From IMG/VR virus record IMGVR_UViG_3300045988_110999: a stretch of 64,000 bases of DNA; one strand, 5' to 3'. Positions 1 to 64,000 of this stretch are shown here, piece by piece. Positions within the stretch are counted from its first letter, which is position 1. Every line of letters starts with the position of its first letter. The translations under genes were made by a program, and so were the position numbers. The notes under the pieces were generated by a model. It was not told where the DNA came from and searched no databases. It was given only the letters and a program-made list of their open reading frames with translations. This stretch comes from a virus.

Positions 1-259
1 ACTTACCATCTTCGGTTTCTACCTTGTAGACCTTGTTCTTACCGGAGTAGAAAACATTAACGATGTCGTTTTTCTTGATTCTATCTCCAGTGATGGATAA
101 CGCCTTTCCGTATCCGTAAGTACGATATTTAGATGAGAGGTCTTTGTGACCATTTGCTTTAGCCCATCCTACATCGTTCTTCGTAAGGTACATTTCTCTG
201 ATAGTTAATGGTTTATATTCATTTGCGTCTCTCATAATTATCGTATCTCCTGACAAGCA
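1..259 (-). mobile_element. N-terminal part of an intein inserted in dnaE (rest lies beyond the window)
   Basis: Directly after ...FAAYGFNH the frame reads CLSGDTIIMRDANEYKPLTIREMYL...KVYKVETEDGK. CLSGDT is a canonical Hint block A with Cys1 (codon 259-257). It interrupts the YGFNKSH-type polymerase motif. Confidence 0.7.
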
Positions 260-2482
260 GTGGTTAAAACCATAGGCGGCAAAGGTAATAATGTTATCAG
301 TCAGTCTCTTCATCTGGGCTTCTGAGTATCCATTTTTTACCCCTCTCACAATCATATCATCGACAGCTGGTTTCATTTCGTCTACCACCTTACGACCAAT
401 GATTCGGCGGAGGTTATCGGCCTCCCCAAGGGAATAACCGCATATCTTCCGGGCAATCTGCATGATTTGTTCCTGATACAGGATGACGCCTTCTGTATCC
501 CGGAGTATAGGTTCTAATTCTGGGATATCGTATACAGTCGGTTCTTGATGGTTACGGCGGCGGAGGAAAGTCTCTGCCATTCCAGAATCCAACGGCCCAG
601 GTCTACCCAATGCTACAACAGCTGACATGTCTTCTACATTCTTGACATTCATCCTAATAATGATACCGGTCATGACATTTGATTCAATCTGGAAGCAACC
701 GCTTGTATCCCCCTTTCGTAGCATGGCCGCAGTTGTCTTGTCGTCTACGGGAATCTTGGCCACGTCGAGGTCAATGCCGGCACGGTGTTTAGTTTGCTCG
801 ATGATATCTAGAGTTTCAAGGCCGAGGATATCAAGCTTCAATAACCCCTGTGCTTCCAGCTGGTGGAAGTCGTGGCAGACAACCATGTTATCCCCTTGTT
901 TCTCTATAGCTGTCCAGTTACATACATCCTCCGGACTTACCAATACTGCCGAAGCATGGCATCCATAAGAAATGATGTGGCCACGGAATTTCATAGCCAA
1001 GGCCTTCCATTTCTTTTGTAAGGAAGTCTTCTCTGGCATATCTTCGACTATGTTAATATTTTTGCTCATCTTGGTATATTCAGCAGGTTTAATAAGCTCC
1101 TTGTTTCTACACTCTATAGAGGCATCGTGGTCAGCAAGGCGTTTATTTTCTTCCGCCTTCTTTCTGTACGAGTCTGTCTTTTTGTACTCACTAACCAAAT
1201 CCAGATAATGTTTTCCGTTTATCGCCTGTGCGGCTCTTTGTACGGCTGATTTATCTTGGACATAGCTGATAGTACGAACCTGATATACTTCCCCATATTT
1301 CTCTTTTACGTATTCGATAACGTCGTCTCTTCTAGGAGTAGACACATCAGTATCTATGTCCGGTGGGGTTACACGTTCCGGGTTGGCGAACCGTTCAAAT
1401 ACGAGGTTATACTTAATAGGGTCCAATTTCGTAATGCCCATGAGGTACGCAGTCAGGCTACCAACTACAGAGCCACGTCCTAAACCTGTTGGAATCCCAG
1501 CTTCCCTGCAATGTCGAATCATGTCATCAATGATACAGAAGTAATTGAGATAACCAAGGTCGCTCAGGATTTTGAATTCATGCCGTACCTGTTCGATGTA
1601 CTTAGCACGATCCGGGTAGTTGCTAATTCCCAAGGCTTTGAATCCTTCGTTACATTTCTGCTTTACGTAGGTAGCTGGGTCATCGCAGAATACCGGGTAG
1701 TGCTGACCACCAAACTCGATTTCTACATTACATTTATCGACGATTCCCTGTACGTTGTCAAGGTAAGGCCTTGCGTCAATGTTATAGCCTTTGAACCAGT
1801 CTAGTACCTCTTTCTCGCTCCGGAGGTAATAATCATCAGAAGCGTAATACTGAGAGTCGTCACCGAGTCCGAGCCATAACTTATGGGCCTGAATATCTTC
1901 CTCGTTAATGTAATGGCTATCTAAGGTAACGATAGTCTTTGTCCCGGGGAAATAGTCTTTCCACTTCTCATTATATTCAATCTGCTCTGGGAAATCATGT
2001 GGCTGAATCTCAATATACAAATCATCACCAAATATCTCTAATAAGTCATTGTAAAGGGAATCCGGTTCCGGAGAACTTAACGGCCCGGCAATGCAGGCTG
2101 TGGTGCAGATGAGGCCTTCATGATACTGTTTGAGGGCTTCGATTCCGATTCTCGGCTTCCGATAAAAATGTTCATGAGCGTAGGTATCTAGTTTCATCAT
2201 ATTCTTATACCCTACGTTATCTTTAGCCAGAATCAAGAGATGGTATGTCGGAGCTTCCTTTACGGTGATTTCATTGGTATAATAGAATTCACAACCGAGG
2301 ATAGGCTTGATACCCTGTTTCTTGCACTCTTCATAGAAGTCAATAAGCCCTGTCACGGTCCCATGGTCTGTGATAGCCAGTGCCGGATATCCAAGTTCTT
2401 TGGCTCTACTCACTAAATCAGGAATCTTGGCATATCCATCATGCAGACTATAGTCGGTATGAGTATGTAGATTACTAAACAT
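1..2482 (-). CDS. dnaE: DNA polymerase III alpha subunit (DnaE), 5' portion; runs off the left edge and is interrupted by an intein after residue 741
   Basis: The minus-strand frame is open from ATG 2482-2480 (GGAG 8 nt upstream) to base 1. My translation begins MFSNLHTHTDYSLHDGYAKIPDLVSRAKELGYPALAITDHGTV (PHP domain). Later it gives GRPGPLDSG and ITFAAYGFNH (Pol III alpha finger motif). It is missing from the ORF track only because no stop lies in the window. Confidence 0.85.
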   Translation of the reverse strand, partial: MFSNLHTHTDYSLHDGYAKIPDLVSRAKELGYPALAITDHGTVTGLIDFYEECKKQGIKPILGCEFYYTNEITVKEAPTYHLLILAKDNVGYKNMMKLDTYAHEHFYRKPRIGIEALKQYHEGLICTTACIAGPLSSPEPDSLYNDLLEIFGDDLYIEIQPHDFPEQIEYNEKWKDYFPGTKTIVTLDSHYINEEDIQAHKLWLGLGDDSQYYASDDYYLRSEKEVLDWFKGYNIDARPYLDNVQGIVDKCNVEIEFGGQHYPVFCDDPATYVKQKCNEGFKALGISNYPDRAKYIEQVRHEFKILSDLGYLNYFCIIDDMIRHCREAGIPTGLGRGSVVGSLTAYLMGITKLDPIKYNLVFERFANPERVTPPDIDTDVSTPRRDDVIEYVKEKYGEVYQVRTISYVQDKSAVQRAAQAINGKHYLDLVSEYKKTDSYRKKAEENKRLADHDASIECRNKELIKPAEYTKMSKNINIVEDMPEKTSLQKKWKALAMKFRGHIISYGCHASAVLVSPEDVCNWTAIEKQGDNMVVCHDFHQLEAQGLLKLDILGLETLDIIEQTKHRAGIDLDVAKIPVDDKTTAAMLRKGDTSGCFQIESNVMTGIIIRMNVKNVEDMSAVVALGRPGPLDSGMAETFLRRRNHQEPTVYDIPELEPILRDTEGVILYQEQIMQIARKICGYSLGEADNLRRIIGRKVVDEMKPAVDDMIVRGVKNGYSEAQMKRLTDNIITFAAYGFNHCLSGDTIIMRDANEYKPLTIREMYLTKNDVGWAKANGHKDLSSKYRTYGYGKALSITGDRIKKNDIVNVFYSGKNKVYKVETEDGK

Positions 2483-2525
2483 ATATACGACTCCTTTCCC
2501 TATGTCAAAATTACTATATATGAGT

Positions 2526-2554
2526 ATTTTAACACATAAAGTGAGTATTTTCAA
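2526..2554 (-). promoter_or_regulatory. Sigma70-type promoter upstream of dnaE carrying the ATACTCACTT spacer motif
   Basis: The minus strand reads TTGAAA-atactcactttatgtgt(17)-TAAAAT, about 40 nt upstream of the dnaE ATG. Confidence 0.6.
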
Positions 2555-2560
2555 CTGAGA

Positions 2561-2591
2561 CAAAAATAAGGCCACCCAAACGAGGGTGGCC
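2561..2591 (-). terminator. Intrinsic terminator after the lysis cassette
   Basis: Hairpin GGCCACCC/GGGTGGCC (2570-2591) followed on the minus strand by TTATTTTT. Confidence 0.7.
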
Positions 2592-2622
2592 ATAAGCATA
2601 AAATGCTGTTTTTTGTCATTTG

Positions 2623-2646
2623 AGGCCCTCTCAAGGGCCTTTTTTT
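2623..2646 (+). terminator. Plus-oriented intrinsic terminator (insulator against antisense read-through)
   Basis: AGGCCCT-ctca-AGGGCCT followed by TTTTTT on the plus strand. Confidence 0.5.
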
Positions 2647-2716
2647 ACATATAACAGGATGGGCAGGTATAATTTGTAATGAAAGATTTAGTGGCCCAAA
2701 ATTGGGCCACTCAGGG

Positions 2717-3163
2717 CTATTTTGAGGCAGCATACAGGATAGCTGTTCCCGCTACAATCCAAGCTATCTTATTCTGCCGGTTCTTGATTTCCAGTTTGTG
2801 TTTCAGTGATTCCGTTTGCTCGGTCAATGTCTGCAAATTCGTCTCTAATTTCTCCAAGGAGTCGCTGGCTGTCTTCGATGACTGTTCGGCTTTGCTCATT
2901 GCTGTCTTGCAGTCTTCCAGCTGTTTTTTCAGCGTCGTCAGCTCTTGCTTGTCCGTTTCGGAGTTCTGTTCTAGTGTTGTCAAGTTCAGTTCGAGCTGTG
3001 CTACTTTCATCTTTAATCTGCTGTATTGTTCGAGTGACATCTGCACCATCTGCGTCTGCGGAACTTCGGCTGTCGTGGAAGACGCAAAAGAGAACGACGC
3101 AAAGAACGGCAACAATGCCAAGCAAAACCCAACGGATAAGGTTTTTATTGGATTCCACATCAT
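2717..3163 (-). CDS. Lysis-cassette membrane protein: N-terminal signal/TM, long coiled coil, C-terminal TM (spanin-like candidate)
   Basis: 148-aa ORF immediately downstream of the endolysin. It has a hydrophobic N-terminus (LSVGFCLALLPFFASFSFA), E/K/Q/L heptad-like repeats and a C-terminal IAWIVAGTAILYAA. Its codon choices (ACG, CAG, GAA, CTG) match the capsid gene better than the overlapping alternative frame does. Confidence 0.6.
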   Translation of the reverse strand: MMWNPIKTLSVGFCLALLPFFASFSFASSTTAEVPQTQMVQMSLEQYSRLKMKVAQLELNLTTLEQNSETDKQELTTLKKQLEDCKTAMSKAEQSSKTASDSLEKLETNLQTLTEQTESLKHKLEIKNRQNKIAWIVAGTAILYAASK

Positions 3164-3675
3164 GCCTCCATATAAGAAATATTGGAATCTAACTGATTTG
3201 CCCCGTACTGTTCCGAATCACTGTACTGCCAGATGTCACATTCAAGGGACGGAGAACTGTCGTACTGAGCCAGCCAGATAGAATATTTCCCTTTCAAATA
3301 GTCGTAATCCAAGATATTAGTAAACCAATCGTAGTTAGCATAAACACCGGTATTAAGATTGAGAGCATCAGCAAAAGCATCGCACATAGCAGTGGCAGAA
3401 CAAGAATCCCAACTGTTATTTTCACGCCATCTGCTATATTCTTGGTCAAAGAAGACAGGAAGTTCGAGCAGACCTCCCCAATTCTCGATAATGTCACGGC
3501 AGTATTCACCTTCCTTTCGAGCTTGGTCTACGTCCAGCGCATAGCTGAACCAGTAAGCCCCTACTTTGAAGCCACGGTTAAGGGCTTCGGTAGCATAGTC
3601 CTTAAACTTAGAATCTTCGTGACCTTGCCCGTACCCAGCTCGGACGATAACGAACTCGACGCCAGCAGCCTGCAA
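3160..3675 (-). CDS. GH25 muramidase endolysin (the conserved N-terminus continues upstream to 3726 without a canonical start)
   Basis: VEFVIVRAGYG...GAYWFSY...PVFFDQE...IWLAQY...DIWQYS match the GH25 lysozyme pattern. The same frame upstream of the TTG at 3675 encodes IKGVDISENQSFIDWDAL, the GH25 N-terminal catalytic-Asp motif. Confidence 0.85.
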   Translation of the reverse strand: MQAAGVEFVIVRAGYGQGHEDSKFKDYATEALNRGFKVGAYWFSYALDVDQARKEGEYCRDIIENWGGLLELPVFFDQEYSRWRENNSWDSCSATAMCDAFADALNLNTGVYANYDWFTNILDYDYLKGKYSIWLAQYDSSPSLECDIWQYSDSEQYGANQLDSNISYMEA

Positions 3676-3713
3676 TGCGTCCCAATCAATGAAACTTTGG
3701 TTTTCAGAAATGT

Positions 3714-4046
3714 CTACACCTTTGATTCAACATCACTCCTATTCTTTGAACCGTCTACGGGCCGGGGAGGAATCGGATATTCACCGGAGGGACTGTTCTT
3801 CGTGGAATCTACCAACCATTTGAACAGACCAACCAAACCCATACCACAAGCAGAAATCCCTTGCCAGCATGAGTTAATCTCGAAATGAGTCCCCCACAGC
3901 CCATTAGACCAATAACCATATAACCAAGATAAAAGAACTACGAGAGCCGAAAAAAGCCCGAATGCCATACAGATGTACGACATATTGGACTTCATAGCTA
4001 CAAACATTTTATTTACTGTACGAGTCAACCCTTTTTTGAATATCAT
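3714..4046 (-). CDS. Holin candidate (two TM segments, several in-frame Met starts, charged C-terminus)
   Basis: 110 aa. TM segments are YICMAFGLFSALVVLLSWLYGYW and GISACGMGLVGLFKWLV. It lies directly upstream of the endolysin, and MIFKK/MFVAMK/MKSNM offer dual-start options. Confidence 0.65.
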   Translation of the reverse strand: MIFKKGLTRTVNKMFVAMKSNMSYICMAFGLFSALVVLLSWLYGYWSNGLWGTHFEINSCWQGISACGMGLVGLFKWLVDSTKNSPSGEYPIPPRPVDGSKNRSDVESKV

Positions 4047-4380
4047 CCAATCTCCGTTCTACAGACTCGAAACGTTCATGGAACCGGGCTTCGTCGAGGG
4101 CCAGCTGTTGCTGTTCAGCACCGATACGGTTCACTAAACTATTTAGATTGGATATACTCTGCACGAGCTGGTCGTACTTATCTCCGAGCATCTTGGCCCG
4201 TTCCCTCTGACGCTCTTCCCTTTCGTTCTCCCTTTCTTCAATCACTTGATCGTATTTCTCTCTCCATTCCCGTTCCTTGTCACGATGTGAAAAATACGGC
4301 TTGAGGATGGCCTCTCGGAAGCCACCCAATGCCGTACAAATCAAAATCAAAGCTTCTATAACTGTTGTGAAATTCTCCAT
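4009..4380 (-). CDS. N-terminally membrane-anchored coiled-coil protein (lysis-cassette associated)
   Basis: 123 aa. It has an N-terminal TM (VIEALILICTALGGF) followed by a highly charged R/E-rich helix. It sits between the giant protein gene and the holin. Confidence 0.6.
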   Translation of the reverse strand: MENFTTVIEALILICTALGGFREAILKPYFSHRDKEREWREKYDQVIEERENEREERQRERAKMLGDKYDQLVQSISNLNSLVNRIGAEQQQLALDEARFHERFESVERRLDDIQKRVDSYSK

Positions 4381-4390
4381 TCATACCCCC

Positions 4391-7300
4391 TTACTTCACG
4401 AATTCCTGAGCCGTCTTGGACAGGTCCCTGACTTCCTGTGCCGCCGGGCTCTTTGCTTTCTTCGGAACGGTCTTGACTGAGTTTTCCATAGCTGTTGTAT
4501 CTTTCGTTTTCAGTAATTTCGCAATATCTCTGTCACTCATACCGTAAATCTTTAATGCCTCGTAGTTATCCGTATTCGGATTCTTGATATATTCTTTCTT
4601 CGCTTGGGACTTACATTCGTTATATTTCTGGGTAGCCAGTTTCATGACGCGGGTAGCATCCGAAGAGTTCGTCTCTGCCATCGTCCGGAAACCGAAAACC
4701 TTAAGGAGCTGGTCGTAGGGGGTGTATTTCGCTGTGATTTGTCCGTATTTGTTTTCTTTCTTACCGGTTACAGCTTCTTCAAGAGCACCCAATCTCGGAG
4801 CCAGAGACCGAATGATTCCGTTTCCTTGTGCGATATTGGATACGGTCGATACAGTAGGCCCAAGGTCGAACTGGATAGCATCGCCAAGGCCAATATTACC
4901 GGAAAGGTTGATACCAGCCAATGACGGAGCCCCATACAGAGCTACGTTGACCAAGGCTTTCTTCGCAGAGGAGCCACCGGCCCAGTTAATCATACCTTTC
5001 TTCAAAGCCATGACAGGGCTGTGTCCCGTCGTCTTATCGAAGATGTCGTCTACTAGATTAGCACAAGGCATACCCAAAGCGCCAGCCATGATGAACATGG
5101 GAACGAGGAACCGGATATTCTCTTCTTTTGTATTGTGGAGTATAAAGTTCAACGTGAACAGTGGATATTTCTTGAATTGGAGGAGGAGTTTACCTGTTAC
5201 CCCGGCTTCGGTCATAGCTAACGGAGAGTCTGTTACCGAGTAGTTGAAGTTCGTTTCTGTAACCAAGTCTTTTGTTTTGTTGAATACAAATTCTTTCCGA
5301 ACACTTTCCGTTGTAGGCTTAGGGGCTTTAAAAGGATAATGGTTCTGTCTAGCTCGTTCTTTCTTCGTCTGCCATGAAGTAATAGCTTCGTTCAGCATCA
5401 TCTTCTTTTCGTCGTGAGTGAGGGCTTTGAAGTCATCCATGGCTTTCAGGTAGCCACCGATTGCCGTTGCTTTACGCGCCCACTTATCACCAACGTTAAA
5501 GAACCACATAGACTTGTCTGTAAAGTCTTTGGCCGATTTGCCGAATAGGATTTTCTTATCAAAGACACCCGTAGGACGACCGAGGATTTCCGAGTCGATA
5601 GCTACGCTTCTTTCGTTGATTCCGATATAGTCATAAAGCTCTTTCCATTTAGCATCGTTTTTCGATCCGGTTGCTTCTTTGAGACCCGTCCGGAAGTATT
5701 TAGACATACCGACGAACTTGTTACCACCGAGTTTTGCGTTGGCGTTCAAGACCTGAAAAGCCTGTACAGCCAGTGAAGCCGGTCGGAACAAACCAAGTTT
5801 CAAGAGGTTCTGTAAAGACAGCGTGTCTTTGGCAAGGCCCGTGTAAAGGTTATGACCGTACCGTCTGCGGAGCAGGGAACCTATACCTGTCGGGTCTTTT
5901 TCTGCGAGCAGATTCATGTAGTCGTTAATCATCCGGTCGAGGGCTGTAACGGAAGTCGGGCGGTGATTAGCTTCGATGTACGTCTTTAAGAATTTCTGTT
6001 CGTTCGTCGTGGCTTCTTCCCGGATGTCTTTGTGGTACTTGCTCGTGTAGTAGGCTGTAGCTTCTGCGTAGAACTTCGCTTTACTGATGAAGTTGCCGGA
6101 GGTGATGAGGTAACGATATACCGAGTCTGCTACGTTCTGGCTGTAACCGCTGGCTCCGGAACGCTTCTGGAAGAACGGGTTGAACTGTTGTTTCATATTG
6201 GCACTGTTAATGATATTATTCAGTTCATCTTGGGAGATGGTAGCGTCCTTCTTCATCTTCTGGAGCTTTTTGTACAGACCCGTTACCCGAATCTGGGACT
6301 GGAGCTTTTTGACATAATTGTCATGGGCGGCACTGCCTGTATTACTCTTGTACCGGTTTACCTTTTCGATATGGGCCATAACATCCTTGACAGCGACCGT
6401 ATGATGTTCCTTGAACAGGGAATTGAATACCCTTTTGAGCGTTTCGTTATAGTTACCTGTATCATTGTTCGATTCACTGACGGAGATTAACCCTTCATCG
6501 TTCAGCTGTTTAAGCTGGTCTTCCGTCATCCGGTCGACCTTAGCCAATCTATCTCCGTGAGCCATAGCGTTGATAGGATTGATTTCTGCCCAGTAAGCTT
6601 CCTGCCCAGCTCGATTCAGTTCTTTTACTTTCTTAGAGGCTTCGGAGGCGTTATAGAAGCTGGCAGTGCGGACAAAGGTCTTAGTATCTTTATCTTTTAT
6701 CCAGACGACATAAGGGAGGTGGATTTGCGGGAAATAACCGTTAAGCTTCTTCGGGAGCTTGTAGTTGGCCCCGGATTCTTTTGCGGCCTGTACAGACGTT
6801 TCGTAGACCTTATCCATCATATCCCGGTACTTCATAAAGGAATTCATGACGTTATCCACCTGGGATGACTTCATCGGCTTATCCGAAAGGGACCGAATCA
6901 TGGAAACATAAGCTTCTTTTTCGTGGACTTTTGCGTATTTCTGAGCAGCAGCCTCGGATTTGAAAGCGGCACTGCCTTTGGGAAGAGCGAATACCGTGAA
7001 TCCTTTGCCGAAACCAGCGTTTTCGTTTTCTTCCGATTCCTGAATCATCTTTGACAGACGATATTTACCGGAGTTGCGGATTTCCTGCATCTTCTTGAGG
7101 GCTTCGGGAGCGCTGTCGTAGTGTTCGATAAATGCGTCGTGACGGACCGCAAGGTGGATTCCATCGTCGAGGTTGATGACTTGCATCGGGTCTCGGTGCA
7201 TTTCATTGGCTTTGAGGACGAGGGAGTCGAATACTTTCCGTTCGTCTTTGTCGAGGCCTTTGAATACGTCTAAGAATTTCTGAGAGTAATCACCAACGAA

Positions 7301-10300
7301 CTTTTCCATCTTGCGGCGGGCTCCGTCTGCTAACCGGTAGATAGGCATACCATCGGGGAAGTATTTTTTAAAGATATGAAGGGGGTCTTCAAATTGGCGT
7401 TGAAGGATACTCATGCGCTCTTTGCCGGGCAGGACACCGGCGGCGTACAGGGCCGCTCTTTGAGCTGTTTCTTCGTGAGTTGGGATACCTACCTTGTGTA
7501 GTTGTTTGTCGATACGGTTTTTGAGAGATAAAGCGTCTGAGGAGGGGGTGTTCCTATTTTCAATAAAGTTGAGAAAAGCTTTAACAGCCTTATCTGTGAA
7601 AGTACCATTTGAGAATGGTTTTAGAACCTTCGCTTTTTCCAAGATAGAGGCTCTAGCAGAGCTCAATGTTCCAGCTCCGTCGATGGCTTTGTTTGCCATA
7701 TTGATAATTCTGCCTTCTACACCTTTTCGCTGCGATTTGTATTGAGGAGATTCTAAAGATAATTTAAGCTGGGATAAAGTTTTAGCTACAAAAAGTTCAT
7801 CATACAACTCTCTATCTTTTCTCAATGAATTTTGTAAAGTTTTGCTTCTTGATATTTTATCGCATACGTAGTCAATGAATTCCGGATTTATTATAGCATG
7901 GTCGTATACAAGCATTTTCCAACTATTAGTAAATCCATCACCGTCTCGAAGTTGTTTAATCAATTTATTTATATATTTAACTTCAAAATCTTTTAGCGTG
8001 TCATTCTCTTTATCGACGAAATTATTAGACGTGATATAATTCATCCCGTATTCTTTATCGCCTAATCCCCGTTCAATAGCGGCGTGGAGAGAGTGAATAG
8101 TTTCATGGAGTATAGTAGGTGTATTTTTATCCCCGGATAATGCGTCTTGGAAGATTCTAATTACGTTGTATTCGGAGTAAGTTCTGCCGAGAGCTCCAGT
8201 CTTTTCCTTTTGCCCATCATAAACAAACACGGTTGCCATATCGTCAAGAGCTTCCGCAATTTTCGACTGCAACCGTGGTGGTAAATCCTCGAAGGAATCA
8301 TTTATTAATTTGTTTAAAGTGGGGCCGTCAATATTTACCCCTTCTGGAGTGGCCAAATGGATGGCTTTCTTTAGTTTGTTGCCAAGCTTGGTTAATCTAT
8401 ATTCGGGTCCAAGCCCCCCACCGGCTTCATGTACTTGTCCAGAAATTTTCTGTCCCTTTTCCTGATTTTTTTGCCTACTTCTTCCTGCGTCATTCCTTTT
8501 GGGAGGGTAAGAATTCCGCTGCACCACATCCCCCTCCAAATGCTCGGGTCTGTTACCCCCTCTGGCATCGGAGGTAGCTTCGTCGGTCTGTACATTCCCA
8601 TCTTCTCCTTTCACTGTATGTCCATCCGCTAGGAATTGTTCCTGGTCTTCCTTACTAAGTCGGTTGAAAATATCCTGAGATGTATCATCCGGGAAGAAAG
8701 ACCGAGAAGCACCTGTAACATGGACTTCATTTTCCTTTGTAACCTTAATGTTATCTGGTTCTGTATCTATATTATAGTAGTCTGCGAGATAATCCGCAAT
8801 ATCCTGTTTATCGGCATCCTTTAATTTAACTTTATCCCCACCGAAGGTTTCAATTTCCCCTTTTGGAATTTTAACATCCATGTCAGAAACAGAAGAAGTT
8901 ACCATTTCATCTTTATATTTGTAAGACAGTTGATTTGGAGTAGCTATTCTTTCTTCTTTGGTGTTTACTATATATTTCCCTTGATTATTTACCGTTTCTC
9001 TATCTTTGCTCTCCGTTGCTTCGGCTTTGGTCTTTGCATTCTCTGTGTCTGCTTGCTTCTTGTATTTTTCGTATTCAGCCTTAGCCTTACTTACTTCTTC
9101 TTGGGTGTATTTGCCAGATTTGACGAGGTTCTGAAGAGCTTTGCCACCAGGGAAATTCACGGAATTAGCTACCTTGGTAGGACCGTCGTTAACCCAGCTA
9201 ATAATGTCAGGTACGAGATGCTCTTTGACATTCCCTCTCTGTACATACATACCTTTGTACTTATCCTTACTAAGGGTGGCGGCACGTTCCCCGTATTTCT
9301 TTTCTAGTTCTTCGTGATGAAGGAAATAGTGAATAGGGTCGTTATTAGCCAGGTGCTTACCACGGATTTCCTTAGCAAGAGCCTTACCGGCGGAATGAAC
9401 AGCTTTTATTTCCTCTTTTGTCCCTTTTGATTTAGCTTCGTTTATGGTAGTTCTTGTCTTTTTAGCCTTTGTAGCCGGGGAGAGTTCTTTAACAGGTTTC
9501 TCTTTTGGTTTGGATTCACTTTCTCCACCTTGAGCTTTCGACATGATATCCAACAAATCTTGAGAGCTACCTTCAACCGGCTTGAGTATTGTTCTTTGAG
9601 CTTCTTTTTTGTTTTCGTAGCTCCTCTTTGCCCGTTCTCTATTCTTTTCGTCGGATACCTGCTTTGCCTGTCTATCTACTTCGGCTATCTTCTGTTCGAT
9701 GTTCTGGATGTGGTCCAGAGGGTCATATTTATCCTGTGTACGGGCGTTGACGTAGGAGGTAACAGCTTCCTTGACGGATTCACGATACTTCTTAGGGAAC
9801 TTGGAGAGGAGTCGGTTCATACCGAGACCTTTCTTGTAGTTAAAGAAGTTTTCTACGAAGTTATGGAGCTCTGTGACAGCCTCCTTGTCCCTACCTTTGT
9901 TGGCATACTGGGACAGCTTTCGAGCGAACGGTGATTGAATCGTTATTTCGTGTGATTTATCGACACGCTGTTTTTCAAAACCACGGACGGCATCTACTTC
10001 AGCAATCTTATCCCGTTTGGCAATCTTGGCATTGGCCATCTCGATCTGATGGCTCTGTTCCTTAACGGACAGGCCTTCCATCTTCTTAGCATCGAGTGTA
10101 ACCCCCCTGTTTTTAGAGCTGGAGTTAATGTGCTGTACCGTATCCATGTGATTCTTTTTGCTGACGATAGCTTGTGTCTTATCCCTATTTTCGGTAAGAG
10201 CTTTCCCGGAGAGAGCTTTAATCTGATTACGGATTTTAGGGGGAACTTCCCCACCGGCGCTTTTAGTTATAACCTGTTTCACGTCGTTAGGAAGAGAATC

Positions 10301-12430
10301 GAAATTACCATCGGAGGTGTAATATTTAGAATGGACGCCATTCTTAGCAAAGTCGTCCTTGATAGTCTGTTCTGTTGCCTTTTGTTTCCCTTTCTTTTGG
10401 GTTTCGTAGGAACGTGTTGCGGCGGCAGAACTTGCTCTCAGGGTCTTAGAGATACCGGCGTCGTCCGGGGTAAGGCCTAATTTATTAAGCCGTGCTTTAC
10501 CAGCGTCAGAAATATCTCCACCCTTGGGTTTGTAGAAGTCGCTATGAGTCCCATTCTGTTTGATATCCTCTTGGATAGTGTTTACGGCGGTAGCTACGTT
10601 CTTCGTATGCTGTTCTTTATCAGCTTTACGGTTCGCTACTTCCTGTACGTGGATTTCCTTGCGCTGTGCCGGGAAGAAACCGGTGTTCGGAGAGATGCTA
10701 TTGGCATTATCTAATTCCTGTTGGGAAATAGGAAGGCCCAGTTCATTTTTCTTTTGGATGAGAGCTTGAGCCGTAGCCTGACGGTAACGGTCGTTATTTC
10801 GTTGTTGGAGGATAGCGGCTACTGGCTGTGCGCTCTTATTGTCGGAGATGATAGGGATATTCGGCGATTCTATCATAGCTTTAACGAGGTCATCCCGTTC
10901 CGGGCCCGTCATCATTGCTGTCCCATGTACTGGATTATAGCCAAGGACGCTCGCTTCCCCACTATCAATCAGGTTAGCAATCGCCTGATTAGCTGAATAC
11001 TGGTCGTCGCTCTTCCCGTAAGCTTCCTGTTCAGCTAAATCATACTCCGTTGGGTTATTCATCTTGTCCATGAGCTGTTGCGTGAATTCTTTAGGGCCTG
11101 TTGGTACAGAAGGTTCACTGACTGGTTGAGTAGCTGGGGCTTCCTGAGAGTTCATGGGGATGGCATCTAAATCCTGCTGAGTAAGTTCAGTTTCGTCAAC
11201 GGGGATATTTTCTGTAACCGGAGCTTCGTCTTGAATAGACTCTTCGACATTATGGGTATCATCCTGTGCGTGAACGGCATCATCAATCGGACTGGGAACA
11301 ACCTTTTCTTCACCAGTAGTGTCTACCCGTCTTGCTCTACGATGGCCGATACCACCAAGGAGGCCCATCGGAATCATGCCCATACCAGCCATAAACATCT
11401 GGTCCTTGGATTCATCACCCATTTCAATAGGATTGTAGTTGATATCTTCCCCGGTAAGAGCATTATTCTGGAATTCATTCTGTAAGCCTTCTGTATAGGA
11501 TTCCATAGCCATACCCGGGACACTATGAGTAAGGAGTCGAGTAGAATATCTCTTGTCCGCAAAGTCTGCTACCTTGCCCCCAAAGTCAGACAGGGAGCCG
11601 AGAAGTCCTTTCCCAGCTTCCTGTTCGGTTGATTCTGTCGCTCTACTAAGGAGTCTCTTAGGAGCGTTTGCGGCTCCTTTCAACATGCTCATAGATACGG
11701 CATTAGATGCTACCGACAATCCAATATTATCCATGAAGTCAGTATCCATAGCATTACGAGCTTCTTCTTGTGTAGCCCCGTTCTGAATAGCCTGATTATA
11801 TGTATCGCCTGCTTCTGATGCGGCATCTAAATAACCACCAGCGATGTCACCTGCGATTTTTGGAGCGGCACTGAAAGCTGTTCTAGCAATCCTTGCCCCC
11901 GTACCCAATTCTCCAACATCAGACCCTACGGCAATAGCCTTCTCTAAGGTGGAAGCTGTCTTTGCCAATCTTGCGGCTCTGGCCGCTTTTAAACCAGCTC
12001 CTACTACCGCACCACCAATACCGCCGGTAGCGGCGCCGACGAGAGCAGTGGCGGCCATGTCAGGGGCGGAAGAACCAACAAGATTGAAGGCGGTGTAAGC
12101 AAGGCCGTTTGGGTCTGTGATGAAATCAAAGAGACTATCGTTGCGGGTGAACTGCCGTCTTGCCTGTCTACCTTGGGCAAGAGCATCCCCAAAATCCTCG
12201 AGACCTTGTCCGAACCCGAATTCCTGATTCATATAAGTACCGATAGAACCGAGACTTGACCCCAAACCATTCATAGCGCCGTTAATGGCACTATCTAAGA
12301 ATCCACCATCACCGAATGAATCATAAGTCCCTCCATCATCCGGGGCAATGACACTATCGAGGTATTGGTCATTTGCGGCGGCTCTATCGTATAAGGCCTG
12401 AAGGTAATCTTCTGTAGTTCTTCCTGCCAT
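4391..12430 (-). CDS. Giant (2679 aa) virion-associated/ejection-type multidomain protein with an internal HExxH motif
   Basis: A single uninterrupted ORF. It has a Gly/Ala-rich hydrophobic N-terminus, a very long K/E-rich low-complexity middle, LHETIHSLH (HExxH, codons 8093-8107, aa 1442-1446), and a C-terminal part with hydrophobic segments. It lies next to the peptidoglycan hydrolase genes in the structural block. Confidence 0.75.
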   Translation of the reverse strand: MAGRTTEDYLQALYDRAAANDQYLDSVIAPDDGGTYDSFGDGGFLDSAINGAMNGLGSSLGSIGTYMNQEFGFGQGLEDFGDALAQGRQARRQFTRNDSLFDFITDPNGLAYTAFNLVGSSAPDMAATALVGAATGGIGGAVVGAGLKAARAARLAKTASTLEKAIAVGSDVGELGTGARIARTAFSAAPKIAGDIAGGYLDAASEAGDTYNQAIQNGATQEEARNAMDTDFMDNIGLSVASNAVSMSMLKGAANAPKRLLSRATESTEQEAGKGLLGSLSDFGGKVADFADKRYSTRLLTHSVPGMAMESYTEGLQNEFQNNALTGEDINYNPIEMGDESKDQMFMAGMGMIPMGLLGGIGHRRARRVDTTGEEKVVPSPIDDAVHAQDDTHNVEESIQDEAPVTENIPVDETELTQQDLDAIPMNSQEAPATQPVSEPSVPTGPKEFTQQLMDKMNNPTEYDLAEQEAYGKSDDQYSANQAIANLIDSGEASVLGYNPVHGTAMMTGPERDDLVKAMIESPNIPIISDNKSAQPVAAILQQRNNDRYRQATAQALIQKKNELGLPISQQELDNANSISPNTGFFPAQRKEIHVQEVANRKADKEQHTKNVATAVNTIQEDIKQNGTHSDFYKPKGGDISDAGKARLNKLGLTPDDAGISKTLRASSAAATRSYETQKKGKQKATEQTIKDDFAKNGVHSKYYTSDGNFDSLPNDVKQVITKSAGGEVPPKIRNQIKALSGKALTENRDKTQAIVSKKNHMDTVQHINSSSKNRGVTLDAKKMEGLSVKEQSHQIEMANAKIAKRDKIAEVDAVRGFEKQRVDKSHEITIQSPFARKLSQYANKGRDKEAVTELHNFVENFFNYKKGLGMNRLLSKFPKKYRESVKEAVTSYVNARTQDKYDPLDHIQNIEQKIAEVDRQAKQVSDEKNRERAKRSYENKKEAQRTILKPVEGSSQDLLDIMSKAQGGESESKPKEKPVKELSPATKAKKTRTTINEAKSKGTKEEIKAVHSAGKALAKEIRGKHLANNDPIHYFLHHEELEKKYGERAATLSKDKYKGMYVQRGNVKEHLVPDIISWVNDGPTKVANSVNFPGGKALQNLVKSGKYTQEEVSKAKAEYEKYKKQADTENAKTKAEATESKDRETVNNQGKYIVNTKEERIATPNQLSYKYKDEMVTSSVSDMDVKIPKGEIETFGGDKVKLKDADKQDIADYLADYYNIDTEPDNIKVTKENEVHVTGASRSFFPDDTSQDIFNRLSKEDQEQFLADGHTVKGEDGNVQTDEATSDARGGNRPEHLEGDVVQRNSYPPKRNDAGRSRQKNQEKGQKISGQVHEAGGGLGPEYRLTKLGNKLKKAIHLATPEGVNIDGPTLNKLINDSFEDLPPRLQSKIAEALDDMATVFVYDGQKEKTGALGRTYSEYNVIRIFQDALSGDKNTPTILHETIHSLHAAIERGLGDKEYGMNYITSNNFVDKENDTLKDFEVKYINKLIKQLRDGDGFTNSWKMLVYDHAIINPEFIDYVCDKISRSKTLQNSLRKDRELYDELFVAKTLSQLKLSLESPQYKSQRKGVEGRIINMANKAIDGAGTLSSARASILEKAKVLKPFSNGTFTDKAVKAFLNFIENRNTPSSDALSLKNRIDKQLHKVGIPTHEETAQRAALYAAGVLPGKERMSILQRQFEDPLHIFKKYFPDGMPIYRLADGARRKMEKFVGDYSQKFLDVFKGLDKDERKVFDSLVLKANEMHRDPMQVINLDDGIHLAVRHDAFIEHYDSAPEALKKMQEIRNSGKYRLSKMIQESEENENAGFGKGFTVFALPKGSAAFKSEAAAQKYAKVHEKEAYVSMIRSLSDKPMKSSQVDNVMNSFMKYRDMMDKVYETSVQAAKESGANYKLPKKLNGYFPQIHLPYVVWIKDKDTKTFVRTASFYNASEASKKVKELNRAGQEAYWAEINPINAMAHGDRLAKVDRMTEDQLKQLNDEGLISVSESNNDTGNYNETLKRVFNSLFKEHHTVAVKDVMAHIEKVNRYKSNTGSAAHDNYVKKLQSQIRVTGLYKKLQKMKKDATISQDELNNIINSANMKQQFNPFFQKRSGASGYSQNVADSVYRYLITSGNFISKAKFYAEATAYYTSKYHKDIREEATTNEQKFLKTYIEANHRPTSVTALDRMINDYMNLLAEKDPTGIGSLLRRRYGHNLYTGLAKDTLSLQNLLKLGLFRPASLAVQAFQVLNANAKLGGNKFVGMSKYFRTGLKEATGSKNDAKWKELYDYIGINERSVAIDSEILGRPTGVFDKKILFGKSAKDFTDKSMWFFNVGDKWARKATAIGGYLKAMDDFKALTHDEKKMMLNEAITSWQTKKERARQNHYPFKAPKPTTESVRKEFVFNKTKDLVTETNFNYSVTDSPLAMTEAGVTGKLLLQFKKYPLFTLNFILHNTKEENIRFLVPMFIMAGALGMPCANLVDDIFDKTTGHSPVMALKKGMINWAGGSSAKKALVNVALYGAPSLAGINLSGNIGLGDAIQFDLGPTVSTVSNIAQGNGIIRSLAPRLGALEEAVTGKKENKYGQITAKYTPYDQLLKVFGFRTMAETNSSDATRVMKLATQKYNECKSQAKKEYIKNPNTDNYEALKIYGMSDRDIAKLLKTKDTTAMENSVKTVPKKAKSPAAQEVRDLSKTAQEFVK

Positions 12431-12444
12431 TTAATCCCTCCTAA

Positions 12445-13800
12445 TTAATTGAACAAGCCCGAGAAAAATCTTGTAACTGGGTTATTCGTCCATGTATGGT
12501 CTTGGTCACTCAAGTCCTCCCCAAACTTATCCTTTAATTTGTTTACATAGTTGTCTTCTACTTCTTGTCCGTATGCACTTCCCGGACCACCATCAGGTTC
12601 AAGCATAGACAAAGTGTTAATATTTTCGTACTCAGCGTTTTTGAGAGCTTCTCTAATTTCATCCCCCGTCATACTACCATCGGCGGCGGCATCATATACT
12701 TGCTGGAACGGAGCGCTGAGAGTTTCCTTAATCTTTGCAACATCACCGATAGAATAGTGAGGCGCCTTCCCGGAGCCTCTGCCACCCCCACCTCTGGCCG
12801 CACTTCTAGCCATGGAGAGAGCAAGTTTCTGTTCGTCCAGTTGAGCTTGTCTATCAGCAATAGCCTTCTTGAGATCGAATTCCTTCTTCCAGTTGTCCTG
12901 AGCTTGTTTAGCTTGCTGTTGCTGGAAGTTGTAATTACGTTCAGCATTATTCATTTGTACCTGCGTCTTCAACAGGTCACTGCTATTAACGAACTGGTCA
13001 TCATTCGTCGGTAAGTTGATACCGAACATCTTACCAAGTGCCGCATAACCACGACGATTGTCTACACTGCCACTGCCATTGATAATCTGAGCTAACTGCA
13101 TAGATTGCTTCAACCGAGTCTGCTGATTTGCTTGGTCAATTTGGTCTTTTAAATCTGCGTCACGATTACTATTAAGTTGTTTAGCACTATCCTTCATCCA
13201 CCGGGAGACGTCTGGGTTTAAGAATAGAAGGTCGGTCTGATAATTGCGGTCTGTCAAGTAGTGGGTTCGTTTTTCGTGAGCGTATGACCGAGTCGGTTGG
13301 GATAGGATATCCATAACACTTTGTTGGTCGAACGGTTCATTCGGATTACTTGTTCTTATCTTAGCGGCCAAGTTAATGAACGGATTCCCATTAGCATCCT
13401 TAGCTTGGAAATTGAAACTTCCTCCCTGACCACCAGTCTTAATGATAGCCGTAGGTTGAAGCCCACCCATCTGAGTAGCGTCACTACCGTGTACTATTTG
13501 GTTCTGTGAGCTGGAATTACCGTAATAACCACCATTGCCGTCAGCTAGAACAACGTGGTCGTTGTCGCCGTACACAATTACATCATTAGGATTGTCTGTT
13601 CCTGCTTGGTAAGGTACTACCGGAATTCCCGCCTGTTGGGCATCGGATACCATACCGGGTACTGAATATTGCCCATTATTATATTCATTTGCAAGAAACT
13701 TACTATTACCTGCCCCCATGAGGCCAACGGCTTCCACACATCCATTACTCCCATTCTTCATTGTTTGGCCTAAAAAACCATCTGCGTAAGATATTATCAA
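12445..13800 (-). CDS. Virion-associated cell-wall hydrolase: Cys/His peptidase-like (CHAP/NlpC-like) head plus a shared C-terminal module
   Basis: TTG start is coupled to the upstream stop (TTGA). The N-terminus has NGCVEAVG ... GDNDHVVLADG (Cys...His pattern). The C-terminal 320 aa are paralogous to the C-terminus of 13797-14780 (GSFNFQAKDANGNPF... vs GTFNFQAKDAQSRPF...). Confidence 0.6.
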   Translation of the reverse strand: MIISYADGFLGQTMKNGSNGCVEAVGLMGAGNSKFLANEYNNGQYSVPGMVSDAQQAGIPVVPYQAGTDNPNDVIVYGDNDHVVLADGNGGYYGNSSSQNQIVHGSDATQMGGLQPTAIIKTGGQGGSFNFQAKDANGNPFINLAAKIRTSNPNEPFDQQSVMDILSQPTRSYAHEKRTHYLTDRNYQTDLLFLNPDVSRWMKDSAKQLNSNRDADLKDQIDQANQQTRLKQSMQLAQIINGSGSVDNRRGYAALGKMFGINLPTNDDQFVNSSDLLKTQVQMNNAERNYNFQQQQAKQAQDNWKKEFDLKKAIADRQAQLDEQKLALSMARSAARGGGGRGSGKAPHYSIGDVAKIKETLSAPFQQVYDAAADGSMTGDEIREALKNAEYENINTLSMLEPDGGPGSAYGQEVEDNYVNKLKDKFGEDLSDQDHTWTNNPVTRFFSGLFN

Positions 13801-14780
13801 GCACCTCCCATCATTGAGTACATCTTATTCATGTGATTCAGCTTATCTTGTAAAAGCCCTTGCTGGGCTGTTCTCTGTTGCTGTTCAAACTGAGCTTTCT
13901 GTACCTGCATATTATACTTACGTTCGTTATCTGCGTCCTGTATCATGCTATCGAGCATACCGCTACTGTCAGCATATTGGTCGACGTTGCTAGGAACATC
14001 AACGCCAATGGATTTCATTAACCCTGAATACATTCCTTTGTTATCTACATTATTACTCTTATTAATTAGATTGATTGCGCTAATTCCTTTTCGTAAATTA
14101 TTCTGGAGTATCTGCTGGCCAATATTATCCTTAATTTCGTCAAGCTTGTTCTGCATCAAAGTCTGAGACATTGGCTTGACCAGTTTGGCTACGTCCGGAC
14201 TCATGAAGTTTGTGTCATTAACATAATCACGACTCGTCAACTTCTGTGAATCCATAACGTTCTTAACATCTGGATTAGTTTGAGCCATGATTTCAGAAAT
14301 ACTCTTGTAATCGAAAGGTTCATCAGGGTCACTTGTCCTCAAGTGAGTTAGGATATTTAAGAAAGGACGACTCTGAGCATCCTTTGCTTGAAAGTTGAAT
14401 GTACCTTTCCCTGAACCACCGAGGTTATTATAGTTCTGCTGTACCTGGGCTAGGTACTGGTCAGCCATGGGGCCAGCGCCATTATAAGCTCTGACACCAG
14501 CCCATGTATCACCACCCTGTTCCTCAATCTTCTTCTTCAAGATGAGCATACCAGCTAGAGCATTTTGTTGCGGGTCTGTTGCCCAGTTTGGATATAATTC
14601 ATTGGCCCCATAGTCTGCGGCTGAACCATCGGTAATTTGCATTAGACCGCCACCATCGGCCATATTGATTGCGTTCACATCGTCACCGCCAGTTTCACGA
14701 GCGGCGATAGCAAGAGCAATGTTAGGGTCTATCCCGTATTGGTTTGCCGCATCTATAATGTAGCTTGCTAATTCTGCCAT
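13797..14780 (-). CDS. Virion-associated lytic transglycosylase (SLT domain) plus a shared C-terminal module
   Basis: ALAIAARETGGDD...GGGLMQITDGSAADYG is an SLT/goose-lysozyme-like catalytic motif. The C-terminal module is paralogous to 12445-13800. Confidence 0.8.
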   Translation of the reverse strand: MAELASYIIDAANQYGIDPNIALAIAARETGGDDVNAINMADGGGLMQITDGSAADYGANELYPNWATDPQQNALAGMLILKKKIEEQGGDTWAGVRAYNGAGPMADQYLAQVQQNYNNLGGSGKGTFNFQAKDAQSRPFLNILTHLRTSDPDEPFDYKSISEIMAQTNPDVKNVMDSQKLTSRDYVNDTNFMSPDVAKLVKPMSQTLMQNKLDEIKDNIGQQILQNNLRKGISAINLINKSNNVDNKGMYSGLMKSIGVDVPSNVDQYADSSGMLDSMIQDADNERKYNMQVQKAQFEQQQRTAQQGLLQDKLNHMNKMYSMMGGA

Positions 14781-14789
14781 TAGCCCCTC

Positions 14790-15554
14790 CTACTGACTGA
14801 CGTACTTCTGTAATCCACCAAAGTTGAAATAATTACCGAGAGGCTTTGCGTCCTGTAAAGCTAAGGTAGATGCACTCGGTGTATTCAGTTTTAGGTTTAA
14901 AGGCTGTGCCTGCGGAAGGTTCGCCTGTAAGGGGCCTTGGAGACCTGCATTATACGGGTTGGCACTATTATAATCAACGAACTTCTGATATTTTTTATCG
15001 CCCTTCCCGTTAATCGTTTTTCCTCTGTTCGATTCCTTAAAATTCTTCGTATAGTTGGCTCGGTTTAACCCCATGTTATAAGTTTCAGTCCCCCAATCAG
15101 AGGAGGAGAAATCTACATAAGGGTTGATAGCCTGTGCCGCACTCATTGCCGCCTGGCGATACGGTTGCAAAGCGGCAGACTGTCCACTCTTTGAATAATT
15201 AAGGGCATCCGTCATAGCCGTATCGTTAATTTCAGCTCCGGGATGGACTTTATGAACGTAGTTGACTAATGCCTGATAGTTCTCAGGAGTTGGGTTATCA
15301 TTGTAATTCTTTGCGGCTAACTGGCCTTCATCCTGTTCTCTCTGTTTAGCTTGAGCATATGTGTTGTAAGCCCCTTGGAGAGCTTGGTTCTGCTGGTTCT
15401 GAATATCATAAAGTTCTTGAGCTGTCTGGTTTTCTATCTGTTTTCCGGCTTCACGGCTTGTTCTTGCTTCATAAGCTTTCCCCAAAGCAAGCCCAGCAAT
15501 CTGACCAAGGTTGTACCAAGGGTCAGCTGTTTTATCATTTGGGATATATAACAT
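14790..15554 (-). CDS. Q/N/A-rich hypothetical virion protein
   Basis: 254-aa ORF with an SD, tightly packed in the structural operon. No motif recognised. Confidence 0.6.
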   Translation of the reverse strand: MLYIPNDKTADPWYNLGQIAGLALGKAYEARTSREAGKQIENQTAQELYDIQNQQNQALQGAYNTYAQAKQREQDEGQLAAKNYNDNPTPENYQALVNYVHKVHPGAEINDTAMTDALNYSKSGQSAALQPYRQAAMSAAQAINPYVDFSSSDWGTETYNMGLNRANYTKNFKESNRGKTINGKGDKKYQKFVDYNSANPYNAGLQGPLQANLPQAQPLNLKLNTPSASTLALQDAKPLGNYFNFGGLQKYVSQ

Positions 15555-15564
15555 TTGTTACCTC

Positions 15565-16257
15565 CTATCGTCTACCGCCGAAGAAACTACTACCCATGCC
15601 GACTAAACCTCCCAAGAAGTTGCCAAATCCACCGCCTGACTGAGTAACATAGCCACGGTTGTTATTATTATTACCAATAGCTGTGAGAGCGTCCGTATTC
15701 GATTTCTGAGTACCTGTAGCGGCGCTAAAGTAATCTGTAGCTTGTCTACGGCTCTGTTCTGCGGCCTGAGCTTGTGTATTGAATCCATTTTGTAACCAAT
15801 TTTCTCGTGTATTGAGAAGGTTATTGTAGAGATTTACATCGTTTGTGTAATCTTTACCCATCTGAGCTGACAAATTCTTTTGCCAGTCATTTGTCGCTGT
15901 ATTCAACCGGGAGCTACCAATAACTCCGTTCTTAGCCATCTGCTGAAGCCCCTGTCCCATAGTATTTTCATACAATCGATTATAGTAATTCTGCCTAGCT
16001 GTTTGCCATTGAGAAGGTAAATTACCATCGAGAAGATTCGACTGTCGGTTAAGGATGTCCTGAATGTTCGTGGAGTAGGTGTCAAACACCTTTCCCCAGT
16101 CGGGGTCATACGTTTTTTTAATATTAGACATCCCTTTAGCAATTAGAGCGTCAATACCGGGCTGGATGGTTTGCATATATTTAACTTGTTGTGCATAAAG
16201 CTGTCTTTCTTCCGGTGACAACGGTCTTTCGTGGTACTCGGTTTTACTTTTCCCCAT
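15565..16257 (-). CDS. Q/N-rich hypothetical virion protein with a Gly-rich C-terminus
   Basis: 230-aa ORF ending GGGFGNFLGGLVGMGSSFFGGRR. Operon context. Confidence 0.6.
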   Translation of the reverse strand: MGKSKTEYHERPLSPEERQLYAQQVKYMQTIQPGIDALIAKGMSNIKKTYDPDWGKVFDTYSTNIQDILNRQSNLLDGNLPSQWQTARQNYYNRLYENTMGQGLQQMAKNGVIGSSRLNTATNDWQKNLSAQMGKDYTNDVNLYNNLLNTRENWLQNGFNTQAQAAEQSRRQATDYFSAATGTQKSNTDALTAIGNNNNNRGYVTQSGGGFGNFLGGLVGMGSSFFGGRR

Positions 16258-16615
16258 TTATAACCTCCAATTCAAAAACATATTCTGTGGGCTGGCCATC
16301 TATCTTAATAGAGTCTACTAGGGTAGCACCGCTAAGTTTGGCATAAGCTACAGGGTTCCTTATTGTAAATGTTCTGATTTTCCCTATACCTACATGCTTT
16401 GCCATTCCTTCGTAGATAGATACTATCATTTTGAGATTTCCGCTGGTCGGCCCAACCTCTATAACATTTGGCTTAACTCCGTATGTAGAAAAACTCCCAT
16501 CTGGCATCAATAGCAAAAATGGGAATCTATTTAAATCCCAATCCTCAAAGAAATGAGATTTCAACTTCTTATCGTATTTTTCTATGTAGAACAATACATC
16601 TTTCGTATTAACCAT
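16244..16615 (-). CDS. Hypothetical protein
   Basis: 123-aa ORF overlapping its neighbours by a few codons (translational coupling). Confidence 0.55.
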   Translation of the reverse strand: MVNTKDVLFYIEKYDKKLKSHFFEDWDLNRFPFLLLMPDGSFSTYGVKPNVIEVGPTSGNLKMIVSIYEGMAKHVGIGKIRTFTIRNPVAYAKLSGATLVDSIKIDGQPTEYVFELEVINGEK

Positions 16616-18143
16616 AAGGACTCCCCTCTGAGTTACTTACAACTCCGTCAAATGTCCCTTGCCCCCATTTACTTCCGTGGCTCCAACCGCCACCTCCACC
16701 GGATGAGGTTCCTTCCGATGTCATCGCTACGTATTGCTGGACGATAATGGCGGCCCACAAATGCCATGCAATGATATCATCCGTTTCAAAGGTGAACGTC
16801 ATCTCATCGGCTCTTATTTGTGTCTTGAACTCTTCCTTTTGTTTCTCTTTTGTCCAGTTCCAATCCCAAGACACGTCATTAACCGTTAGTTTAGCTGTGC
16901 CTGCATCATCACTATCTATAATGAGGTGGGAGCGGTATAACGTCATGATATTCAAATCACCGAGGATAGCGGAAACGATTTTCTGATGAATCTTAGTTTC
17001 TTTACCACTTACTACATCGGTATGGTTGGAGAATGACAATTCAAAGAGTTCCTTCCCACATCCAACTAAGGTTTCTTCTTTACCTTCGGCTATCGTCTGA
17101 ATAGGGCTAGGGAAAATCCACTTTGTAAATGCTCCTAATTGGTAATGGTACACATATACTATAGGACCATTATTTGGATTGATAAATAATTGGTGTGTTC
17201 TTTGGCTTTTGAATAACCATGGCGACCCGGTGTCCTTCTTCATCTCTGGGTTCATAGCTTCCCCGATTTCTTGAGTTTTGAAGTTACCGTAAGTTTCCGT
17301 AGTCTGGAGGGAACGAAGTCCTTGCCGGGAGAAATAAACGACATCTTCCCCAAGGTTCGTCATGGCATCCCGGGAAATGAAGTCACTATCCGTACCTACC
17401 AAAGTTACATTCCAGTTTTCCGGTTCATTGGCTATTTTGTAGATACGACCATTAGCTTTGAAGGCGATCAACTCGGAAGCCAGAGGGTAAATCCCAGTCA
17501 CAGCCGAAACGTCGCCTACATCCAAATCCTTCATAGCAGATGGGTCGTTGCTGTTCTCTGTCCAGTTTGTCGGGTCAAGGACGCCTGAATATTTAATATT
17601 GTTCGTGCTGGAGTGCGTAACCAGCAAACGGCTGAATCGTTCCATTACCGTATCACATACCGGGTACTTATCAGATGTATTTATGCTTGTTCCACTGTAT
17701 TCGTAACTTTGTAAAGTGCTGCCACTCGCAATTAGCAATTTTGTCCCGTTGGAATTCGTGAACCGTGCTAATTGAGGCTTGTGGGTCACGTCTCCGTTGA
17801 TAGTGCCTATGAACGTTGGGATCTTTCCGAATTCGTAAGTGTACACACTTTTGTTCTTGAGGAAGATGAGGTAGTTATTCAGTCCATAATCATACCAGAT
17901 ATAAAGAATATCAGCCGGGAAGGTATAGATAGGGGAACCTAATCCTCGGCGGGAGATGAGGCGTTCCCCTTCTGAATCGAATTCCATATTCTCGATAACC
18001 TGAGCTCGGTTTTCTTTGGAATGAAGGAGCCAAGGGTCAGTGGCTACATCCATCCCTCCTACCAGAGAACCGATATCAAACTCCTTGACCCTTTTTGATT
18101 TTCCTACTTGTTTAGCTATTTTCTTCGCCCCCCATATACACAA
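16608..18143 (-). CDS. Hypothetical structural protein (beta-rich, likely tail/adaptor component); start uncertain
   Basis: 511-aa ORF following a terminator. The TTG start at 18143 has no clear SD. Function is assigned by position only. Confidence 0.6.
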   Translation of the reverse strand: MCIWGAKKIAKQVGKSKRVKEFDIGSLVGGMDVATDPWLLHSKENRAQVIENMEFDSEGERLISRRGLGSPIYTFPADILYIWYDYGLNNYLIFLKNKSVYTYEFGKIPTFIGTINGDVTHKPQLARFTNSNGTKLLIASGSTLQSYEYSGTSINTSDKYPVCDTVMERFSRLLVTHSSTNNIKYSGVLDPTNWTENSNDPSAMKDLDVGDVSAVTGIYPLASELIAFKANGRIYKIANEPENWNVTLVGTDSDFISRDAMTNLGEDVVYFSRQGLRSLQTTETYGNFKTQEIGEAMNPEMKKDTGSPWLFKSQRTHQLFINPNNGPIVYVYHYQLGAFTKWIFPSPIQTIAEGKEETLVGCGKELFELSFSNHTDVVSGKETKIHQKIVSAILGDLNIMTLYRSHLIIDSDDAGTAKLTVNDVSWDWNWTKEKQKEEFKTQIRADEMTFTFETDDIIAWHLWAAIIVQQYVAMTSEGTSSGGGGGWSHGSKWGQGTFDGVVSNSEGSPYG

Positions 18144-18176
18144 AAATAGGCCGTTACTGTTTATCAGTAACGGCCT
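18141..18176 (-). terminator. Intrinsic terminator
   Basis: 11-bp stem AGGCCGTTACT/AGTAACGGCCT (18148-18176) followed on the minus strand by ATTTTTG. Confidence 0.75.
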
Positions 18177-18182
18177 AAAAGG

Positions 18183-18635
18183 TTAGATTTCGTGTGTGGC
18201 TAGATATGTCCTAATAACTTTGTCGTCCGGGGCGTCAGGGTCTTCAATATATGCTTTAGCTAATCCAACATACATCGCAATATTATCGCCAATAACTTCA
18301 AAATAATCGCTTCTAACCATGTTTAACACGTACCACCAGTCATATTCATTAGCGTTACAGCCGTACTGGTTACGCACTGCTAACGCACTCTCAAATGACC
18401 AAAACCCGCCGTGGCTTCCATCTACATTTGTCATTTCTTCCACGGCTTTCTTTGCAAGACATTCACAAAAATGATTCCCGTACACTTCTTTGTGAAGCTT
18501 TAAATACATATCTTTGTATTCTTCGGGACAACATCTTTTAATTGACTTCTCAAAATGTTCCAAAACCTCAAAGATTATATCTTGCTTTTTGGGGTCATTC
18601 GCTACTTTTTTATAAAGCTTTGAAATTTCTCCCAT
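18183..18635 (-). CDS. Hypothetical protein
   Basis: 150-aa ORF with an SD. No confident family assignment. Confidence 0.6.
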   Translation of the reverse strand: MGEISKLYKKVANDPKKQDIIFEVLEHFEKSIKRCCPEEYKDMYLKLHKEVYGNHFCECLAKKAVEEMTNVDGSHGGFWSFESALAVRNQYGCNANEYDWWYVLNMVRSDYFEVIGDNIAMYVGLAKAYIEDPDAPDDKVIRTYLATHEI

Positions 18636-18645
18636 AGGCTCCTCC

Positions 18646-19287
18646 TTACGTTGTAGCGGTTGTTGTCGCTGTTGCGAACGGGCTTGCTACAATATACGCA
18701 GGAACCGGGGCTTTAGGTGTTAAGGAATTAATAATTTGAGAAGACATAACCTGACGGTCACGTTCCGCAAGTCTATCTCTCAAATCCTGAATTTGCATTG
18801 CTGTCTGTACGGCTCTGGTTGCCTGTCCGTCAGCCTGAATTGCAGATGTGATTGCACAAGTGTTCTTGTAGTTTTCAGCCTGTAGAGCGGCAATAGCTTT
18901 CTGTGTTTCGCAACAACATTGCTGTGCTTGGAAAGCGTTCTGAGCCAACTGCATCTGTAAATCCTTGGTGTTATTCTGAGTAATAAAACCATTACGTGCT
19001 AATTCCATCTGCATACTCTGGCTCTGTTGCCAACCATCTTTTTGGGAAGCAAACTGTTGGCTAATCAGCTGTCCGAAGTCGTTATCCAACTTGCCACTCA
19101 AGTTTGTGTAGAGGAAATCATTGGTGACTTGATTAAGTCCTGAATTGTTACCACCAAAGAATCCGTTTCCGCCCCACATCATCATTGCGAAAATTAGGAA
19201 CACCCAAATAAAACTACCGTTTCCCCAACCGTTGTTGCCAGCGTTGACATCGTAGGTTACGGGAATACCTGTTTCCATCATGCCCAT
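18646..19287 (-). CDS. Membrane-associated Q-rich hypothetical protein
   Basis: 213 aa. It has a TM-like FIWVFLIFAMMMWGG, a Q-rich coiled region, a CCC motif and a C-terminal ATATTTATT. Confidence 0.6.
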   Translation of the reverse strand: MGMMETGIPVTYDVNAGNNGWGNGSFIWVFLIFAMMMWGGNGFFGGNNSGLNQVTNDFLYTNLSGKLDNDFGQLISQQFASQKDGWQQSQSMQMELARNGFITQNNTKDLQMQLAQNAFQAQQCCCETQKAIAALQAENYKNTCAITSAIQADGQATRAVQTAMQIQDLRDRLAERDRQVMSSQIINSLTPKAPVPAYIVASPFATATTTATT

Positions 19288-19325
19288 AAATGACCTCCTT
19301 TGGAATATATAAACATAAACCCAAC

Positions 19326-19556
19326 TTAGGGCTTATAACCGAACATCCCAAGGATTTGATTGATGTCTATTCCTCTTTCTTTATACATATTTCTACAGAT
19401 TGTTTCCAACTGTTGGGGAGTATTACCTTGTACCATCTGCCCAAACATTTTAGCTTGAGGATTGTTCCCCATCATTCCCAACATTCCCTGTACTGGGTTC
19501 TGACTGTGAGTTAGTTGGTTGAATACCTGCATCATCTGTTGTATTCCTTGTACCAT
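19326..19556 (-). CDS. Small Q/M/G-rich hypothetical protein
   Basis: Strong SD (AAGGAGG, 7 nt, ATG). It overlaps the 3' end of the upstream ORF in another frame. Confidence 0.6.
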   Translation of the reverse strand: MVQGIQQMMQVFNQLTHSQNPVQGMLGMMGNNPQAKMFGQMVQGNTPQQLETICRNMYKERGIDINQILGMFGYKP

Positions 19557-19860
19557 CTAATCGACCTCCTTGTAAAAATTTTTCTATACGGCTAACCCTA
19601 GATTCGAGGTCATTATCTAAATTTTTAACTTCTTTTTTGTATACACCTATTTCACTTAACCCCGTAGCTGGATTAAACCGCTTTGAATAAATGATGTCTT
19701 CTCTGGGATTATAAAAATAAAAGGTTTCTACCAAAGATGTAACTGGCAACGCTTTAACTTCGTCTATACCAGACACAATCTTAACCGTGGACCGGGTATC
19801 CATAGTTGGTTCCCAAGGATTACCATACATCTGTGGCGGAGTCCAGTACATAAACATCAT
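19450..19860 (-). CDS. Hypothetical protein (the last 35 codons overlap the next gene)
   Basis: 136-aa ORF. The C-terminal tail is low-complexity where it overlaps 19326-19556. Confidence 0.55.
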   Translation of the reverse strand: MMFMYWTPPQMYGNPWEPTMDTRSTVKIVSGIDEVKALPVTSLVETFYFYNPREDIIYSKRFNPATGLSEIGVYKKEVKNLDNDLESRVSRIEKFLQGGRLDGTRNTTDDAGIQPTNSQSEPSTGNVGNDGEQSSS

Positions 19861-20016
19861 CCTTTCTATAAATAAAAACTCCCAAATAGGAGCTAGTGCT
19901 TAACATACGAAATATTTCTTCGATTCAAACATTCGAGATTTCCCTCTTTACTAGATTAGTAGTAATAAGTAGTTTTACACATGCAGGCGTGGCAAAATGA
20001 CAAACGAGTGGTAGTT

Positions 20017-20469
20017 TTATTCAATAATATACCAATCCTCAGAAAGTAAATCAGCCTGTGACGCAAGCCACCCAAGCTGCACACCAGATGTACCAACAAA
20101 AGCTATAGCTTTATTTCCCATGGATTCATGATTCACATTTACTATCTCTCCATTAGAATTAATGTAACTTACATTGTTAGCTAGTTCGATATATTGACCT
20201 TTGCCATTCCAGCATTTTCTTGCACATTTTTTACCCTGTTTAATAGCTTCAATAGCTTGGCCAATAGTCATTTCATCACTTTTAGCCGACTCATATGTTT
20301 TTTCGAAAATATCCGGTTTGCATGGATACTGTTCTCCATTTACACCAGTGATAATATAATCACCAATACTGGCTTTCATATCACCCTCAAGTGTGTGAAT
20401 AATTTTTTCTTCTTTCGTCTGATATGCTTCAATTACAACCGGTTTCTTTCTAAATTTCATAGTTATCAC
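20017..20469 (-). CDS. Two-domain protein: [10 protein letters not shown]...GDYIITG...[17 protein letters not shown]-domain fused to a DUF2829 (Tad2-like) C-domain
   Basis: The C-terminal [30 protein letters not shown]...[18 protein letters not shown] matches the DUF2829 signature (GxxxxRxxW...DLLAEDW). Confidence 0.7.
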
Positions 20470-20490
20470 GCTCCTACCTTTTTTATTAAA

Positions 20491-21096
20491 TTATTGTTTT
20501 GCAATATCGACTTTTATCACATACTTCTTCCCGACGTTACTAGCCGAGAAAAAATCACGTAAATTGCCGCTATAGAGTGACTGTTCGCCAACAAATGCAT
20601 TCCTGTAGCTCTGATAATACATGCCACTAAAATATATACTTCCTTTTTTATCCGTGTCGGTGTCTATTAGCGTGACATTAGCATTATAAGTTCCACTTGT
20701 TTCGCCGTCGATTTGCATAGCAAAATCGACATACTGGTTATAAAACTCAAAAGTTAGGACGGTAACTGTTTTGCTGTTGTATGTAAATGTGCCGCTGATT
20801 GCTCCGAATTTTAAAGAACCGATATTGGAAAATCCGTACAGATCTGTGTACTTACCCATCGTTAAGTAGACAGGTGGTATAATATTTGGTTGCCTTATAA
20901 AATATTTTTTTACACCGTTTTGCTTTATCCACAAGTCTGATGCATTAGCATCAGAACTTTCTCCGAGCATCGCATATCGAGTCACACCATCGGAGCATAA
21001 AACTGGGAACCAATCATACCCATATTCTTTTGTATCTACAAGTTTAATGTATTGTAAACTACCATCCGCTTTCGTTACACTAATACATTTTGTCAT
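20491..21096 (-). CDS. Hypothetical tail-associated protein
   Basis: 201-aa beta-rich ORF immediately downstream of the fibre gene. Confidence 0.55.
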   Translation of the reverse strand: MTKCISVTKADGSLQYIKLVDTKEYGYDWFPVLCSDGVTRYAMLGESSDANASDLWIKQNGVKKYFIRQPNIIPPVYLTMGKYTDLYGFSNIGSLKFGAISGTFTYNSKTVTVLTFEFYNQYVDFAMQIDGETSGTYNANVTLIDTDTDKKGSIYFSGMYYQSYRNAFVGEQSLYSGNLRDFFSASNVGKKYVIKVDIAKQ

Positions 21097-21098
21097 TT

Positions 21099-22964
21099 TT
21101 AATCAACCCCAATCGTAACACTCCCGAACGAAATTGTATTCCCTGATACTGTAATAGCAGGGACATCTGTCTTTTTAGCATACTGTGATAAAGTTGCACT
21201 AACATCAGAGCTAGTCACGTAGTTGGATAATTCTGCTTTAATAACTTTATTCTGAACAGGATTTTCGGAGGTTGTGGACAATCTTGCGTCAACTTTAGGT
21301 ATCTTTCCTTCTATTTCAGTCTTGGCTGTACTAACAGCAGTATTGACTTGTGCTTTGGTGTAGTAATTGCTGAAGTCTACTGTTTTTTCGTCAATCGCCT
21401 TTCTGACGCCATCCGATGTAACCGGGTTGGTACTACCGGCAGTAGGAATCTTATCAAATGTAAGTTTGTCCTGTTTAGAGTTTATCTGGTTTTGGAATGA
21501 TTGATGGATAGTAGAAGCGTCTGCTTTCTTATAGTACGTATCCGCAATAACATTACCTTCGCCGTCTTGGTCTGCCTGTATAGCGTGCGAAGTATCTCCA
21601 ATCGTAGCTGTGGACTTTGTTCCATCTTTGTGAATAAAAGTAATTGTACCTCCAGAGTAGGTCGTATCAACTATTGCTTTTGCTACATCACTGTTCGTAG
21701 GGTAATTAGATAAATCAACGAAACCAGATAAGTTATCCCAAGTCTTGCCATTCCAGATAACATTGTCCCCAGCTTTAATCTGATGGGCAACGTCGGCGTT
21801 TACGATATTCCAAACATCACCAGTGTTCATTCCCGTTAAAGGAAGGTCACTATAGTTATCAACAGAACCGGAATATTTAGCAAACCCAGTGACTTTAGTT
21901 AATGCTGATTCTACTTCTTTCTGTATTTTCTTTGATTCTGTTAGAGCTTGTTTTGCATTTGTTTCACTAGTGGCTGCATGACCTTCTGATATGCCTGCGT
22001 TTGTTGCAGATGTGCTTGCAGACGTTGCCGATACAGAGGCGGAGTTCATACTTGCTTTTGCGTTTATTTCTGATTTAGCCGCATTTCTTTCGGAAGTTGC
22101 AGAAGCGGTTTTGCTTTCAAGGGCGGAGTCTTTATATTGCAATGCATTAGACTCTGAATTTGCGGCATTGGTTTCGGAGGTCTTAGCCTTCTCTGCCGAG
22201 GTAGAAGCATTACTTGCGGAGGTAGAGGCTTCTGCGGCAAGTTTGCTTACTTCCTTAAAGCTATTACTTGCAGAAGTAGCCTGCGCCGTTGCAATACTGG
22301 CACTAGAACTAGCTCTTTGTGCGCTGTCTTTAGAGTTCAATGCCCACGACCGAGAACTCTGTGCCTGTCCGGTTGGGCTACTTGCATCGGTAATATTATC
22401 AGGTGATGTTGTGGACGATGCCCACGCTTCCGCAAGACTAGCAGAAACAAGGGAAAACCGTTCACTGTCACTAGCGTTTGTTTCAGATGTCTTTGCATTA
22501 CTTGCACTCGTAGCAGAGGCGCTGGCACTAGCTTTGGCATTTGTTTCACTTACCTTGGCGGCTACTTTGGACTCATTTGCATTATTCGCATAAGTGGAGG
22601 CATTGGCTTCCGATGTTCTTGCATTTGTTTCAGAGGAAAGTGCTTTATCAGCATAATCCTTGGCATTGGCCTCTGAAATAGCCGCTTTCTTTGCTGATAC
22701 AGACGCATTAGCAACGTAAGTAAGTTTAGTAACCTTTGTATTACCGTCATCAAAAGTAGTTACAGCGTTACCATCATCGTCCAAGGTAAAATCAGTGATA
22801 GATACGCCACGCCCCCCTTTTAGGCCGGTATTCAGTACAACCAGTTCTTTCTCTTTTGGAAGAATAACTTCAACCGTTTCTATTTGTCTCACCTCACCTA
22901 TTCGATACAGACGGAGAAACATATAAGTACCCGCAAAGGATTCTTTTTTCGAGTCCATCTGCAT
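21099..22964 (-). CDS. Tail fibre protein with an Ala/Ser/Thr/Asn/Glu-rich repeat shaft; true start probably downstream of 22964
   Basis: 621 aa with many (K)TSETNA-like repeats followed by a globular C-terminus. The 5' end overlaps 22894-23283. An ATG at 22922, or a GTG just after the upstream stop, is the more likely start. Confidence 0.7.
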   Translation of the reverse strand: MQMDSKKESFAGTYMFLRLYRIGEVRQIETVEVILPKEKELVVLNTGLKGGRGVSITDFTLDDDGNAVTTFDDGNTKVTKLTYVANASVSAKKAAISEANAKDYADKALSSETNARTSEANASTYANNANESKVAAKVSETNAKASASASATSASNAKTSETNASDSERFSLVSASLAEAWASSTTSPDNITDASSPTGQAQSSRSWALNSKDSAQRASSSASIATAQATSASNSFKEVSKLAAEASTSASNASTSAEKAKTSETNAANSESNALQYKDSALESKTASATSERNAAKSEINAKASMNSASVSATSASTSATNAGISEGHAATSETNAKQALTESKKIQKEVESALTKVTGFAKYSGSVDNYSDLPLTGMNTGDVWNIVNADVAHQIKAGDNVIWNGKTWDNLSGFVDLSNYPTNSDVAKAIVDTTYSGGTITFIHKDGTKSTATIGDTSHAIQADQDGEGNVIADTYYKKADASTIHQSFQNQINSKQDKLTFDKIPTAGSTNPVTSDGVRKAIDEKTVDFSNYYTKAQVNTAVSTAKTEIEGKIPKVDARLSTTSENPVQNKVIKAELSNYVTSSDVSATLSQYAKKTDVPAITVSGNTISFGSVTIGVD

Positions 22965-23283
22965 CTACTTCAAATACGTCATACGTGTACTTTGATAATT
23001 CCCCGTAATAAGCACCATCTAATTCTAAACTATCACTGTCATCTGATTTGAAATGGATTTCCACGATGCCGTTTACATTATCCATAATACGACAATCTGC
23101 TGTCATAGCCGGCGAATCATCGCCAGCTTCTTCTCTCACTTCACACCGGAACTTATACCCCGTTATGTTAATTGGCTGTTTATTAGCGTCGGTCCCGGTA
23201 TATAATTTGAGCTGGAAAATAAAATCCTCACCCTGTGGAAGCACAAAATCATGGGTGGGGGTGGTTTGTTTTGCTTTCGCCAT
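22894..23283 (-). CDS. Hypothetical tail/baseplate-associated protein
   Basis: 129-aa beta-rich ORF with an SD in the fibre cluster. Confidence 0.55.
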   Translation of the reverse strand: MAKAKQTTPTHDFVLPQGEDFIFQLKLYTGTDANKQPINITGYKFRCEVREEAGDDSPAMTADCRIMDNVNGIVEIHFKSDDSDSLELDGAYYGELSKYTYDVFEVDADGLEKRILCGYLYVSPSVSNR

Positions 23284-23414
23284 TATTCCTCCTTAACATA
23301 TCCACGTTCTTTTAATATGGCGTCAATTCTATCCTTGTATTTGGGGAAGCGGGAAATAACTTCGTTATATGTTAATTTGCCAAGAATAATTTGAAATGCT
23401 AAATATCTAGCCAC
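23283..23414 (-). CDS. Small (43 aa) phage protein of the kind found next to tail-fibre genes
   Basis: A GTG at 23414 lies 1 nt after the upstream stop, preceded by GGAGG. The translation is MARYLAFQIILGKLTYNEVISRFPKYKDRIDAILKERGYVKEE. It falls below the ORF-track size cut-off. Confidence 0.5.
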   Translation of the reverse strand: MARYLAFQIILGKLTYNEVISRFPKYKDRIDAILKERGYVKEE

Positions 23415-23415
23415 A

Positions 23416-23631
23416 CTATTCACCTCCCATAAGGATAGAGTTAACGGCATCATTTAATGCCGAAATTTGTTCCTGAGGGCTTGGGGTAGCATCTTCATAT
23501 GGGTCTTTGTAGGTAATTAAATACCTGTCATCCGGGTGTTCGTCACGAGCCTGTTTAATTAAATTATCTGCGTTAGCCCCTTCGTAAGAAGTAATTTTTA
23601 CATTATCCGGATTGTAGACTACTAGAATCAT
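23416..23631 (-). CDS. Hypothetical protein
   Basis: 71-aa ORF with an SD, packed between the fibre genes. Confidence 0.55.
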   Translation of the reverse strand: MILVVYNPDNVKITSYEGANADNLIKQARDEHPDDRYLITYKDPYEDATPSPQEQISALNDAVNSILMGGE

Positions 23632-23640
23632 AAAAACCTC

Positions 23641-25857
23641 CTAACTAACTGTGTAATTTTGCGAAGCATTGTCGGTGACAAGGAACAAGGCTGTGCCATT
23701 TGCATCCAATACCTGCTCACTAGAGACGTTAACCGTAGCTGAGACTAAATCACAACTTATATAAATTCTCCCTCTCCCCTCCTTTGCCTCTCCAAGAGAG
23801 TCGTATGTAGATTCTACTTTAATAGCATCATTAGGGGAAAAATTAAAAATTTGTGTAAATTCCGCAGAAGTAGACAGCACCCCTACTATGAATCCAGACT
23901 CGTCAACGGATGAATTGATTAGTGAACCATTATCATATATCTTCGTTCTTATTCTTACACTTGTTGTTCCCATATACTTGGAGCTTCTTGAATTTATCCT
24001 GTATCTTACCGTCATCCTATTCCCATTTGCTGGCGCCGTGAATGATGTTGAACCTACCGGATTTTTTATTACATCTACATTGGCATACCGAACTTGAAAT
24101 TCCCCATTATAATAGGTTCTGTTATATGATAATAGCCCTTGCCCACCTTGGATACCACTATAACACCTTACATAAAACCCTTCTTCCGTTACTTGGTCTG
24201 CATATGAATGTAAGGTAATTACAGATTGAGAGAAACTCTGACTACTAATAACCATAGATAGTGGCGACACGATAACACTTGGAACGGTCGGCCATCTAGA
24301 CCCAAACTTCACATACTGTCCATTTTTAGCAGTACCCATGATTGAACGAGTTACTACGTTGTAGCTAACCCCAGTAGAGTCAATAAAGACCATTCCGTTA
24401 CCGTTGAATATGGTTTTGCCATCAGAACTATTAACGGAAAGTCCATTTTCGTCTAGTGTTACATTTCCCCCGACAATCTTTAAGGCACCAGCCATATCTA
24501 TTTCATTAGCGGCTAATTTCTCTGCGGTAACGGCTCCAGATGTCAGTTTATCAGCAGTAATAGCCCCTGCTCTAATAGTTTCAGCAGTAACAGCTCCAGA
24601 CGCTATCCGGTCGGTAGTAATAGCTCCAGCTTCGATTTTATCCGTGGTAACAGAGTTGGAAGCTAATTCATTAGCAGTAACACATCCTGCGGCCAAGTTT
24701 TCGGTAGTAATCGTCCCGTCTTTAATTTTGGTACCGACAACCTCATGGTCTCCGATATACTTACCTACGATAACTCCATCGTCGAATACCGTCTGTTCGG
24801 TAATATGAACAGCATCCGGAGGAATCTCTTCCAGAGTGCCGATGGTCTTTTCAGATGTCCATACGCCTTCACCAAAGCAGTCATAAAAACAGGCCTTGTA
24901 GGTATAGAAACCTGTTGAGCAGTAGTAATTAAACTTATCGTCCTTCGTGTAATGTTTCTTCCCATTAATAGAGATGCAGATGCCTTGGCAGTCCTCTGGA
25001 ATCTGGGAATAGGTAAACTGCAACCCTTGGTAGGTGGATGTAGCAGTGATGCTCTGCGGGGCTGAGGGAACTGGTTTAGACCAAGGTTTAGATAATGGAG
25101 TAGAATACTTGCTCCCATACCCTTTGTTATACAGATAGGCTGTACCTTCACGAGTAGGGGGCATAACCGTCGATTTTGTATCCTGCGTGACTTCCAGAAG
25201 CCCTACCTTACTCCCTACATTGGTATCGGTACGAAGTTCGGCGTAAGCAGCATCCAGATTCACCGGCTGTTTCCAAGTCCATAAGACACCATCTTTGTTG
25301 AAATAGACGTTGAACTCCAAGGGAGGGTCTGGGGAGTTGTTCATAGCACTGACTTCGTACTGCAAAACCGGACATCCGCTCTTGCGTGACACGCTCCCAA
25401 AGGTATTCTTGGCCTGAAAAGTTATCTGATAGATATAACCGGCATTGATACCATCTACGGTTACGGTATCAGTCTTGGTCGTTCGTATCGTCCGCGACAC
25501 CTCTACCTCGTCCCAGCTCTTGTGGTTAGCAATATTCCCTTTCGTCTCTTTAATATAGATTTCGGCAGAGTCATAATTTTTTACGTTTGAGTAGTCCCAC
25601 GTAAGGACAAAGGAAATATTAGTTCCTACCCGTACTTCCTGTATCTTGCAGTTTTGTAGCTGTTCGTCTATTTCTTCGGGAGCGTCCGTAACTGAGCTAG
25701 AAATTTTACTGATTTCCTCGAATTTGCTATCCAATTCTTCTTTCAAGTCGCCCAAAATGGTTTTTAGAAGGAAGATGAAATTCTGGCCGTTACCGTTAAG
25801 AGAGTTAGGGAGCTTTTTCCACGATTCCGCTAGTTTTTCAGATATCTTGTTTGCCAT
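23641..25857 (-). CDS. Tail fibre / receptor-binding protein
   Basis: 738 aa with the repeat run ITTENLAAGCVTANELASNSVTTDKIEAGAITTDRIASGAVTAETIRAGAITADKLTSGAVTAEKLAANEI, typical of phage fibre repeats, followed by a beta-rich C-terminal domain. Confidence 0.7.
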   Translation of the reverse strand: MANKISEKLAESWKKLPNSLNGNGQNFIFLLKTILGDLKEELDSKFEEISKISSSVTDAPEEIDEQLQNCKIQEVRVGTNISFVLTWDYSNVKNYDSAEIYIKETKGNIANHKSWDEVEVSRTIRTTKTDTVTVDGINAGYIYQITFQAKNTFGSVSRKSGCPVLQYEVSAMNNSPDPPLEFNVYFNKDGVLWTWKQPVNLDAAYAELRTDTNVGSKVGLLEVTQDTKSTVMPPTREGTAYLYNKGYGSKYSTPLSKPWSKPVPSAPQSITATSTYQGLQFTYSQIPEDCQGICISINGKKHYTKDDKFNYYCSTGFYTYKACFYDCFGEGVWTSEKTIGTLEEIPPDAVHITEQTVFDDGVIVGKYIGDHEVVGTKIKDGTITTENLAAGCVTANELASNSVTTDKIEAGAITTDRIASGAVTAETIRAGAITADKLTSGAVTAEKLAANEIDMAGALKIVGGNVTLDENGLSVNSSDGKTIFNGNGMVFIDSTGVSYNVVTRSIMGTAKNGQYVKFGSRWPTVPSVIVSPLSMVISSQSFSQSVITLHSYADQVTEEGFYVRCYSGIQGGQGLLSYNRTYYNGEFQVRYANVDVIKNPVGSTSFTAPANGNRMTVRYRINSRSSKYMGTTSVRIRTKIYDNGSLINSSVDESGFIVGVLSTSAEFTQIFNFSPNDAIKVESTYDSLGEAKEGRGRIYISCDLVSATVNVSSEQVLDANGTALFLVTDNASQNYTVS

Positions 25858-25866
25858 CTACCCCTC

Positions 25867-26328
25867 CTATTTGATAAGTTGTACAATAGCTTGAGCAAAG
25901 TCTGATTCTGTTTGCATATCGAAACCGTGATTACTCATTGCAAGCACAATCATAATCTGAGTAGCTAAGTCAAGCAACCCCCAATTTTCAAGAGGAATAT
26001 TACTGTTTTCATTCTCTAAAAGAGGTGGTTCTTTATAGTACCGAAGGGTCTGTGGTAAAGAGCCATAACATTTTAACTTCTTATCTTGAATGATGACCGG
26101 GGCCTGATTAGTTATTTTATACAGGTCATCAGGTATAGGAGTCTCTGCCGCCGTTAAGGTGATGTCTCCTAGCACTTCGTAATACTTGTGAGCAATGAGT
26201 ACGTGCCAGACAAAGTTCACGGCGTCGTTCAGATAGGCCACCAGCTCATCCATGTTATAGCCGGTCTCTAAGCTGTCACTGAGACGTTCTTGCACCGCCG
26301 CCTGACTGAGTAGTTCTTTGACTGTCAT
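25867..26328 (-). CDS. Head-tail adaptor/neck family paralog 3
   Basis: Start moved to the Met at 26328 (SD AAAGGGGG). It shares the N-terminal helix plus ...P(I/L)PDD(L/F)... pattern with the two upstream genes. Confidence 0.55.
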   Translation of the reverse strand: MTVKELLSQAAVQERLSDSLETGYNMDELVAYLNDAVNFVWHVLIAHKYYEVLGDITLTAAETPIPDDLYKITNQAPVIIQDKKLKCYGSLPQTLRYYKEPPLLENENSNIPLENWGLLDLATQIMIVLAMSNHGFDMQTESDFAQAIVQLIK

Positions 26329-26758
26329 CAGAATTGCCCCCTTTGATTTGCTGTACACACTTTCTCATTAAGTTCTGCTGTTGAAGTAATGTACGGAATG
26401 GAATCGTATCTTTCAATGTTGTGAAATGAGTTTTATTTGCATAGTATTTCAGCTTCGGGGAATCACCGTCCCAGTTAGGCCCCATAAGGGATACCTGTGT
26501 TTTATTATTCTCGTCGGTGGCATAGTCCAACGGATACTGCCCTTGCCAAGAAATGAAGTCATCTGGGAGCGTGAAAGGTTCTGTTTCGGAAACTGTGATT
26601 TCCTTCAAGATTTCCGGTGAGTTCTGCTCTGCCAGCTCTTCACAAAGTTCATCCATTGCGTTATTCAGGCAATAAAGCAATTCTGCGTCACTAAACGTAA
26701 TTTTCTGCATATCCCCTAAACGCTGACGGACGAGTACCAGCATATCATTTACGGTCAT
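26276..26758 (-). CDS. Head-tail adaptor/neck family paralog 2
   Basis: 160 aa, MTVNDMLVLVRQRLGD...FTLPDDFISW. Similar layout to its neighbours. Confidence 0.55.
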   Translation of the reverse strand: MTVNDMLVLVRQRLGDMQKITFSDAELLYCLNNAMDELCEELAEQNSPEILKEITVSETEPFTLPDDFISWQGQYPLDYATDENNKTQVSLMGPNWDGDSPKLKYYANKTHFTTLKDTIPFRTLLQQQNLMRKCVQQIKGGNSDDSQRTTQSGGGARTSQ

Positions 26759-26824
26759 GTACTTACCTCCTTTGGAAGTGTTTTAAAAACACTTTACAAA
26801 GCTAAAGCATTTATAATGCTTTCC

Positions 26825-27412
26825 TTATACATAGAATTGCATCGGACGTTCGATAACCGGGTAGTTATCTGCCGAGCTTAGTTTGTCCACTTCATCAGAA
26901 ATCAAACCGTCTAAAGCTGTCTTCCCAAAGGTTCCGTCGATAAGGCCTGTTGCATACCGAATGAATAACTGTAGGAAGATACTCGGAAGGTCAATCTCAT
27001 CTTCCATCGTAGACACTTCCGGGATGACATAGAAGTAATCCATAGTCCCCGATTCATCTATATAGATAACATCTTTTACAATGCGATATTCACCGTCATA
27101 GGCCTTAGTCTCCCCTTCCTTGGTTACATAGATGGCTTTCATCTTAGCGAAATCGTCAGGAAGGGTAGCCTTCCCATTCCGTTCCCGAAGCTTCGTTTCT
27201 TTTACAACCCAGTTAGAATCACGATTAATCAGAATCATATTTAGGACTCTCAGCACCGAGTTAATGGCTTCAATTAATTCTGGATCGCTATGTTTTCTGG
27301 CATACATTTCGTCGAGATTAAATAGGACAGCGATAGCTACTTGTTTAACCTCAATCATTCGCTTCTGCCCCCAGGGTTGCACGTCCGAAATTCGGGATGC
27401 TTCCAGAGCCAT
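26825..27412 (-). CDS. Head-tail adaptor/neck family paralog 1
   Basis: 195 aa containing ...ATLPDDFAKMKAIY.... It lies downstream of the capsid gene. Confidence 0.55.
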   Translation of the reverse strand: MALEASRISDVQPWGQKRMIEVKQVAIAVLFNLDEMYARKHSDPELIEAINSVLRVLNMILINRDSNWVVKETKLRERNGKATLPDDFAKMKAIYVTKEGETKAYDGEYRIVKDVIYIDESGTMDYFYVIPEVSTMEDEIDLPSIFLQLFIRYATGLIDGTFGKTALDGLISDEVDKLSSADNYPVIERPMQFYV

Positions 27413-27669
27413 TGGTCCAGAATCCGGTTTGCCTCGATATTATCTTTGCCACGGAGCTGTAAGTACCGGCGAAGCTCAATGTCGGTCGTGAAATAAATTC
27501 TAGGGATAGAGGCAATACGTTTAGCTTTCTTCCCTTCAATCCAGCCTTCTTTGCCACTCATACGGGATTCATAGCACTCACGGAGGCAATCTCCTTCATC
27601 CCACGTATGTTTGATTCTGAATTCGTGAGTGTCCTTATCTACTTCTACATCACTATGGATAATCGGCAT
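27355..27669 (-). CDS. Hypothetical protein
   Basis: 104-aa ORF with SD GAGGTGA. First gene after the capsid terminator. Confidence 0.55.
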   Translation of the reverse strand: MPIIHSDVEVDKDTHEFRIKHTWDEGDCLRECYESRMSGKEGWIEGKKAKRIASIPRIYFTTDIELRRYLQLRGKDNIEANRILDQWLWKHPEFRTCNPGGRSE

Positions 27670-27685
27670 ATACTCACCTCGTTAT

Positions 27686-27720
27686 AAAAAAAATAAGGGG
27701 CTATTCCGAAGAACAGCCCC
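27686..27720 (-). terminator. Intrinsic terminator after the major capsid gene
   Basis: GGGGCT/AGCCCC stem (27697-27720) followed on the minus strand by TTATTTTTTTT. Confidence 0.75.
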
Positions 27721-27782
27721 AAAGAAAAGCGCAGAAAGTACTTTAGCTCCGTAAAACGTATTAAAATATGTTCTAGAGAGAC

Positions 27783-28949
27783 CTATTTAGAGATATTTTT
27801 GATACGAGCAGATGCAATCGGAGCTGTACATTCCAGAGTTACAGAACCAGTAATTACTTTCTGTTTGTAAGTACCAGTACGGGGCGGATTTTCCGTGTGG
27901 AACGGAATAAGATAACCAAGTTTCCAATACTGGAATTCCATAAGGTCTACGACATCGTCTGTGTACATACGATGAGCGTTGACATCAACACGACCGAAGT
28001 CCGTTTCTATGACATCAATTACCTCTGTGATGTTTCGTTTGTCAGCATCACGGGTTTTAGTTGTGTTCGGAGTCCACCCGGAAATCTTACGTTTGTTTTT
28101 ACCAGAGCAAACGATAGTGTCGGGGGAACCGCCACGTTTCCATTCGAGTTGCATAGTGTCGTTAAGAAGGTCAAAGGTAAATTCACCTTTTGAAGCCGTA
28201 GCGGCATCAACAACGTTCTGATTGGAAACAACCATTTTACCAGTAGTTACCGCACCAGACGGCTTAATAGCTGTGTCCGAAGTATTAGACATCATAGTTG
28301 CCTGCGGAGTATCATGTACCGTAAAGGTATTAGCGTCGATAACATGGACGTAATACGGGGTATTTGCTTTATAGCCACTATCCAGCGTACCACCAGCAGC
28401 CGCAGAGAAGATGACCGGGTCGCCATTAAAGAATTCATGCCCGTTTACCGTAATAACACCTTTCGTGTCGATACCAGCTACGGGTTTCGTAGCTTCGAGG
28501 AAGAAGGACACACCACCAAAGCGAGCGGCTTCTGTATCCTCCGGTTTAGCTACTTTGTTATTTACGATAGCATATTCAAGGTCACGAGCTGTTTCTTTAC
28601 CGCATTTCGTAAACTGGTACGCGAGTTCATCACGGACACCATATTTCTTAATGGCCTGTGTGGTATCAGTAACAGAATAGCCGTTCATAAACTGCTGAAC
28701 ATAGTTTGCGGAACGGGTACGGGGACGGGCTTTCTGTACGTCGAAGTCAGTAGCTTCCATCGTAGCGTTGTCACGAGCAGGACGAAGGTTATCGTTCAGC
28801 CATTCATGTTTCGTACTTGTAACGGAAGTGCGACCGAACCGATTAGTATAAAAAGTTTCGTCAGGGTCGAGGGCGGTGATGAAATCCGTAATGTCTTCGA
28901 CCTTACCTACAACAGTACCAGATTTAACTGTTTTATCAATGATTGCCAA
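27783..28949 (-). CDS. Major capsid protein
   Basis: 388 aa between the scaffold gene and a strong terminator, with highly biased (CGT, GGT, ACT) codon use typical of a highly expressed gene. The position is canonical after portal and scaffold. Confidence 0.75.
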   Translation of the reverse strand: MAIIDKTVKSGTVVGKVEDITDFITALDPDETFYTNRFGRTSVTSTKHEWLNDNLRPARDNATMEATDFDVQKARPRTRSANYVQQFMNGYSVTDTTQAIKKYGVRDELAYQFTKCGKETARDLEYAIVNNKVAKPEDTEAARFGGVSFFLEATKPVAGIDTKGVITVNGHEFFNGDPVIFSAAAGGTLDSGYKANTPYYVHVIDANTFTVHDTPQATMMSNTSDTAIKPSGAVTTGKMVVSNQNVVDAATASKGEFTFDLLNDTMQLEWKRGGSPDTIVCSGKNKRKISGWTPNTTKTRDADKRNITEVIDVIETDFGRVDVNAHRMYTDDVVDLMEFQYWKLGYLIPFHTENPPRTGTYKQKVITGSVTLECTAPIASARIKNISK

Positions 28950-28961
28950 TTATTTTCCTCC

Positions 28962-30035
28962 TTAACCGAGACCGAGCTTACTGGCTAATTGAGCCTGCTG
29001 GTCTAACGTCAATTTACCCAGCTTCGAGTAGTCGATATTTTTCTGATTCGGCTGGGGTGTATTCTTGACGGCTCCTGTTGATTCCGCAAAGGGAGGTTTC
29101 TGTTTCGGTACGGGTTTTGCAGGTGTCGCAACCGGCTTATTCTGAGGAACCTGTTGTTCACCAGCCGGTACATAACCTCTCGCTCTATAGAATTCGTCCC
29201 GTACTGCTCCCATGTATGCGTCAATTACACGAGCGTCATTGTTTCTAAGTGCCTGCTGAATCTGTACAGCCTGCTGATACGGCAACTGCTGTAACCGCTG
29301 TGCGGCATACTGGTCAATCGCCTGAATATTGGGGTCTTGAGCGTACTTGTTGTACACCTTCTGAATTTCCTGCTGGCGAATGTTACGTTCATACATAGTA
29401 GCTTTAATGGTAGAAATTTCGTCTGCCAAAGCCGCCTGATGAACAGGGTTATATTCGTCGAAATCTTCCCCTAAATTTTCCGAAACCCTCTTAATCGCAT
29501 AGTCGGAAAGAGTCTTGTAATACTCCTTAGGGTCAACCTGAGTCTGCTGTGTCTGAGGCTGGGCCGGTTGCTGAGGCGGTACAGATTGTCCCTGTTGCAT
29601 ATTCTGCTGGGGATTCTGCTGACTATGCTGGGCATACATGGCTTCCATGCGTCGTTTTTCTTCCGCAAGGGCCTGCGTCTTTGCCGTGTAGTCAGAGTGC
29701 ATCATATAACCATTCCGAAGCTCATCCAAAGTGACTTCATGTTCTACACCATTGACCTTAACCTTGTATTTCTCCGGTTCGGGAGGAAGTTGTTCGTCTG
29801 CTGGTCCTTCTTCACCATCTTCGGAATCTTCATCGTCGAACATATGAGGATTTAAAGTAACATCCCCACTTTCCGGATCAATTTTCCAGTCAAAGTCCTC
29901 TTCACCCCCGTTCTGCTCATTCGAGCCTTCGGGGTTTGCACCGGAGTCCTCTACAGGTTGTTCCAATGCTGTATTATCAGCTGTCGGTTCTTCACCTTCA
30001 GCAAATAATTGTAAATCAAATTTCAAATCTTCCAT
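28962..30035 (-). CDS. Scaffolding protein
   Basis: The N-terminus MEDLKFDLQLFAEGEE has the LQLFA motif common at phage head-protein N-termini. It is acidic, then Q-rich and helical. It lies immediately upstream of the capsid gene. Start placed at ATG 30035 (GGAG plus 5 nt). Confidence 0.7.
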   Translation of the reverse strand: MEDLKFDLQLFAEGEEPTADNTALEQPVEDSGANPEGSNEQNGGEEDFDWKIDPESGDVTLNPHMFDDEDSEDGEEGPADEQLPPEPEKYKVKVNGVEHEVTLDELRNGYMMHSDYTAKTQALAEEKRRMEAMYAQHSQQNPQQNMQQGQSVPPQQPAQPQTQQTQVDPKEYYKTLSDYAIKRVSENLGEDFDEYNPVHQAALADEISTIKATMYERNIRQQEIQKVYNKYAQDPNIQAIDQYAAQRLQQLPYQQAVQIQQALRNNDARVIDAYMGAVRDEFYRARGYVPAGEQQVPQNKPVATPAKPVPKQKPPFAESTGAVKNTPQPNQKNIDYSKLGKLTLDQQAQLASKLGLG

Positions 30036-30079
30036 GTTTTCTCCTTTCACTCCCAGTAAGGGTTGGTGAGAGTCTAAAT

Positions 30080-31114
30080 TTAACTAAACCAACGAGAATT
30101 TATAGAACGAATAATGTCCCCAACACTGGCGTCGCCCCACTCGTAGGGATTAGGAGTATTATCTGGAGTGCCTACGGTAGCGGCATTTGCTCTGGCGTCC
30201 GATTCAGACGGGGTGTAATTGTAGGCGTCTGAGTCGTTACCTCCGCCCCCGTTATCGTCTCCTCCATACCCGGAACCGCCGCCATCTCCTCCACCGTAGG
30301 AAGAACCATCATCGGAATAACCAGAGTCATCACCGCTGTAATCTGCTTGAGCGGCCTGTGCCGCTGCTGCGGCGGCTTCGGCCTCTGCCTGACGCTGAAG
30401 TTCTGCCTGCCATGCAAGGTAGTTCGTCCAGTCTTTAGAAGCCTGTGTCGGCTCCCAAACACCAGAATTCGTCAAGGCCTGGGCTGACTGCCAGTTGAAA
30501 TTCTGGTTCATGTAATTATAAAGCGTGTTTGCATCCCAATCAGGATGGAGTTCTTTCAACTTATTTAAATTCCATAGCATAGCCAATTCAGGATTTTTGC
30601 TCGGGTTCTGTAACTGTGAGCCATCCTTTAAGTCCTGGGTCTGATACTGCATCGCGGCATTGGGTACATACTGTTCAAGCTGGGCTTCTGGTCGTTCACC
30701 GTTCAGAATTTTATAAACTCTTTCTTTGAAACCGGGTCTAAGTGAACTCTTGGAGTCCCAGTCACGGGCCGCTTGAAGACCTTTATCATACTGGTTTAGT
30801 GCGTCCTGATTGTATACCGTAGGCTTCCACGTATTACCATACTGACCTTTGTACTGATAAGTTTCCGGACTAACCGGATTAGAAGGAGCCGCTTTGTCTG
30901 CAAAGTTACCCAACAGACTATTTTTCAAAGCCTGACTTGCCATTGCCTGACCTACTGGGCCAGCAGTAACAGAATTTTTCTGAGCCTGACCAGTGGTAAC
31001 TTCCTTAGCAGGGGTAGCACTAGCTGGGGCATTTGCCATAACATCCTGTGGTGAATATGTTGGGTTATACGCAAAATGCCCATCTGTAAACTGAATCCTA
31101 TTAGTCTTTGCCAT
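30080..31114 (-). CDS. Hypothetical head-associated protein with a Gly/Asp/Ser-rich C-terminal region
   Basis: 344-aa ORF between the portal and scaffold genes. It contains AEAEAAAAAAQAAQADYSGDDSGYSDDGSSYGGGDGGGSGYGGDD. Confidence 0.6.
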   Translation of the reverse strand: MAKTNRIQFTDGHFAYNPTYSPQDVMANAPASATPAKEVTTGQAQKNSVTAGPVGQAMASQALKNSLLGNFADKAAPSNPVSPETYQYKGQYGNTWKPTVYNQDALNQYDKGLQAARDWDSKSSLRPGFKERVYKILNGERPEAQLEQYVPNAAMQYQTQDLKDGSQLQNPSKNPELAMLWNLNKLKELHPDWDANTLYNYMNQNFNWQSAQALTNSGVWEPTQASKDWTNYLAWQAELQRQAEAEAAAAAAQAAQADYSGDDSGYSDDGSSYGGGDGGGSGYGGDDNGGGGNDSDAYNYTPSESDARANAATVGTPDNTPNPYEWGDASVGDIIRSINSRWFS

Positions 31115-31122
31115 CAAACCTC

Positions 31123-31389
31123 CTATAATCTGCTATACCAATCTTCTGAGTTGGCATAACTAACTTTCTTTTCCTCTAACTCTTCCAGCTCGCTCTTGGC
31201 AATCTTACCGTTATTTACCTTAGCTACGAGCCAGTCTCTAAAATCCTCCGACGCCACCAGCTTGTTTCGGAGGTCCATTACCTCTTTCACGGGGCACGTT
31301 TTGAGGTTGCCGATTATCAGTTCTTGATAATCCTCCAACCATTCCGCTATTAGGGTTTCCACCAGCTGCGCCTGTTCCGCTTTGTCCAT
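31123..31389 (-). CDS. Small acidic helical protein, overlapping the portal 3' end in another frame
   Basis: 88 aa, MDKAEQAQLVETLIAEWLEDYQELIIGNLK.... It overlaps the Gly-rich tail of the portal ORF by 152 nt. Confidence 0.55.
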   Translation of the reverse strand: MDKAEQAQLVETLIAEWLEDYQELIIGNLKTCPVKEVMDLRNKLVASEDFRDWLVAKVNNGKIAKSELEELEEKKVSYANSEDWYSRL

Positions 31390-33391
31390 AGCCTGCGCCA
31401 GTTGTTTCTTGTACTCCAGCTCCGTTTTGTCCAGTTCCTACACCTCCCCACATAGTTCTAGTAGCCGAACCGGAATCAAACAGCGCTTGGATTTCCGGGG
31501 GCAGTGACACTAAGATATCAGGCGGTAAAACACCTGTCTGCATGTAAAGCTGGGCCGCTTGAGGCGGTAACGAAGCTAATACTTGCATCTTCAACTGATA
31601 TTCAGTAGCCATCCTCTGTTGTACAACAGCCGGATCGGTAATATAATCTGCGTAATTCTTAAAGCCAGCGGCTTCAATCCACTTCTTGAACAGATTATAG
31701 ATATTATCCGGAGTAACAATAGGAATACCAGCATTTCTCACCTGCATCAGGGCTGTAAGCATGGATTGGAGCATCAACTGAGTGCTTTCCTTCGAGGCAA
31801 TACTGATACCAGCATTGACAACCAAATCAAAATTACCTTGTAAATCGTCTGGGCTGATAGCCAGTTCCTTATTTGTAAGACGGATAACTGTATTCTGGTC
31901 AATGAATTTCTGGTTAAGACCAATCATGAACCGGAATAGTTCATAGACACCCGTTTCAGCGAACATCCGAGCAATCAGTTCAAGGCGCTGGGTGCTAGCT
32001 CCCATAATCTGAGAGATACCGGTAGCTGTCTTATTGAGGGTATTCGCATCAAGACCTTGGTTATACCGTGTAATACCCGTTCGGTTTTCCTTCTGAGACT
32101 CGATATATTCAAGGAACTGGTATGTATACGGACTCAACTGATTGACCGGCATCGACATAGCCACATCCTGCATTGGATGATTGGCTTTCTTTCGGATAAC
32201 AGCACGACCTTTGACATAATCGTCGATATTGATAGCATCCTCAGCCAGAATCATCTTTGGGTCATTCGTCAAAGCAATATTCTGTACAATCTGACGGGTG
32301 AGAGCGACTTTTAAGTCCTGCAATTCACCAATCAGCTCTGCGTAAGACCGTTTCACCCAGATTCGGTGAGGGTCTTTCGTCGGACTGATAGCAAAGAACG
32401 GATGTCGACCCATATAGTTCGGTTCTACTCGTAAAACGACGTCATCTACGATGGTAATAATCATATCTTCAAGAACACCATCGTTATTCCAGTCCAGCTT
32501 CGTATAACATTCATATAATGTTACCTCGGCTCTGGCGTCATCAGCTTCCTGGCTGCTTCCTTGGTAGTTATCTCCGATTACCTGCTCTACTTGGTCATCG
32601 CTCATAATTCCTGACTTAGGTTTCGGGGTAATCTGGTCTACGTTTGCGTAGATGCCCTGCTGTTCCCGTTCTCGGAGGTAGCTCATCGTCACTTTCTTCT
32701 TATGGGCAACGAAATTTGCCTCGTCCAAAGACTTTGCATCGGAGGAATATAACAGCTCAGACACCAGAATATTCTCGATGACCGGGGCGTTTTTTACGTA
32801 ATACGGGGATAAATACTGTACACGCACGATACCGAACATGTCAGGGCCCTCTACAGACTGGATTTCAACGTTCTGCTGGGTAAGTTCTTGGAAAGCTCTC
32901 ATATTCATGGACTGTTCAAGCAGTTGGTAATCCTCTTTCCGGTCCCAATAGCATTTAATGATGCCCATGCCCGTAATCAAGGCGTCTTTCATCCAGTTGT
33001 AAAGGATTGGAAAGAACCGGTTCTGCCGCTGGAGCTGATAAACAAGGAGCTGTTGCATGATTTCCGCGTTACGATCATCTTCTTCCGAGGACCCTTGTAC
33101 CGTAACGACTTCATCACCGCCCGTAAAGACTTTAATTAGAGACGGCAACGCCCATTCAATCGTATCTGTGACATCGGTAGATACTAAAGACGATACTTTC
33201 GACAGTCTAGGGAGCTTCCTTGCATAGTAATCCTTGTCTGCATAGTAGATTTCATATCGTTCCTTTACAGTAGGGAGGATAACCGTATCCTGATAGTTCT
33301 CTGCGTCGGAAATATCCCTCTGCAAGGCAGTCACAAGGCTTTTATCAATGTCATCCAGTGTCGGATTTTCCTTATTTTGGATGAAGCTCAA
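31238..33391 (-). CDS. Portal protein
   Basis: 717 aa located between the terL/tRNA region and the scaffold/capsid genes. Size and central helical core are typical. The C-terminal Gly-rich tail is of uncertain reality. Confidence 0.8.
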   Translation of the reverse strand: MSFIQNKENPTLDDIDKSLVTALQRDISDAENYQDTVILPTVKERYEIYYADKDYYARKLPRLSKVSSLVSTDVTDTIEWALPSLIKVFTGGDEVVTVQGSSEEDDRNAEIMQQLLVYQLQRQNRFFPILYNWMKDALITGMGIIKCYWDRKEDYQLLEQSMNMRAFQELTQQNVEIQSVEGPDMFGIVRVQYLSPYYVKNAPVIENILVSELLYSSDAKSLDEANFVAHKKKVTMSYLREREQQGIYANVDQITPKPKSGIMSDDQVEQVIGDNYQGSSQEADDARAEVTLYECYTKLDWNNDGVLEDMIITIVDDVVLRVEPNYMGRHPFFAISPTKDPHRIWVKRSYAELIGELQDLKVALTRQIVQNIALTNDPKMILAEDAINIDDYVKGRAVIRKKANHPMQDVAMSMPVNQLSPYTYQFLEYIESQKENRTGITRYNQGLDANTLNKTATGISQIMGASTQRLELIARMFAETGVYELFRFMIGLNQKFIDQNTVIRLTNKELAISPDDLQGNFDLVVNAGISIASKESTQLMLQSMLTALMQVRNAGIPIVTPDNIYNLFKKWIEAAGFKNYADYITDPAVVQQRMATEYQLKMQVLASLPPQAAQLYMQTGVLPPDILVSLPPEIQALFDSGSATRTMWGGVGTGQNGAGVQETTGAGYGQSGTGAAGGNPNSGMVGGLSRTDNRQPQNVPRERGNGPPKQAGGVGGF

Positions 33392-33455
33392 TCTATCACC
33401 TCCTTCGGAAACGACTTTAGTCGTTTCACGATGCTAAAGCAAGTCTTACTTTCCA

Positions 33456-33731
33456 TTAGAGCTGTCGATTTATGATGGTATCGGGTTTAAAAGCCGACCC
33501 GATGATTTCTCCGTTATCCAAAAGGATAAGGGAACGCTTTGCCCGGCCTCTGGTTGCGTCAAAAAACATACCAGCATCCCGGCGTCTCTTATATAATCGT
33601 TCTACCATATTCCCGATAAACGGCATGATACAGGTGACTCGGGCCGTATTCACTACGAAACCGAAGCCGATATCCATGAACACACCGTTTTCAGGGTTGA
33701 TTTTCACTCTTTCTGTTGTTGCTGACTTCAT
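33456..33731 (-). CDS. RemA/DUF370-like small DNA-binding protein
   Basis: MDIGFGFVVNTARVTCIMPFIGNMVERLYKRRRDAGMFFDATRGRAKRSLILLDNGEIIGSAFKPDTIINRQL aligns with the RemA pattern (INIGFGN.V...R...I.....P.KR......G.LIDAT.GR..R.......H..LSA..P.T...R). Confidence 0.65.
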   Translation of the reverse strand: MKSATTERVKINPENGVFMDIGFGFVVNTARVTCIMPFIGNMVERLYKRRRDAGMFFDATRGRAKRSLILLDNGEIIGSAFKPDTIINRQL

Positions 33732-33739
33732 ATATACCC

Positions 33740-33880
33740 CTAACTATAAAATTTAGGAGCTTCGCCCTCTTCGGTATCATTCTCATAAGTGGCGATACCC
33801 ATAAGGACGAACAACTCCTGTAATTCTGAAACTTGTTCTTCAAGGAGTTCTATACGCTTTTCTAACTCTTCTTTGCTCAT
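33740..33880 (-). CDS. Small (46 aa) acidic coiled-coil protein
   Basis: ATG at 33880 with SD AAGGAGGG. The translation is MSKEELEKRIELLEEQVSELQELFVLMGIATYENDTEEGEAPKFYS. It falls below the ORF-track cut-off. Confidence 0.5.
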   Translation of the reverse strand: MSKEELEKRIELLEEQVSELQELFVLMGIATYENDTEEGEAPKFYS

Positions 33881-33899
33881 ATACCCTCCTTATAGATTA

Positions 33900-33974
33900 T
33901 GGCGGCGGTACTTAGAATCGAACTAAGACTAGCAGAGTCAAAGTCTGCTGTACTGACCGTTATACGATACCGCT
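33900..33974 (-). tRNA. tRNA-Gln (anticodon UUG), CCA encoded
   Basis: Hand-folded cloverleaf. Anticodon stem GCAGA/TCTGC, loop CTTTGAC. T-arm CTTAG-TTCGATT-CTAAG. Acceptor AGCGGTA/TACCGCC with an A1xC72 mismatch. Confidence 0.75.
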
Positions 33975-33977
33975 ATG

Positions 33978-34051
33978 TGGCATGGGTACAAGGACTCGAA
34001 CCAAGATTGACGGTTTTGGAGACCGTAGTCTTTCCATTAGACGATACCCAC
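33978..34051 (-). tRNA. tRNA-Trp (anticodon CCA), CCA encoded; T-stem has two U-U mismatches
   Basis: Acceptor GTGGGTA/TACCCAT. Anticodon stem ACGGT/ACCGT, loop CTCCAAA. T-arm CTTGG-TTCGAGT-CCTTG is imperfect. Confidence 0.6.
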
Positions 34052-34052
34052 A

Positions 34053-34140
34053 TGGCAGAGGAGGTGGGATTTGAACCCACGGTGCTGCTACGCACAGCTG
34101 TTTTCAGGACAGCCACCTTAATCCACTCGGACACTCCTCT
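34053..34140 (-). tRNA. tRNA-Ser (anticodon UGA), long variable arm, CCA encoded
   Basis: Acceptor AGAGGAG/CTCCTCT. Anticodon stem GCTGT/ACAGC, loop CCTGAAA. T-arm GTGGG-TTCAAAT-CCCAC. 88 nt, type II. Confidence 0.75.
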
Positions 34141-34144
34141 AATC

Positions 34145-34218
34145 TGGTTGCGGGGGATAGAGTCGAACTATCGTAACTGGGGAATGAGCCCAGCGTCCTA
34201 CCTTTAGACGACCCCGCC
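34145..34218 (-). tRNA. tRNA-Met (anticodon CAU) with initiator-like features
   Basis: Acceptor GGCGGGG...CCCCGCAACCA with a 1x72 mismatch. GGG/CCC closes the anticodon stem, loop CTCATTC. T-arm GATAG-TTCGACT-CTATC. Confidence 0.7.
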
Positions 34219-34896
34219 ATGCATCGGTTCTTTTCTCTCTTCGTGGAGCATCTCACTTCAAGAACCGGAAAGCGGTCGCCCTCGCAAGGGCGTGTACATC
34301 AAAAACCAGCGTCGATATCCACACCGTAGGACGATGCACGTGGTCCTTCCTAATATCCTACAAAACTAAGCCAGGCACAGTCGAAGCTATCTAGAATCGT
34401 CTCCGCTGTGTACCCGGTATCCAAACATCGGATACTCGGAAACGCTTTTTTCAAAGCGTTTAGCAAAGCTAAAGCATTTAGAGTGCTCTCCATATGTTTC
34501 AATTCCTACTCACTAACCGGGAATTAGGCATATTCTTTTGGGAGCCTGCCTAGGCTACCGACCAACACCCAGAGCGTGTTGAAGTCTTTTCACGCGCCGT
34601 TACGAAACCCTCTATACATAGGGAACTTCACGGTATGGTTTTTCCGGTGATTTCTGACCGGGCCAGCATCAAAATAGTCTTTCCAGTATTAACAGGCCGA
34701 CACTGTACCTGCCCCGGAGTTTAACGTCCTCCTGAGCGACGAGATATGGATGTTTAACGTCCTCCCGGACATCACCCCCTTTAGGTCATTTATGGCAACC
34801 TTTCTTTTTCAGAGGGCCTCACCTCCATCCTGAAACGTTTCAAAGAAACGTTTTGCGGTGCTGAAACACTTCGTGTTTCCCACTCGGAGTTATTTT
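34219..34896 (-). ncRNA. Candidate large structured ncRNA between the terL stop and the tRNA array (family unassigned; strand inferred)
   Basis: 678 nt with no plausible ORF but many perfect hairpins: 34225-34267, 34277-34292, 34440-34461 (9 bp), 34644-34661 and 34863-34879. Loops are A-rich when read on the minus strand. It is co-oriented with, and contiguous to, the tRNAs. Confidence 0.5.
34719..34765. repeat. Two copies of GTTTAACGTCCTCC spaced 33 nt apart inside the structured segment
   Basis: Exact 14-mers at 34719-34732 and 34752-34765. Confidence 0.8.
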
Positions 34897-37353
34897 TTAC
34901 ATAGAACCGGCCAACGGGATTTCGTCTGTGACGACCTTCTCGTAAGAAGCGACCGGAGCAAAATAAATCTGGTCCTGATAGGCAAGTGCGTCAATCAGGT
35001 CATCATGCAAGGACTTCGGGAAAGCAAGGAATTCGCTTTCCAATTCCCCAAGAAAGGACGCTCCCATCGGGAACCATACGGTGCCAGCTTTGAACCGGGG
35101 CTGTACGGCTTTGATACGCTCTTCTTTCTTTTCCTTGGCTTCCAAATCCTTGACCGTGAACCAGATATTCCTCTTTGGCATTTCCTTTTCTATGAAGTGG
35201 GATAACGCCGCTTGGTAAGCGACCTTTTCCATACCCACATAGACAGGATGGTATCGAGTGACCGCCTCGAAGATAGCGTCTATCGTCTGGGTCGGATCGA
35301 ACCTCCCATACTTTATATCCAATACGAACCAATGGTTTTCACTATTGACCCCCACAGTGCAGACTACGGTATAGTCCGCGGTTTCTTTCTGGGAAATAGC
35401 TAGGTCTACCGTAGTGAAGATGTTCATATCCTTCACATCAAGCTCTTCTTGCTTGTAGTATTTGAAGTATTCTTTCTTGAACAGCTGGGTTTCCGGGGAA
35501 ATAGCAATACACATCTTTTCCCGTTCCCATACATCCAGATTCCCGATTCGTCTAAAAGCTTCCCTTTCCGCTTTTATCTCTTCGGAGCTCCATCTTTCGG
35601 GCCATACACTGTTTCCTTCTGCGTCTAGGATAGGGATACGGACACCGGTAAACTTCAAATCTTTCTGGTTCTCTATGACTCGTTCTATCAGGCATTTTTC
35701 ACCCAGATTGTTCCCGATCATGAAGATTCTCGTCTTCTTCCCTAAGAACAATACGTCGGACAGGAACCATTCCCAGTCCCCTTCCTGTACGGTATCTGAC
35801 TTCGCATCTTCCAAGTCTTGTGGGTCGTCAATCAGGACAATAGACGGTCGGGCATCGTGAACGTTCAAACCACGGATAGCAGCCCCTTTGCCGTAAGCTT
35901 CAAAACGGACCCACATCTCTTCGTCATCTTTATCTTTTACGATGACCTCGAAACCGTTCTGGGACTGTTCTACGATACGTACCAGGTTCATGGATAGTAG
36001 CTCATTATTGAGCCATTCATCCTCAATTTCCTTTAACCGCTTACTGGCAGCTCTCTGCGTAGCCATGATAAAGACTACGTACTGCCTATCCTTGGAAGGA
36101 TATGTCAGGCAGTGCATCGGGAAGGCTCTTAGTACGACGCCGCTATTATGGGTAACGATGCAGCCAGTACCACATAAAAACAGCCCCGTAGGGCTGTCTA
36201 CCTTGATACACATGGTGGGGACGGACTCACATTTAGAGACTTTCTTGACACTCCTCATCAGAGTGCGTTTATCCTGAGTATCACAAATCAAATCCCTCTT
36301 CCTTTTTAACTGAGGGAATTTAACTGTGGTCTTGAACGACACATCATAATGTGGCTTACATTCTTTGCCGTAGAGCTTAGATGGTTTCTTTATAATAGTA
36401 GCCTTAATACCTAAGCTTCTGACTAAATATAAAGTCCCCATAGCCAATCTTTCATTGGTGTTTGTGAAAGTAACCGTCCCAGCCTTGCTACCAGCCTTGG
36501 CAATCGTACCGTCACTATCAATGAGACCGGCCAATAATTGCCACCTGTTTTCCTCGCTGTCGTAGTAATACTCTTCCGGGATGTGCTTGTCGTATATCAA
36601 CCCAAGGGATTTAAGCTCTTTCAAGAACCCTCCTTGGAACTTTATCGTCATTGCCGTTTTATCTTTGCGGCATGTCTTGGTTCCCCAGTCGATGTTCAGG
36701 AATGTCTCTTCAAAATCTTCCCCACCGCAAGTGATTTCGGCTGCTTTTGAATGACCATCTCCAAGCCATAACCCCAAATCATACGGAGAAATGATATGTT
36801 CTTTCCGAGGGTATTGTAAGGGCATAGCTAATGGTATACGGTATGCCTTTTCTTGATATCCTTTTTTAGGTTTTCCCAAATCCTGCTTTGCGTACATCTC
36901 CAGTGTGGTTACGATATTCCATCTACGTTTGTGCTTGTCCCATACGCTCCACAGATGTTCTGCATCAGCAGTGATTTCCTCCCCGTCGTCAAATTCGACT
37001 TTGAAGCAAGGATGATCGTAAAAAATCTCGGAGGTGCTACCAACTAACACTGGGTTCCCATTCTCATCAAATACGTAGTCCCCCGGCTTGATTTCCCCCA
37101 TCAGCTTATATCCACTAGGGGTCGGGATAGGGGTGAAAATCGAGATTGCTTTTCCTGACTCACGAAAGCCCTCTACAGCGTAGTGGTGCTTGCCTTTTAA
37201 CAGTATCTTTCCCCATTCCTCTTGGAATGAAGGGGTCTTTACTTCATCTTCGACGGGGAGGAATACTCTTCTGAATAACATAAGGTCATCTTTGGCGTCA
37301 CGGAACAGCTTCGCCATCATTACTTTCTTGTCCATATCTCTCTCCCCTTTCAT
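34897..37353 (-). CDS. terL: Terminase large subunit, interrupted by an intein
   Basis: Extein motifs are Walker A GFRESGK|S (split by the intein), Walker B SIVLIDDPQD, and nuclease-domain TTVDLAISQKETADYT and DDLIDALAY. Without the 335-aa insert the protein is 483 aa. Confidence 0.85.
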   Translation of the reverse strand: MKGERDMDKKVMMAKLFRDAKDDLMLFRRVFLPVEDEVKTPSFQEEWGKILLKGKHHYAVEGFRESGKAISIFTPIPTPSGYKLMGEIKPGDYVFDENGNPVLVGSTSEIFYDHPCFKVEFDDGEEITADAEHLWSVWDKHKRRWNIVTTLEMYAKQDLGKPKKGYQEKAYRIPLAMPLQYPRKEHIISPYDLGLWLGDGHSKAAEITCGGEDFEETFLNIDWGTKTCRKDKTAMTIKFQGGFLKELKSLGLIYDKHIPEEYYYDSEENRWQLLAGLIDSDGTIAKAGSKAGTVTFTNTNERLAMGTLYLVRSLGIKATIIKKPSKLYGKECKPHYDVSFKTTVKFPQLKRKRDLICDTQDKRTLMRSVKKVSKCESVPTMCIKVDSPTGLFLCGTGCIVTHNSGVVLRAFPMHCLTYPSKDRQYVVFIMATQRAASKRLKEIEDEWLNNELLSMNLVRIVEQSQNGFEVIVKDKDDEEMWVRFEAYGKGAAIRGLNVHDARPSIVLIDDPQDLEDAKSDTVQEGDWEWFLSDVLFLGKKTRIFMIGNNLGEKCLIERVIENQKDLKFTGVRIPILDAEGNSVWPERWSSEEIKAEREAFRRIGNLDVWEREKMCIAISPETQLFKKEYFKYYKQEELDVKDMNIFTTVDLAISQKETADYTVVCTVGVNSENHWFVLDIKYGRFDPTQTIDAIFEAVTRYHPVYVGMEKVAYQAALSHFIEKEMPKRNIWFTVKDLEAKEKKEERIKAVQPRFKAGTVWFPMGASFLGELESEFLAFPKSLHDDLIDALAYQDQIYFAPVASYEKVVTDEIPLAGSM
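36145..37149 (-). mobile_element. Class-3-type intein with a LAGLIDADG homing endonuclease, inserted in the terL P-loop
   Basis: aa 69-403. It starts with Ala directly after GK. Block B is ADAEHLW (Trp at B12). LAGLIDADG motifs are LGLWLGDGHS and LLAGLIDSDGTI. Block F is VPTMCIKV (Cys at F4). Block G is CIVTHN followed by Ser+1 (Thr at G5). Confidence 0.8.
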
Positions 37354-37474
37354 CCTATTCGGTTTCGTTTCTTCATTTGCTTTTCTACCTTTGTCAAATT
37401 GTCAAAATACCTCTTGATTTTTCAAAATTTTTTTCGTTTTCCTATTTTACGGTTATAGTACCCCCTTTTATTTT

Positions 37475-37503
37475 TTATTAATACTCACTTATATGAATAA
37501 ATC
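37475..37503 (+). promoter_or_regulatory. Plus-oriented member of the ATACTCACTT promoter family (weak hexamers)
   Basis: TTATTA-atactcacttatatgaa(17)-TAAATC. It has the same spacer motif and geometry as the strong promoters at 62583-62611 and 57457-57485. Confidence 0.4.
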
Positions 37504-37509
37504 TATCAT

Positions 37510-38340
37510 ACAAAGCCGTATTTGAACCATTAAAAGCGAATAAAACTAACAAAAAGGTCAAAAAAATGACGTACAAGAGAGGGGTAACTTCCCTAATTTC
37601 CGCCCGGCCAGCCAAGTACCCGAAAAAGCGAAGCCCCACCCTCTAGATCTATGTACACTGCACGAGAACCATTAGAATCCGTGGGAAAGGCCAGACGATG
37701 CCGATAAATGGCTCAACCATGCGGTTTTAAGGCCATCCAACGGCTATGCTATGATACAGTTGTCCCAAGGGAAAGGGCCAAGGGGAAAGCTCATAAGTGA
37801 GTCGATTACTCGGGTTCTAACCTTAGACCCCTAGCACGGGTCGCGGGACATCAGAACTTTGACAACTGCATATAGTAGGGCCGTGCGGCACGGCCGCCCC
37901 CTATAGTCCTCATTAGAAGGACGATAAGGAAGTCGATTGAGGGGACGACGACAGTGCCGCACGGTAGCACGAGGCAAGGGCCTATTGGCAAGGCCCGATA
38001 TGCCCGATAAAAACGGGCCAGCCTTAATTGCTCTGCCTAGGAACACCTCGAAAATGATATTGAGAGGTGGGCATGTGGCGACGTCGATGTACAGGCGGAC
38101 GTGAAGAGCGTCCACGTAATGCCGGTGTGAAGACGAGAAGCGGCCTAAAGCCCTACCCTAGCCGGTAGGTGCTTCACAAGGTGGTTAGAGCGGTTAAAAT
38201 CCTCCGCACCCATATGGGGAAAGAGGCAATACGTGCGTACCTGCTATGGGACGAAAATCCCATGACGTGAATCCTTGAATCGGCTGAAACAATGCCGATT
38301 CCTATAACGTCGAAAAGGGGCTTTCAGGCCCCTATACAAG
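37510..38340 (+). ncRNA. Candidate large structured ncRNA or very long structured leader (family unassigned; strand inferred)
   Basis: About 830 nt, visibly more GC-rich than its flanks, with no credible ORF. It has dense perfect hairpins: 37879-37895, 37978-37996, 38002-38018, 38097-38113, 38152-38169, 38246-38263, 38277-38301 and 38316-38333. Loops are A-rich on the plus strand, and there is an 11-nt long-range complement (37881-37891 vs 37954-37964). Confidence 0.5.
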
Positions 38341-38392
38341 GGAAGGAAGTTAGTTTTTACCCTCTAAAGGGGATTGCATGGAGGTATGCTGC

Positions 38393-38662
38393 ATGTACAA
38401 ATTGGTTAAAAAGTTCAAGAGTATTAGTGGAGAAATCCACATCAAAGAAAAGACTTATGAAGTTAATCGCAAGACCATTCTAAAAGTCGTCCGACAGGCG
38501 GCTAAAAAATACCGCCGTGATGAGGGCTGGGAAAATCTCCTGGCCGTTCCTAGGAAACAAGGGCGTGCTAAGGTATCGGGCCATTGTGAAATGAACCGCA
38601 CCTATATTGCTCGTCAATGCGCCGGTATCGGGCGCATTGATATCTATGTAGTAGAGTTATAA
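38393..38662 (+). CDS. Hypothetical early protein
   Basis: ATG at 38393, 8 nt after GGAGG. 89 aa, basic. Confidence 0.55.
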   Translation: MYKLVKKFKSISGEIHIKEKTYEVNRKTILKVVRQAAKKYRRDEGWENLLAVPRKQGRAKVSGHCEMNRTYIARQCAGIGRIDIYVVEL

Positions 38663-38734
38663 TTTATTCAACTTCCTTCCTTTATATAAGGGCCTGAATA
38701 TCCCTATAGGGGGATTGAAGACTAGAATGTTCAA

Positions 38735-38750
38735 CATTTCCCCGCTCACG
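38735..38750 (+). promoter_or_regulatory. Conserved leader element CATTTCCCCGCTCACG (copy 1)
   Basis: Repeated at 39112-39128. Both copies are followed about 30 nt later by AGAAAGAAGGTATAT(T/C)ATG. Confidence 0.35.
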
Positions 38751-38780
38751 GTTTTGATTTTCAAAGAAAGAAGGTATATT

Positions 38781-39053
38781 ATGCTTACGTCAAAGAACAA
38801 CTATAAAATTCCCGGTGTTATGATCCAAGGTCTTATCTTGCGTCAAATGCGCATGGCGGCCCTTGATACTCGTGAATGGTATAAAGCCATGAATAACGGA
38901 GACGAAAACGGGGATTATACATACTGTAAGTTAAAGAACTATGAACAAGCTGAAATATGGCCTTTGTTAGAGGTTCAAGGTATTGAAAGAGACTCTAAAG
39001 AGTTTGATATGGTTATGGAATATATCGTCGACATGATTGAATACATGGACTAA
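38781..39053 (+). CDS. Hypothetical early protein
   Basis: ATG at 38781 after GAAGG. 90 aa. Confidence 0.55.
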   Translation: MLTSKNNYKIPGVMIQGLILRQMRMAALDTREWYKAMNNGDENGDYTYCKLKNYEQAEIWPLLEVQGIERDSKEFDMVMEYIVDMIEYMD

Positions 39054-39111
39054 GTGTTTGTTTTGTCCTACTCCATGACATTAAACTGGAGTCCATAATT
39101 GGAACGTGTAG

Positions 39112-39128
39112 CATTTCCCCCGCTCACG
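39112..39128 (+). promoter_or_regulatory. Conserved leader element CATTTCCCCCGCTCACG (copy 2)
   Basis: See 38735-38750. Here it is embedded in the inverted repeat GAACGTG...CACGTTC. Confidence 0.35.
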
Positions 39129-39166
39129 TTCTTTTATTTTGGGGAATTTTAGAAAGAAGGTATATC

Positions 39167-39487
39167 ATGGCTAAAGTCGGACAAGAAATTAATGTCAGCA
39201 CGGTACAGACTATCAACCGTTCTAAGGGGACGTTCTCCGCTATGTCGGGGATTACTGTACATGATGAGGGCGGCTTCCATAACTTTTATTTAGGGGTCTA
39301 TGGTTCGTTGAAAAACGGGTACGTAAACCTTAACGATTGTGGTACTATGTACTGCCTAAATCGTTCTAGGGGACATATTATGGCCTTATTAGACCTGTTG
39401 GGACACACATCCTATAGGGTTATTAAGAGTGAGAAGGAAGTTAATGAGTTTATCGACTTTCTCGTAAACTTCCGGCATGACTTCTAA
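39167..39487 (+). CDS. Hypothetical early protein
   Basis: 106-aa ORF with the same SD context as the previous gene. Confidence 0.6.
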   Translation: MAKVGQEINVSTVQTINRSKGTFSAMSGITVHDEGGFHNFYLGVYGSLKNGYVNLNDCGTMYCLNRSRGHIMALLDLLGHTSYRVIKSEKEVNEFIDFLVNFRHDF

Positions 39488-39587
39488 ATGTTTGTGGTTT
39501 GGTCACGGCCACGTAAAAAGTAGCGCGACTGCCAGCGGAAACGTCAAAGACGTTTAGCGATGTATAAGAACTTTGTTCTTCACATAT

Positions 39588-39616
39588 GACCTAACTTATC
39601 TGTTAGGTCTTTTTTT
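39588..39616 (+). terminator. Intrinsic terminator
   Basis: GACCTAAC-ttatctg-TTAGGTC followed by TTTTTTT. Confidence 0.7.
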
Positions 39617-39640
39617 AGTGCAAGAAAAGAGGTGTATACC

Positions 39641-39907
39641 ATGCGTAAAGAAAGGTATATCATTGACGGGATTACCTATACCCGTGTTACAAAAGCGACC
39701 GCAAGGAAGCTTTTCGACGATGGGGAATGTGTTGGCATTTGCCCCGTCAAGATTGACCCGTCTTCTATTTGGGGCGGCATGGCTGAATTTCAGAAAGGCC
39801 ATAAATGCGAAAATTGGTCTTTCGACGATTTTGTAAACTGCTTCATTTATTACAACTGTCAGCTAAACGAAACTGGCAAGTATCCGAAATTCTTTAGAAA
39901 GGGGTGA
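39641..39907 (+). CDS. Hypothetical protein
   Basis: ATG at 39641 after AAGAGG. 88 aa. Confidence 0.55.
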   Translation: MRKERYIIDGITYTRVTKATARKLFDDGECVGICPVKIDPSSIWGGMAEFQKGHKCENWSFDDFVNCFIYYNCQLNETGKYPKFFRKG

Positions 39908-39911
39908 TTGT

Positions 39912-40028
39912 ATGCCTTACAAAGACTGGGAAGAGGATAAAAAGTTTCTCAAGGAAGCGTTACCTGTTATCCTCGCTATTCCTCTCATCTATATTATTCT
40001 CGTAATTCTGTTTTCATTCGCTGATTAG
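39912..40028 (+). CDS. Small (38 aa) single-TM protein
   Basis: ATG at 39912 after AGGGGTGA. The translation is MPYKDWEEDKKFLKEALPVILAIPLIYIILVILFSFAD. It falls below the ORF-track cut-off. Confidence 0.45.
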   Translation: MPYKDWEEDKKFLKEALPVILAIPLIYIILVILFSFAD

Positions 40029-40041
40029 GTGGTGATCCAGG

Positions 40042-40269
40042 ATGAGGATATTGTTTAAAAAGGCAAATACGCTCTATTGGCGTAAATGCCTCAGACTTAC
40101 AAGAGAATTAAGAGTCCATGGTTTGGTTGCCGAAAACAAAGGCAACCATTTTTTAGTGCGGAGAATTAACGGCGGCCATGAAGTAAAATTCTTGACTGCC
40201 GAAAAACTTTACAGATATCTTCTGAGCCGTTCTAAGAATTTCGATGAACTGACTTATCATTTAATGTAA
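40042..40269 (+). CDS. Hypothetical basic protein
   Basis: 75-aa ORF with SD GGTGGTGA. Confidence 0.5.
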   Translation: MRILFKKANTLYWRKCLRLTRELRVHGLVAENKGNHFLVRRINGGHEVKFLTAEKLYRYLLSRSKNFDELTYHLM

Positions 40270-40289
40270 TTTGAAAGGGGTTCTGCTTT

Positions 40290-41597
40290 ATGGGTAAACG
40301 TATTATTTGCATCGACAGTAAGGACAATAAGGTATGTTTCTATGATAAGAACGACAATCTTTTTGTTCTGGATATTGGCAACGAAATGCTTATGGGAAAG
40401 ACTTTCCCCTGCCCTCATTGTGGGAAAGAACACGAGGTAAAGGATTTTGTACAGATCGGGGATGAGCTACTATGCTCTGATTGCTATGACCCTAGCTTCT
40501 ATGATAAATGCTCAGAATGTGGGGAATACTTTAAGAAGGATGAGCTGTTTGACATAGACGGTAAACGGCTCTGCAAGTCCTGTTTCAACAATAATTATTT
40601 TACCTGTGATAATTGCGGAGCGGTTTATCCAAAATCAGAAGCCGTCTATGTTGGATATGACAGATTTTGCCAGGATTGTGTCGACCAGCTTCTAGACGAA
40701 GGAGAACTCATCCAGTGCGTCTGCTGTGATGAAATCTTGCGGGCTGAGGATGCTTATGAGCTGGATGGAAATTTCTACTGCTCGTCCTGCTATGACCAGG
40801 AACGTGAAGAAGAATATGGAGACTCCATCGTAGGATACCACTGTAACCGTCCATTCCGGTTCAAGAGTTTGGCCAGCGATGTAGATTACCCGAAAAAAGG
40901 TAATCTTTACCTAGGTTTAGAACATGAACTGTCTAACGCCGGGGAAGATAACTACAAGCTGGCAAAAGAGCTTGTAGATGATTATGACCGTGTTTGCGAA
41001 CACGACTCGTCAATCAGTGATGGGTTTGAAGTCATCTCAGACGCATTGACATTTGATTATTGGAGAAAGAAGGAAGATTTGCAGGCTTATATGAATACCA
41101 TTAACAGATTGTCGGATTTCGATCCGGACGACTCTAGCGGTATCCATGTCCATATTTCTAGAGGCCCTCTCTCCGACAATGCTGTCATTGAAATGGCGTG
41201 GTTCGTCATGCAACATTACGACGACTGCATTAAATTTGGTCGTCGCGACCCCGACGAATGTGAGTATTGTGAACGGGTCACGAGAGGCGACAAGGAAGAC
41301 TTATGGGATTATGCTACGGGTCATGGTGTAGCCGTCAACCTCGAACATGAATCGAACCTCGAATTGCGGTTCTTTAAGACGACCGACGATGTCGACCACA
41401 TGTGGGCCATCTTAGAATTTAGCTACGCATTGGCTATGGTAGCGAAAGGGGGTGTCATTGATATTGAATGGGCGGATATCCGTAAATTCTGTGAAGAAGA
41501 TGGGAAAGAAGAACATTTCCTCGCCGAATTGAACGAAGGATTCGATTGCGAAGAGAATGAGGATTATGAATATAACCTCACCGAATACTTTGCTTGA
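40290..41597 (+). CDS. Repeated CxxC zinc-ribbon N-terminal region fused to an amidoligase-like (COOH-NH2 ligase) C-terminal domain
   Basis: Six or more CxxC...CxxC units (CPHCGKEH..CSDCYD..CSECGEYF..CKSCFN..CDNCGAVY..CQDCVD..CVCCDE..CSSCYD) are followed by LYLGLEHELSN...CEHDSSISDGFEVISD...SGIHVHISR...LELRFFK. I recognise the latter as the putative amidoligase fold pattern. Confidence 0.55.
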   Translation: MGKRIICIDSKDNKVCFYDKNDNLFVLDIGNEMLMGKTFPCPHCGKEHEVKDFVQIGDELLCSDCYDPSFYDKCSECGEYFKKDELFDIDGKRLCKSCFNNNYFTCDNCGAVYPKSEAVYVGYDRFCQDCVDQLLDEGELIQCVCCDEILRAEDAYELDGNFYCSSCYDQEREEEYGDSIVGYHCNRPFRFKSLASDVDYPKKGNLYLGLEHELSNAGEDNYKLAKELVDDYDRVCEHDSSISDGFEVISDALTFDYWRKKEDLQAYMNTINRLSDFDPDDSSGIHVHISRGPLSDNAVIEMAWFVMQHYDDCIKFGRRDPDECEYCERVTRGDKEDLWDYATGHGVAVNLEHESNLELRFFKTTDDVDHMWAILEFSYALAMVAKGGVIDIEWADIRKFCEEDGKEEHFLAELNEGFDCEENEDYEYNLTEYFA

Positions 41598-41650
41598 TTT
41601 TTAACCAAAATTACTTACTTTACATTGTCTTTATTACAGGAGGTATATAT

Positions 41651-42541
41651 ATGTGTGTTATCGCTGTCTATGAAAAAGGTTTGGTTTTGAACGAAAATGA
41701 ATTAAAGAACTGCTTTACAGGCAATTCCAACGGGGCTGGACTCATGTATCAGAAAGACGGCAAAGTCCATATTGAAAAAGGCTTCATGAAATGGGATACA
41801 TTCTGGGAGGCGGCTAAACATCTCCCCTCTGATGTAGATAGGGTCTTTCATTTCCGGATTGCTACTAGTGGTAAAATCAGTGCCGCTTGTTGTCATCCCT
41901 TCCCTATCTGTGATGACTATAAGAAAATGAGCTTGGCTAGTTGTGATACCCCCATGGGATTCGCCCATAACGGGGTTCTTGGCGATTTCGAGCCGAAGAA
42001 AGGAATGAAGTCCACTTATTCAGATTCTATGAAGTTCGGTAAAGAAGTCCTGTTCCATTTAGGTAATCTCTTAAATGAACGTAGTGTACGGGATTTGATT
42101 GAATTGTACACAACTTCCCGGTTTGCCATTATGACTCCCAAGAATACCTATATGATTGGCTCATGGGAACAGTCAAGAGAGTCGGGAGCGTTTTATAGTA
42201 ACACGTCCTATGAAGGATACCGTTATTTAAATTGTTTCGACGATTCGTTCGTCAGAAGTTATTATTCCGACTTTGTTTATGGTGGATATACACAAGATGA
42301 TTATACGGAAGGTATTCTCATTGAAAGATTCCCAAACAACGAAAAAATAGAAAATGAAATTGCCGAAGCTATCGAGGAACAGTTGGGCGTGTTCATCTAC
42401 GATACCGACGACTCCAATGTAGGAAAATTCAAAGATACCACATTCTTCATTGAAAGGGAATTAGGCAAACGACTGCCAGAGAGTGGAATTATTAAAGTTG
42501 GCAAGCGTGATGTCAAATGGAGAAGAATCAGTTTAAAATAA
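41651..42541 (+). CDS. Class-II (Ntn) glutamine amidotransferase-like protein
   Basis: Start MCVIAVYEKG... places a Cys directly after the initiator Met (Ntn nucleophile). NSNGAGLMY...HFRIATSG...HPF...AHNG is the GATase-2 pattern. Strong SD AGGAGG. Confidence 0.65.
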   Translation: MCVIAVYEKGLVLNENELKNCFTGNSNGAGLMYQKDGKVHIEKGFMKWDTFWEAAKHLPSDVDRVFHFRIATSGKISAACCHPFPICDDYKKMSLASCDTPMGFAHNGVLGDFEPKKGMKSTYSDSMKFGKEVLFHLGNLLNERSVRDLIELYTTSRFAIMTPKNTYMIGSWEQSRESGAFYSNTSYEGYRYLNCFDDSFVRSYYSDFVYGGYTQDDYTEGILIERFPNNEKIENEIAEAIEEQLGVFIYDTDDSNVGKFKDTTFFIERELGKRLPESGIIKVGKRDVKWRRISLK

Positions 42542-42552
42542 TAATAAAGTTA

Positions 42553-42581
42553 AAGGGCCTGCTTAGACAGGCCCTTTTCTT
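42553..42581 (+). terminator. Hairpin/terminator after the amidotransferase gene
   Basis: AAGGGCCTG-cttaga-CAGGCCCTT followed by TTCTT (weak U-tract). Confidence 0.5.
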
Positions 42582-42606
42582 ATCCCAAAAAGAGGTGATG
42601 TTGCTT

Positions 42607-42843
42607 ATGACAAGGTTAGAGATGTATTTGACAGAAGCTACGAGGATGTATGCATTTTATCCTTTATGGGATCGTAATGACACTCCGAGTGTAATAAGAA
42701 GGTTTATCGAGGATAGAACGAGATGTTTCGACAGGCCATACCCCCTTTTATTCGATTGTCCGAAAGTTTTGTCTTGTTACGACGATTGCGAGGCTTGCTG
42801 GAATCGTTTCTTTAAGAACTTTAGTGAGGTGCCTGCCTTATGA
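42607..42843 (+). CDS. CxxCW small Cys-rich protein, paralog 1 of 5
   Basis: 78 aa, ...FDCPKVLSCYDDCEACWNRFFKNF.... SD AAGAGGTGA. Confidence 0.6.
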   Translation: MTRLEMYLTEATRMYAFYPLWDRNDTPSVIRRFIEDRTRCFDRPYPLLFDCPKVLSCYDDCEACWNRFFKNFSEVPAL

Positions 42844-43085
42844 ATGAAGAGGAAAGGATTTTAACAATAAGAGTAAGGAACGTCTGTAAAGATATGGGCG
42901 CAGATAATTTAAGTGTTTTCGCATCTGGATTGATAGAGTATGCGTTGGAACATGGTGGTACAGATACCATATCAGGACTACCTCGAATCTGTTCCGGTTC
43001 TAACTGTATCGTTGGCAAGACTTGTAAAAGATGCTGGGGAAAGGAATTCGATAAGCTACAGGAAGGTGGTGAACCATTATTATGA
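42840..43085 (+). CDS. CxxCW small Cys-rich protein, paralog 2 of 5
   Basis: 81 aa, MNEEERILTIRVRNV...ICSGSNCIVGKTCKRCWGKEFDKL. ATGA overlap with paralog 1. Confidence 0.65.
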   Translation: MNEEERILTIRVRNVCKDMGADNLSVFASGLIEYALEHGGTDTISGLPRICSGSNCIVGKTCKRCWGKEFDKLQEGGEPLL

Positions 43086-43339
43086 ACAGAGAAGAATTAG
43101 TATTGACCTTACGGATTAGATATGTAATGAGTATACGCAACGGGGCCAATATCACACTTGTCATAGATGACATGAGGAGATGTTGCGAAAAGCTTAATTA
43201 TCAGAAGGCTTATGGATTTTCCCTTTTTTGCGCATGTCCGTGCTCCTGTACTAGGAATTGTTCCTGCTCAGAATGTTGGGAAGAAGCAATAACCAAATTC
43301 CTTATCCTTAGCAGCGGAGATGTTGATATTTCTTTGTAA
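43082..43339 (+). CDS. CxxCW small Cys-rich protein, paralog 3 of 5
   Basis: 85 aa, MNREELVLTLRIRYV...FCACPCSCTRNCSCSECWEEAITKF. ATGA overlap with paralog 2. Confidence 0.65.
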   Translation: MNREELVLTLRIRYVMSIRNGANITLVIDDMRRCCEKLNYQKAYGFSLFCACPCSCTRNCSCSECWEEAITKFLILSSGDVDISL

Positions 43340-43350
43340 CGGAGGCGAAA

Positions 43351-43599
43351 ATGATGAATAACGACGAAATGGTATTGACGATGAATATTAGGTATCTACT
43401 CACGATGAATGCAAAAGAAACGGCCCTTTTGGGGGTCATTAAAAATCGTGTTAATGTCATCAACAACCGGAGAGAGAATAATTGCGAACCCTATGCCGGT
43501 TGTCCTTGTGACTGCCCCATAAACATAACTTGCACACAATGTTGGTCCAGGGCAATAGCCAGGTTTGTGTGTATAGAAGACAATGCGCCCGTTTTATGA
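43351..43599 (+). CDS. CxxCW small Cys-rich protein, paralog 4 of 5
   Basis: 82 aa, MMNNDEMVLTMNIRYL...YAGCPCDCPINITCTQCWSRAIARF. Confidence 0.65.
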   Translation: MMNNDEMVLTMNIRYLLTMNAKETALLGVIKNRVNVINNRRENNCEPYAGCPCDCPINITCTQCWSRAIARFVCIEDNAPVL

Positions 43600-43610
43600 G
43601 AGGTGATACT

Positions 43611-43862
43611 ATGATAGAATGTGAAATCTATATGACACTGGCAATGAGAAATGTTTACGATAACGACTTCGTAAGGCCTTTAAAAATCAAGGACAGGGTT
43701 AAATACTTTGCCTCAGCGTACAAAGAAAGAAAGGCTACTAAAAGCTGGGTATATTGCGGGCATCCGGTTACACTATCATTTTGCCACTTTTCGTGCCCTG
43801 ATTGTTGGAGACATTGGACAAAAGAATTTACAGACAATAAACAAGACCATTGCGATTTATAA
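43611..43862 (+). CDS. CxxCW small Cys-rich protein, paralog 5 of 5 (most diverged)
   Basis: 83 aa, MIECEIYMTLAMRNVY...YCGHPVTLSFCHFSCPDCWRHWTKEF. SD GAGAGGTGA. Confidence 0.6.
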   Translation: MIECEIYMTLAMRNVYDNDFVRPLKIKDRVKYFASAYKERKATKSWVYCGHPVTLSFCHFSCPDCWRHWTKEFTDNKQDHCDL

Positions 43863-43876
43863 GGAGGAAACTGCCT

Positions 43877-44281
43877 ATGAAGCAAATCAACAGTTTTGCA
43901 AAGAAGATGGTAAACCGATTAAAGAAAGAAGGTTTTACGATTCAATACTACCATGCCCGAAGTACGAACAGTGTGTATCTTAAATTAGATTATGGTATGG
44001 GGCATAGTATCCGTATCAGCGACCACAAAGGGAAACACCATTTAAAGTATCGGTACAACATGGTTATGTATGGAACCAAACCTAGGAAGTGTATCTCTAA
44101 ATTCGGCCCCCGCTATTTTGCCCCATTCAAGAACATGGAGTATATGGTGGGGATTATTAAAAAGGAGAAAGTAGGCTTAATTAATCGAATTGGAACTGAT
44201 AAGTATGAAGAGGGTATGAAACTTAACTTCCTGATTAACGATGGCAAGCCTGGGTTTTGGGCGAATTATAAATTAGTATAG
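43877..44281 (+). CDS. Hypothetical basic protein
   Basis: ATG at 43877 after AAGGAGGA. 134 aa, contains GHSIRISDHKGKHH. Confidence 0.6.
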   Translation: MKQINSFAKKMVNRLKKEGFTIQYYHARSTNSVYLKLDYGMGHSIRISDHKGKHHLKYRYNMVMYGTKPRKCISKFGPRYFAPFKNMEYMVGIIKKEKVGLINRIGTDKYEEGMKLNFLINDGKPGFWANYKLV

Positions 44282-44293
44282 GAGGTGTATCCA

Positions 44294-44590
44294 ATGACGT
44301 TCTATATGCTGGTAGAAAAGAATGATGCTTTGAATACGTCCGAGGTTGCCGTATATAGGGATTTCTCAAAGGCAGATGAAGCATTTAAAAGAAGACTCTC
44401 CTCCTGTTGGGATGCTTATTTAGGGAAGTATACCAAGACAGAGTTTTTCCGCGGCTTACCCTATACCGACAGTGGCGGACGTTCTTACAAGGAGTGTATG
44501 AAAGACCACATCTTTGTCGCCTCTAGGAAAGAAGGTACTTTTTCTTATGAAATGGCTGTAGTTGACGAAGGGTCTAGTTTCCAATTCTAA
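44294..44590 (+). CDS. Hypothetical protein
   Basis: ATG at 44294, 8 nt after GGAGG. 98 aa. Confidence 0.55.
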   Translation: MTFYMLVEKNDALNTSEVAVYRDFSKADEAFKRRLSSCWDAYLGKYTKTEFFRGLPYTDSGGRSYKECMKDHIFVASRKEGTFSYEMAVVDEGSSFQF

Positions 44591-44603
44591 GGAGGTATGA
44601 TTT

Positions 44604-45359
44604 ATGGAATTAGTAAAAGTCGTAAACAATCAGTTAGTAACGGATAGCAGGCAGGTAGCAGGAGCTTTTGGGAAACGACATGACAATGTTATAGCTACTG
44701 TTAGGGGTCTCCTTAAAAATAAGGATACCCAACAGATGTTCTATGAAACGACTTACCATAACGAACAGAACGGGCAAGACTACAAGATGTACCTCATGAA
44801 CCGTGACGGGTTCTCTCTCCTTGTTATGGGGTTTACAGGGCCAGAGGCTTTAGAGTGGAAGATTAAGTATATCAATGCTTTCAATGAGATGGAAAAGAAG
44901 TTACAGGAATCTTCCTCCCCCGCCCTCCCCGACTTCAGCGATCCGGTTATCGCTGCTCGTGCATGGGCCGACCAGTACGAGGCAAGAAGGAAAGCAGAAA
45001 AGGCTATTGAGGAAAATAAACCAAAAGTCATTCTTGCTGAATCCATCGAGGTAAGCGATACAGATATCTCAATCGGTGCGCTGGCAAAGATTTTAAAACA
45101 GAATGGTGTAGATATTGGTAGGAATCGTCTGTATAGCTGGATGAGAGAAAATGGCTACCTCATCAAGACAGCTAAGAGTTGGAACCAGCCTAAACAGATT
45201 TATATGGACGCTGGCTATTTCCGGATTACAGAGACAGTCCATGACAGCGGTTACGGTTATACTCCCAAGATTTATGTCACCACCTACGTAACAGGCAAAG
45301 GACAGAAATATTTCATCAATAAGTTCTTAGCTAGCAAAGATTTGAAACCAGTTGGTTAA
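44604..45359 (+). CDS. Rha-family regulator fused to a KilAC antirepressor domain
   Basis: The N-terminus LVTDSRQVAGAFGKRHDNVIATVRGLL is the Rha motif. The C-terminus AARAWADQYE...IGALAKILKQNGVDIGRNRLYSWMRENGYLI is the KilAC/Ant pattern. Confidence 0.8.
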   Translation: MELVKVVNNQLVTDSRQVAGAFGKRHDNVIATVRGLLKNKDTQQMFYETTYHNEQNGQDYKMYLMNRDGFSLLVMGFTGPEALEWKIKYINAFNEMEKKLQESSSPALPDFSDPVIAARAWADQYEARRKAEKAIEENKPKVILAESIEVSDTDISIGALAKILKQNGVDIGRNRLYSWMRENGYLIKTAKSWNQPKQIYMDAGYFRITETVHDSGYGYTPKIYVTTYVTGKGQKYFINKFLASKDLKPVG

Positions 45360-45377
45360 AAAGGAGGAGGAGTAAGT

Positions 45378-45635
45378 ATGAAGCAAGTCAAACAAAGTAA
45401 ACAGAAAACGACTCAAGAAGTTGTAGCCTATATGCGTCGGCAATCAAGGATAGACGCCCGTTACATGAACATGGAATACGAGGATTACCGGTTCCGTTGG
45501 AGGAACTGGCTCAAGGAAAAGGATAAGAGGCAGGCTGGATACATGTCTGCCTTCCTGTCCGATAGCCCGAACCTTGATAACCTCTATGTTTGCGAGGCTA
45601 TTTACTCGTACAAGAAAAGCGGGTTCATGCAATAA
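45378..45635 (+). CDS. Hypothetical protein
   Basis: 85-aa ORF with SD AAGGAGGAGG. Confidence 0.55.
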   Translation: MKQVKQSKQKTTQEVVAYMRRQSRIDARYMNMEYEDYRFRWRNWLKEKDKRQAGYMSAFLSDSPNLDNLYVCEAIYSYKKSGFMQ

Positions 45636-45676
45636 GGTTGCTTTGATATTTATACAATGATATGGGAGGTATTGTT

Positions 45677-45934
45677 ATGAGTAGTTATTCAGAAAAATAT
45701 AAATATATATACAAAACATTCAAAAAGGCTCATTTAAAGAGGTCTTTGGGGGATGAGTACCTAGACAGCATTGGAGAAACCACAAGGCTTCACTCCCCTA
45801 TGGTATACGAGGCAGAATATGGTATACTATACTTACGAGATGACGCAGTATTTGATTTATTGAACTATATAGAGGAGTTGAAAGCTAATGCAACTAAAAC
45901 CGTACCAGCAGGTAGCCGCCGACAGGATTTCTAA
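45677..45934 (+). CDS. Hypothetical protein
   Basis: ATG at 45677, 7 nt after GGAGG. 85 aa. Its end overlaps the helicase start. Confidence 0.5.
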   Translation: MSSYSEKYKYIYKTFKKAHLKRSLGDEYLDSIGETTRLHSPMVYEAEYGILYLRDDAVFDLLNYIEELKANATKTVPAGSRRQDF

Positions 45935-47069
45935 ATCTTATCAGCTTATCCTTGCCGATGAAATGGGGCTTGGGAAGACAGCAGAGTTATTGAGAGGATT
46001 GTGGCCGACATTCGTTAGCTATCGGACAAGGAAGATACTCGTAGTCTGCCCGGCCTCATTGAAATGGAACTGGGTACGGGAAATAAAACGGTGGTTCGGG
46101 CCATTCATAGCCAAACCGGATGACATGCGGCTCCGTATCGTCGTCACGAACTACGAACGGTTAAAGAACTACGTAGATTATGCGAGGAAGGGCCTTTTCG
46201 GAACAGTAGTATTCGATGAGGCCCATTACCTCAAAAATCCCAAATCACAACGGTTCTACTATGCGAATGTCATTGCCACTTACGCCGAAAAACGTTTCCT
46301 CCTCACGGGTACGCCCATGGTGTCCGGCCCTTGTGACTTAGCTCCCTTACTGGACATCTTAGGTCTGCTCCCCCTCTTTGGAGGATATGAAGGCTTCTAC
46401 AAACGATACTGTAATCCGATCTGGAATGGTTATGGCTGGGACTACTCCGGTTCCTCCAATAAGGACGAGTTGAAAGAAAAGTTAAAAGAGTATATGATAA
46501 GAAGGACAAAGAAAGAATGTGGTATCAAACTTCCCCCGAAAAAGATAGTTGATGTACCTGTCATAGAGTGCAAGCAGAGTTTCGCTGAATCCCTACAGGA
46601 AATCGAGGAACAGACACAGGTAGTCAATAGACTTAAATTCCCCTATTCTATCAAGTTCATAGATGACTTATTGGCTAAAGGGAAACGACCTGTCGTATTC
46701 GTTCACCACCGGGACTTAATGAGGAAGCTAGCAAAACACTACGGAAAGAAGGCGGTAAAGATAACCGGAGGCCAATCCATGGAGAATAGGCAGAAAGCAA
46801 TAGACGCATTTCAGGACGAGGATGTTCCTTTGATTTTCTGTTCCCTCCAAGCTTCTGCTACAGGGATTACCTTGACCAGTAGTGATACAGCTGTATTCCT
46901 CGAATACTTGTGGTCTCCGTCCGTATCTCAGCAGGCACAGGATAGGATTCACCGGTTATCACAGACGAAACCTGTTACGATTTATAATCTGTATTGTCCT
47001 AAGTCAATCGAAATGCAGAAAGGCATGAGGTCTTATGCAAAAGAGCTGGACATGAAAGGTATTTTGTAA
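45888..47069 (+). CDS. Compact SNF2-family helicase/ATPase
   Basis: LILADEMGLGKT (motif I), VVFDEAHYLKN (motif II), LLTGTP (motif III), GITLTSSDTAVFLE...QAQDRIHRLSQ (motifs V/VI). Confidence 0.85.
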   Translation: MQLKPYQQVAADRISKSYQLILADEMGLGKTAELLRGLWPTFVSYRTRKILVVCPASLKWNWVREIKRWFGPFIAKPDDMRLRIVVTNYERLKNYVDYARKGLFGTVVFDEAHYLKNPKSQRFYYANVIATYAEKRFLLTGTPMVSGPCDLAPLLDILGLLPLFGGYEGFYKRYCNPIWNGYGWDYSGSSNKDELKEKLKEYMIRRTKKECGIKLPPKKIVDVPVIECKQSFAESLQEIEEQTQVVNRLKFPYSIKFIDDLLAKGKRPVVFVHHRDLMRKLAKHYGKKAVKITGGQSMENRQKAIDAFQDEDVPLIFCSLQASATGITLTSSDTAVFLEYLWSPSVSQQAQDRIHRLSQTKPVTIYNLYCPKSIEMQKGMRSYAKELDMKGIL

Positions 47070-47083
47070 AAGGAGGATTTATT

Positions 47084-47284
47084 ATGAAAAAAATCGCTAT
47101 GGTATTGCTGTTAATGTTGACTTTAGGTATGGCAAGCATATCCGCATACGGTGGTAATCCTAGAAATGAATGTCCATATTGTGGTGCCCCCTCTCACTTC
47201 ACTGGACAACGAGGCTATTACTATAGTAACTCGTGGGATGTGTACGAATGCTCGAATGGCCACAGATACGACGTTCCCGACTAG
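47084..47284 (+). CDS. Small secreted Cys-containing protein
   Basis: 66 aa. It has a signal-like MKKIAMVLLLMLTLGMASISAYG followed by CPYCG...CSNGH. Confidence 0.55.
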   Translation: MKKIAMVLLLMLTLGMASISAYGGNPRNECPYCGAPSHFTGQRGYYYSNSWDVYECSNGHRYDVPD

Positions 47285-47288
47285 GTAC

Positions 47289-47330
47289 AAAAAAAGAGCC
47301 GGGGTTATTCTTCCCCGGCTTCTTTATTTT
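47289..47330. terminator. Bidirectional intrinsic terminator between convergent operons
   Basis: AGCCGGGG-ttattctt-CCCCGGCT flanked by an A-run (5') and a T-rich run (3'). Confidence 0.75.
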
Positions 47331-47763
47331 CCAGTTCCTTTTCATATCGTTCCAAAGCACCTCTTGATACTCTGGATTCGATAGATACGTACTTGGCAGA
47401 TTCGGTCTGGTTCTTGTTGATAGGATTCAGACCAGCACGGTCAAGCATATCTTTCGTAGCTTGGAAGCGGACCGACTCCGAGTCTGCATTCCTAGCTAAG
47501 TCCAGCATATTCTCTTTCATTTCTTCGGCATTATCCATAAAACGTTTCATCATTTCTTTTTGACGTTCTGCTAAGGCGTCTTTAACGACTTGTAATTTCT
47601 CTGGCTGGCTACTAGGACTATAACCAGCTACTTCAAGTGCTTTCTTTTTACTGCCTGTCGTCATTAGGGTATCTACGAATTTAGCCTGCTTTTCGGTGGC
47701 AGTCTTCTTTCTTTTTCTCCCCGGCTTCCTCCGGCAGTCGTGCTGAGGTTTATTATTTGCCAT
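47305..47763 (-). CDS. Terminase small subunit-like HTH protein
   Basis: ATG at 47763 after GAGAGGAGG. TEKQAKFVDTLMTTGSKKKALEVAGYSPSSQ resembles the Terminase_2-type N-terminal HTH, followed by a coiled-coil C-terminus. Confidence 0.55.
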   Translation of the reverse strand: MANNKPQHDCRRKPGRKRKKTATEKQAKFVDTLMTTGSKKKALEVAGYSPSSQPEKLQVVKDALAERQKEMMKRFMDNAEEMKENMLDLARNADSESVRFQATKDMLDRAGLNPINKNQTESAKYVSIESRVSRGALERYEKELENKEAGEE

Positions 47764-47813
47764 TTTACCTCCTCTCAAGGCCGTTTTTCGACCTTTGTAT
47801 TTCCACAGGATAA

Positions 47814-47827
47814 ATTGCACGTGCAAT
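47814..47827. promoter_or_regulatory. Perfect 14-bp palindrome ATTGCACGTGCAAT upstream of the terS-like gene
   Basis: Seen directly, about 50 nt upstream of ATG 47763. Candidate operator. Confidence 0.3.
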
Positions 47828-47851
47828 GGTTGTTATACCCGTCAGAGGCCC

Positions 47852-48058
47852 TCACAAGGGCTTCTTTTTAGATTTTTGGGCAAGATATGTAGCTGGCATC
47901 ACCCCGAATCGGTATGGGTGAAGAGAGCATTTCCTTAAAGGACATTCCTCTACCATTTTACTTGTCCCGTCTCCACAGGCTAGGCAGTGTTTCCGGATGG
48001 CTTTTAAGGGGGACGGATTCTTGGGAACGTCTACAGATGGGAGTTTCTTTCTCGGCAT
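47852..48058 (-). CDS. Small zinc-ribbon protein
   Basis: 68 aa, HCLACGDG...ECPLRKCSLHPYRFG (4-Cys pattern). Downstream of the sigma-like gene. Confidence 0.55.
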   Translation of the reverse strand: MPRKKLPSVDVPKNPSPLKAIRKHCLACGDGTSKMVEECPLRKCSLHPYRFGVMPATYLAQKSKKKPL

Positions 48059-48062
48059 GGAA

Positions 48063-48506
48063 TCACCCTTTCAAATATTCATACAAATCACCGAACTGTT
48101 CTGTATAATAAGGGATAGCCTGTTTAATCTTATGATGGATGACAGATAAGCGGCGGTACAATTCGTTACGGGAGATGCCGGCATCTTCGGCCATTTTTGT
48201 TGCCGTACCTGTTCTCAAGGTGTATTTGCTGAAGATTTCCCATTCCCTCTCGGTAAGGATAGAGCGTATCCAATCAATGAAATGAAGTATCTTTTCCGAT
48301 TCTTCCCAGCCAATCACAATATCTTCTGGGGATTTCCCCAGCTTCACGTACTGGTATTTATTCGTAAGCTTTTCTTTTTTCCGGTTTTCGTTTACGTCGT
48401 TGATGTATTCTTCTCGTTTTGTAAGTCTGGTGATGTTATCGCAGACATCTTCTCCGCTAATCAAGCCCTGTTCATAGCGGTCGATCAAGTCATCTAAGTA
48501 TCCCAT
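48063..48506 (-). CDS. Sigma-70 region-4-like transcription factor (candidate late-gene sigma/activator)
   Basis: LTEREWEIFSKYTLRTGTATKMAEDAGISRNELYRRLSVIHHKIKQAI is a region 4.2-type HTH. Confidence 0.6.
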   Translation of the reverse strand: MGYLDDLIDRYEQGLISGEDVCDNITRLTKREEYINDVNENRKKEKLTNKYQYVKLGKSPEDIVIGWEESEKILHFIDWIRSILTEREWEIFSKYTLRTGTATKMAEDAGISRNELYRRLSVIHHKIKQAIPYYTEQFGDLYEYLKG

Positions 48507-48760
48507 CAGGCTAAATGATGCCTCCGGTCTACTTCCAATCCTCTAGGGAGTTTGCTTCCGTAATAGTTATATTGACGGAGAACTCCACAGGGGATTTTTT
48601 TATTGACAAATCGCTTCACGGTCTCGATACCTTTATATCGGACCTCACGGGAAATACCTTCCAAGTAAGTTTGGGCTTCTTCCTTACTATCGGCAGAGAT
48701 AGCTGCTTTATAATATTCCCCGGCTGTATCTATGTAGAAAACATATACCTCCGTTTTACG
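48506..48760 (-). CDS. Protein-like 84-codon open frame with no in-frame canonical start at its 5' end; coupled (TGATG) to the sigma-like gene
   Basis: The frame reads ...VYVFYIDTAGEYYKAAISADSKEEAQTYLEGISREVRYKGIETVKRFVNKK.... A GGAGG-tat-ATG at 48744 sits in a different frame from the long ORF and closes after 4 codons. The first in-frame canonical start is the TTG at 48661. Confidence 0.4.
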   Translation of the reverse strand, partial: RKTEVYVFYIDTAGEYYKAAISADSKEEAQTYLEGISREVRYKGIETVKRFVNKKIPCGVLRQYNYYGSKLPRGLEVDRRHHLA

Positions 48761-48770
48761 TCACCTCTTA

Positions 48771-49085
48771 TCATTCTTCAACCTCCAGCTCCATGTATTG
48801 AACTCCAAAATCTATGGCAGAATCATAATCATTGAACACAATGTCGATATGGTTATCACTACCTTCTCCTATCCTATCCCCTACTACATACCTCTGGCCG
48901 TTCAAGTAAATAACCGTACCCAGAGGAAGGAAGTCACAAGCTACGTAACCTTCTTGTATCTCCATCCCGTTCGCCATGACCGGGCCGCTCTCGTAGGCAG
49001 TGTAAGCAGTACACATGACCTGCCAAGCGGATACCGGCATAGCAAAGGAAACTAGCAGGAGGAGGATTGCCAATAACTTCGGCAT
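48771..49085 (-). CDS. Secreted 3D-domain (RlpA/MltA-like double-psi barrel) protein
   Basis: Signal peptide MPKLLAILLLLVSFAMPVSA followed by CTAYTAYESG...ANG...VACD.LPLGT.IYL...YVVGDRIG...IDI, which is the 3D-domain pattern. Confidence 0.65.
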   Translation of the reverse strand: MPKLLAILLLLVSFAMPVSAWQVMCTAYTAYESGPVMANGMEIQEGYVACDFLPLGTVIYLNGQRYVVGDRIGEGSDNHIDIVFNDYDSAIDFGVQYMELEVEE

Positions 49086-49112
49086 CTAACGCCTCCCATC
49101 GTCATTCACGAA

Positions 49113-49298
49113 TTACATAACATTAAGCAGAAAACCGATTAACATAACCATAATCCCCCAGAACATGACACCCACGGTAGCACCGGCGTAAGAGGATATA
49201 TAGATAGACATGCTACTACCGAATATGAAGGCCCCTAGAAAAAAGATGGCCCAGCTGATTTCCGGTGTAGAGAAAAAAGCTTTAATCTTTTCGAGCAT
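49113..49298 (-). CDS. Small two-TM membrane protein
   Basis: ATG at 49298 after GGAGGTGA. The translation is MLEKIKAFFSTPEISWAIFFLGAFIFGSS...VMFWGIMVMLIGFLLNVM. Confidence 0.55.
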   Translation of the reverse strand: MLEKIKAFFSTPEISWAIFFLGAFIFGSSMSIYISSYAGATVGVMFWGIMVMLIGFLLNVM

Positions 49299-49884
49299 CG
49301 AATTCACCTCCGGTACACCATTCCTTGAAATGAGGAAGTTCCAGCATTTCGTCCCGGAACCACTTCCATTCCGGCAAAGGATGCTTGTCACGCTGCTTGT
49401 AAATATTCTTGAGCTGTAAATAGTTCGTCGTGATACGAGCCGTGAGAATCAATCCAGATGGGTAACTGTAAATCATACGGAGCCAGTTATCATGGGACGG
49501 GTCGTGGTTGAAATCTTTCACAACATCCTCAAAGGCTTTGATTACCTTCTTATCGGTGTACTTGATATACTCGGTGGTCATCTTGGGGATCATATGGACC
49601 GTACTCATAGAGGATACGAAATCAGCAAACGTGTACCGCTGGAACTGAGGCCATACCTTTTCTGTAATGGTTAAGTCGAACTGTACGACTATCCCTTTTA
49701 AGAAACAATCATGACCGGAAGCTGGAGGTGTGTTTGCTAAATTCCTCGCCCGCTTCCAATCGTTCTTGGTGGGACTGCTTTCCATCAATTCGGGATTGTA
49801 TGACTTTCTCATTGGATAGCCAGAGGCTATAACGGACTCATCGAGTCCGTATACCCTGACGTTGTGCATTACTTTATTTTCCAT
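49282..49884 (-). CDS. Divergent ThyX-like (flavin thymidylate synthase fold) protein lacking the canonical RHRxxS motif
   Basis: SGHDCFLKGIVVQFDLTITEKVWPQFQRYTFADFVSSMST parallels the ThyX pattern sGHxSxxEHxxxtFxIxxxSRxxxxQxxRHRxxSxxxxSxRY, and ARITTNYLQLKNIYKQR parallels the NxRxLxxxxxxR helix. However, RHR is replaced by QRY. Confidence 0.5.
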   Translation of the reverse strand: MENKVMHNVRVYGLDESVIASGYPMRKSYNPELMESSPTKNDWKRARNLANTPPASGHDCFLKGIVVQFDLTITEKVWPQFQRYTFADFVSSMSTVHMIPKMTTEYIKYTDKKVIKAFEDVVKDFNHDPSHDNWLRMIYSYPSGLILTARITTNYLQLKNIYKQRDKHPLPEWKWFRDEMLELPHFKEWCTGGEFDARKD

Positions 49885-49893
49885 GGCTTCCTC

Positions 49894-51096
49894 CTATTTT
49901 ACATAAAAGCGTCTTGCGGCTTCCGACTGACGTTCTTTGGAATACGAGCTGATACGTTTCAAGTAGCCGATAACTCGTGTACCATAATCAACGTCATGAG
50001 AACCACATTCCGTGCAATGGTCTTCTGTGTTTACGTTGATATAACCACAATCATTGCAAATGGTAACTAAGCAATTATATGTCCAGTAATTTACTCCTAA
50101 TCTCCCGGCCACACAAATTAAATCATATGCCTGATTCTTGCTGAACAGCTGGGCGATGTTAAGATGACATGCGCTACCACCATCGAGGTACTTAGTGGTT
50201 TCTTTCCCATGAAGGAACAACTTATCGAGAATGGTTAAAGAATCGTTTTCAACTGGGAAGAAATAAGAGTTATAGCAGTCACGGGGTACGGACAACCCAT
50301 CATGCTTATCCCACTGAGCATTTTTAACGCCAAGGCCCTCCGCAGGCACATATTCGGTGTTAAATCGGAACCCATATACAGCCCTATCTGCCTTATTGAG
50401 GTCGTAAATAACTTTCAAGTACTTGGATACTTCTTTCTGATATGCTTCTTTATCAACTACGGGGGAGAATCCTTTATATTCCATAGCTTCAAGCATACCG
50501 TTGATACCAATAGTACCAAACTGAGTATCGAAGTTAATAAACTGAGCTGTGTAAGCCGGTAACATACCAAGCTCGATGTAATGTTTGATAACGGCTCTGT
50601 GAGCGGCAAGGTATTTATGAATACGAGAAATCAAGTCACCGAACGGTAACTTACCTTCATACTGCTGTACGTACCGGTTCATGTTGATGGTAATTACTCG
50701 GAAAGAGCCAGTTGATACACCGCCAGCCCCCAACGTGTAAGAGAAGGTATTGTCAGCCAGTTCGTTGCGGAGCCGGCAACACGATGCGAGAGAGTCAGCA
50801 CTACGAGACTCATAGATGAAGAAGGACAGGCCCTTAGACATTTCTTCGGCAAGGAACCATGCAAAGTCCTTATCTTTCGGTTTCTTATCCTCGTCCAGCA
50901 ACACGGCGGCGGTAAGTACCGGATAGGTAAGGAGTTCTTTTTTGCGCTCCATGCGGAACCATTCCATAAAGAATTCCTGTAACCGACTCAGACTCTTGTA
51001 ATCTGGTTCGGTGCCATCAGGGAAACGGAAACCGCCAAAGATACCATCAAAGTAGTATTTATCGAATACAGAGATATTCCAAAACACGGATTGATT
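49894..51096 (-). CDS. nrdD: Anaerobic ribonucleoside-triphosphate reductase, exon 2
   Basis: After splicing it begins NQSVFWNISVFDKYYFD. It ends with the Zn-ribbon CNDCGYINVNTEDHCTECGSHD and the glycyl-radical motif RVIGYLKR. Confidence 0.85.
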   Translation of the reverse strand, partial: NQSVFWNISVFDKYYFDGIFGGFRFPDGTEPDYKSLSRLQEFFMEWFRMERKKELLTYPVLTAAVLLDEDKKPKDKDFAWFLAEEMSKGLSFFIYESRSADSLASCCRLRNELADNTFSYTLGAGGVSTGSFRVITINMNRYVQQYEGKLPFGDLISRIHKYLAAHRAVIKHYIELGMLPAYTAQFINFDTQFGTIGINGMLEAMEYKGFSPVVDKEAYQKEVSKYLKVIYDLNKADRAVYGFRFNTEYVPAEGLGVKNAQWDKHDGLSVPRDCYNSYFFPVENDSLTILDKLFLHGKETTKYLDGGSACHLNIAQLFSKNQAYDLICVAGRLGVNYWTYNCLVTICNDCGYINVNTEDHCTECGSHDVDYGTRVIGYLKRISSYSKERQSEAARRFYVK

Positions 51097-51405
51097 CGAG
51101 CGCCCTATGCTTTCACATAGGCTCTGACTATCTCTTACTAACGAATGTTAGCACACCATTTCGAGGAACGTATCAATAGTTCCCCTACTCCCCCACAATA
51201 GGGGATAGTCGATACACCTTCTAAACTGTAATGTTGGCATAACTTATACCTGCCTTTATATTATATATCGTATGGTAGGTAACTCCATAAAGTTTAGCTT
51301 GGCTCGGGATTGGCATACCTGAATGGCTTTAGCTTTCCCCGACAGCCGTTGAATAATCAACGACCTCGCTGATAAACGATTAGATGTGTAGTGGCAATAT
51401 TACTT
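51097..51405 (-). ncRNA. Group I self-splicing intron (309 nt, no internal ORF) interrupting nrdD
   Basis: P1: exon GUGGU (51410-51406) pairs with intron GCCAC (51395-51391), giving U-G at the splice site. P7: GACUAUC (51210-51204) pairs with GAUAGUC (51132-51126), the latter within AAGAGAUAGUCAG, which resembles the group I S element. P8 hairpin 51151-51138. P9 hairpin 51122-51103. The terminal G is at 51097. A 3-bp P10 is possible. Confidence 0.8.
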
Positions 51406-52020
51406 ACCACGTGCCGCGGCTGGCTGGTTGAGGGCATAAACAACGCCCTGTAATTCCTGTGCGATACGGTCTTTAGCTACAGAGAGGTAATTATTCCCAT
51501 ACTGTTTACGAGCAAAATAGTCGAAGTACATAAGGAACTCTACGGTTGCCGTTGCCCCGGCCCAATTCGTAGCCAGTTGGTATACGAGATTCACAAAGGA
51601 ACCGCAGAAGGACTGGAGATTCTTAGGAGCTTTACTCGTGCCCCCTAAACACTTTGTACCATTCAGCAAAAACGGGTACATAGTAACAGAGGCGCAGTAA
51701 GGAAGAAAAGCAGCTAATGTTTCGTCATGGCAATACAGAAGATGACTTTCAATATCTTCCTCGTACTGGTCGGCTAAATCCTCTCCAAACATTTCCGTGA
51801 TTTTGTCTTTGACGATTTTACGGCTGACCTGGATGTTCTCGAACTTGTACATCTCTTCCTTGAGTGTGCCCATGTTCTTTTCGGAAACATTGGAGTTAGG
51901 GTCTACTAAGGAAGCCGAGGCGTTATTGGTGGCCCCGATATAAAAATTAATGAAATCTACCTTTTTCTGAATCTGTTCCGGTGTAAGATAGTTAAAGAAC
52001 GATTTCTTATTTGTCATCAA
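51406..52020 (-). CDS. nrdD: Anaerobic ribonucleoside-triphosphate reductase, exon 1
   Basis: 205 codons ending ...VVYALNQPAAARG at the proposed 5' splice site. The unspliced frame stops 2 codons later. Confidence 0.85.
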
Positions 52021-52280
52021 AGAGCCTCCTCAACAAAATCTTTTAATACTTCCGGAGGGATAACCCCTTCAATCCGGCTAATCTCTTTGTCGTCATCATA
52101 GACAACAACTGTAGGGTAAATGTGCAGATTGTATTTTTTCTCCATTAGGGAGGATTCTACCCTTTTATTCTCAAAATCAATCTCATTTTTATACTTTTCA
52201 GCCAGCTCTTTAAATGTGCCACTGATTCGATTGCAATGGAAGCAGTTGTCGATATAGAACTTACAGATTTTCTTACTCAT
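52017..52280 (-). CDS. Thioredoxin/glutaredoxin-like redoxin (CxxC)
   Basis: ATG at 52280. KFYIDNCFHCNRI...YPTVVVYD shows a thioredoxin fold with an active-site CFHC. It lies between nrdG and nrdD. Confidence 0.7.
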   Translation of the reverse strand: MSKKICKFYIDNCFHCNRISGTFKELAEKYKNEIDFENKRVESSLMEKKYNLHIYPTVVVYDDDKEISRIEGVIPPEVLKDFVEEAL

Positions 52281-52791
52281 CGCTATCACCCCTTTGGAAA
52301 TACTCTTTAGTCTTGTCTTCCCACGTCTGGTAAACAGGGTTAAATTCGTAGAACCGCTGATTGGTCGTCGGAGAATCAAGACCACCTTTATCTCTTTCGT
52401 ATCTGCCAGCCTTTATCCATTTAATCGGTAGCCTAGGGAGGACTCCCAAACCATCATCGCCAACATAAATACCAACCTGGAACATACACGATAGGTCCAA
52501 TAAAAGAAGTTCTAATGCAGTTCTAGATACCCCTTCATTATTCCAGCCACCCATAATGACGACGGCGTTTGCCCCAAGCTTATATTGCTCATGAACATAA
52601 TCAATCATTTCTTGGGCTGTCATATTCGGCCGGGTGTGGTTTGTATCCCAAAGCTCCGGACTGTGACATCCTTCGCAATGGCAGGTACAGTTACCTATTT
52701 CAAAAAACACAGAGATACGATTAGGTATCTCTATAAGGGTAATTCCTTTATTTACAACGGGAAATTTATCATCATATTCTAAATCAGCCAT
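52273..52791 (-). CDS. nrdG: Anaerobic RNR activating enzyme (radical SAM)
   Basis: ATG at 52791 after GGAGG. It has the Cys cluster GNCTCHCEGCHSPELW and lies adjacent to nrdD. Confidence 0.7.
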   Translation of the reverse strand: MADLEYDDKFPVVNKGITLIEIPNRISVFFEIGNCTCHCEGCHSPELWDTNHTRPNMTAQEMIDYVHEQYKLGANAVVIMGGWNNEGVSRTALELLLLDLSCMFQVGIYVGDDGLGVLPRLPIKWIKAGRYERDKGGLDSPTTNQRFYEFNPVYQTWEDKTKEYFQRGDSDE

Positions 52792-53257
52792 TGAAAAACT
52801 CCTCCATTTTCTTTTTATTTTCAACATACTTGTTACATTCTTTTCGGAAAGCTTTGTATTGTTCGATGAGTTTTTTCTTGCCTTTACGGGCCTCTTCACG
52901 AGTCCGGAAGAAGTTACTGCTTAGGCTTTGTTTAAAGCTTTGGACACTACCAAAGATAGCACTCTCTTCCGTGTGGTTAGGAAGAGGAATGTACCAATAT
53001 CGTTCCCCGACCCGAGGTTTGAATGTTTCCTTCTTCGCTTCCGGTTCGGTATCTTTGTCGATATAATATTCGCCATCCAGCAGTTTCAACAGTACATTTT
53101 TAGAGACATCGTTATTAGAGGCATTTCGCAGACCCTTATCAGGGTCGAAAAAGAAGAATCCCACGAGGTCGTTTCCGTTATTAAAATGACGGACAGCAAA
53201 CGGTTTATTGAATTCCATATCGAAAATTCGTGCAATATCAGGAGCATACAACATCAT
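52784..53257 (-). CDS. Hypothetical protein
   Basis: 157-aa ORF in operon context. Confidence 0.55.
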   Translation of the reverse strand: MMLYAPDIARIFDMEFNKPFAVRHFNNGNDLVGFFFFDPDKGLRNASNNDVSKNVLLKLLDGEYYIDKDTEPEAKKETFKPRVGERYWYIPLPNHTEESAIFGSVQSFKQSLSSNFFRTREEARKGKKKLIEQYKAFRKECNKYVENKKKMEEFFNG

Positions 53258-53264
53258 ATATTAT

Positions 53265-53534
53265 CTAGTCCTTTCTGGGGTCTATTTTCTTCCCTTCACA
53301 ATGGTCTACGAGCCATTCGGCATACCGAAGAATCTTTTTGGCATCCTTGATAGGCTCATCTTTCTTACCGAACCGGGTTGCATATTTAATGATATTGAAC
53401 AGGATACCCCCGGTGAACTCTTCGGCATCGAACTGCGCCTGCATAAGCTCGATAGGCTGAATATCACCCTCATAATGTTCCCCGTACCATTCCGGCTTCG
53501 GAGTTCCTTCTGCTAAATCAACCTGTCGTTTCAT
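53265..53534 (-). CDS. DUF3310-family phage protein
   Basis: ATG at 53534 after AAGGAGGAAG. EHYEGDIQPIELM...GGILFNIIKYATRFGKKDEPIKDAKKILRYAEWL matches the DUF3310 signature. Confidence 0.7.
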   Translation of the reverse strand: MKRQVDLAEGTPKPEWYGEHYEGDIQPIELMQAQFDAEEFTGGILFNIIKYATRFGKKDEPIKDAKKILRYAEWLVDHCEGKKIDPRKD

Positions 53535-53761
53535 TCTTCCTCCTTGTTGTGCTTGTAATAGAAGCACTTGTCTTTCCGACTCCATCTCCAATTAACGCCG
53601 AACAGCTTGGCAATCAAAGCAGCTGAGAGCAACCCCAAAATGCTGAGTACAGCTAAAGCAATGGTCGGGGTAAAGATAACCGGCCAGCTCCAAACAAGAA
53701 TCCCTACAGCCTTCAGGATAATGAACACAATCTGTACCGTTAAGATAGCGGTAGTTACCAT
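53531..53761 (-). CDS. Small two-TM membrane protein
   Basis: 76 aa containing TAILTVQIVFIILKAVGILVWSWPVIF and ALAVLSILGLLSAALIA. Confidence 0.55.
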   Translation of the reverse strand: MVTTAILTVQIVFIILKAVGILVWSWPVIFTPTIALAVLSILGLLSAALIAKLFGVNWRWSRKDKCFYYKHNKEEE

Positions 53762-53768
53762 GTTTTAA

Positions 53769-53870
53769 TCACTTCTTTCTGTTAGCTATTTCTATAACGA
53801 GGTCGCATATCATAACACCAACCCACATTCCGACTAATACGCCTGTGACATATTCTTCTAAGGTAAACAT
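53769..53870 (-). CDS. Small (33 aa) single-TM protein
   Basis: ATG at 53870 after AAAGGAG. The translation is MFTLEEYVTGVLVGMWVGVMICDLVIEIANRKK. The longer ORF-track version overlaps the upstream gene. Confidence 0.45.
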   Translation of the reverse strand: MFTLEEYVTGVLVGMWVGVMICDLVIEIANRKK

Positions 53871-53883
53871 ATCCCTACTCCTT

Positions 53884-54120
53884 TTAGATAGCTTCGTTAA
53901 GAGGGGTTTGCCATTCCGGAATGATTTCCCAATCATCAGCGGCACAGTTAGAAAGGGTGTAGAGAATATCCTTTGTATTACGAATATCTTGTTCCTTGCC
54001 GTCGTGCATACGCATGACAACAGTCTTTTTATCCTTATCGTAATACCAGTAACCAGTCCAATGGTGACGTTTAACTTTATGTCCTCTCATAAGAGCAAAT
54101 ACAGCACATGCAAAACTCAT
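53884..54120 (-). CDS. DUF2829 (Tad2-like) small protein
   Basis: MSFACAVFALMRGHKVKRHHWTGYWYYDKDKK...LSNCAADDWEII has the DUF2829 layout (AxxAxxxGxKVxRxxW ... DWEI). Confidence 0.6.
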   Translation of the reverse strand: MSFACAVFALMRGHKVKRHHWTGYWYYDKDKKTVVMRMHDGKEQDIRNTKDILYTLSNCAADDWEIIPEWQTPLNEAI

Positions 54121-54123
54121 AAT

Positions 54124-54234
54124 TTATTTCCCCTGACTATTAGAAGTTTTTACTTTTACAGCGGCATCTGAAATTTTATCAACGAGCTCTGTCTGATATG
54201 CTTCGATAATAACTGGCTTCTTTTTATACTTCAT
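54124..54234 (-). CDS. Small (36 aa) ORF homologous to the N-terminus of 20017-20469
   Basis: MKYKKKPVIIEAYQTELVDK... compared with [19 protein letters not shown]... of the fused protein. It sits directly upstream of the free-standing DUF2829 gene. Confidence 0.4.
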   Translation of the reverse strand: MKYKKKPVIIEAYQTELVDKISDAAVKVKTSNSQGK

Positions 54235-54263
54235 AATATATTCACCCCTATTTATGTACGACT

Positions 54264-54710
54264 TTATTTACCTGTACTGCCAATGCCTCCGACTCGTTCA
54301 CCTTCAGCGCAATCATCGTCGCAAGTCAAATACTTCATAAAAATACCTTGAGCGATACGGTCTCCCTTCTTAATAGATACCGGTTTATCACTGGTGTTGT
54401 ATAAGCCAACCATAATATGGCCTTCATTATCAGGATTGTTATAGTAATCACTGTCAATAATCCCTGTGTTGTTGGCCAGCATAAGACCATCCTTGAAAGC
54501 CAAACTAGAACGGATAAAAATAGACAGATATTCGTCATCCATCATATAAGCATTGAGTCCCGTAGTAACAGCCCTCACTTCGTGAGGCCAAACAGTAGCG
54601 TCCTCAGCGGCCTCTAAATCATACCCCGAACTGCCAGAGGTCTTACGTTCTGGGATATGGATGCCTTTACCTATATAAGCCGAAACTACTTCAAATCCTC
54701 TCTTTCTCAT
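54264..54710 (-). CDS. dut: dUTP diphosphatase (trimeric dUTPase)
   Basis: Motifs GSSGYDL, NNTGIIDSDY, GDRIAQ and RVGGIGSTG. Confidence 0.9.
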   Translation of the reverse strand: MRKRGFEVVSAYIGKGIHIPERKTSGSSGYDLEAAEDATVWPHEVRAVTTGLNAYMMDDEYLSIFIRSSLAFKDGLMLANNTGIIDSDYYNNPDNEGHIMVGLYNTSDKPVSIKKGDRIAQGIFMKYLTCDDDCAEGERVGGIGSTGK

Positions 54711-54715
54711 ATTGC

Positions 54716-55180
54716 TTAGGTCCTCCCTACGATTCTGTCGTTACCAACCGGGGGCCGTTCCTTCCGGTAGCAATTCTCGACAATCATCTTCGCATCAAAA
54801 TATACCCGGCTCAAGAATCTGGCGTTGGCCTCTACGTATTTCTGCCTCGTGACGCTTTCTACGTAGTCCTGCCATGCCTTGATTACCTCTTCATTGGAAG
54901 CCGCTCTCCTTGCCCCATCCGTAGGCTTATTGGAAAGTTCGAGGCTCTTCCTCGCTTCCGTTGCCTTTGCATTACGTTCGAGCAATGCTGACATTTTATA
55001 GGCGTCTGCGGCTAGCGTGTCATAACTGGCCAAGAGAGAGGAGGAATCTCTCATCAGAGAGAAAGCCTCCAGCACATCGGTATCGTTCAAATCTTCATAC
55101 CGTAGCCTCACCTCGTCGAACATGGTCAGTATTTCATCATAAGTTGTTGATGATATCGACCCCATGGAAAGCATCTCCAA
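54716..55180 (-). CDS. Hypothetical protein
   Basis: 154-aa helical ORF. The exact start is uncertain (several Met codons). Confidence 0.55.
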   Translation of the reverse strand: MEMLSMGSISSTTYDEILTMFDEVRLRYEDLNDTDVLEAFSLMRDSSSLLASYDTLAADAYKMSALLERNAKATEARKSLELSNKPTDGARRAASNEEVIKAWQDYVESVTRQKYVEANARFLSRVYFDAKMIVENCYRKERPPVGNDRIVGRT

Positions 55181-55382
55181 TCCGGCTAAGGACTTCCTGT
55201 GCGTCTTTCAAGCTATCTTCCCCGATGAAGGTTCTCAGGACTGCCGGGCGGGGGCTTGTTTCACAGGAACCTAAGATACGGTAGCCGTCAATCAGGTTCT
55301 TGTCTTCCTTGTTCTTGATTTCAGAAATGAAGATGGATTTGGCATCAATCAAAACTTTGCCATTTTCACTAAGTACGATCAT
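55137..55382 (-). CDS. Hypothetical protein
   Basis: ATG at 55382, 7 nt after GGAGGG. 81 aa. Confidence 0.5.
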   Translation of the reverse strand: MIVLSENGKVLIDAKSIFISEIKNKEDKNLIDGYRILGSCETSPRPAVLRTFIGEDSLKDAQEVLSRIGDAFHGVDIINNL

Positions 55383-55383
55383 G

Positions 55384-56028
55384 TTATTTCCCTCCAAATA
55401 ATTTGTATGTATCTTCTTTCAAAAAGAATAATGGTTCATGGTAAGGTCTTGTTACGACTACCATATCCGAGTTATCTTGGTCAAAATACTTATGAAGTAA
55501 TTTGAACCTACTATCTGGAATATCATGGACTTCCCCGTCGAGAAGCCCATTTACCAGATATCCAAAAAGGTCTTTCCGAAGTCCGTAGCAGAATCCTTCG
55601 ATATGAACAATCCCGGTGTCCAACAGGTTGTACCAGCGGTCACTCCTTATGTTCCTTTTACACTCTACGATAAGCTCTTTTCCTTTGAACTGAATCCGAA
55701 TATCACCGGACACGTGGTCTTTGAGCTGAGGAATCAAATGGGCTGCTTTTAATGCCCCCGACATCGGGGTTCTTTGAGCATCCAGCCCCATATCCTTCAA
55801 GAGGTTCTCAATGTCTCGTTCTGCTTTTCTTCCATTCCTTCGGTTTGCCTTACCTCTCTTTGAGGCGTTGCTTAATTTCTTGACCTTTCTTTCCTTTTTC
55901 TTCTCCTCTTTCTTGGCTAACTGTCTGGGAGATTTAATGGACCGGTCGACCGGGACGTACTCGTCGTAATCCCGGCACCAGTCACAATCATACCTTCGGA
56001 GGCAGTTATCCCTTACTTCACATTTCAT
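55384..56028 (-). CDS. PD-(D/E)XK nuclease, Holliday-junction-resolvase-like, with an N-terminal Cys cluster and a basic linker
   Basis: GRKAERDIENLLKDMG...SGDIRI...LIVECKRN gives an E...D...ExK arrangement. The N-terminus is CEVRDNCLRRYDCDWC. Confidence 0.55.
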   Translation of the reverse strand: MKCEVRDNCLRRYDCDWCRDYDEYVPVDRSIKSPRQLAKKEEKKKERKVKKLSNASKRGKANRRNGRKAERDIENLLKDMGLDAQRTPMSGALKAAHLIPQLKDHVSGDIRIQFKGKELIVECKRNIRSDRWYNLLDTGIVHIEGFCYGLRKDLFGYLVNGLLDGEVHDIPDSRFKLLHKYFDQDNSDMVVVTRPYHEPLFFLKEDTYKLFGGK

Positions 56029-56434
56029 CTTTAAATGATACTTCGTCTTTAAGGGCTTTTGCGATGAGTTTTGCCAGTTCTTCAATCTCTTCGTCCTCAT
56101 CGTCGTCTTCCTTGTCATCAGACACCTGTTTTACTTCGATACCGAGGTCTTTCAATGTTTCCCGAAGTTCTTCCGGTACTTCATCTTCGCAATCAGGCTC
56201 TTTGAGCTTCGGCACGTTATCTGCCAGAACATCAATCAAATCAATGGCATCAACATTAATGAGCTGTGCCAAACTAGAAATGATAGCGAGGCCAATCAGA
56301 GAACGGTCGTTTACCGAACCTTTGATAGAGCAGGCTACCTGACCGCCGCCGATTTTCTTCATCGACAACGATACTTCAAGACCTTCCGTAATAGCTTTTT
56401 CAAATTTCCCAAAAGCGGCTTCAAAATTTTCCAT
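56018..56434 (-). CDS. Acidic hypothetical protein
   Basis: ATG at 56434, 8 nt after GGAGG. The C-terminus is DDKEDDDEDEEIEE. Confidence 0.55.
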   Translation of the reverse strand: MENFEAAFGKFEKAITEGLEVSLSMKKIGGGQVACSIKGSVNDRSLIGLAIISSLAQLINVDAIDLIDVLADNVPKLKEPDCEDEVPEELRETLKDLGIEVKQVSDDKEDDDEDEEIEELAKLIAKALKDEVSFKDEM

Positions 56435-56460
56435 ATTATTTACCTCCGTTAATACATAAC

Positions 56461-57345
56461 CTACTTGCAAGTATAAGCATCACACCATTTATTTACTGGG
56501 CAGAATTTTTCGCATTTATTACCTCCCCAACACTCATGGCTTTTACATGGTGGAGGAACCGTTTTGCTGTCCAGAGCTTTTACCAAAGACTCCGACTTCT
56601 TTTTCATATATCTCTCCATCCACCAATCTGAAATCTTGCCTACCTCTATAAGATATGCTCTTTCTGTTACCCCTCGGCTCGTTGCCATATATGTACCGCC
56701 ATCCCTGACGATCATCTCACATACCATATGACTTACCGGGAGCTTTAAGCATTTCTCAATCTTCATCCGGTAATCATTCATTTGAACCGCTAAATCAAAG
56801 TCCAAACGAGCATTGCCTTGGGTATATACGGTTTTATATCTGGGCTTACCATTCTTGTAATGCCCGACTAAAACCTTGTGCGATTTAATTCCAAGATATT
56901 TCCCGACTACGTAGGATGAGTACGTTTTATAATCGAACAGCGTCCCCCCATTTTCTGGAGAGTAGAAGTCGAAGGCTCCTGTGGAAACCCCGTCATCTAA
57001 TCTCTGTTCTCCCAAGTCATCATCATCCATGCCATGTTCTAGGTTGGCGTGGGTTTGGGTGCCAAGGAGAGCGAACATCATGCTCTTAGGGTCTATGGCG
57101 TAATTATGGGTCAGCATTAGATACGCCTCCCGGGTCCCTCGAAGACATTGTGTTGTAGAAGGTTTTCCCGTCCATTCCCTTTGTTCAGCTATCTTCCGTA
57201 ACGTAGGGGCTGACAAGCATCTGCCACACGGTACATAGGGCATCCCAGTCACGGGATTCATCTTCCCGACTAGCCTACACTGCTTCAGGCAATCTTCAAT
57301 TTTGATAACGCCCCCATCGGGGCATTTGTAAGAATCGTAGGGCAT
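56461..57345 (-). CDS. Cas4/RecB-like PD-(D/E)XK exonuclease with Fe-S-type cysteines
   Basis: LFDYKT (DxK), VCEMIVRD, N-terminal cysteines and a C-terminal cluster CKSHECWGGNKCEKFCPVNKWC. Confidence 0.6.
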   Translation of the reverse strand: MPYDSYKCPDGGVIKIEDCLKQCRLVGKMNPVTGMPYVPCGRCLSAPTLRKIAEQREWTGKPSTTQCLRGTREAYLMLTHNYAIDPKSMMFALLGTQTHANLEHGMDDDDLGEQRLDDGVSTGAFDFYSPENGGTLFDYKTYSSYVVGKYLGIKSHKVLVGHYKNGKPRYKTVYTQGNARLDFDLAVQMNDYRMKIEKCLKLPVSHMVCEMIVRDGGTYMATSRGVTERAYLIEVGKISDWWMERYMKKKSESLVKALDSKTVPPPCKSHECWGGNKCEKFCPVNKWCDAYTCK

Positions 57346-57456
57346 TTTATCTCTCCTTTGTTTTTTATTACTTTAAGTGAGTATTGTAAGATAAAATTTT
57401 TGGGAGCCTCCTCGGAGCTGTTGTTCGGAAACTCCCTTGCCTCACCTTACGTATTT

Positions 57457-57485
57457 ATTATAACTCTAAGTAAGTATTTTGTCAA
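57457..57485 (-). promoter_or_regulatory. Consensus sigma70 promoter with the ATACT(T/C)ACTT spacer; a second, weaker copy lies at about 57362-57389
   Basis: The minus strand reads TTGACA-aaatacttacttagagt(17)-TATAAT. Downstream there is TTACAA-tactcacttaaagtaa-TAAAAA. Confidence 0.7.
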
Positions 57486-57488
57486 GTG

Positions 57489-59468
57489 CTACTCCAGATA
57501 TTTCTCTTCCAAACGGGACGTAGACTTATTGTAGTAATACTCAGATACCGGATTCCCGTACATGCCGTCACGGGTTTTGTCAATCTTGATACGGGTTACG
57601 TTCTCTAACTGGTCTTTCTCTTCAAGGGATAAGTTGGGGTCTTTCCCCGGTCTCCATAAGAGCATGATAACATCTGCCGAAGCTTCTAAGTCGCCAGTCA
57701 GTTTTAACTGTTGCATGTTCGGTTCGCCATAAGGATTACCACCTCGGTTCAGCTGGCTCAACATAACAAAGATGAGGTCGTTCTCCTTAGCTACGGCTTT
57801 CATCTTTGTAGCCGCCGCAGAAGCCCCCTCGAACTCAGAAGTTCCTTTCATATACCCGAAGTAGTCGACGAACACCATGTCAACAGGGCCACCCAAGACA
57901 TTCTTCGTGTTGACAAGTTCTATACGCTTTTGGATATCCCCCATGGAGTAATCATTACCATCGAATACGACAAGGCGGTTCTGGAGTTTCGTAATGACCT
58001 TCTGTACGGCTATATCATTGCTGGCGATGTATCCCTCTACTTCCGGAGTAGAACATTTGATGAGTTTCGCCAAACAACGTTCGATGAGCTTCCCTTTCGG
58101 CATCTCTAAGGAGAAAAACGCTACCCTCATATTATCCTGACAAATGGCCCGTAGCATATACTCAATAGCGAAATCGGTTTTGCCAACCCCACTATAAGCC
58201 CCTATGACGACAACCTGTTTCTTCTCTATTTTGCGGATACAGTTGTCAATCTGCTGGAAGTGTGTCTTGTATCCCCCGATAGAGTAAATCTTCCGGAGGT
58301 CATTGATACAGCCAGTAATGTCAGAGGCCTCACTCAGGATGTCGTTGCTGTCTTCCCCTACTGTATTGAAATACTTCTTGAGGTCTTCTACATCCTTGTT
58401 CCAGCGTTCTGCGAGATACTTAATGATATCGAGGCGAATCATCTCCGACTTGACAGTCTTCAAATATTCCTCAGCCCTCTGATATTCTTCCTCAATGGTC
58501 TTACAAGCCCCGATAATGAGTCGTGCGACATATTTGTCGATGTGCTCTGTAGGAAGCGTCTGAGCGTCGATACCGGCCAATAACAGGTCGTTCATATCCT
58601 TGTAGCCGTCAGGCATAAGGACGACTCGTACCTGACGGGAAGGAGAAATAGCTTTGAAGTAATCACGGACCCTCGGAATCCGTTTCTTACCAGCTTCATC
58701 ATTGTCCGGGCAGATGACAACCGTCGTATCCCTGCGGAGGTAACTGTTCAGCATCCGGATCTGGTCACGGTGAAGCTCATTGGAGCAATAGGCTACCGTA
58801 GGAATACCCATCTGATAGCCGCTGATTGCGTCCATATAGCCTTCTACGACGTAGACGGCATTCTTTATAAGGCGACGTGCCTTATCGAGGCCAAAGAGGA
58901 ACTCAGACTTATCATAGAGGATATTGTTACGGCTGTTCATGTACTTCGGCTTGGCGTCGAACTGCCGTACTGCCATGCCTACCGTCCGACCATTGGCATC
59001 CAGCAACGGGATTGTCATTTTACCGTCCCACATACCCAGCTCGAACGTCTGGATGGTTCCCTCGGTGAGCCCTCTCTTCTCCGTCAAATACTGCTTTACA
59101 TTATCTACCCCAGCCAATCCTCTCTTCTTATAACCGTTGAATTTATCCTCCAACCGTTTCTGGTCCTGGTACTCGGCGTCGTCTTTAAGGTTGATATTCA
59201 GCATGGAGGCAAGACGTTCTGTGGCGGCACTGTAACTGATATGCTCGTAATCAGAAAGGAAGTTGATGACATTCCCTCCCGAGTTGCAGGCGAAGCAGTA
59301 GTAACCGCCACGGTCGTCAACGTACATAGCCTCTGGATTGACAGAGTTCTCATGGATGGGGCATTTACAACGCCAGCCATTCCCTTTGCGTACAAGTTCC
59401 ACATGAGCGTAATCTTTAATGAACTGTGGTAAATCTATTTTCTGGATGATGATATTTTGAATGTCCAT
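57489..59468 (-). CDS. Bifunctional DNA primase-helicase (CHC2 zinc finger, Toprim, DnaB-like P-loop)
   Basis: CKCPIHENSVNPEAMYVDDRGGYYCFACNSGGN (zinc finger), VYVVEGYMDAIS (Toprim), VIGAYSGVGKTDFA (Walker A), MVFVDYFGY (Walker B). Confidence 0.85.
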   Translation of the reverse strand: MDIQNIIIQKIDLPQFIKDYAHVELVRKGNGWRCKCPIHENSVNPEAMYVDDRGGYYCFACNSGGNVINFLSDYEHISYSAATERLASMLNINLKDDAEYQDQKRLEDKFNGYKKRGLAGVDNVKQYLTEKRGLTEGTIQTFELGMWDGKMTIPLLDANGRTVGMAVRQFDAKPKYMNSRNNILYDKSEFLFGLDKARRLIKNAVYVVEGYMDAISGYQMGIPTVAYCSNELHRDQIRMLNSYLRRDTTVVICPDNDEAGKKRIPRVRDYFKAISPSRQVRVVLMPDGYKDMNDLLLAGIDAQTLPTEHIDKYVARLIIGACKTIEEEYQRAEEYLKTVKSEMIRLDIIKYLAERWNKDVEDLKKYFNTVGEDSNDILSEASDITGCINDLRKIYSIGGYKTHFQQIDNCIRKIEKKQVVVIGAYSGVGKTDFAIEYMLRAICQDNMRVAFFSLEMPKGKLIERCLAKLIKCSTPEVEGYIASNDIAVQKVITKLQNRLVVFDGNDYSMGDIQKRIELVNTKNVLGGPVDMVFVDYFGYMKGTSEFEGASAAATKMKAVAKENDLIFVMLSQLNRGGNPYGEPNMQQLKLTGDLEASADVIMLLWRPGKDPNLSLEEKDQLENVTRIKIDKTRDGMYGNPVSEYYYNKSTSRLEEKYLE

Positions 59469-59484
59469 GTGTGCCTCCTGAATA

Positions 59485-59697
59485 TCAGTCTCTCAACCCC
59501 GGGAACTGGATGATGTTGTCATTCTTCTTTTCCAGTAAATCTAACAAGCTATCCTTCCGTTTCCGGATGAGCCCCTTGAGGATGACGAGTTCACCCTTCT
59601 CAGCTCCAGCATCTTCCCGTTCAAAGTATTTATCGACTTGCATCAATAACATGACCAATCCTTTGAAAATCTTATCCTGTCTTTCCTGTTCTGTCAT
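59485..59697 (-). CDS. Hypothetical protein
   Basis: 70-aa ORF in operon context. Confidence 0.5.
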   Translation of the reverse strand: MTEQERQDKIFKGLVMLLMQVDKYFEREDAGAEKGELVILKGLIRKRKDSLLDLLEKKNDNIIQFPGLRD

Positions 59698-59701
59698 AAT
59701 A

Positions 59702-60010
59702 TTACCCCCTTAATTTCATCAGCATGTCGATGGAGTAAGCCACCTCGTCAGTCAGCTTGGGACGAGGCTGTTCCTTGTAGTAATCGAAAGCTCTCCACGA
59801 GGAAGCTTTATGATACAGTTCCCGTAGAGGCGTCCCTAGAGGCATCACATGGGTCTGTAGATAGTTTATCATATTCGTGATGTCCCCGTCAGGACTCTTG
59901 TCGAAAGCTTCCATCACATTCTCGTAGTTCTGGTATCCCCAACATTCTTTCCCAACCGTCTGGTCGAGGTAGAGTTGAGCTAACCGGCCCTGTTCAGTGT
60001 CTCTGTTCAT
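59702..60010 (-). CDS. Hypothetical protein
   Basis: 102-aa ORF with SD GGAGG. First gene after the ori-like gap. Confidence 0.55.
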   Translation of the reverse strand: MNRDTEQGRLAQLYLDQTVGKECWGYQNYENVMEAFDKSPDGDITNMINYLQTHVMPLGTPLRELYHKASSWRAFDYYKEQPRPKLTDEVAYSIDMLMKLRG

Positions 60011-60028
60011 TTACTACCTCCTATATTA

Positions 60029-60450
60029 ATTACTTGGTATGATTCATTCACGGGCGGTAGAACGAACCATACCAACTCATCTAATGATGAGTAAAACATT
60101 AACCGGAAGAAAATGAGGAGATTAAAAACATTCATTTAATTAATATCTATCCCCCGCCCGTGGTTGGGGATACATCTTCTTTAACTAATCTTTTAACCGG
60201 TTAAGAATTTCTCTATTCAACATCTAACATATACAAGATATTACTTGGTATGGTTCATTCTTCTGTGAGGAACGAATCATTCCAACTAATATATTTAATT
60301 AATTAAGATAACTCATTCGCCTGTGGTGAACGAGCTATTATAAGATTGTAATTCTAGAGTTAAGATGAAACTTTAGAATTTCAATTAATTGATTAACTAG
60401 TATGTAATACTAGAGAGATGAGAGAACGAAAGTGAACGAATCTCTTAAAC
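60029..60450. repeat. Origin-like region: two ~50-bp imperfect palindromic units, extra GAACGA boxes, AT-rich tracts and small palindromes
   Basis: Unit 1 arms are 60034-60048 and 60059-60073. Unit 2 arms are 60245-60259 and 60269-60283 (TGGTATGrTTCATTC ... GAACGAAyCATwCCA). GAACGA boxes occur at 60327, 60423 and 60433. TTAACCGGTTAA is at 60192-60203, and TATCCCC/GGGGATA at 60146-60171. Confidence 0.5.
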
Positions 60451-60657
60451 TAAAAGATTAATATGGCTCCCCCGCTCTATCTTTGGTTATACACAATATT
60501 CTGAGTCGGGAGAGCTTTACCATCTCGTATACTAAAGACACTATAAACACTAATAGTGGGTAACTACTCCCTACACACCAATCACTTTTCGTTCCATCCT
60601 GTAGGAATTATGTTCTCTTGCATAAATTTACTTGGCCTAGACTATAATATTGGGGAG

Positions 60658-61128
60658 TTATTCCCCTTCGTCATTTGTATATTTAATCACTTCTGCTGGG
60701 ATATTTCCGGAGACTGTCATTCTACTGTTTTCCGGAAGGCTCCAACCTTTGTAATCGTTGATAAAGTATTGGTAAGAGGCGTGCTTCCCAGTGTAAATCT
60801 TTAATTCTGTGATTATATTATTGTCTTCTAATTCTTTCAGGGCTTTTCTGGCAGTCTTATTCGCACACCCATACATTTTTGCGATTGATGTCTGGCCATA
60901 TAGACATACCCTTGTCGGCAAAAATCTATTGAACAGAATGAACGAAAATATTCCCTTAGCCGCACTTGATAAGCCGGATTCATACAAGTTTCTTATCATT
61001 CCACAATCATACTTAAATTCGTCTTTGGGTGCATCTACAGAGATATACCAAGAAAATTTCTCTCCACCTCCATTGGTTACCCAAAGATCAACCCATTTAT
61101 CTTTTTTGTAAACCTTGATTTCGCTCAT
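60658..61128 (-). CDS. Winged-helix DNA-binding protein (candidate replication initiator/organiser)
   Basis: ATG at 61128 overlaps the upstream stop (ATGA). QTSIAKMYGCANKTARKALKELEDNNII is a wHTH. It is adjacent to the iteron region. Confidence 0.5.
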   Translation of the reverse strand: MSEIKVYKKDKWVDLWVTNGGGEKFSWYISVDAPKDEFKYDCGMIRNLYESGLSSAAKGIFSFILFNRFLPTRVCLYGQTSIAKMYGCANKTARKALKELEDNNIITELKIYTGKHASYQYFINDYKGWSLPENSRMTVSGNIPAEVIKYTNDEGE

Positions 61129-61385
61129 AAAGCTCTCCTCCATTTCGTTGTTCCTACGAATGTCCTATTCTCTACCAGCCCTTTTGCTTCGAGCCGGTCC
61201 AATGCTCTTGTTATCGTCCTTGCCGAAAGGAACGGTATCTTACGGTTAATATCTCCAATGGACATGCGAGCGAACCGGTGCCCCTCGAAAGGGACACCTT
61301 TCACTTCGCACTGCTTACGAATGACCGAATGGACAATAGCCGCGCTTACGCCTACTTTCTGGCAAAGTCTTACGTCTAACTCCAT
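61125..61385 (-). CDS. Small winged-helix DNA-binding protein
   Basis: MSIGDINRKIPFLSARTITRALDRLEAKGLVE is a MarR/DnaD-like wHTH. Confidence 0.55.
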   Translation of the reverse strand: MELDVRLCQKVGVSAAIVHSVIRKQCEVKGVPFEGHRFARMSIGDINRKIPFLSARTITRALDRLEAKGLVENRTFVGTTKWRRAL

Positions 61386-61395
61386 AGGCTACCTC

Positions 61396-62145
61396 CTAAG
61401 CCGGTTCATCATACATAGCCGCCTGCTGGTCAGCCAGCACTTTCGCTGCGGCGTTCTTGACTTCTTCCGAGAATCTGGACTTATTGACTACCCAAGTCAG
61501 ATAACCGAAGTCCGTGACCGAAGACACCGGTTTGCCTGCGTACTTCGTGTTCGGCGGCATCATGACTTCCCCATTCGAGGAGGCCTGCGGCCGAGGTTCT
61601 TCATAAGAAGCTTCCCGATGGTACGACTGTCTCGGTTCCGGTTCGTCCTGAACGGTGCCTTCCGGTAAAGCCCAGTTCGGGAGTTTCGGACGTTCTGTGA
61701 AGTTACCCCACTGGTCGATAGGGACCCACTGGCGAGGCAGGTTGTACAAGTAACGGCCAATACCGAAAGCAGAAGCGACACGACGCATAGCTCCGGTGAT
61801 ACCACCTTTGAACGGGCTGAAGTCTGTGCAGTTAGCCCCATCCATTCTCGATACATCACCATCCGGTAAGTGCAACGTCATCTTGGCCAAGAAACCTTTG
61901 ATGATATAGGTCTCTTCCCCTTTATACGTCGTCCGGGTCGCTGTACCCATATCAGCTGGGATGTATTCGACTTCCCATTTATCGGGGCCTACTACTTCAT
62001 CAAGACGTTCCATGACCGCCCGGGAGCTGATGTAAGCCATGGCTTCGGCTTTGCTCTTGTCCTTGCTCTTGCGTCCGATAACCCACATAACTTCTTCCGG
62101 TTTGAACGGAGCTTTCAATGCTTCCATAATTTCTGTGTTTGTCAT
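61396..62145 (-). CDS. Rad52/Sak-family single-strand annealing protein
   Basis: FKPEEVMWV...AYISSRAVMERLDEVVGPDKWEVEY...KGGITGAMRRVASAFGIGRYLY is the Rad52_Rad22 signature. Confidence 0.8.
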   Translation of the reverse strand: MTNTEIMEALKAPFKPEEVMWVIGRKSKDKSKAEAMAYISSRAVMERLDEVVGPDKWEVEYIPADMGTATRTTYKGEETYIIKGFLAKMTLHLPDGDVSRMDGANCTDFSPFKGGITGAMRRVASAFGIGRYLYNLPRQWVPIDQWGNFTERPKLPNWALPEGTVQDEPEPRQSYHREASYEEPRPQASSNGEVMMPPNTKYAGKPVSSVTDFGYLTWVVNKSRFSEEVKNAAAKVLADQQAAMYDEPA

Positions 62146-62203
62146 AATGATTCCTCCTGTTAAAAATCACCTTAAGTGAGTATTCAAGGGTAAATGAAGT
62201 CCC

Positions 62204-62386
62204 TCAGTGGGACTTATAGTCGAAGTGGTGAGCTTTCGAGATTTTACCCTCCCATTTGTCGCCCCAGCCTTCGGCTTCTTCAATCAACTCGTCTAAGAGC
62301 TGATATGCCTCTTTCCGGGTGTCCACGGTATAGTGTTCCGGGAAAGTCTTTCCCGACATTCTGAACTCCACAATGTATTGGTCCAT
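62204..62386 (-). CDS. Hypothetical protein
   Basis: 60-aa ORF coupled (TAATG) to the upstream HTH gene. Confidence 0.5.
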   Translation of the reverse strand: MDQYIVEFRMSGKTFPEHYTVDTRKEAYQLLDELIEEAEGWGDKWEGKISKAHHFDYKSH

Positions 62387-62559
62387 TATATTTCCCTCCC
62401 TGAGATGAATTCTTCAACGTCTTCCTTCCTGAACCGAAGGACCCTTTGGGAGATTCTAATACACGGAAGTTCCTTCTTGTCCACCAGCCGCCTTACCTGC
62501 TGGTCTGAAATATTGAGGTACTCAGCGACCTCTTTCGTCTTGAGAAGTATGGGGCTCAC
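62386..62559 (-). CDS. Excisionase-type (MerR-like) HTH protein
   Basis: GTG at 62559. MSPILLKTKEVAEYLNISDQQVRRLVDKKELPCIRISQRVLRFRKEDVEEFISGREI matches the excisionase-family HTH pattern. 57 aa, below the ORF-track cut-off. Confidence 0.65.
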   Translation of the reverse strand: MSPILLKTKEVAEYLNISDQQVRRLVDKKELPCIRISQRVLRFRKEDVEEFISGREI

Positions 62560-62582
62560 CTCCTAACTCACTTCCTGTGATT

Positions 62583-62611
62583 ATTATACTACATGTAAGT
62601 GAGTATGTCAA
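62583..62611 (-). promoter_or_regulatory. Consensus sigma70 promoter with the TACTCACTT spacer driving the xis-like/replication operon
   Basis: The minus strand reads TTGACA-tactcacttacatgtag(17)-TATAAT. Confidence 0.75.
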
Positions 62612-62660
62612 ATTGACTATACTAACTTTTTGTGATTTTCTCCCTGTTGTTTTCATTATA

Positions 62661-62678
62661 ATAGAACGCATGTTCTAT
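62661..62678. promoter_or_regulatory. Inverted repeat ATAGAAC-gcat-GTTCTAT between the divergent promoters (candidate operator)
   Basis: Seen directly. It lies between the minus-strand promoter and the integrase promoter. Confidence 0.35.
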
Positions 62679-62689
62679 GTCAAGCCATT

Positions 62690-62718
62690 TTGTCATCTAC
62701 CGCGTCATTGCATATAAT
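62690..62718 (+). promoter_or_regulatory. Sigma70-type promoter for the integrase gene
   Basis: TTGTCA-tctaccgcgtcattgca(17)-TATAAT, 30 nt upstream of the int ATG. Confidence 0.65.
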
Positions 62719-62747
62719 GTTATAATAAACACAAGAGGTGAGTATGA

Positions 62748-63866
62748 ATGGCACGAAAGAGAAGCAACGGAGAAGGAACCGTATATGTAAGGAAAGATGG
62801 GACTTATTGCGCCCAAGAGACGATAGACAAGAAACGAATCACCGCCTATGGAAAGAACAAGACCGAGGCATTAGCCAAGCTCAAGAAGAAGATAAAGGAT
62901 AAAATGACCGCTGGCGAAGTTATCTCCTCCAACAAGGATATAACAGTAGCCCAATATCTACCTTATTATGTAAGTGGAATTCCACTCACTAACAAAAGCA
63001 CTAAGGAAAATTATGGTTCTATTCAACGCAGAATCGCGTCACTAACTGGAGAATTAAAATTATCAAAAGTCACGAACTCCACTCTAAATAGTTTCGCAGT
63101 CAATATGAAAAGCCTAGAATATGCAGACAGCACAATCCACTCAACCGTAAAATTCTATATGAGAGCTTTAAAACAGGCTCAGAGAGAAGGTTACATAAGT
63201 CAGAACATAAACCTTGATTACATCGCCCATCGCAAACAGAAACCATACATACTCCCTAAAGTCAATGATGTTATAAAGTCTTTGAAAGAGATTCGCCCCA
63301 TTGGTATGAGATACTTAGGTTTATTTTGCTTATATACAGGCCTTAGACGGGGAGAGTTGATCGGATTAAAATGGAAAGACATTGATGAAGAGAAGGGAAT
63401 TATTACGGTTAAAAGAAATTACACCTGTGAGGTATCATCCCACCGGCTATACATAAAGTCTCCAAAGAATGGATTGGCTGGGCAGATAGTACAAATACCT
63501 GACGATGGAATGAAGTTGCTTACGTTCCTCAAAGAGGAGTATAAGAAAGCAAACATTCATAGTGAATTTGTTTTCTGTGACAAAAACGGGAGACACCTTC
63601 GTCCGGATAGTGTAACAGCTACACTCCACCGGGCCATGTTACGGGTGTCTCCCAAGGGGTCGGTTCATATATTAAGGCATCTTCATGCCACGATTTTAGC
63701 AAAAGAAGGGGTTCCTTTACGGACTATTTCAAAGCAGCTAAGGCACTCGTCTATCGTTACAACGTCTATCTACATTAACGCTATGGAAAACGAAGTCTAC
63801 GACGAAATTAAAGGGGTCTCTTTACCCGGTTGCAGTAGTGTTGCAGTAGACCATAAAGAAAAATGA
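62748..63866 (+). CDS. int: Tyrosine recombinase (phage integrase)
   Basis: SAM-like N-domain plus catalytic-domain motifs: LYTGLRRGELIGLKW (Arg I), HILRHLHATILAKEG (HxxR), LRHSSIVTTSIYIN (His/Tyr). Confidence 0.9.
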   Translation: MARKRSNGEGTVYVRKDGTYCAQETIDKKRITAYGKNKTEALAKLKKKIKDKMTAGEVISSNKDITVAQYLPYYVSGIPLTNKSTKENYGSIQRRIASLTGELKLSKVTNSTLNSFAVNMKSLEYADSTIHSTVKFYMRALKQAQREGYISQNINLDYIAHRKQKPYILPKVNDVIKSLKEIRPIGMRYLGLFCLYTGLRRGELIGLKWKDIDEEKGIITVKRNYTCEVSSHRLYIKSPKNGLAGQIVQIPDDGMKLLTFLKEEYKKANIHSEFVFCDKNGRHLRPDSVTATLHRAMLRVSPKGSVHILRHLHATILAKEGVPLRTISKQLRHSSIVTTSIYINAMENEVYDEIKGVSLPGCSSVAVDHKEK

Positions 63867-64000
63867 GGTATGGAGCGGGTTTTCAGTGCTTTATTGCAAT
63901 AATTGCAATATTACGAATATCTTTGCGTTCCATCTAATGTCCTCTCTCTCATTAACAAATATTAGGTTATAACTAGGTTATTTTACCACATTAGCATCAT

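What the first reader, a model, noticed from the sequence alone, without database searches (positions are those of the whole stretch)
34219..34896. ORF-free, hairpin-dense 678-nt segment fused to the 5' side of a tRNA array: candidate giant 'ornate' ncRNA
No plausible ORF occupies the 678 nt between the terL stop (34897) and the tRNA-Met 5' end (34218). The segment is packed with perfect stems at 34225-34267, 34277-34292, 34440-34461 (9 bp), 34644-34661 and 34863-34879. It also has two palindromic AAACGTTT boxes (34833, 34846) and an exact 14-mer repeated 33 nt apart. Loops are mostly A-rich on the minus strand, the same strand as terL and the tRNAs. Established knowledge: the very large bacterial ncRNAs GOLLD and ROOL are typically found in prophages next to tRNA genes. 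This locus has that context, but I cannot recognise either consensus by eye. It may be a divergent member or an undescribed class. Its 3' end could be set by RNase P cleavage of the adjacent tRNA.
Basis: partly seen in the sequence, partly recalled or inferred. Interest (0 to 1): 0.85.

Follow-up and report, generated by a model that had tools for sequence, protein, structure and literature searches.

The report
Modular structured RNA beside phage tRNAs
The 678 bases between a phage's DNA-packaging gene and its tRNA genes code for no protein and instead hold several conserved folded-RNA modules of unknown function, which match no described RNA family but are a variable, reshuffled chain of modules rather than one giant RNA with a fixed shape.

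Summary
The segment 34219-34896 has no conserved ORF, and it is the most hairpin-dense stretch of the window: 7 perfect hairpins against 0.9 expected.

No Rfam family (GOLLD, ROOL, HEARO, OLE, raiA, CRISPR repeats and others) matches, even at E<=10. In relatives whose TerL is 79-96% identical, the same spacer ranges from 82 to 944 nt, and its parts are present, absent or reordered.

Synonymous sites in terL are saturated, yet two core modules stay 84-92% identical:
- D2 (34714-34783) is an extended GNRA hairpin that sequesters a Shine-Dalgarno-like AAAGGGGGUGAU, followed by a second hairpin with a conserved loop.
- D8 (34219-34356) has six helices and abuts tRNA-Met.

Both show compensatory base-pair changes, and their G.U pairs fit only the terL/tRNA sense strand. 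Accessory modules D4 and D5 also covary. D0 and D6 resemble intercistronic hairpins found elsewhere in this genome; D6-type cassettes sit at different points in relatives.

Best reading: this is an undescribed multi-module structured RNA, co-transcribed with terL and the tRNAs and cut by RNase P at tRNA-Met. It probably acts in RNA processing or stability, or is released as a stable RNA like T4 RNAC/RNAD. Its function was not tested.

The parts
34831..34896 (-). D0. Two triloop hairpins directly after the terL stop: GAAACAC-GAA-GUGUUUC at 34863-34879 and AAACGUUUC-UUU-GAAACGUUU at 34833-34853. Neither has a U-tract.
   Evidence: D0 is present only in the WIN, L082, L084, L085 and L086 lineages. 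It looks like the same kind of hairpin as the intercistronic ones at 33408-33427 and 26776-26822.
34784..34830 (-). D1. A Shine-Dalgarno-like hairpin, GGAGG-UGAGGC-CCUCU (34811-34826), plus a linker.
   Evidence: Shared with L042, L073, L081, L082, L084 and L088. The structure was read by eye. L042 keeps the pairing through a C-to-U change that gives a G.U pair.
34714..34783 (-). D2, the first core module. It has three parts. (1) An extended hairpin, GGGUG / AUGUCC-GGGA-GGACGU / UAAA / CAUCC (34748-34777), which sequesters the SD-like AAAGGGGGUGAU. (2) An invariant single strand, AUAUCUCGUCG. (3) Hairpin H5 (34714-34734), with a variable stem and a conserved loop GACGUUAAA.
   Evidence: Alignment A4. 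In the apical stem, U.G and U-A change to G-C and G-C in L001/L004. The H5 stem reads GGAG/CUCC here, CGGG/CCCG in L073 and GGC/GCC in L088. Model R2 finds D2 in 11 lineages. About 45 nt are nearly invariant although synonymous sites are saturated.
34644..34713 (-). D3. An accessory module with a CAGG..CCUG hairpin and the CCGGU-CAGAAAUC-ACCGG hairpin (34644-34661). It also holds the first copy of the GRAAAGACU motif.
   Evidence: Partly shared with L042 and L004. Support for the structure comes only from reading the sequences.
34594..34643 (-). D4. An accessory module made of a nested two-helix hairpin: outer ACCGU/ACGG, inner CCCU/AGGG.
   Evidence: Shared with L042 and L001. Of 10 predicted pairs, 4 have changes on both sides, for example CCCU/AGGG to CCAC/GUGG. 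Some cells are broken.
34493..34593 (-). D5. An accessory module with three hairpins: CAACAC-GCUCUGG-GUGUUG (34563-34581), AGCCU-AGGC-AGGCU, and AAUUCC..GGAAUU enclosed by AUAUG/CAUAU.
   Evidence: Shared with L001 and L004, and partly with L081. Of 16 pairs, 4 are compensatory in only 3 sequences, for example CAACAC/GUGUUG to CAGUGC/GCACUG. The change from AUAUG/CAUAU to UGUG/CACA in L081 was read.
34437..34492 (-). D6. A three-hairpin cassette that includes UUUAGC-UUU-GCUAAA (34459-34473) and AAACGCUUU-GAAAA-AAGCGUUU (34440-34461).
   Evidence: A closely similar element lies at window 26776-26822, just upstream of a gene's SD, with a shared 17-mer. Cassette copies sit at different points inside D2 in L081/L085 and in L082/L084/L086, and are multiple and nested in L086. 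Each copy folds as hairpins, z -2.2 to -4.0.
34354..34436 (-). D7. An accessory module with a GUAUCC-GAUGUUU-GGAUAC hairpin (34417-34435) and a long imperfect hairpin, CACAGCGGAG..CUUCGACUGUG.
   Evidence: Shared only with L081, at 96% identity, and placed there after D8 rather than before it. There is too little divergence to test covariation.
34219..34356 (-). D8, the second core module, with six helices:
- P1: 34345-34350 with 34267-34272.
- P2: 34332-34339 with 34294-34301.
- P3: 34321-34326 with 34307-34312.
- P4: 34287-34291 with 34278-34282 (UGCG loop).
- P5: 34260-34266 with 34226-34232.
- P6: 34246-34248 with 34235-34237.
A 7-nt tail, GAUGCAU, abuts tRNA-Met.
   Evidence: RNAalifold. 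Pair counts give 98.1% of cells paired and 5 pairs changed on both sides, against 0-1 in slid controls. With 9 sequences, 96.4% of cells are paired and 43 cells are G.U. The window's own MFE reproduces P1-P5. Model R1 finds D8 only in this clade.
33900..34218 (-). The tRNA array: Met(cat), Ser(tga), Trp(cca), Gln(ttg). Its first 5' end sets the putative RNase P cut that would end D8.
   Evidence: ARAGORN and Rfam.
34897..37353 (-). The terL gene (818 aa, containing an intein). It is the upstream gene of the same transcription unit.
   Evidence: No strong terminator lies between it and the portal gene.
26776..26822 (-). A second copy in this genome of the D6-type double-hairpin cassette, sitting directly upstream of a late gene's SD.

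Best explanation
The segment is a non-coding, multi-module structured RNA on the minus strand. It lies inside the leftward late transcription unit, which runs terL, segment, tRNAs, portal.

It has two core modules:
- D2 is about 70 nt. It is an extended GNRA-capped hairpin that hides a perfect Shine-Dalgarno-like sequence, plus a second hairpin with a conserved loop.
- D8 is about 138 nt. It is a three-way junction plus an arm, ending 7 nt before tRNA-Met.

In this phage the core is expanded to about 610 nt by accessory folded modules (D3-D5, D7) and by copies of a small hairpin cassette (D0, D6). Similar cassettes occur between other late genes.

Proposed mechanism, which is inferred and not shown:
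- RNase P cleavage at tRNA-Met cuts the polycistronic RNA.
- That leaves D8 and the upstream hairpins as a structured 3' end.
- This end either shields the terL-containing RNA from 3' exonucleases, or is released as a stable small RNA, as RNAC and RNAD are from the T4 tRNA cluster.
- The sequestered SD-like motif of D2 may act as a ribosome-binding 5' stabiliser or as a regulated site.

What is shown: no coding capacity, selection, covariation, strand, and modular presence, absence and reordering.
What is inferred: co-transcription, RNase P end formation, and a role in stability or processing.
For: Non-coding:
- Every sense-strand ORF has stops in homologs.
- D2 is invariant at all three codon positions.

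Selection:
- Identity at 4-fold synonymous sites in terL is 0.29-0.38 against L001, L004 and L073, and 0.62 against L042.
- D2 and D8 are nevertheless 84-92% identical.

Structure:
- D8 has 35 pairs with 98.1% of cells paired. Five pairs are changed on both sides, against 0-1 in slid controls, and 0 of 500 shuffles reach the observed values. It holds up with 9 sequences.
- D2.
- D5 has 4 of 16 pairs compensatory. D4.

Strand:
- 29 of 210 cells in D8 (43 of 304 with 9 sequences) are G.U. These would be C.A mismatches on the other strand.

Modularity:
-.

No known family:
-.

Co-transcription is plausible:
- The segment has no sigma-70-like promoter.
- It has only one weak terminator-like site (P3).
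- The next strong minus-strand terminators are at 27720-27697 and 18177-18147.

Precedents:
- Small RNAs of unknown role are made from the T4 tRNA region (PMC3014915).
- Ribosomes bound at a strong SD block RNase J1 (PMC5737220).
Against: - No expression data exist, so transcript ends, processing and stability are all untested.
- Only about 11 lineages, all from one narrow phage clade, carry the modules. Covariation therefore rests on few independent events, and shuffle controls can be exceeded by relatedness alone.
- A simple exonuclease block would not need about 45 invariant nucleotides in D2. The real function may therefore be a specific interaction that I have not identified.
- Relatives with short spacers manage without any of these modules and instead carry a consensus sigma-70 promoter after terL. 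The modules are therefore dispensable or replaceable.
- Some helices show uncompensated mismatches: the P1 A-to-C change in the L081 type, and the P5 U-to-C change in L042.
Confidence: 0.55

Rival explanations
1. It is one large non-coding RNA of a new class. D2 and D8 form a cooperating core, and variable peripheral domains are inserted between them. This would be functionally analogous to GOLLD, which has a conserved 3' domain and a variable 5' domain and is covalently linked to tRNAs.
For: - D8 never occurs without D2, in 9 of 9 lineages.
- The variable modules all sit between D2 and D8, or inside D2's linkers.
- The conserved H5 loop GACGUUAAA is complementary to D8's UUUUUGAYGU. The single-sequence MFE of L085 pairs them.
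- The loop deviates in both lineages that lack D8: L073 has CGUCGUUAAUU and L088 has CGACGUUAACU.
- Accessory modules D4 and D5 also covary.
- GOLLD and ROOL have the same tRNA-island and phage context (PMC12286853, PMC5737381).
Against: - D2 occurs without D8 in the L073 group and in L088.
- Module order is not fixed. In L081, parts of D5 and D7 follow D8.
- The closest relative, L042, lacks about 315 nt of the segment (q184-253 and q301-545).
- No long-range helix has covariation support. The H5-D8 complementarity competes with the covariation-supported P2 and P3 helices and could be chance.
- Much of the size variation comes from a repeated cassette that also occurs elsewhere in the genome.
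Confidence: 0.2
2. D2 is a promoter-proximal, cis-acting transcription-control RNA for the long late operon. It could be a processive antiterminator like HK022 put or Bacillus EAR, or an attenuator. The rest of the segment is spacer.
For: - D2 is a two-hairpin element of about 70 nt with near-invariant sequence.
- It sits where relatives carry the promoter of the tRNA and late-gene unit.
- The downstream operon is long and full of hairpins.
Against: - No promoter-like site lies upstream of D2 in the window.
- No Rfam match to the known antiterminator RNA families was found.
- This reading does not explain D8 or the other covarying modules.
Confidence: 0.1
3. It is a DNA-level element: a packaging (pac/cos) site next to terL, an origin, or a binding array for the RemA-like regulator encoded just downstream. 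Its direct repeats and palindromes would serve as protein-binding sites.
For: - It is single-copy and highly conserved, and it lies next to the terminase gene.
- The 14-mer direct repeat is spaced 33 bp apart, about three helical turns.
- A RemA-like gene is always close by.
Against: - 14% of D8 pair cells are G.U, and D2 has invariant G.U pairs. These are mismatches in duplex or cruciform DNA and on the opposite strand.
- The compensatory changes preserve pairing rather than sequence.
- The GC-skew turn is at about 37.5 kb, not here.
- Close relatives lack the modules altogether.
Confidence: 0.07
4. It is non-functional debris in a recombination and mobile-element hot spot: decayed ORFs or homing-endonuclease remnants plus selfish hairpin repeats. 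The apparent conservation would come from recent exchange between phages.
For: - The locus is a hot spot. There is an intein in terL, a GIY-YIG gene inserted in L071, a 132-aa ORF in L001/L004, and nested cassettes in L086.
- Some blocks are 96-99% identical between otherwise diverged phages, which indicates recent transfer.
Against: - tblastn with the GIY-YIG protein and the 132-aa ORF finds nothing in the segment.
- D8 and D2 are 84-92% identical, not near-identical, and the differences fall as compensatory pairs. That pattern needs long-term selection on structure.
Confidence: 0.05

Closest known systems
GOLLD RNA (Rfam RF01998)
   Same: Both are found in phages, next to or covalently linked with tRNA genes including tRNA-Met. 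Both are large and hairpin-rich. [quoted passage not shown]
   Different: The GOLLD covariance model gives no match at E<=10. The conserved core here is only about 210 nt. Module order varies. No multistem or pseudoknot architecture has been shown.
ROOL RNA (Rfam RF03087)
   Same: It shares the phage and prophage context near tRNA islands. It averages 581 nt and its function is unknown (PMC5737381).
   Different: The covariance model gives no match. [quoted passage not shown]
Bacteriophage T4 RNAC and RNAD (stable RNAs of the tRNA region)
   Same: These are small structured RNAs of unknown role, encoded in a phage tRNA cluster and made from the same region as the tRNAs (PMC3014915). D8 is of similar size and ends at a tRNA 5' end.
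   Different: The hosts and phages are unrelated. Whether D8 is released as a stable RNA is unknown.
Intercistronic hairpin elements (T7 RNase III sites; bacterial REP/BIME-type repeats)
   Same: The D0 and D6 hairpins have no U-tract. They recur between late genes just upstream of SD sequences (26776-26822 and 33408-33427). They appear at different insertion points in relatives, sometimes nested. The comparison itself rests on my own knowledge.
   Different: No RNase III cleavage or mobility has been shown. The elements are much shorter than BIMEs. They do not explain D2 or D8.
STAB-SD / ribosome-protected 5' stabilisers of Firmicutes
   Same: AAAGGGGGUGAU in D2 is a 12-nt match, with one G.U pair, to the anti-SD tail and is not followed by a usable start codon. 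A strong SD can block RNase J1 (PMC5737220).
   Different: Here the motif is predicted to be partly paired (GGGUG with CAUCC). The host and its RNases are unknown. No 5' end has been mapped.

Membership tests
GOLLD | A match to the Rfam covariance model, that is, the conserved 3' domain. | tested here: not met
   cmscan finds no hit at the gathering score or at E<=10 in 33800-35100, and none at E<=1 in 7 relatives.
GOLLD | A phage or prophage location next to tRNA genes. | tested here: met
   The segment abuts tRNA-Met in an uncultivated phage with an N4-like TerL.
ROOL | A match to the Rfam covariance model, that is, six junctions and three pseudoknots. | tested here: not met
   No hit.
HEARO / OLE / raiA | A match to the Rfam covariance models. 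| tested here: not met
   No hit at E<=10.
tRNA or tRNA-like pseudogene | A cloverleaf recognised by ARAGORN or by the Rfam tRNA model inside 34219-34896. | tested here: not met
   Only the four annotated tRNAs were found, and nothing inside the segment at E<=10.
Large 'ornate' ncRNA in general | One conserved architecture, with the same domains in the same order across homologs. | tested here: not met
   The spacer is 82-944 nt long. Modules are absent, reordered or duplicated in relatives with 79-96% identical TerL.
Large 'ornate' ncRNA in general | Covariation-supported secondary structure without coding capacity. | tested here: met
   D8, D2, D5 and D4 meet this. The ORFs are broken in homologs.
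Large 'ornate' ncRNA in general | Long-range helices, multistem junctions or pseudoknots that tie the whole RNA together. | tested here: inconclusive
   Only D8 has a supported three-way junction. The H5-loop to D8 complementarity has no covariation support.
T4 RNAC/RNAD-type stable RNA of a tRNA cluster | Encoded within or adjacent to a phage tRNA cluster on the same strand. | tested here: met
   D8 ends at the 5' end of tRNA-Met, and its structure fits the sense strand only.
T4 RNAC/RNAD-type stable RNA of a tRNA cluster | Released from the precursor and accumulating as a stable RNA. | not testable with these tools
   No expression data are available.
Intrinsic terminator | A G+C-rich hairpin directly followed by a U-run. 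| tested here: not met
   The only such site is the weak P3 (6 pairs, 2 of them G.U) followed by GUUUUU, and the U-run is interrupted in L001/L004. The D0 and D6 hairpins have no U-run.
CRISPR repeat / RNA anti-CRISPR | A match to a CRISPR-DR family. This lead came from AUUGAAAC at the base of a D5 hairpin. | tested here: not met
   No Rfam CRISPR-DR hit at E<=10. The host's own repeats are unknown.

The most novel reading that the evidence does not exclude
D2 and D8, together with their optional inserts, form a previously undescribed class of large tRNA-linked phage RNA. It would act as a single folded particle, functionally parallel to GOLLD and ROOL but unrelated in sequence. The conserved H5 loop would dock onto D8, and the sequestered SD-like motif would engage ribosomes.
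Probability: 0.2. Interest if true: 0.7.

Novelty: new variant of a known kind. Interest (0 to 1): 0.48.

Why it matters
Phage tRNA islands repeatedly carry structured RNAs whose function is still unknown. Examples are T4 RNAC/RNAD, GOLLD and ROOL.

This locus adds an independent and much more plastic example. In it, natural variants already separate a minimal core (D2, with or without D8) from optional domains. That amounts to a ready-made deletion series for asking what such RNAs do.

It also shows a small hairpin cassette spreading within and between intergenic regions of a phage late operon. Finally, it shows that 'hairpin-dense and next to tRNAs' is not enough to call something a giant ornate RNA.

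Tried and rejected
- **Rfam.** I searched at the gathering score and at E<=10 on the window, and at E<=1 on seven relatives. Only tRNAs came up.
- **BLAST against deposited phages.** blastn of the segment found nothing. TerL is only 25-29% identical to N4-like phages.
- **Exact-pattern scans.** Scans of IMG/VR returned only loci already in hand plus one chance 28-nt match, L041. Scans of 185,579 genomes found nothing.
- **Pseudogene idea.** tblastn with the GIY-YIG protein of L071 and the 132-aa ORF of L001/L004 against the segment was negative.
- **Small-protein idea.** Pfam found nothing above its cut-offs for the 50-aa and 28-aa ORFs, and all the ORFs have stops in homologs. D2's reading frame is not kept. 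L073 has a stop at codon 7 of the listed ORF, and L081 shifts frame.
- **Helices I guessed by eye and then dropped.** UGCAUCG pairing with the 3' tail CGAUGCA gives two mismatches in the L081 type. GAUG pairing with CAUC around the GNRA hairpin is broken in L004.
- **N4-type hairpin promoters.** This was a lead from the triloop hairpins, for example AAAUGC-GGA-GCAUUU in L082. The 2679-aa ORF has no PHROG hit that would identify a virion RNA polymerase. The hairpins sit in late intercistronic positions before SD sequences. I did not pursue it further.
- **Alignment of the cassette copies.** MAFFT plus RNAalifold failed because of indels, so I folded the copies singly instead.
- **Sigma-70 promoter inside the segment.** None was found.
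Full report
**Layout.**
On the minus strand the window reads as follows: terL (37353..34897, 818 aa, with an intein-type insert), then 678 nt, then tRNA-Met/Ser/Trp/Gln (34218..33900). After the tRNAs come a 46-aa ORF, a 91-aa RemA-like ORF and the portal gene. The phage is uncultivated. Its TerL is 25-29% identical to those of N4-like phages, and the window is identical to a 65,984-nt ENA metagenome scaffold. Below, q means the position on the minus strand counted from 34896, so window coordinate = 34897 - q.

**Checking the observation.**
- The boxes are the two arms of one 9-bp triloop hairpin.
- The segment has 7 perfect hairpins of >=6 bp. Dinucleotide shuffles give 0.88+-0.93 (0 of 300 reach 7), and other 678-nt stretches average 1.27. 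It is the densest part of the window.
- Whole-segment folding energy is only mildly unusual, with z = -2.45.
- Three sense-strand ORFs of 28-50 aa exist, and public pipelines called one of them as a 47-aa gene. All three carry stop codons in homologous loci and none has a Pfam match above its cut-off. The segment is therefore non-coding.

**Known families.**
Rfam 15 gives only the four tRNAs. This holds at the gathering score over the whole window, at E<=10 over 33800-35100, and at E<=1 over seven related loci. Membership in GOLLD, ROOL, HEARO, OLE, raiA, known ribozymes, CRISPR-repeat families and antiterminator families is therefore tested and not met.

**Relatives.**
- I anchored searches on the TerL C-terminus in IMG/VR, in JGI/ENA metagenomes and in the 15-billion-protein collection. 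These gave about 40 loci.
- Among phages with 79-96% identical TerL, the spacer from terL to the first tRNA has these lengths: 82, 111, 126, 135, about 185, 217, 360, 365, 370, 371, 374, 378, 549, 629, 678, 931 and 944 nt.
- The shortest spacers consist of little more than a consensus sigma-70 promoter. L011 has TTGACA-17-TATAAT, and L007, L009 and L013 have TTGACT-17-TATTCT.
- Only the lineages with TerL at >=89% identity share DNA with the segment.

**Selection.**
Identity at 4-fold synonymous sites in the last 801 nt of terL is 0.62 against L042, 0.38 against L001/L004 and 0.29 against L073. For most comparisons neutral sites are therefore saturated. Against that background, parts of the segment are 84-92% identical. 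Those parts are under purifying selection. A few blocks are 96-99% identical and point to recent exchange: q3-151 with L082 and q461-543 with L081.

**Modules.**
Pairwise comparisons divide the segment into nine modules:
- D0: q1-66
- D1: q67-113
- D2: q114-183
- D3: q184-253
- D4: q254-303
- D5: q304-404
- D6: q405-460
- D7: q461-543
- D8: q541-678

Module content by lineage:
- Window: D0 through D8.
- L082, L085: D0, D1, D2 (with a cassette inside) and D8.
- L084: the same, but with a shortened P5 arm.
- L042: D1, D2, part of D3, D4 and D8.
- L001, L004: a 132-aa ORF, then D2, D3 or D4, D5, about 165 unrelated nt, and D8.
- L081: D1, D2 (with a cassette), D8, part of D5, D7, and a second short P5 arm.
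- L086: D0, D1, D2 with two nested cassettes, further inserts, the P4-P6 part of D8, and 55 extra nt.
- L073 group and L088: D1 and D2 only.
- L005 and L002 groups: only a remnant of D2's 5' end.

Covariance models built here find D8 in 9 lineages and D2 in 11, and neither anywhere else in the loci searched.

**D8.**
- RNAalifold on six sequences gives the following picture. P1 closes a three-way junction that holds a long arm (P2 and P3) and a UGCG-capped hairpin (P4). An arm made of P5 and P6 follows, and then a 7-nt tail that abuts tRNA-Met.
- Pair counts show 98.1% of cells paired. Five pairs have changes on both sides: three in P2 and one each in P4 and P6. Controls with the partner slid by 1-3 columns give 0-1 such pairs, and no shuffle out of 500 reaches the observed values.
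- With nine sequences, 96.4% of cells are paired.
- The short P5 arms of L084 and L081 add a U-A to C-G exchange.
- The window's own MFE reproduces P1-P5.
- 29 of 210 pair cells are G.U (43 of 304 with nine sequences). On the plus strand these would be mismatches, so the fold belongs to the terL/tRNA sense strand.
- Two helices show uncompensated mismatches: P1 in the L081 type and P5 in L042.

**D2.**
- About 45 nt, AAAGGGGGUGA..CCGGGAGG..UUAAACAUCCAUAUCUCGUCG, are almost invariant across lineages.
- The few changes in this stretch convert AUGUCC/GGACGU into AGGGCC/GGCCCU, so two pairs change on both sides.
- RNAalifold extends this GNRA-capped hairpin with GGGUG/CAUCC. That pairs part of the Shine-Dalgarno-like AAAGGGGGUGAU.
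- In the L005 type the apical hairpin is deleted, and GGGUG/CAUUC remains as a simple hairpin (read).
- The second hairpin, H5, keeps its loop GACGUUAAA while its stem changes: GGAG/CUCC, then CGGG/CCCG, then GGC/GCC.
- The small ORF that overlaps D2 is not conserved as a reading frame.

**Accessory modules.**
- D5 has 16 predicted pairs, and 4 are compensatory in only three sequences.
- D4 has 10 pairs, 4 with changes on both sides, and some cells are broken.
- D7 is too similar to its only homolog to test.

**Hairpin cassette.**
- D6 has a close relative elsewhere in the same genome, at 26776-26822, directly upstream of a gene's SD. The two share a 17-mer.
- A similar hairpin precedes the portal SD at 33408-33427.
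- In relatives, cassette copies sit at different points inside D2. In L081 and L085 the copy follows CAGGAGG, with that heptamer duplicated. In L082, L084 and L086 it follows CCAT. L086 has several nested copies.
- Each copy folds into hairpins with z between -2.2 and -4.0.
- D0's two triloop hairpins have a similar form.
- These elements account for much of the hairpin density and the size variation, and they are not specific to this locus.

**Transcription context.**
- The segment has no sigma-70-like promoter and only one weak terminator-like site, which is P3 followed by GUUUUU.
- The next strong minus-strand terminators are at 27720-27697 and 18177-18147.
- Co-transcription with terL, the tRNAs and the portal gene is therefore the simplest reading. 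It is an inference.

**Interpretation.**
- It is not a member of any known large-RNA family.
- It is not a single 678-nt architecture. It is a conserved core (D2, usually with D8) that different lineages have expanded with optional folded modules and hairpin cassettes.
- I favour a cis-acting processing or stability role, or release of D8 as a stable RNA after RNase P cleavage. [quoted passage not shown]
- D2's sequestered SD-like motif may be a ribosome-binding stabiliser (concept: PMC5737220).
- The main rival is that D2 and D8 cooperate in one large RNA comparable in role to GOLLD, which also has a conserved 3' region, a variable 5' region and linked tRNAs (PMC12286853). Three things speak for it. 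D8 never occurs without D2. The H5 loop is complementary to a conserved stretch of D8. That loop deviates in the two lineages that lack D8. None of these has covariation support.
- DNA-level explanations are disfavoured by the many G.U pairs.
- The debris explanation is disfavoured by the compensatory changes.

**Limits.**
All homologs come from one narrow clade, about 11 lineages. Several are linked by recent recombination, so the covariation counts rest on few independent events. No expression data were available, and the host is unknown. TerL relatives in MAGs labelled Synergistaceae and Fretibacterium are only a hint.

Noticed in passing
window 34897-37353 (-): TerL is 818 aa here but 459-484 aa in close relatives. 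The identical gene in L068 has Pfam Hom_end and LAGLIDADG_3 hits, so this terL carries an intein with a homing endonuclease.
   Followed up: partly
L071 569-1213 (Logan SRR29808819), equivalent to the window's tRNA-Met/tRNA-Ser junction near 34141-34144: A phage 99.6% identical to the window across the part of the segment its contig covers (q280-678) has a 214-aa GIY-YIG homing-endonuclease gene inserted between tRNA-Met and tRNA-Ser. Its tRNA-Ser anticodon is also called cga rather than tga.
   Followed up: partly
L081 5891-7434: The portal gene product is annotated as 1058 aa with a faint LAGLIDADG hit, against 717 aa in the window. This may be a second intein in a relative.
   Followed up: no
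L082 1627-1875; L004 5808-6056; L001 5821-6061: A further ORF-free block of about 250 nt lies between tRNA-Met and tRNA-Ser and is 83-85% identical between diverged phages. It is absent from the window and may be another non-coding RNA module of the tRNA island.
   Followed up: no
window 37354-40290: This divergent region upstream of terL has no ORF of >=120 aa. It holds several of the window's next-densest hairpin clusters (37.7-38.1 kb), and the GC-skew minimum and strand switch lie near 37.5 kb. It may hold promoters, an origin or further RNAs.
   Followed up: no
window 4391-12430 (-): A 2679-aa ORF with no PHROG match at E<=1e-5. Given the distant N4-like TerL, it might be a virion RNA polymerase or another giant injected protein.
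   Followed up: partly
window 33456-33731 (-): A 91-aa RemA-like protein (Pfam PF04025, E=2e-16) is encoded just downstream of the tRNAs and before the portal gene in the window and in every relative whose downstream genes were listed. This is an unusual place for a DNA-binding regulator family known from Bacillus biofilm control.
   Followed up: no
L011 4804-4850; L007, L009 and L013 spacers: Relatives with short spacers carry a near-consensus sigma-70 promoter immediately after the terL stop: TTGACA-17-TATAAT or TTGACT-17-TATTCT. This suggests the tRNAs and late genes have their own host-type promoter there, which the window lacks.
   Followed up: partly
L074 1201-1257 (also L005, L006, L045, L075): The spacer of this lineage encodes a 17-aa Cys/Gly/Lys-rich peptide, MYTKCGKGGRKGGKGGCK, behind a good SD. 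It lies just upstream of the D2 remnant.
   Followed up: no
window 62373-62482 (-); L002 1065-1131 (-): Weak covariance-model hits. The D8 model hits the window at E of about 0.02-0.05, and the D2 model hits L002 at E of about 3e-4. Both lie outside the terL-tRNA spacer and are probably chance.
   Followed up: no
window 34493-34507 and L081 4834-4850: The sequence AUUGAAAC sits at the base of a hairpin whose stem differs between the window (AAUUCC/GGAAUU) and L081 (CCCGU/ACGGG). From memory, this looks like the conserved 3' end of many CRISPR repeats. No Rfam CRISPR-DR model matched.
   Followed up: partly

Follow-up and report, generated by a model that had tools for sequence, protein, structure and literature searches.

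The gap between the terminase gene and the early operon of this phage contains a conserved RNA structure of at least 650 nt on the plus strand, supported by covariation among related phages. We give somewhat better than even odds (a probability of about 0.55) to the reading that the block encodes a large structured RNA of several domains on the plus strand (~660-800 nt, running from ~37690 to 38350, or from ~37580 if the 5' element is transcribed), which has a function of its own as a folded RNA and is co-transcribed with the adjacent gene, gene 1. We consider it most likely that the RNA founds a new family of large phage RNAs, known so far from a very narrow range (six distinct sequences). 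Its ends, and its existence as a discrete species, we infer from the sequence. The window, by which we mean the whole 64,000-nt stretch of DNA analyzed, is 100% identical to positions 1889-65888 of BRIT16-1 scaffold_205, a 65,984-nt contig from a metagenome (ENA ERZ28572813; locus L074).

The gene content of the window is that of a tailed phage, with an SU10-type portal, a major head protein and a scaffold protein; a primase-helicase, NrdD fragments and an Ant/Rha regulator are also encoded. The phage is probably temperate, since both an integrase (62748-63866) and the Ant/Rha regulator are present. The gene for the large terminase, terL (34897-37353, minus strand), carries a LAGLIDADG intein, and an island of four tRNAs lies at 33900-34218 on the same strand. 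From the terL start codon (37353) the gap extends for ~1,040 nt (37354-38392) to the first plus-strand gene, whose start is placed at 38393. The first-pass annotation had described this gap as unusually long and free of credible long open reading frames, and the ORF listing agrees over the whole of 37354-38392. The GC enrichment that it noted is also real: the GC fraction is 0.53-0.57 over 37600-38300 versus 0.28-0.32 at 37300-37600, with means of 0.515 for the block and 0.438 for the window. Perfect hairpins are indeed in excess, although the eight that had been counted were not reproduced: with a stem of at least 6 bp and a loop of 3-10 nt (shorter stems fall outside this count) there are six, compared with 1.2±1.1 in dinucleotide shuffles, none of which (0/300) reaches six. 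The z-score of the minimum free energy (MFE) of the block is -4.9 for the plus strand and -5.7 for the minus strand.

Relatives that align across the gap were reached through homologues of the 89-aa gene-1 protein. With the gap as blastn query, none of 50,697 phage records matched. TerL searches of IMG/VR, metagenomes and GTDB genomes identified relatives at 51-96% TerL identity, in which nhmmer recovered only 90-330 nt of the gap, around 37551-37735. Seven homologues of the gene-1 protein (P0002-P0008) were found at 75-85% identity, and nine contigs found in this way (L076-L084) align across the gap at 78-89% nucleotide identity over whatever portion of it each contig holds. The six distinct sequences come from ENA and Logan metagenome assemblies; at least one phage of the group is from a pig-gut metagenome. 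Within IMG/VR, gene 1 as query returned no relative, and scans with three invariant motifs of the 3' domain returned nothing or chance matches; nine matches to CCCTATACAAGGGAAG were rejected because they fail to fit the profile.

Compensatory changes in homologous phages, on which the first-pass annotation had staked its proposed stems, were found in both local and long-range helices. RNAalifold predicts 162 pairs from the full alignment, 32 of them with compensatory double changes. In the 3' domain, taken alone, 16 helices contribute 108 pairs, and 98.4% of the cells are paired. Double changes occur in 21 of these 108 pairs versus 6.7±1.9 in column shuffles (0/500 reach 21) and 0-5 in slid controls, in which partners were moved by 1-3 columns; the statistics are drawn from six distinct sequences of one narrow clade, so that few events lie behind the figures. 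The compensatory pairs maintain helices that span 160-270 nt. In the plus-strand structure G·U cells outnumber A·C cells by 57 to 7, and the consensus energy of the 3' domain is -142.6 kcal/mol for the plus strand versus -112.2 for the minus strand. The G·U bias and the energies together indicate that the RNA is on the plus strand, in the same sense as gene 1. Compensatory changes, the lack of a coding signal and a strand-specific tolerance of G·U pairs are generic marks of a structured non-coding RNA, and all three are seen here. The earlier proposal of a structured non-coding RNA on the plus strand is thus upheld by covariation and G·U bias in the relatives.

The most elaborate part of the RNA is the ornate 3' domain (37963..38333, plus strand), whose 16 helices are arranged around two long-range pairings. 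H1 (37963-71/38232-41) is supported by covariation, and the 15-bp H5 (38024-37/38183-97) has five pairs with double changes. A multi-branch core of H6-H10 and a series of hairpins, H11-H16, make up the domain further, and support extends to the local helices H4, H6, H9, H10, H13, and H15. Just upstream, the nested hairpin TATAG...CTATA that had been reported at 37871-37905 is present, with an inner GGCCGTG/CACGGCC stem, and so is the 11-mer at 37954-37964 (GTGCCGCACGG), the exact complement of 37881-37891. The alternative or pseudoknot pairing that had been read from this complementarity is not borne out. No conserved pseudoknot was found, and the complementary 11 nt form the closing stem of an insertion peculiar to the window: the variable stem CCGUGCGGCAC/GUGCCGCACGG (37881..37964, plus strand) encloses 57 inserted nucleotides, which overlap the nested hairpin. 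All relatives have at this place the short hairpin GGCAGUG-GUGACA-GCACU and no 57-nt insertion. Two of them, L079 and L080, have a different insertion further upstream.

The 5' half is built of several parts that differ in how widely they are conserved. A promoter-proximal block (TTAATACTCACTTATATGAATAAATCTATCATACAAAGCCGTATTTGAACC..., 37478..37550, plus strand) is nearly invariant in the window, L078, L081, and L076, and is partly common to the L085 type. It is possibly the promoter or transcription start region of a rightward transcript; no match to the sigma-70 consensus was found in it. The phage promoter motif that had been placed here is present at 37478-37503 and conserved in relatives, but it does not clearly recur in the rest of the window more often than chance would allow: its 21-mers match only themselves within the window at up to three mismatches, and the 15-mer core has seven matches in the window versus 2.9±1.9 expected. 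Next to this block is a widely conserved element (GGTCAAAAAAAT...TAACTTCCCTAATTT...GCGAAGCCCCACCC, 37551..37650, strand unset), which nhmmer recovered from every terL relative with a TerL identity of 75-88%. Within it TAACTTCCCTA (37585) is invariant, an 11-mer recurs with one mismatch in L016 (56% TerL identity), and the element lies 230-500 nt from terL in every type. The alignment holds no covariation-supported structure over 37551-37650, and such wide conservation without covariation suggests that the element may act as DNA; its candidate roles are that of regulatory DNA lying between the two divergent operons and that of the outermost 5' leader. Three candidate features of the region were rejected. 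A 26-aa peptide (ATG at 37578) has a start codon that is not conserved. A minus-strand terminator at the element is predicted in L078 and L076 and is absent from the window and the L085 type. A closing helix between TAACTTCCCTA (37585) and GGAAGTTA (38345) is perfect in the window; the other types have no partner for it, and there is no covariation.

Downstream of this element RNA structure becomes apparent. The first conserved hairpin domain (37685..37745, plus strand), predicted by RNAalifold, contains AAAUGGCUCAACCAUGCGGUUU, is centred on AAUGGCUCAACCAUGCGGUUU and is common to the L085 and L002 types. Its helices are 37689-92/37742-45, 37697-702/37731-37, and 37706-12/37721-27; read on the plus strand, one U·G pair is invariant and G·U variants occur. 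The middle domain (37761..37850, plus strand) is closed by UGUCCC/GGGACA and is less conserved (66-84% identity). It comprises the helices 37761-66/37845-50, 37774-77/37821-24, 37782-84/37815-17, and 37828-30/37838-40, with compensatory changes at 37829/37839, 37830/37838, 37782/37817, and 37784/37815.

The non-coding block is more constrained, by purifying selection, than the neighbouring protein gene. Among the six distinct sequences identity is 83-95% in the 3' domain (37960-38350), 84-93% in the 5' module where it is complete, and 71-83% over all positions of gene 1. At codon positions 1 and 2 of gene 1 the identity is 80-92%, and at position 3 it is 50-69%; this difference establishes gene 1 as a real gene, and the comparison of its third positions with the 3' domain shows the stronger constraint on the non-coding DNA. 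The least conserved stretch is the spacer between the RNA and the ribosome binding site (RBS) of gene 1 (60-86%), which also has indels.

The conservation of the block is uneven in reach as well as in degree. The 5' element (37551-37735) is common to all terL relatives and the 3' domain is confined to the closest clade, which gives the locus the look of a conserved 5' element with exchangeable cassettes downstream. L085-L089 (87-88% TerL identity) have in common with the window the 5' module only, their downstream sequence being unrelated. A covariance model, R1, of the core (38022-38199) found among 31 sources only the six close sequences and no distant homologue. The lack of a match to R1 in more distant relatives indicates that the 3' domain is dispensable for this phage group.

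Gene 1 (38393..38662, plus strand) encodes a basic protein of 89 aa, with homologues P0002-P0008, and has the RBS GGAGG at 38380-84. No match to the protein was found in Pfam, PHROG, PADLOC or PDB, and its AlphaFold2 model is poor (pLDDT 56), too weak for a structure search. The gene is bracketed by a long-range duplex. The left arm (38323..38351, plus strand) overlaps the loop and 3' strand of H16, and the right arm (38670..38698, plus strand) is located just 3' of the gene-1 stop codon; the two arms pair over 29 positions with one or two mismatches in all 11 loci. Paired changes are found at arm positions 6, 7, and 26 (A:U to G:C, G:C to A:U, and G:C to A:U), and one C·A mismatch is conserved. 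The duplex is present in both the MFE and the centroid folds of 38305-38715 (z = -6.4); G·U and A·C counts leave its strand unfixed. The L085, L089 and L002 types were searched for a comparable bracketing repeat and yielded none. An invertible segment flanked by 29-bp repeats was considered and rejected: gene 1 has one orientation in 11/11 loci.

Transcription of the RNA and gene 1 appears to be linked. Downstream of the right arm, L078 has a 12-bp hairpin followed by a T-run, resembling an intrinsic terminator, and the same sequence was recognized by eye after the arm in eight further relatives; in the window other sequence replaces it. The position of this hairpin after gene 1 suggests that the RNA and gene 1 form one transcription unit. 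The RNA ends 45-60 nt upstream of gene 1, and no terminator was found between the two, which argues that the RNA begins, at least, as a 5' leader. In the RNAalifold structure a further helix, of 7 bp, joins 37754-60 to the start-codon region (38388-94); none of its pairs shows a double change, and in the window it is imperfectly paired.

RNase III acts on stems in phage T7 early mRNA and on those that flank 16S and 23S rRNA in their precursors. Double-stranded RNA of at least ~20 bp within one transcript characterizes such stems, and the 29-position duplex answers to this description. By analogy, the duplex may be likened to them as a 29-bp imperfect pairing, with internal mismatches, of sequences flanking a functional unit, here gene 1. 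It differs from them in bracketing a protein gene rather than a stable RNA. It differs also in that one arm takes part in a hairpin of the upstream RNA, so that the two structures are mutually exclusive.

The block belongs to neither of the large RNA families known from phages, ROOL and GOLLD. ROOL is an elaborately folded RNA of ~580 nt found in phages and prophages, with no known protein partner and of unknown function, and GOLLD is a phage- and prophage-encoded RNA of ~800 nt with a modular build of one conserved and one variable half (PMC12286853). Neither has a known function; both are often found near tRNA islands and form RNA-only cages (PMC12286853). When the whole window was searched with Rfam at the gathering score, and 37300-38450 and 33700-35000 at E≤10, only the four tRNAs and chance-level matches were obtained; the Rfam comparison that had been called for thus leaves the block without a family. 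ROOL (RF03087, gathering score 99.1 bits) has no match in the whole window, nor in 37300-38450 at E≤10, and GOLLD (RF01998) has none in the window or the block. The same tool detects ROOL at 217.7 and 205 bits in the relatives L085 and L087. Membership in ROOL or GOLLD is excluded by the lack of a match at E≤10 under conditions in which ROOL is detected in relatives. The group I and II intron models likewise gave no Rfam match, and the block lies between genes and interrupts none. No description matching this RNA was found in the literature on the conserved motifs or on large phage RNAs.

ROOL and GOLLD are nonetheless the nearest known kind of RNA. Like ROOL, the RNA is large, ornate and phage-encoded, is GC-enriched relative to its surroundings and has A-rich loops, but it has no sequence or structure match to ROOL and a very narrow distribution. 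ROOL of L085 and L087 shares the late-gene strand with the tRNA island and lies with it downstream of terL; the RNA described here is found on the other side, upstream of terL, is encoded on the opposite strand and immediately precedes a small protein gene bracketed by a duplex. The setting in a phage is that of ROOL. The tRNA context is not: 3.3 kb separate the RNA from the island, with terL between them, and the two are on different strands. With GOLLD the RNA shares its size, phage setting and modularity. It differs in giving no match to the model and in not being beside tRNAs; moreover, it is the 3' region of GOLLD that is universally conserved, whereas here the 5' part is widely conserved and the ornate 3' domain is clade-specific. 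Large RNAs beside terL, two of which the first-pass annotation had regarded as unusual for one phage, are not confined to this one: L085 and L087 carry bona fide ROOL across terL from the position of the block. Within this phage group, then, ROOL occupies one flank of terL in some members, and a different large RNA, encoded on the opposite strand, occupies the other flank in the window and its closest clade. What the window has at the ROOL position (34219-34896) is neither ROOL nor kin of the 37690-38350 RNA.

Several explanations other than a new RNA with its own function have to be weighed. That the block is a decayed or unrecognized protein-coding gene is hardly credible. There are ORFs of 55-108 codons on both strands, but none is retained in frame or extent among the relatives; this includes the minus-strand ORF at 37831-38115, which exists and which had rightly been judged non-genic. 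Variable columns fall 46/36/34 by codon phase, without 3-nt periodicity, and changes are concentrated as paired substitutions in stems. A highly diverged ROOL, GOLLD, group I or II intron or OLE RNA missed by the covariance models would suit the phage setting, the size near that of ROOL and GOLLD, the A-rich loops and the presence of ROOL in two relatives of the group. We nevertheless regard it as very improbable: none of those models matches 37300-38450 at E≤10 even with relaxed filters, the ROOL scores of 205-218 bits in L085 and L087 show what the tool detects, and the block is on the strand opposite to the tRNA island and not beside it. Nor do we think it probable that the block functions as a DNA-level site (pac/cos, replication origin, attP or operator array), its hairpins being incidental or formed in single-stranded DNA. 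Such a site would be in keeping with a position next to terL between divergent operons, with the retention of 37551-37650, an element free of covariation that may well be a DNA site itself, at a near-constant place beside terL in every relative, and with the ends of several relatives' contigs 250-1300 nt upstream of terL. Against it, compensatory changes in 37685-38350 preserve helices up to 270 nt apart, and a strand-specific excess of G·U over A·C is not required of duplex DNA. The position of terL also varies in the longest contigs, so that no consistent terminus is placed here; for this reason, and because covariation favours RNA, genome termini or direct terminal repeats in the gap were rejected.

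A leader is a more serious alternative, if still an unlikely one. The RNA would then form an unusually long 5' leader acting in cis: still joined to the message of gene 1, it would control the translation or stability of that message. The signal could be a ligand, temperature or a protein (for example in autoregulation by the basic gene-1 protein), and the output would be delivered through the bracketing duplex and the 37754-60/38388-94 helix. The co-orientation of the RNA with gene 1 at a distance of 45-60 nt, with no intervening terminator, is as expected of a leader. The adjacent part of the RNA is present in 10 of 10 relatives with a gene-1 homologue, as far upstream as their contigs extend, a co-occurrence that is partly an ascertainment effect as these relatives were reached through gene 1. 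In addition, the left duplex arm is within the last hairpin of the RNA and pairs beyond gene 1, coupling the two physically, and the predicted helix covers the gene-1 start codon. This helix, however, lacks compensatory changes and is mismatched in the window, and the RBS-proximal spacer, being the least conserved stretch and bearing indels, points to no conserved expression platform. The RNA is also better conserved than the protein that it would regulate, and at ~650 nt and more than 20 helices it is far above known leaders. T-box, cobalamin riboswitch and ribosomal-protein leaders resemble it in being structured RNAs upstream of a co-oriented gene, but it is 2-4 times larger than they are, shows no clear conserved terminator/antiterminator or platform for sequestering the Shine-Dalgarno sequence, and has no Rfam match. 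The first-pass annotation had offered an independent non-coding RNA or a very long leader; the structured RNA common to both proposals is confirmed, and both alternatives remain candidates.

The size and complexity of the RNA, its conservation above that of gene 1 and the apparent lack of a conserved expression platform favour an RNA with a function of its own. Under this preferred reading, rightward transcription would start from a promoter in the conserved 37478-37690 region and yield the RNA and gene 1 as one cassette. The 29-bp duplex could, as a conjecture, serve as an RNase III-type processing or stability site. Processing there might release a stable RNA, ~650-770 nt long, from the message of gene 1, or it might couple the two. 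The RNA would act as a folded RNA itself rather than as a simple on/off leader: it may be a scaffold or part of a ribonucleoprotein, possibly with the basic gene-1 protein, or a host-directed RNA. A bolder version, which we advance tentatively and hold to be somewhat short of an even bet, is that the RNA represents an undescribed class of large (~650-800 nt) ornate phage RNA, unrelated in sequence and fold to ROOL, GOLLD, and OLE. It would be freed from the co-transcribed gene 1 by cleavage of the duplex and would act as an RNA machine or scaffold, possibly self-assembling or in a ribonucleoprotein with the gene-1 protein. RNA and gene would form a swappable cassette in a hypervariable region of temperate phages that also carry ROOL.

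To our knowledge, very few bacterial and phage RNAs longer than ~500 nt have conserved elaborate folds: rRNAs, RNase P, group I and II introns, OLE, HEARO, GOLLD, and ROOL. Work on the HEARO, GOLLD, and ROOL families has recently produced unexpected results, including RNA-only nanocages (PMC12286853). A further unrelated family, if true, would extend this short list of large ornate RNAs. It would be appealing for study, as it has a defined genetic partner in the small basic protein bracketed by the long-range duplex, occurs in a phage group that also carries ROOL and would be a compact system of one promoter, one RNA and one 89-aa gene. Should it prove to be a cis-acting leader, no other leader known from bacteria or phages would come near it in size and complexity. 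The build of the locus, with interchangeable cassettes joined to a conserved 5' element, also indicates that structured RNAs can be traded as cargo in the hypervariable regions of phages, in the way that accessory protein genes are.

The region upstream of terL (34897-37353, minus strand) holds an element at 37551-37650 whose 11-mer TAACTTCCCTA is invariant and in all related phage types sits upstream of terL, at a distance of 230-500 nt, the comparison covering the window and the related contig loci L001-L011, L043-L047, L085-L089, L096 and L101. This 11-mer is preceded by motifs of the GGTAAAAAAAT type or the TTTTTACTAAAAT type, which stand in tandem duplicate in four relatives (L003, L076, L043, and L007). 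The element resembles an array of promoters or operators serving the divergent operons. RNA structure found no support in it or in its counterparts in the relatives.

The proposed large plus-strand structured RNA between terL and gene 1, at about 37690-38350, contains imperfect direct repeats (37684-37708 versus 37987-38011, and 37793-37847 versus 37924-37980), with GGAAAGGCCAGACGATGCCGATAAA and GGCAAGGCCCGATATGCCCGATAAA as examples of the repeated sequence. Both copies in the 37684-37708/37987-38011 set carry a small hairpin whose loop reads GAUAAA(A/U). One possibility for the internal repeats is that a motif for tertiary contacts or protein binding recurs here; another is an ancient duplication. 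Beyond gene 1 (38393-38662, plus strand), in the close relative L078, a hairpin resembling an intrinsic terminator, AGCTCATGACC...GGTTATGGGCT followed by a T-run (L078:1208-1235), comes after the inverted repeat that brackets gene 1, on the 3' side of its right arm; judged by eye, its sequence occupies the same place in 8 more relatives among L076-L084. Instead of this hairpin, the window has CCCTATAGGGGG at 38700-38720, and the T-run is absent.

TerL itself is interrupted, about 70 residues from its N-terminus, by a LAGLIDADG homing-endonuclease intein, which counts towards the protein's total of 818 aa. The intein is also present in the homologues P0010 and P0014-P0016, and the close relatives L076, L085, and L089 have an intein-less TerL of 471-496 aa. 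Elsewhere on the minus strand, a 2,679-aa ORF within the structural/late operon (4391-12430) had no match in a PHROG family search at E≤1e-5. The similarity of a 397-aa ORF (49894-51087, minus strand) to anaerobic ribonucleotide reductase NrdD covers just portions of that enzyme and falls into three separate stretches, and no intron model matched the ORF in an Rfam scan; this may be a split or truncated gene.

Two relatives with 87% identical TerL, L085 and L087, have a full-length RNA of the ROOL family inside a tRNA island directly downstream of terL (7693-8272, 218 bits, and 3806-4383, 205 bits, respectively). At the equivalent place, the window has a 678-nt non-coding block (34219-34896, minus strand; z = -2.45), for which an Rfam search at E≤10 gave no match. 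The block shares only its two ends with L076 and L041, its middle ~360-420 nt being without counterpart in either; part of this middle is ~70% identical to L089/L090. The L085 contig, ROBE23-1 scaffold_17, is 237,063 nt long, a size that suggests an integrated prophage, and it could reveal the identity of the host.

Follow-up and report, generated by a model that had tools for sequence, protein, structure and literature searches.

Two adjacent plus-strand genes of the window (the whole stretch of viral DNA analysed, 64,000 nucleotides) encode a predicted carboxylate-amine ligase with an N-terminal zinc-ribbon array, ORF1, and a predicted class II glutamine amidotransferase, ORF2. With moderate confidence, we propose that this early-gene cassette is a two-component, glutamine-dependent, ATP-driven amide-forming enzyme in which the ribbon array acts as a targeting adaptor for a host macromolecule. 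The folds, full catalytic residue sets, strict pairing, purifying selection and early/accessory position are the established part of this account. The window holds one more, rather diverged, member of a known cassette type that is widespread among phages, and introduces no new principle. Phage and plasmid neighbourhoods combining Amidoligase_2 with a class II amidotransferase were reportedly predicted in 2009 by Iyer, Abhiman, Burroughs and Aravind. A preliminary description of the window had called such pairs predicted yet biochemically uncharacterised, in agreement with all the literature found; the literature searched held no biochemical evidence for any family member. The features of the locus are as follows.

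40275 to 40280, plus strand: Shine-Dalgarno-like AAGGGG, 9 nt 5' of the ORF1 start codon, read directly from the sequence
40290 to 41597, plus strand: ORF1, zinc-ribbon-array amidoligase, 435 aa, from the ORF list (pI 4.3, net charge about -55)
40410 to 40790, plus strand: four CxxC-x17-CxxC zinc-ribbon units, residues 41-167 (CxxC positions, Pfam LIM, PDB profile matches, Foldseek)
40821 to 41549, plus strand: predicted glutamine synthetase (GS)-fold carboxylate-amine ligase domain, Amidoligase_2 family, residues 178-420 (invariant columns, Pfam matches of relatives, Foldseek against PDB and BFVD)
41638 to 41643, plus strand: Shine-Dalgarno AGGAGG, 7 nt 5' of the ORF2 start codon, read directly from the sequence
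41651 to 42541, plus strand: ORF2, predicted stand-alone class II (Ntn) glutamine amidotransferase, 296 aa, Met-Cys start (homologues, alignment, AF2, Foldseek)
41651 to 42235, plus strand: ORF2 Ntn glutaminase domain, residues 1-195 (alignment, 1te5 match, Foldseek, Pfam scores of relatives)
42308 to 42538, plus strand: ORF2 C-terminal beta-alpha-beta domain, residues 220-296 (AF2 secondary structure and pLDDT)
42552 to 42585, plus strand: terminator-like hairpin AAAGGGCCUG / CAGGCCCUUU with a 6-nt loop, then a U-rich tail, directly 3' of ORF2

Both reading frames lie where they had been placed beforehand. Whereas the mechanical frame of ORF2 begins at TTG 41594, its true start codon is ATG 41651, preceded by AGGAGG, and gene calls made independently in close relatives give proteins of 296 and 305 aa. 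The Met-Cys start that had been noted for this gene is invariant in all 38 aligned homologues. Both genes are under purifying selection, with a dN/dS of about 0.04 against a relative that is 87-93% identical (L184). Their placement in an early/accessory block was also borne out: the cassette lies on the plus strand with the terminase on one side and an SNF2 helicase on the other.

Ligase and amidotransferase domains

The C-terminal domain of ORF1 had been read beforehand as a putative amidoligase. Its own score against Amidoligase_2 (PF12224) is 16.7-18.1 bits, below the Pfam threshold of 22, but its relatives match this profile at E<=0.01 in 19 of 22 and 30 of 33 family members (best 2.9e-13), and long ligase homologues score 25-41 bits. 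The AF2 model of ORF1 (pLDDT 88) matched GmaS, GS type III, GS, YbdK, Dop/PafA and glutamate-cysteine ligase (GCL) in Foldseek searches of the PDB with probabilities of 0.9-1.0, and "Amidoligase enzyme" proteins in BFVD to E 1e-21. Alignments of 22 and 33 diverse members identified E211, E213, D239, S241, E247, H286, H288, R319, N350, E358 and R360 as invariant. ORF1 keeps all of the ExE, D..E, HxH, R, N and ExR residues on which the 33 members, drawn from more than 30 lineages, agree without exception. This set presumably corresponds to the GS ligands of two metals, ATP and phosphate. By sequence and modelled structure, the domain belongs to the GS-fold Amidoligase_2 family, with ATP-dependent amide formation as its predicted activity.

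The fold and, by prediction, the acyl-phosphate chemistry are shared with PafA/Dop of the Pup system, GS, GmaS, YbdK (GCS2) and GCL. Unlike these enzymes, ORF1 has no GS N-terminal domain and no Pup-like gene nearby, and its sequence has no detectable similarity to theirs. In line with this, profile searches of PDB sequences with the whole of ORF1 and with its ligase domain returned only LIM/zinc-finger and chance matches and no solved relative. A word-indexed search found 21 homologues of ORF1, whilst the ligase family as a whole comprises 5,796 clusters at 50% identity (E<=1e-30). Ten long ligase homologues (657-994 aa) were scanned for domain fusions and contained Amidoligase_2 plus one weak double-zinc-ribbon match, with no informative fusion.

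ORF2 has more than 389 homologues and had been described as a class II Ntn amidotransferase. Its invariant residues are C2, R69, T72, G74, H82-P83-F84, H106-N107-G108, S124-D125 and Y182-S183-N184. From the roles known in GlmS and PurF, R69 presumably binds the glutamine carboxylate and D125 its amino group, with N107-G108 as the oxyanion hole. The H.R.A..G...HPF...HNG motifs align with 1te5, and by Pfam and PDB sequence comparison the closest relatives are 1te5 and the stand-alone YafJ-type GATase_4 family. This family includes the hydrolase EgtC. ORF2 itself reaches only 12.3 bits against GATase_4 (threshold 23), but two members of its family exceed the threshold (L158 at 28.4 bits and L013 at 26.7). 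The AF2 model has a pLDDT of 88, above 90 over most of residues 1-190, and its Foldseek matches include the GlmS glutaminase domain (E 8e-7) and PurF (3e-4) with probabilities of 0.99-1.0. Motifs and model together identify ORF2 as a class II (Ntn) glutamine amidotransferase by predicted activity. Since relatives, invariant residues and AlphaFold/Foldseek all agree, we regard both the amidoligase and the amidotransferase assignments as settled despite the sub-threshold Pfam scores.

Beyond its glutaminase domain, ORF2 carries a disordered Tyr/Asp-rich linker (residues 196-219) and a C-terminal domain with weak ACT-like/ferredoxin-like fold matches (ACT and NikR domains in local Foldseek, at weak E-values). 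An HMM of this domain matches only a gut-phage subgroup of 83 loci.

Pairing, spread and related cassettes

Synteny in related phages had been named beforehand as a test that could refute the pair, and the pair passed it overwhelmingly. All 78 informative IMG/VR loci anchored on the amidotransferase have a ligase as its immediate upstream neighbour on that strand, the median gap being about 4 nt; an amidotransferase without a ligase was never seen in these loci. By contrast, the ligase stands alone in some loci (L002, L095, L107 and L125). This asymmetry is expected of an ammonia-supplying subunit serving a synthetase. In at least 12 further loci, the same position is occupied by another class II amidotransferase subfamily (GATase_6/7, with MCAVFGF or MCGLYGF at the N-terminus), indicating that the conserved role is a generic glutaminase activity. 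One locus (L105) holds three cassettes, each with a diverged ligase and its own diverged amidotransferase, and this co-divergence argues for cognate pairing.

No third gene is common to the cassette loci across 62 lineages. The next most widespread neighbour, an SNF2 helicase, occurs in 16 of the 62 and reflects phage relatedness. The cassette is thus self-contained and consists of two genes, and its target must be common to many bacteria because no other gene is shared across these lineages. Its host taxa include Veillonella, Clostridia, Mycobacterium, marine Methylophilales and Ignavibacteria, with gut Firmicutes and Negativicutes among them. At the nucleotide level, none of 50,697 phage records matched the pair. 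PADLOC likewise returned no match for it and NCBIfam only weak zinc-finger noise; the pair does not figure among catalogued defence systems.

The nearest known systems are the pairs of Amidoligase_2 (Pfam PF12224, PHROG 2443) and class II amidotransferase found in cultured phages, such as gp105/gp106 of Mycobacterium phage Marvin and MEP401/402 of OM43 phages. The window shares with them the ligase family, the amidotransferase class, the order of ligase before amidotransferase and an early or genome-end location. It differs in that its proteins are only 23-28% identical to theirs and are too diverged to reach Pfam thresholds alone, and in the four zinc-ribbon units of its ligase and the ACT-like domain at the C-terminus of its amidotransferase.

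A larger cassette, termed a "peptidoglycan modification cassette", is found in phiEco32-, SU10-, LUZ24-, tf- and PSA-HP1-like podophages and comprises Amidoligase_2, a COOH-NH2 ligase, an ATP-grasp enzyme, a class II amidotransferase and a gamma-glutamyl cyclotransferase. It shares its Amidoligase_2 enzyme and class II amidotransferase with the window and is expressed early; the early gene products listed for the phiEco32-like phage SU10 include this amidotransferase (PMC4281155). The cassette here has only two of the five enzymes, its amidotransferase is shorter (296 aa compared with about 486 aa) and its ligase carries zinc ribbons. Pfam scans of 16 ORFs between 31.2 and 47.1 kb detected no ATP-grasp, COOH-NH2 ligase or gamma-glutamyl cyclotransferase domain, and none of these families is common to the 62 cassette lineages.

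The zinc-ribbon array

ORF1 contains eight CxxC dyads, at residues 41, 62, 74, 95, 106, 127, 143 and 164, which form four CxxC-x17-CxxC units repeating about every 32 aa. The preliminary description had counted at least six ribbons, a figure that holds only if single dyads are counted; the ribbons themselves number four. The ribbon cysteines are kept in ORF1 homologues of 25-48% identity. The LIM-like spacing attributed to the array was confirmed by Pfam LIM (PF00412), which ORF1 matches over two stretches at 33.4 bits against a cut-off of 22.9; the same profile also matches 8 of 22 ORF1 homologues. PDB profile matches of the array were to the LIM domains of paxillin and CRP, and LIM proteins were also the best structural matches of the N-terminal half (LMO2, CRP1 and PINCH in Foldseek).

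The units thus have the C-x2-C-x17-C-x2-C spacing of eukaryotic LIM domains (LMO2, CRP, PINCH, paxillin) and a Pfam LIM score above threshold. However, their ligands are all Cys, successive zinc sites are separated by 8, 7 and 12 residues rather than two, and unit number varies among relatives. The array does not match the canonical LIM double finger (C-x2-C-x16-23-H-x2-C-x2-C-x2-C-x16-21-C-x2-C/H/D, with a 2-residue spacer). The ORF1 units would act like LIM fingers, yet ORF1 should not be classed as a LIM protein.

Across 55 lineages, the number of ribbon units per ligase ranges from 0 to 7, with a mode of 3-4, and the N-terminal region of relatives may hold ribbons, SH3-like additions or nothing. 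The ribbon region is strongly acidic (pI 4.2). Of the two kinds of substrate suggested for the ribbons at the outset, protein or nucleic acid, this acidity favours a protein partner and disfavours nucleic acid. Both the variability and the acidity of the N-terminal region fit a targeting adaptor for protein rather than nucleic acid.

Proposed mechanism and competing readings

In the proposed mechanism, removal of the initiator Met would expose the N-terminal Cys of ORF2, which would hydrolyse glutamine and release ammonia. The C-terminal domain of ORF1 would bind ATP and two divalent metals and activate a carboxylate of the substrate as an acyl-phosphate, which ammonia, or another amine, would attack to give an amide. 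The four acidic ribbons may serve as a protein-binding adaptor that delivers a host macromolecule to the active site, most likely a protein or a cell-wall/peptide precursor. We infer the ORF1-ORF2 complex, the ammonia transfer between the two proteins and the role of the zinc ribbons. Strict adjacency and co-duplication of the two genes are indirect evidence for such a complex. Counting against the two-component model, no ligase-amidotransferase fusion occurs among 174 loci, and the physical complex thus stays a prediction.

The closest working analogy is MurT/GatD, a two-gene, two-subunit enzyme whose glutaminase supplies the ammonia with which an ATP-dependent ligase amidates D-iso-glutamate of peptidoglycan (PMC3267633). 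In both systems a carboxylate on a large substrate would be amidated. The folds are however unrelated, with a Mur-ligase and a class I triad amidotransferase in MurT/GatD and GS-like and class II Ntn folds here.

A different division of labour, unlikely though by no means negligible, is that of writing and trimming gamma-glutamyl groups. The ligase would join a glutamate or peptide carboxylate to an amine, for example of a peptidoglycan stem peptide, a polyamine or lysine, and the Ntn enzyme would act as an amidohydrolase that removes or trims the gamma-glutamyl group. This would parallel EgtA/EgtC, or the hypothesised role of the podophage cassette in altering the cell surface against superinfection. 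Free glutamine and gamma-glutamyl-X would suit the conserved Arg and Asp of ORF2 equally well through their glutamyl moiety, which is compatible with a hydrolase role, and the nearest relatives of ORF2 are of the YafJ type, in the family that includes EgtC. The gamma-glutamyl ligases GmaS, YbdK and GCL are among the Foldseek matches of ORF1, and the portal of the window phage is of the SU10/phiEco32 type. Annotations of phiEco32-, LUZ24- and PSA-HP1-like phages also assign the amidotransferase to degradation, with reference to peptidoglycan (PMC5498523, PMC10580990), but that idea is itself only hypothesised. The three enzymes added in the larger cassettes are absent here and in most of the 62 lineages, and a two-gene writer and eraser with no step between them would be futile. 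The replacement of ORF2 by canonical GATase_6/7 glutaminases at the same position also speaks against trimming.

A narrower form of amide formation would make the pair a host-takeover or counter-defence enzyme. It would place an undescribed post-translational mark on a conserved bacterial protein chosen by the ribbon array, either by glutamine-dependent amidation of the carboxylate of Glu, Asp or the C-terminus or by ligation of an amine to it. We regard this as clearly unlikely; if true, it would explain the presence of the pair in thousands of phage lineages, the several diverged copies in some of them and the freely changing adaptor. A host protein or defence component as target would represent a new type of phage-imposed modification.

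Tagging in the manner of Pup, which seems quite improbable, would have the PafA-fold ligase couple the carboxylate of a peptide or amino acid to lysines on a protein, of host or phage origin, that the ribbons recruit, with the Ntn enzyme preparing or reversing the tag as the deamidase/depupylase Dop does. The high-probability Foldseek matches to PafA and Dop are consistent with this, and the variable, acidic, LIM-like adaptor array points to recognition of a protein. GS and YbdK however match the fold equally well, the folds of the Ntn enzyme and Dop are unrelated, and no small tag-like gene is conserved beside the cassette across lineages. Moreover, the conserved Arg and Asp of ORF2 require that both the alpha-amino and the alpha-carboxyl group be free, which rules out a residue within a protein chain as substrate.

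Several genome papers (PMC10945688, PMC10580990) have proposed auxiliary metabolism for such genes, and the ligase does have the glutamine synthetase fold. The pair would then be a stripped-down glutamine- or asparagine-type synthetase boosting the nitrogen or amino-acid metabolism of the infected cell. We consider this very improbable: a small-molecule housekeeping enzyme needs no zinc-ribbon, SH3-like or absent adaptor that varies between relatives, nor three diverged copies in one phage; the ligase sequence is distant from true GS, with no PDB sequence matches at E<=10; and the cassette lies among early/accessory genes of phages whose hosts already own such enzymes.

There is hardly any likelihood that the substrate of amidation is a carboxylated base or an amino acid bound to tRNA, as it is for Gat-QueC (7-amido-7-deazaguanine) and for GatCAB acting on Glu-tRNA(Gln): zinc ribbons often bind nucleic acids and the phage encodes a tRNA-Gln about 6 kb from the cassette, but the array and ORF1 as a whole are strongly acidic (pI 4.2-4.3, net charge about -55), Pfam scans of neighbouring genes gave no deazapurine or other base-modification domain, no base-modification family co-occurs with the cassette across lineages, and many cassette phages show no tRNA association in the fetched loci. 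A link to the phage tRNA-Gln was dropped on the acidity of ORF1.

Among phage enzyme families, that of the ligase is one of the large ones still unexplained and since 2009 has been annotated by prediction only, as cell-wall modification, secondary metabolite or "auxiliary metabolism". The question is now sharper: the minimal unit is two genes, the amidotransferase is never without the ligase, and the adaptor is acidic and highly variable. The small zinc-knuckle paralogues encoded downstream were considered as a substrate and rejected, being confined to the lineage of this phage whilst the cassette is not.

The hairpin 3' of ORF2 was first picked up by a pattern scan that reported it on the minus strand. 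It has a fold energy of -18.4 kcal/mol (z -3.9), and its core is kept in two relatives (L184 and L185) despite synonymous sites near saturation.

The gene pair and its domains

As the preliminary description had proposed, two adjacent plus-strand genes appear in the ORF list.

40290-41597, plus strand: ORF1, the zinc-ribbon amidoligase gene, 435 aa
41651 (ATG, real start), plus strand: ORF2, the class II amidotransferase gene, adjacent to ORF1; the mechanical ORF starts at TTG 41594
42236-42307, plus strand: ORF2 linker (residues 196-219), Tyr/Asp/Gly-rich, predicted disordered, pLDDT <50

Read from the sequence, AAGGGG lies 9 nt before the ORF1 start and AGGAGG 7 nt before ATG 41651. From this ATG, ORF2 begins with Met-Cys, as claimed earlier and as do 38/38 aligned homologues. 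Independent gene calls gave ORF2 counterparts of 296 and 305 aa in close relatives. Both genes are under purifying selection, with dN/dS of ~0.04 for each against the related IMG/VR locus L184 (87-93% identical).

On the single ORF1 sequence, Amidoligase_2 (Pfam PF12224) scored 16.7 bits, under the Pfam cut-off of 22, and the PHROGs matches were to phrog_16683 (2e-17), a family that has no name, and, weakly, to 'amidoligase enzyme'. Family-level evidence decides the assignment: PF12224 was matched at E<=0.01 by 19 of 22 ORF1 homologues from a protein search and by 30 of 33 ligase domains from >30 lineages (best 2.9e-13). Diverse members share invariant E211, E213, D239, S241, E247, H286, H288, R319, N350, E358 and R360, which we take to be the metal, ATP and phosphate ligand pattern of glutamine synthetase (ExE ... 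D..E ... HxH ... R ... ExR). A sequence search for solved-structure (PDB) relatives found none. The AlphaFold2 model was confident (pLDDT 88) and, in Foldseek searches of the PDB, divided into two separately matching halves. Its C-terminal half resembled gamma-glutamylmethylamide synthetase, glutamine synthetases of type III and type I/II, YbdK, Dop/PafA and plant glutamate-cysteine ligase (all at probability 0.9-1.0). Among predicted viral structures, the closest matches were full-length entries named 'Amidoligase enzyme' or 'LIM domain containing protein', from uncultured Caudovirales, Mycobacterium phage Tesla, crAss-like phages and Pseudomonas phage tf. Thus, the ORF1 C-terminal domain is an Amidoligase_2-type ligase, in agreement with the preliminary description.

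The N-terminal half resembled the LIM proteins LMO2, CRP1 and PINCH (Foldseek against the PDB), and LIM was the only Pfam family above threshold on the single sequence (33.4 bits). CxxC dyads at residues 41, 62, 74, 95, 106, 127, 143 and 164 form four C-x2-C-x17-C-x2-C units that repeat every ~32 residues; the 'at least six' ribbons first counted are therefore correct as single dyads and an overcount as ribbons. The cysteines were retained in homologues as low as 25% identity, and ligases from 55 lineages carried 0-7 units (mode 3-4). Both the array (pI 4.2) and the whole protein (net charge about -55) are acidic. This acidity, the variable length and the replacement or loss of the array in some ligases are consistent with a protein-targeting adaptor and count against nucleic-acid binding, favouring the first half of the suggestion that it binds protein or nucleic acid.

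GATase_4 scored 12.3 bits on the window ORF2 and exceeded the Pfam threshold in the relatives L158 and L013 (28.4 and 26.7 bits). The alignment revealed invariant C2, R69, T72, G74, H82-P83-F84, H106-N107-G108 and S124-D125, which correspond to the GlmS/PurF nucleophile, glutamine-carboxylate Arg, oxyanion Asn-Gly and glutamine-amino Asp. The ORF2 model (pLDDT 88) matched the GlmS glutaminase domain (E 8e-7) and also PurF, and the class II identity assigned at the outset is thus upheld. The linker, whose length differs widely among homologues and which is frequently Tyr/Gly-rich in them, joins the glutaminase domain to a small beta-alpha-beta domain (residues 220-296) with weak ACT-like matches in the structure search. 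This C-terminal domain is limited to a gut-phage subgroup.

Linkage and distribution of the pair

Conservation of the pair in related phages had been set beforehand as one of two refutation tests. At 78 of 80 amidotransferase-anchored IMG/VR loci a ligase ORF lay directly upstream on the same strand; at the other two the gene was at the contig edge. Among ORF1 relatives, both close and distant, the amidotransferase follows in L001, L003, L004/5, L006/7 (a T7-like prophage, 28% identity), L184 and L185, with L002 the exception. The ORF2 family was directly downstream at 53 of 80 ligase-anchored loci, and in at least 12 more that position was taken by a class II amidotransferase of another kind, beginning MCAVFGF or MCGLYGF and scoring above threshold for GATase_6/7. 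Ligases were truly alone in L002 and L095, both from the window's own phage group, and in L107/108 and L125/126. The median gap between the two ORFs was ~4 nt, and no fusion was seen in 174 loci.

All neighbours of these 174 loci, which represent 62 lineages, were clustered. The ligase was present in 62/62 lineages and an amidotransferase in 48 plus 5; the next commonest neighbour, an SNF2 helicase, occurred in only 16, indicating that the cassette has no third universal partner in this set.

The pair also duplicates as a unit. A single 23-kb viral contig (L105:1790-12981; IMG/VR UViG 3300035698_009306) encodes three complete diverged pairs and a fourth ligase, the paralogues being 25-33% identical and the ligase N-termini comprising zinc ribbons, an SH3-like region plus zinc ribbons, or neither. 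In other layouts, two tandem ligase paralogues precede one amidotransferase (L004, 6690-10795; L014; L015), or a second ligase, ~830 aa in length and bearing an extended, unannotated N-terminal region, comes after it (L020, 4916-9586; L021, L037, L053, L054, L059, L064).

Among cultured phages, relatives exist in Mycobacterium phage Marvin (gp105/gp106) and its cluster, in OM43 phages MEP401/402 and in a small number besides. Species-representative genomes with members of the amidotransferase family came from Veillonella, Phascolarctobacterium, Prevotella, Clostridia, Gammaproteobacteria, Ignavibacteria and Cytophagales. In an exhaustive ligase profile search, the number of representatives was 25,411 at E<=0.001, falling to 13,693 at E<=1e-10 and to 5,796 at E<=1e-30; most of the best 150 matches span both ribbon region and ligase. 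The zinc-ribbon fusion is thus the usual architecture across a very large ligase family and no rarity.

Proposed function and alternatives

Iyer and colleagues reportedly predicted in 2009 that phage and plasmid glutamine-synthetase-like amidoligases pair with class II amidotransferases. Later papers (PMC10580990 and PMC5498523 among them) cite the prediction when they propose that the phiEco32 enzymes modify the cell wall and exclude superinfecting phages, or that those of Marvin make a secondary metabolite. The literature found reports no activity or substrate for any family member, in line with the initial view of the pair as biochemically uncharacterised. The window pair is therefore a diverged representative of a known, uncharacterised ligase-amidotransferase kind. 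By itself the locus brings no new principle; the ligase family is abundant yet unexplained, and our analysis narrows the experiments needed.

Given intact catalytic domains in both proteins, obligate adjacency, purifying selection and the early-block position, the simplest interpretation is a glutamine-dependent amidotransferase of two components, which we give an even chance of being right. ORF2 would free ammonia from glutamine, while ORF1 would activate a carboxylate with ATP to an acyl-phosphate and then amidate it or join another amine to it, the ribbon array acting as a putative protein-targeting adaptor. A supplier-synthetase relation is favoured over a specific hydrolase because the amidotransferase never occurs without the ligase whilst the reverse does occur, because another glutaminase subfamily can replace the ORF2 family, and because the pair duplicates as a unit. 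Since the cassette has no other conserved companion and hosts span several phyla, its target is expected to be a component conserved widely across bacteria.

Possible, though distinctly less probable, is a gamma-glutamyl ligation and trimming pathway, as proposed for podophage 'peptidoglycan modification cassettes'. The cassette of LUZ24-, tf- and phiEco32-like phages adds an ATP-grasp enzyme, a COOH-NH2 ligase and a gamma-glutamyl cyclotransferase (PMC5498523) and is thus larger than the two-gene window cassette; in SU10, an amidotransferase and an ATP-grasp protein are listed as early gene products (PMC4281155). Pup-like protein tagging is doubtful. Plain nitrogen-metabolism genes are very improbable, and equally so is nucleic-acid modification, against which the acidity of the ribbon array and of ORF1 argues.

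Surroundings of the pair

The pair sits in a plus-strand island (about 38.2-47.1 kb) flanked on one side by a minus-strand structural module and on the other by more minus-strand genes.

31238-33391, minus strand: SU10-type portal (PF23899, 509 bits)
33900-34218, minus strand: four tRNA genes, Gln(UUG), Trp(CCA), Ser(UGA) and Met(CAU), between portal and terminase
34897-37353, minus strand: terminase large subunit, 818 aa, split by an intein with a LAGLIDADG/Hom_end homing endonuclease (Pfam)
42552-42585, downstream of the pair: strong hairpin with U-rich tail (-18.4 kcal/mol, z -3.9)
42607-43862, plus strand: five small zinc-knuckle paralogues, ~78-85 aa, C-terminal C-x2-C-W

The portal ties the structural module to phiEco32/SU10-like podophages, where the larger amidoligase cassette was first discussed. 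The terminase has 812 aa with the intein in L184 and 477 aa without it in L185, so the intein is polymorphic within this phage group. The stretch 37354-38700 (~1.3 kb), which separates the divergent terminase from the earliest convincing gene on the plus strand, lacked any long ORF, drew neither Rfam nor tRNA matches, and presumably houses divergent early and late promoters.

The hairpin core is kept in L184 and L185 despite near-saturated synonymous sites. Beyond it lie the five paralogues, a Rha/Ant-type regulator and an SNF2 helicase, matching the early or accessory block beside a paralogue array originally described. Their restriction to this phage lineage makes the paralogues an unlikely substrate for the cassette. 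For the first of them the probable start is ATG 42607 (GAGGTG at 42592-42597) and not 42517, and the final residue is Leu in four of the five. In L002 and L095, related small genes come after the ligase.
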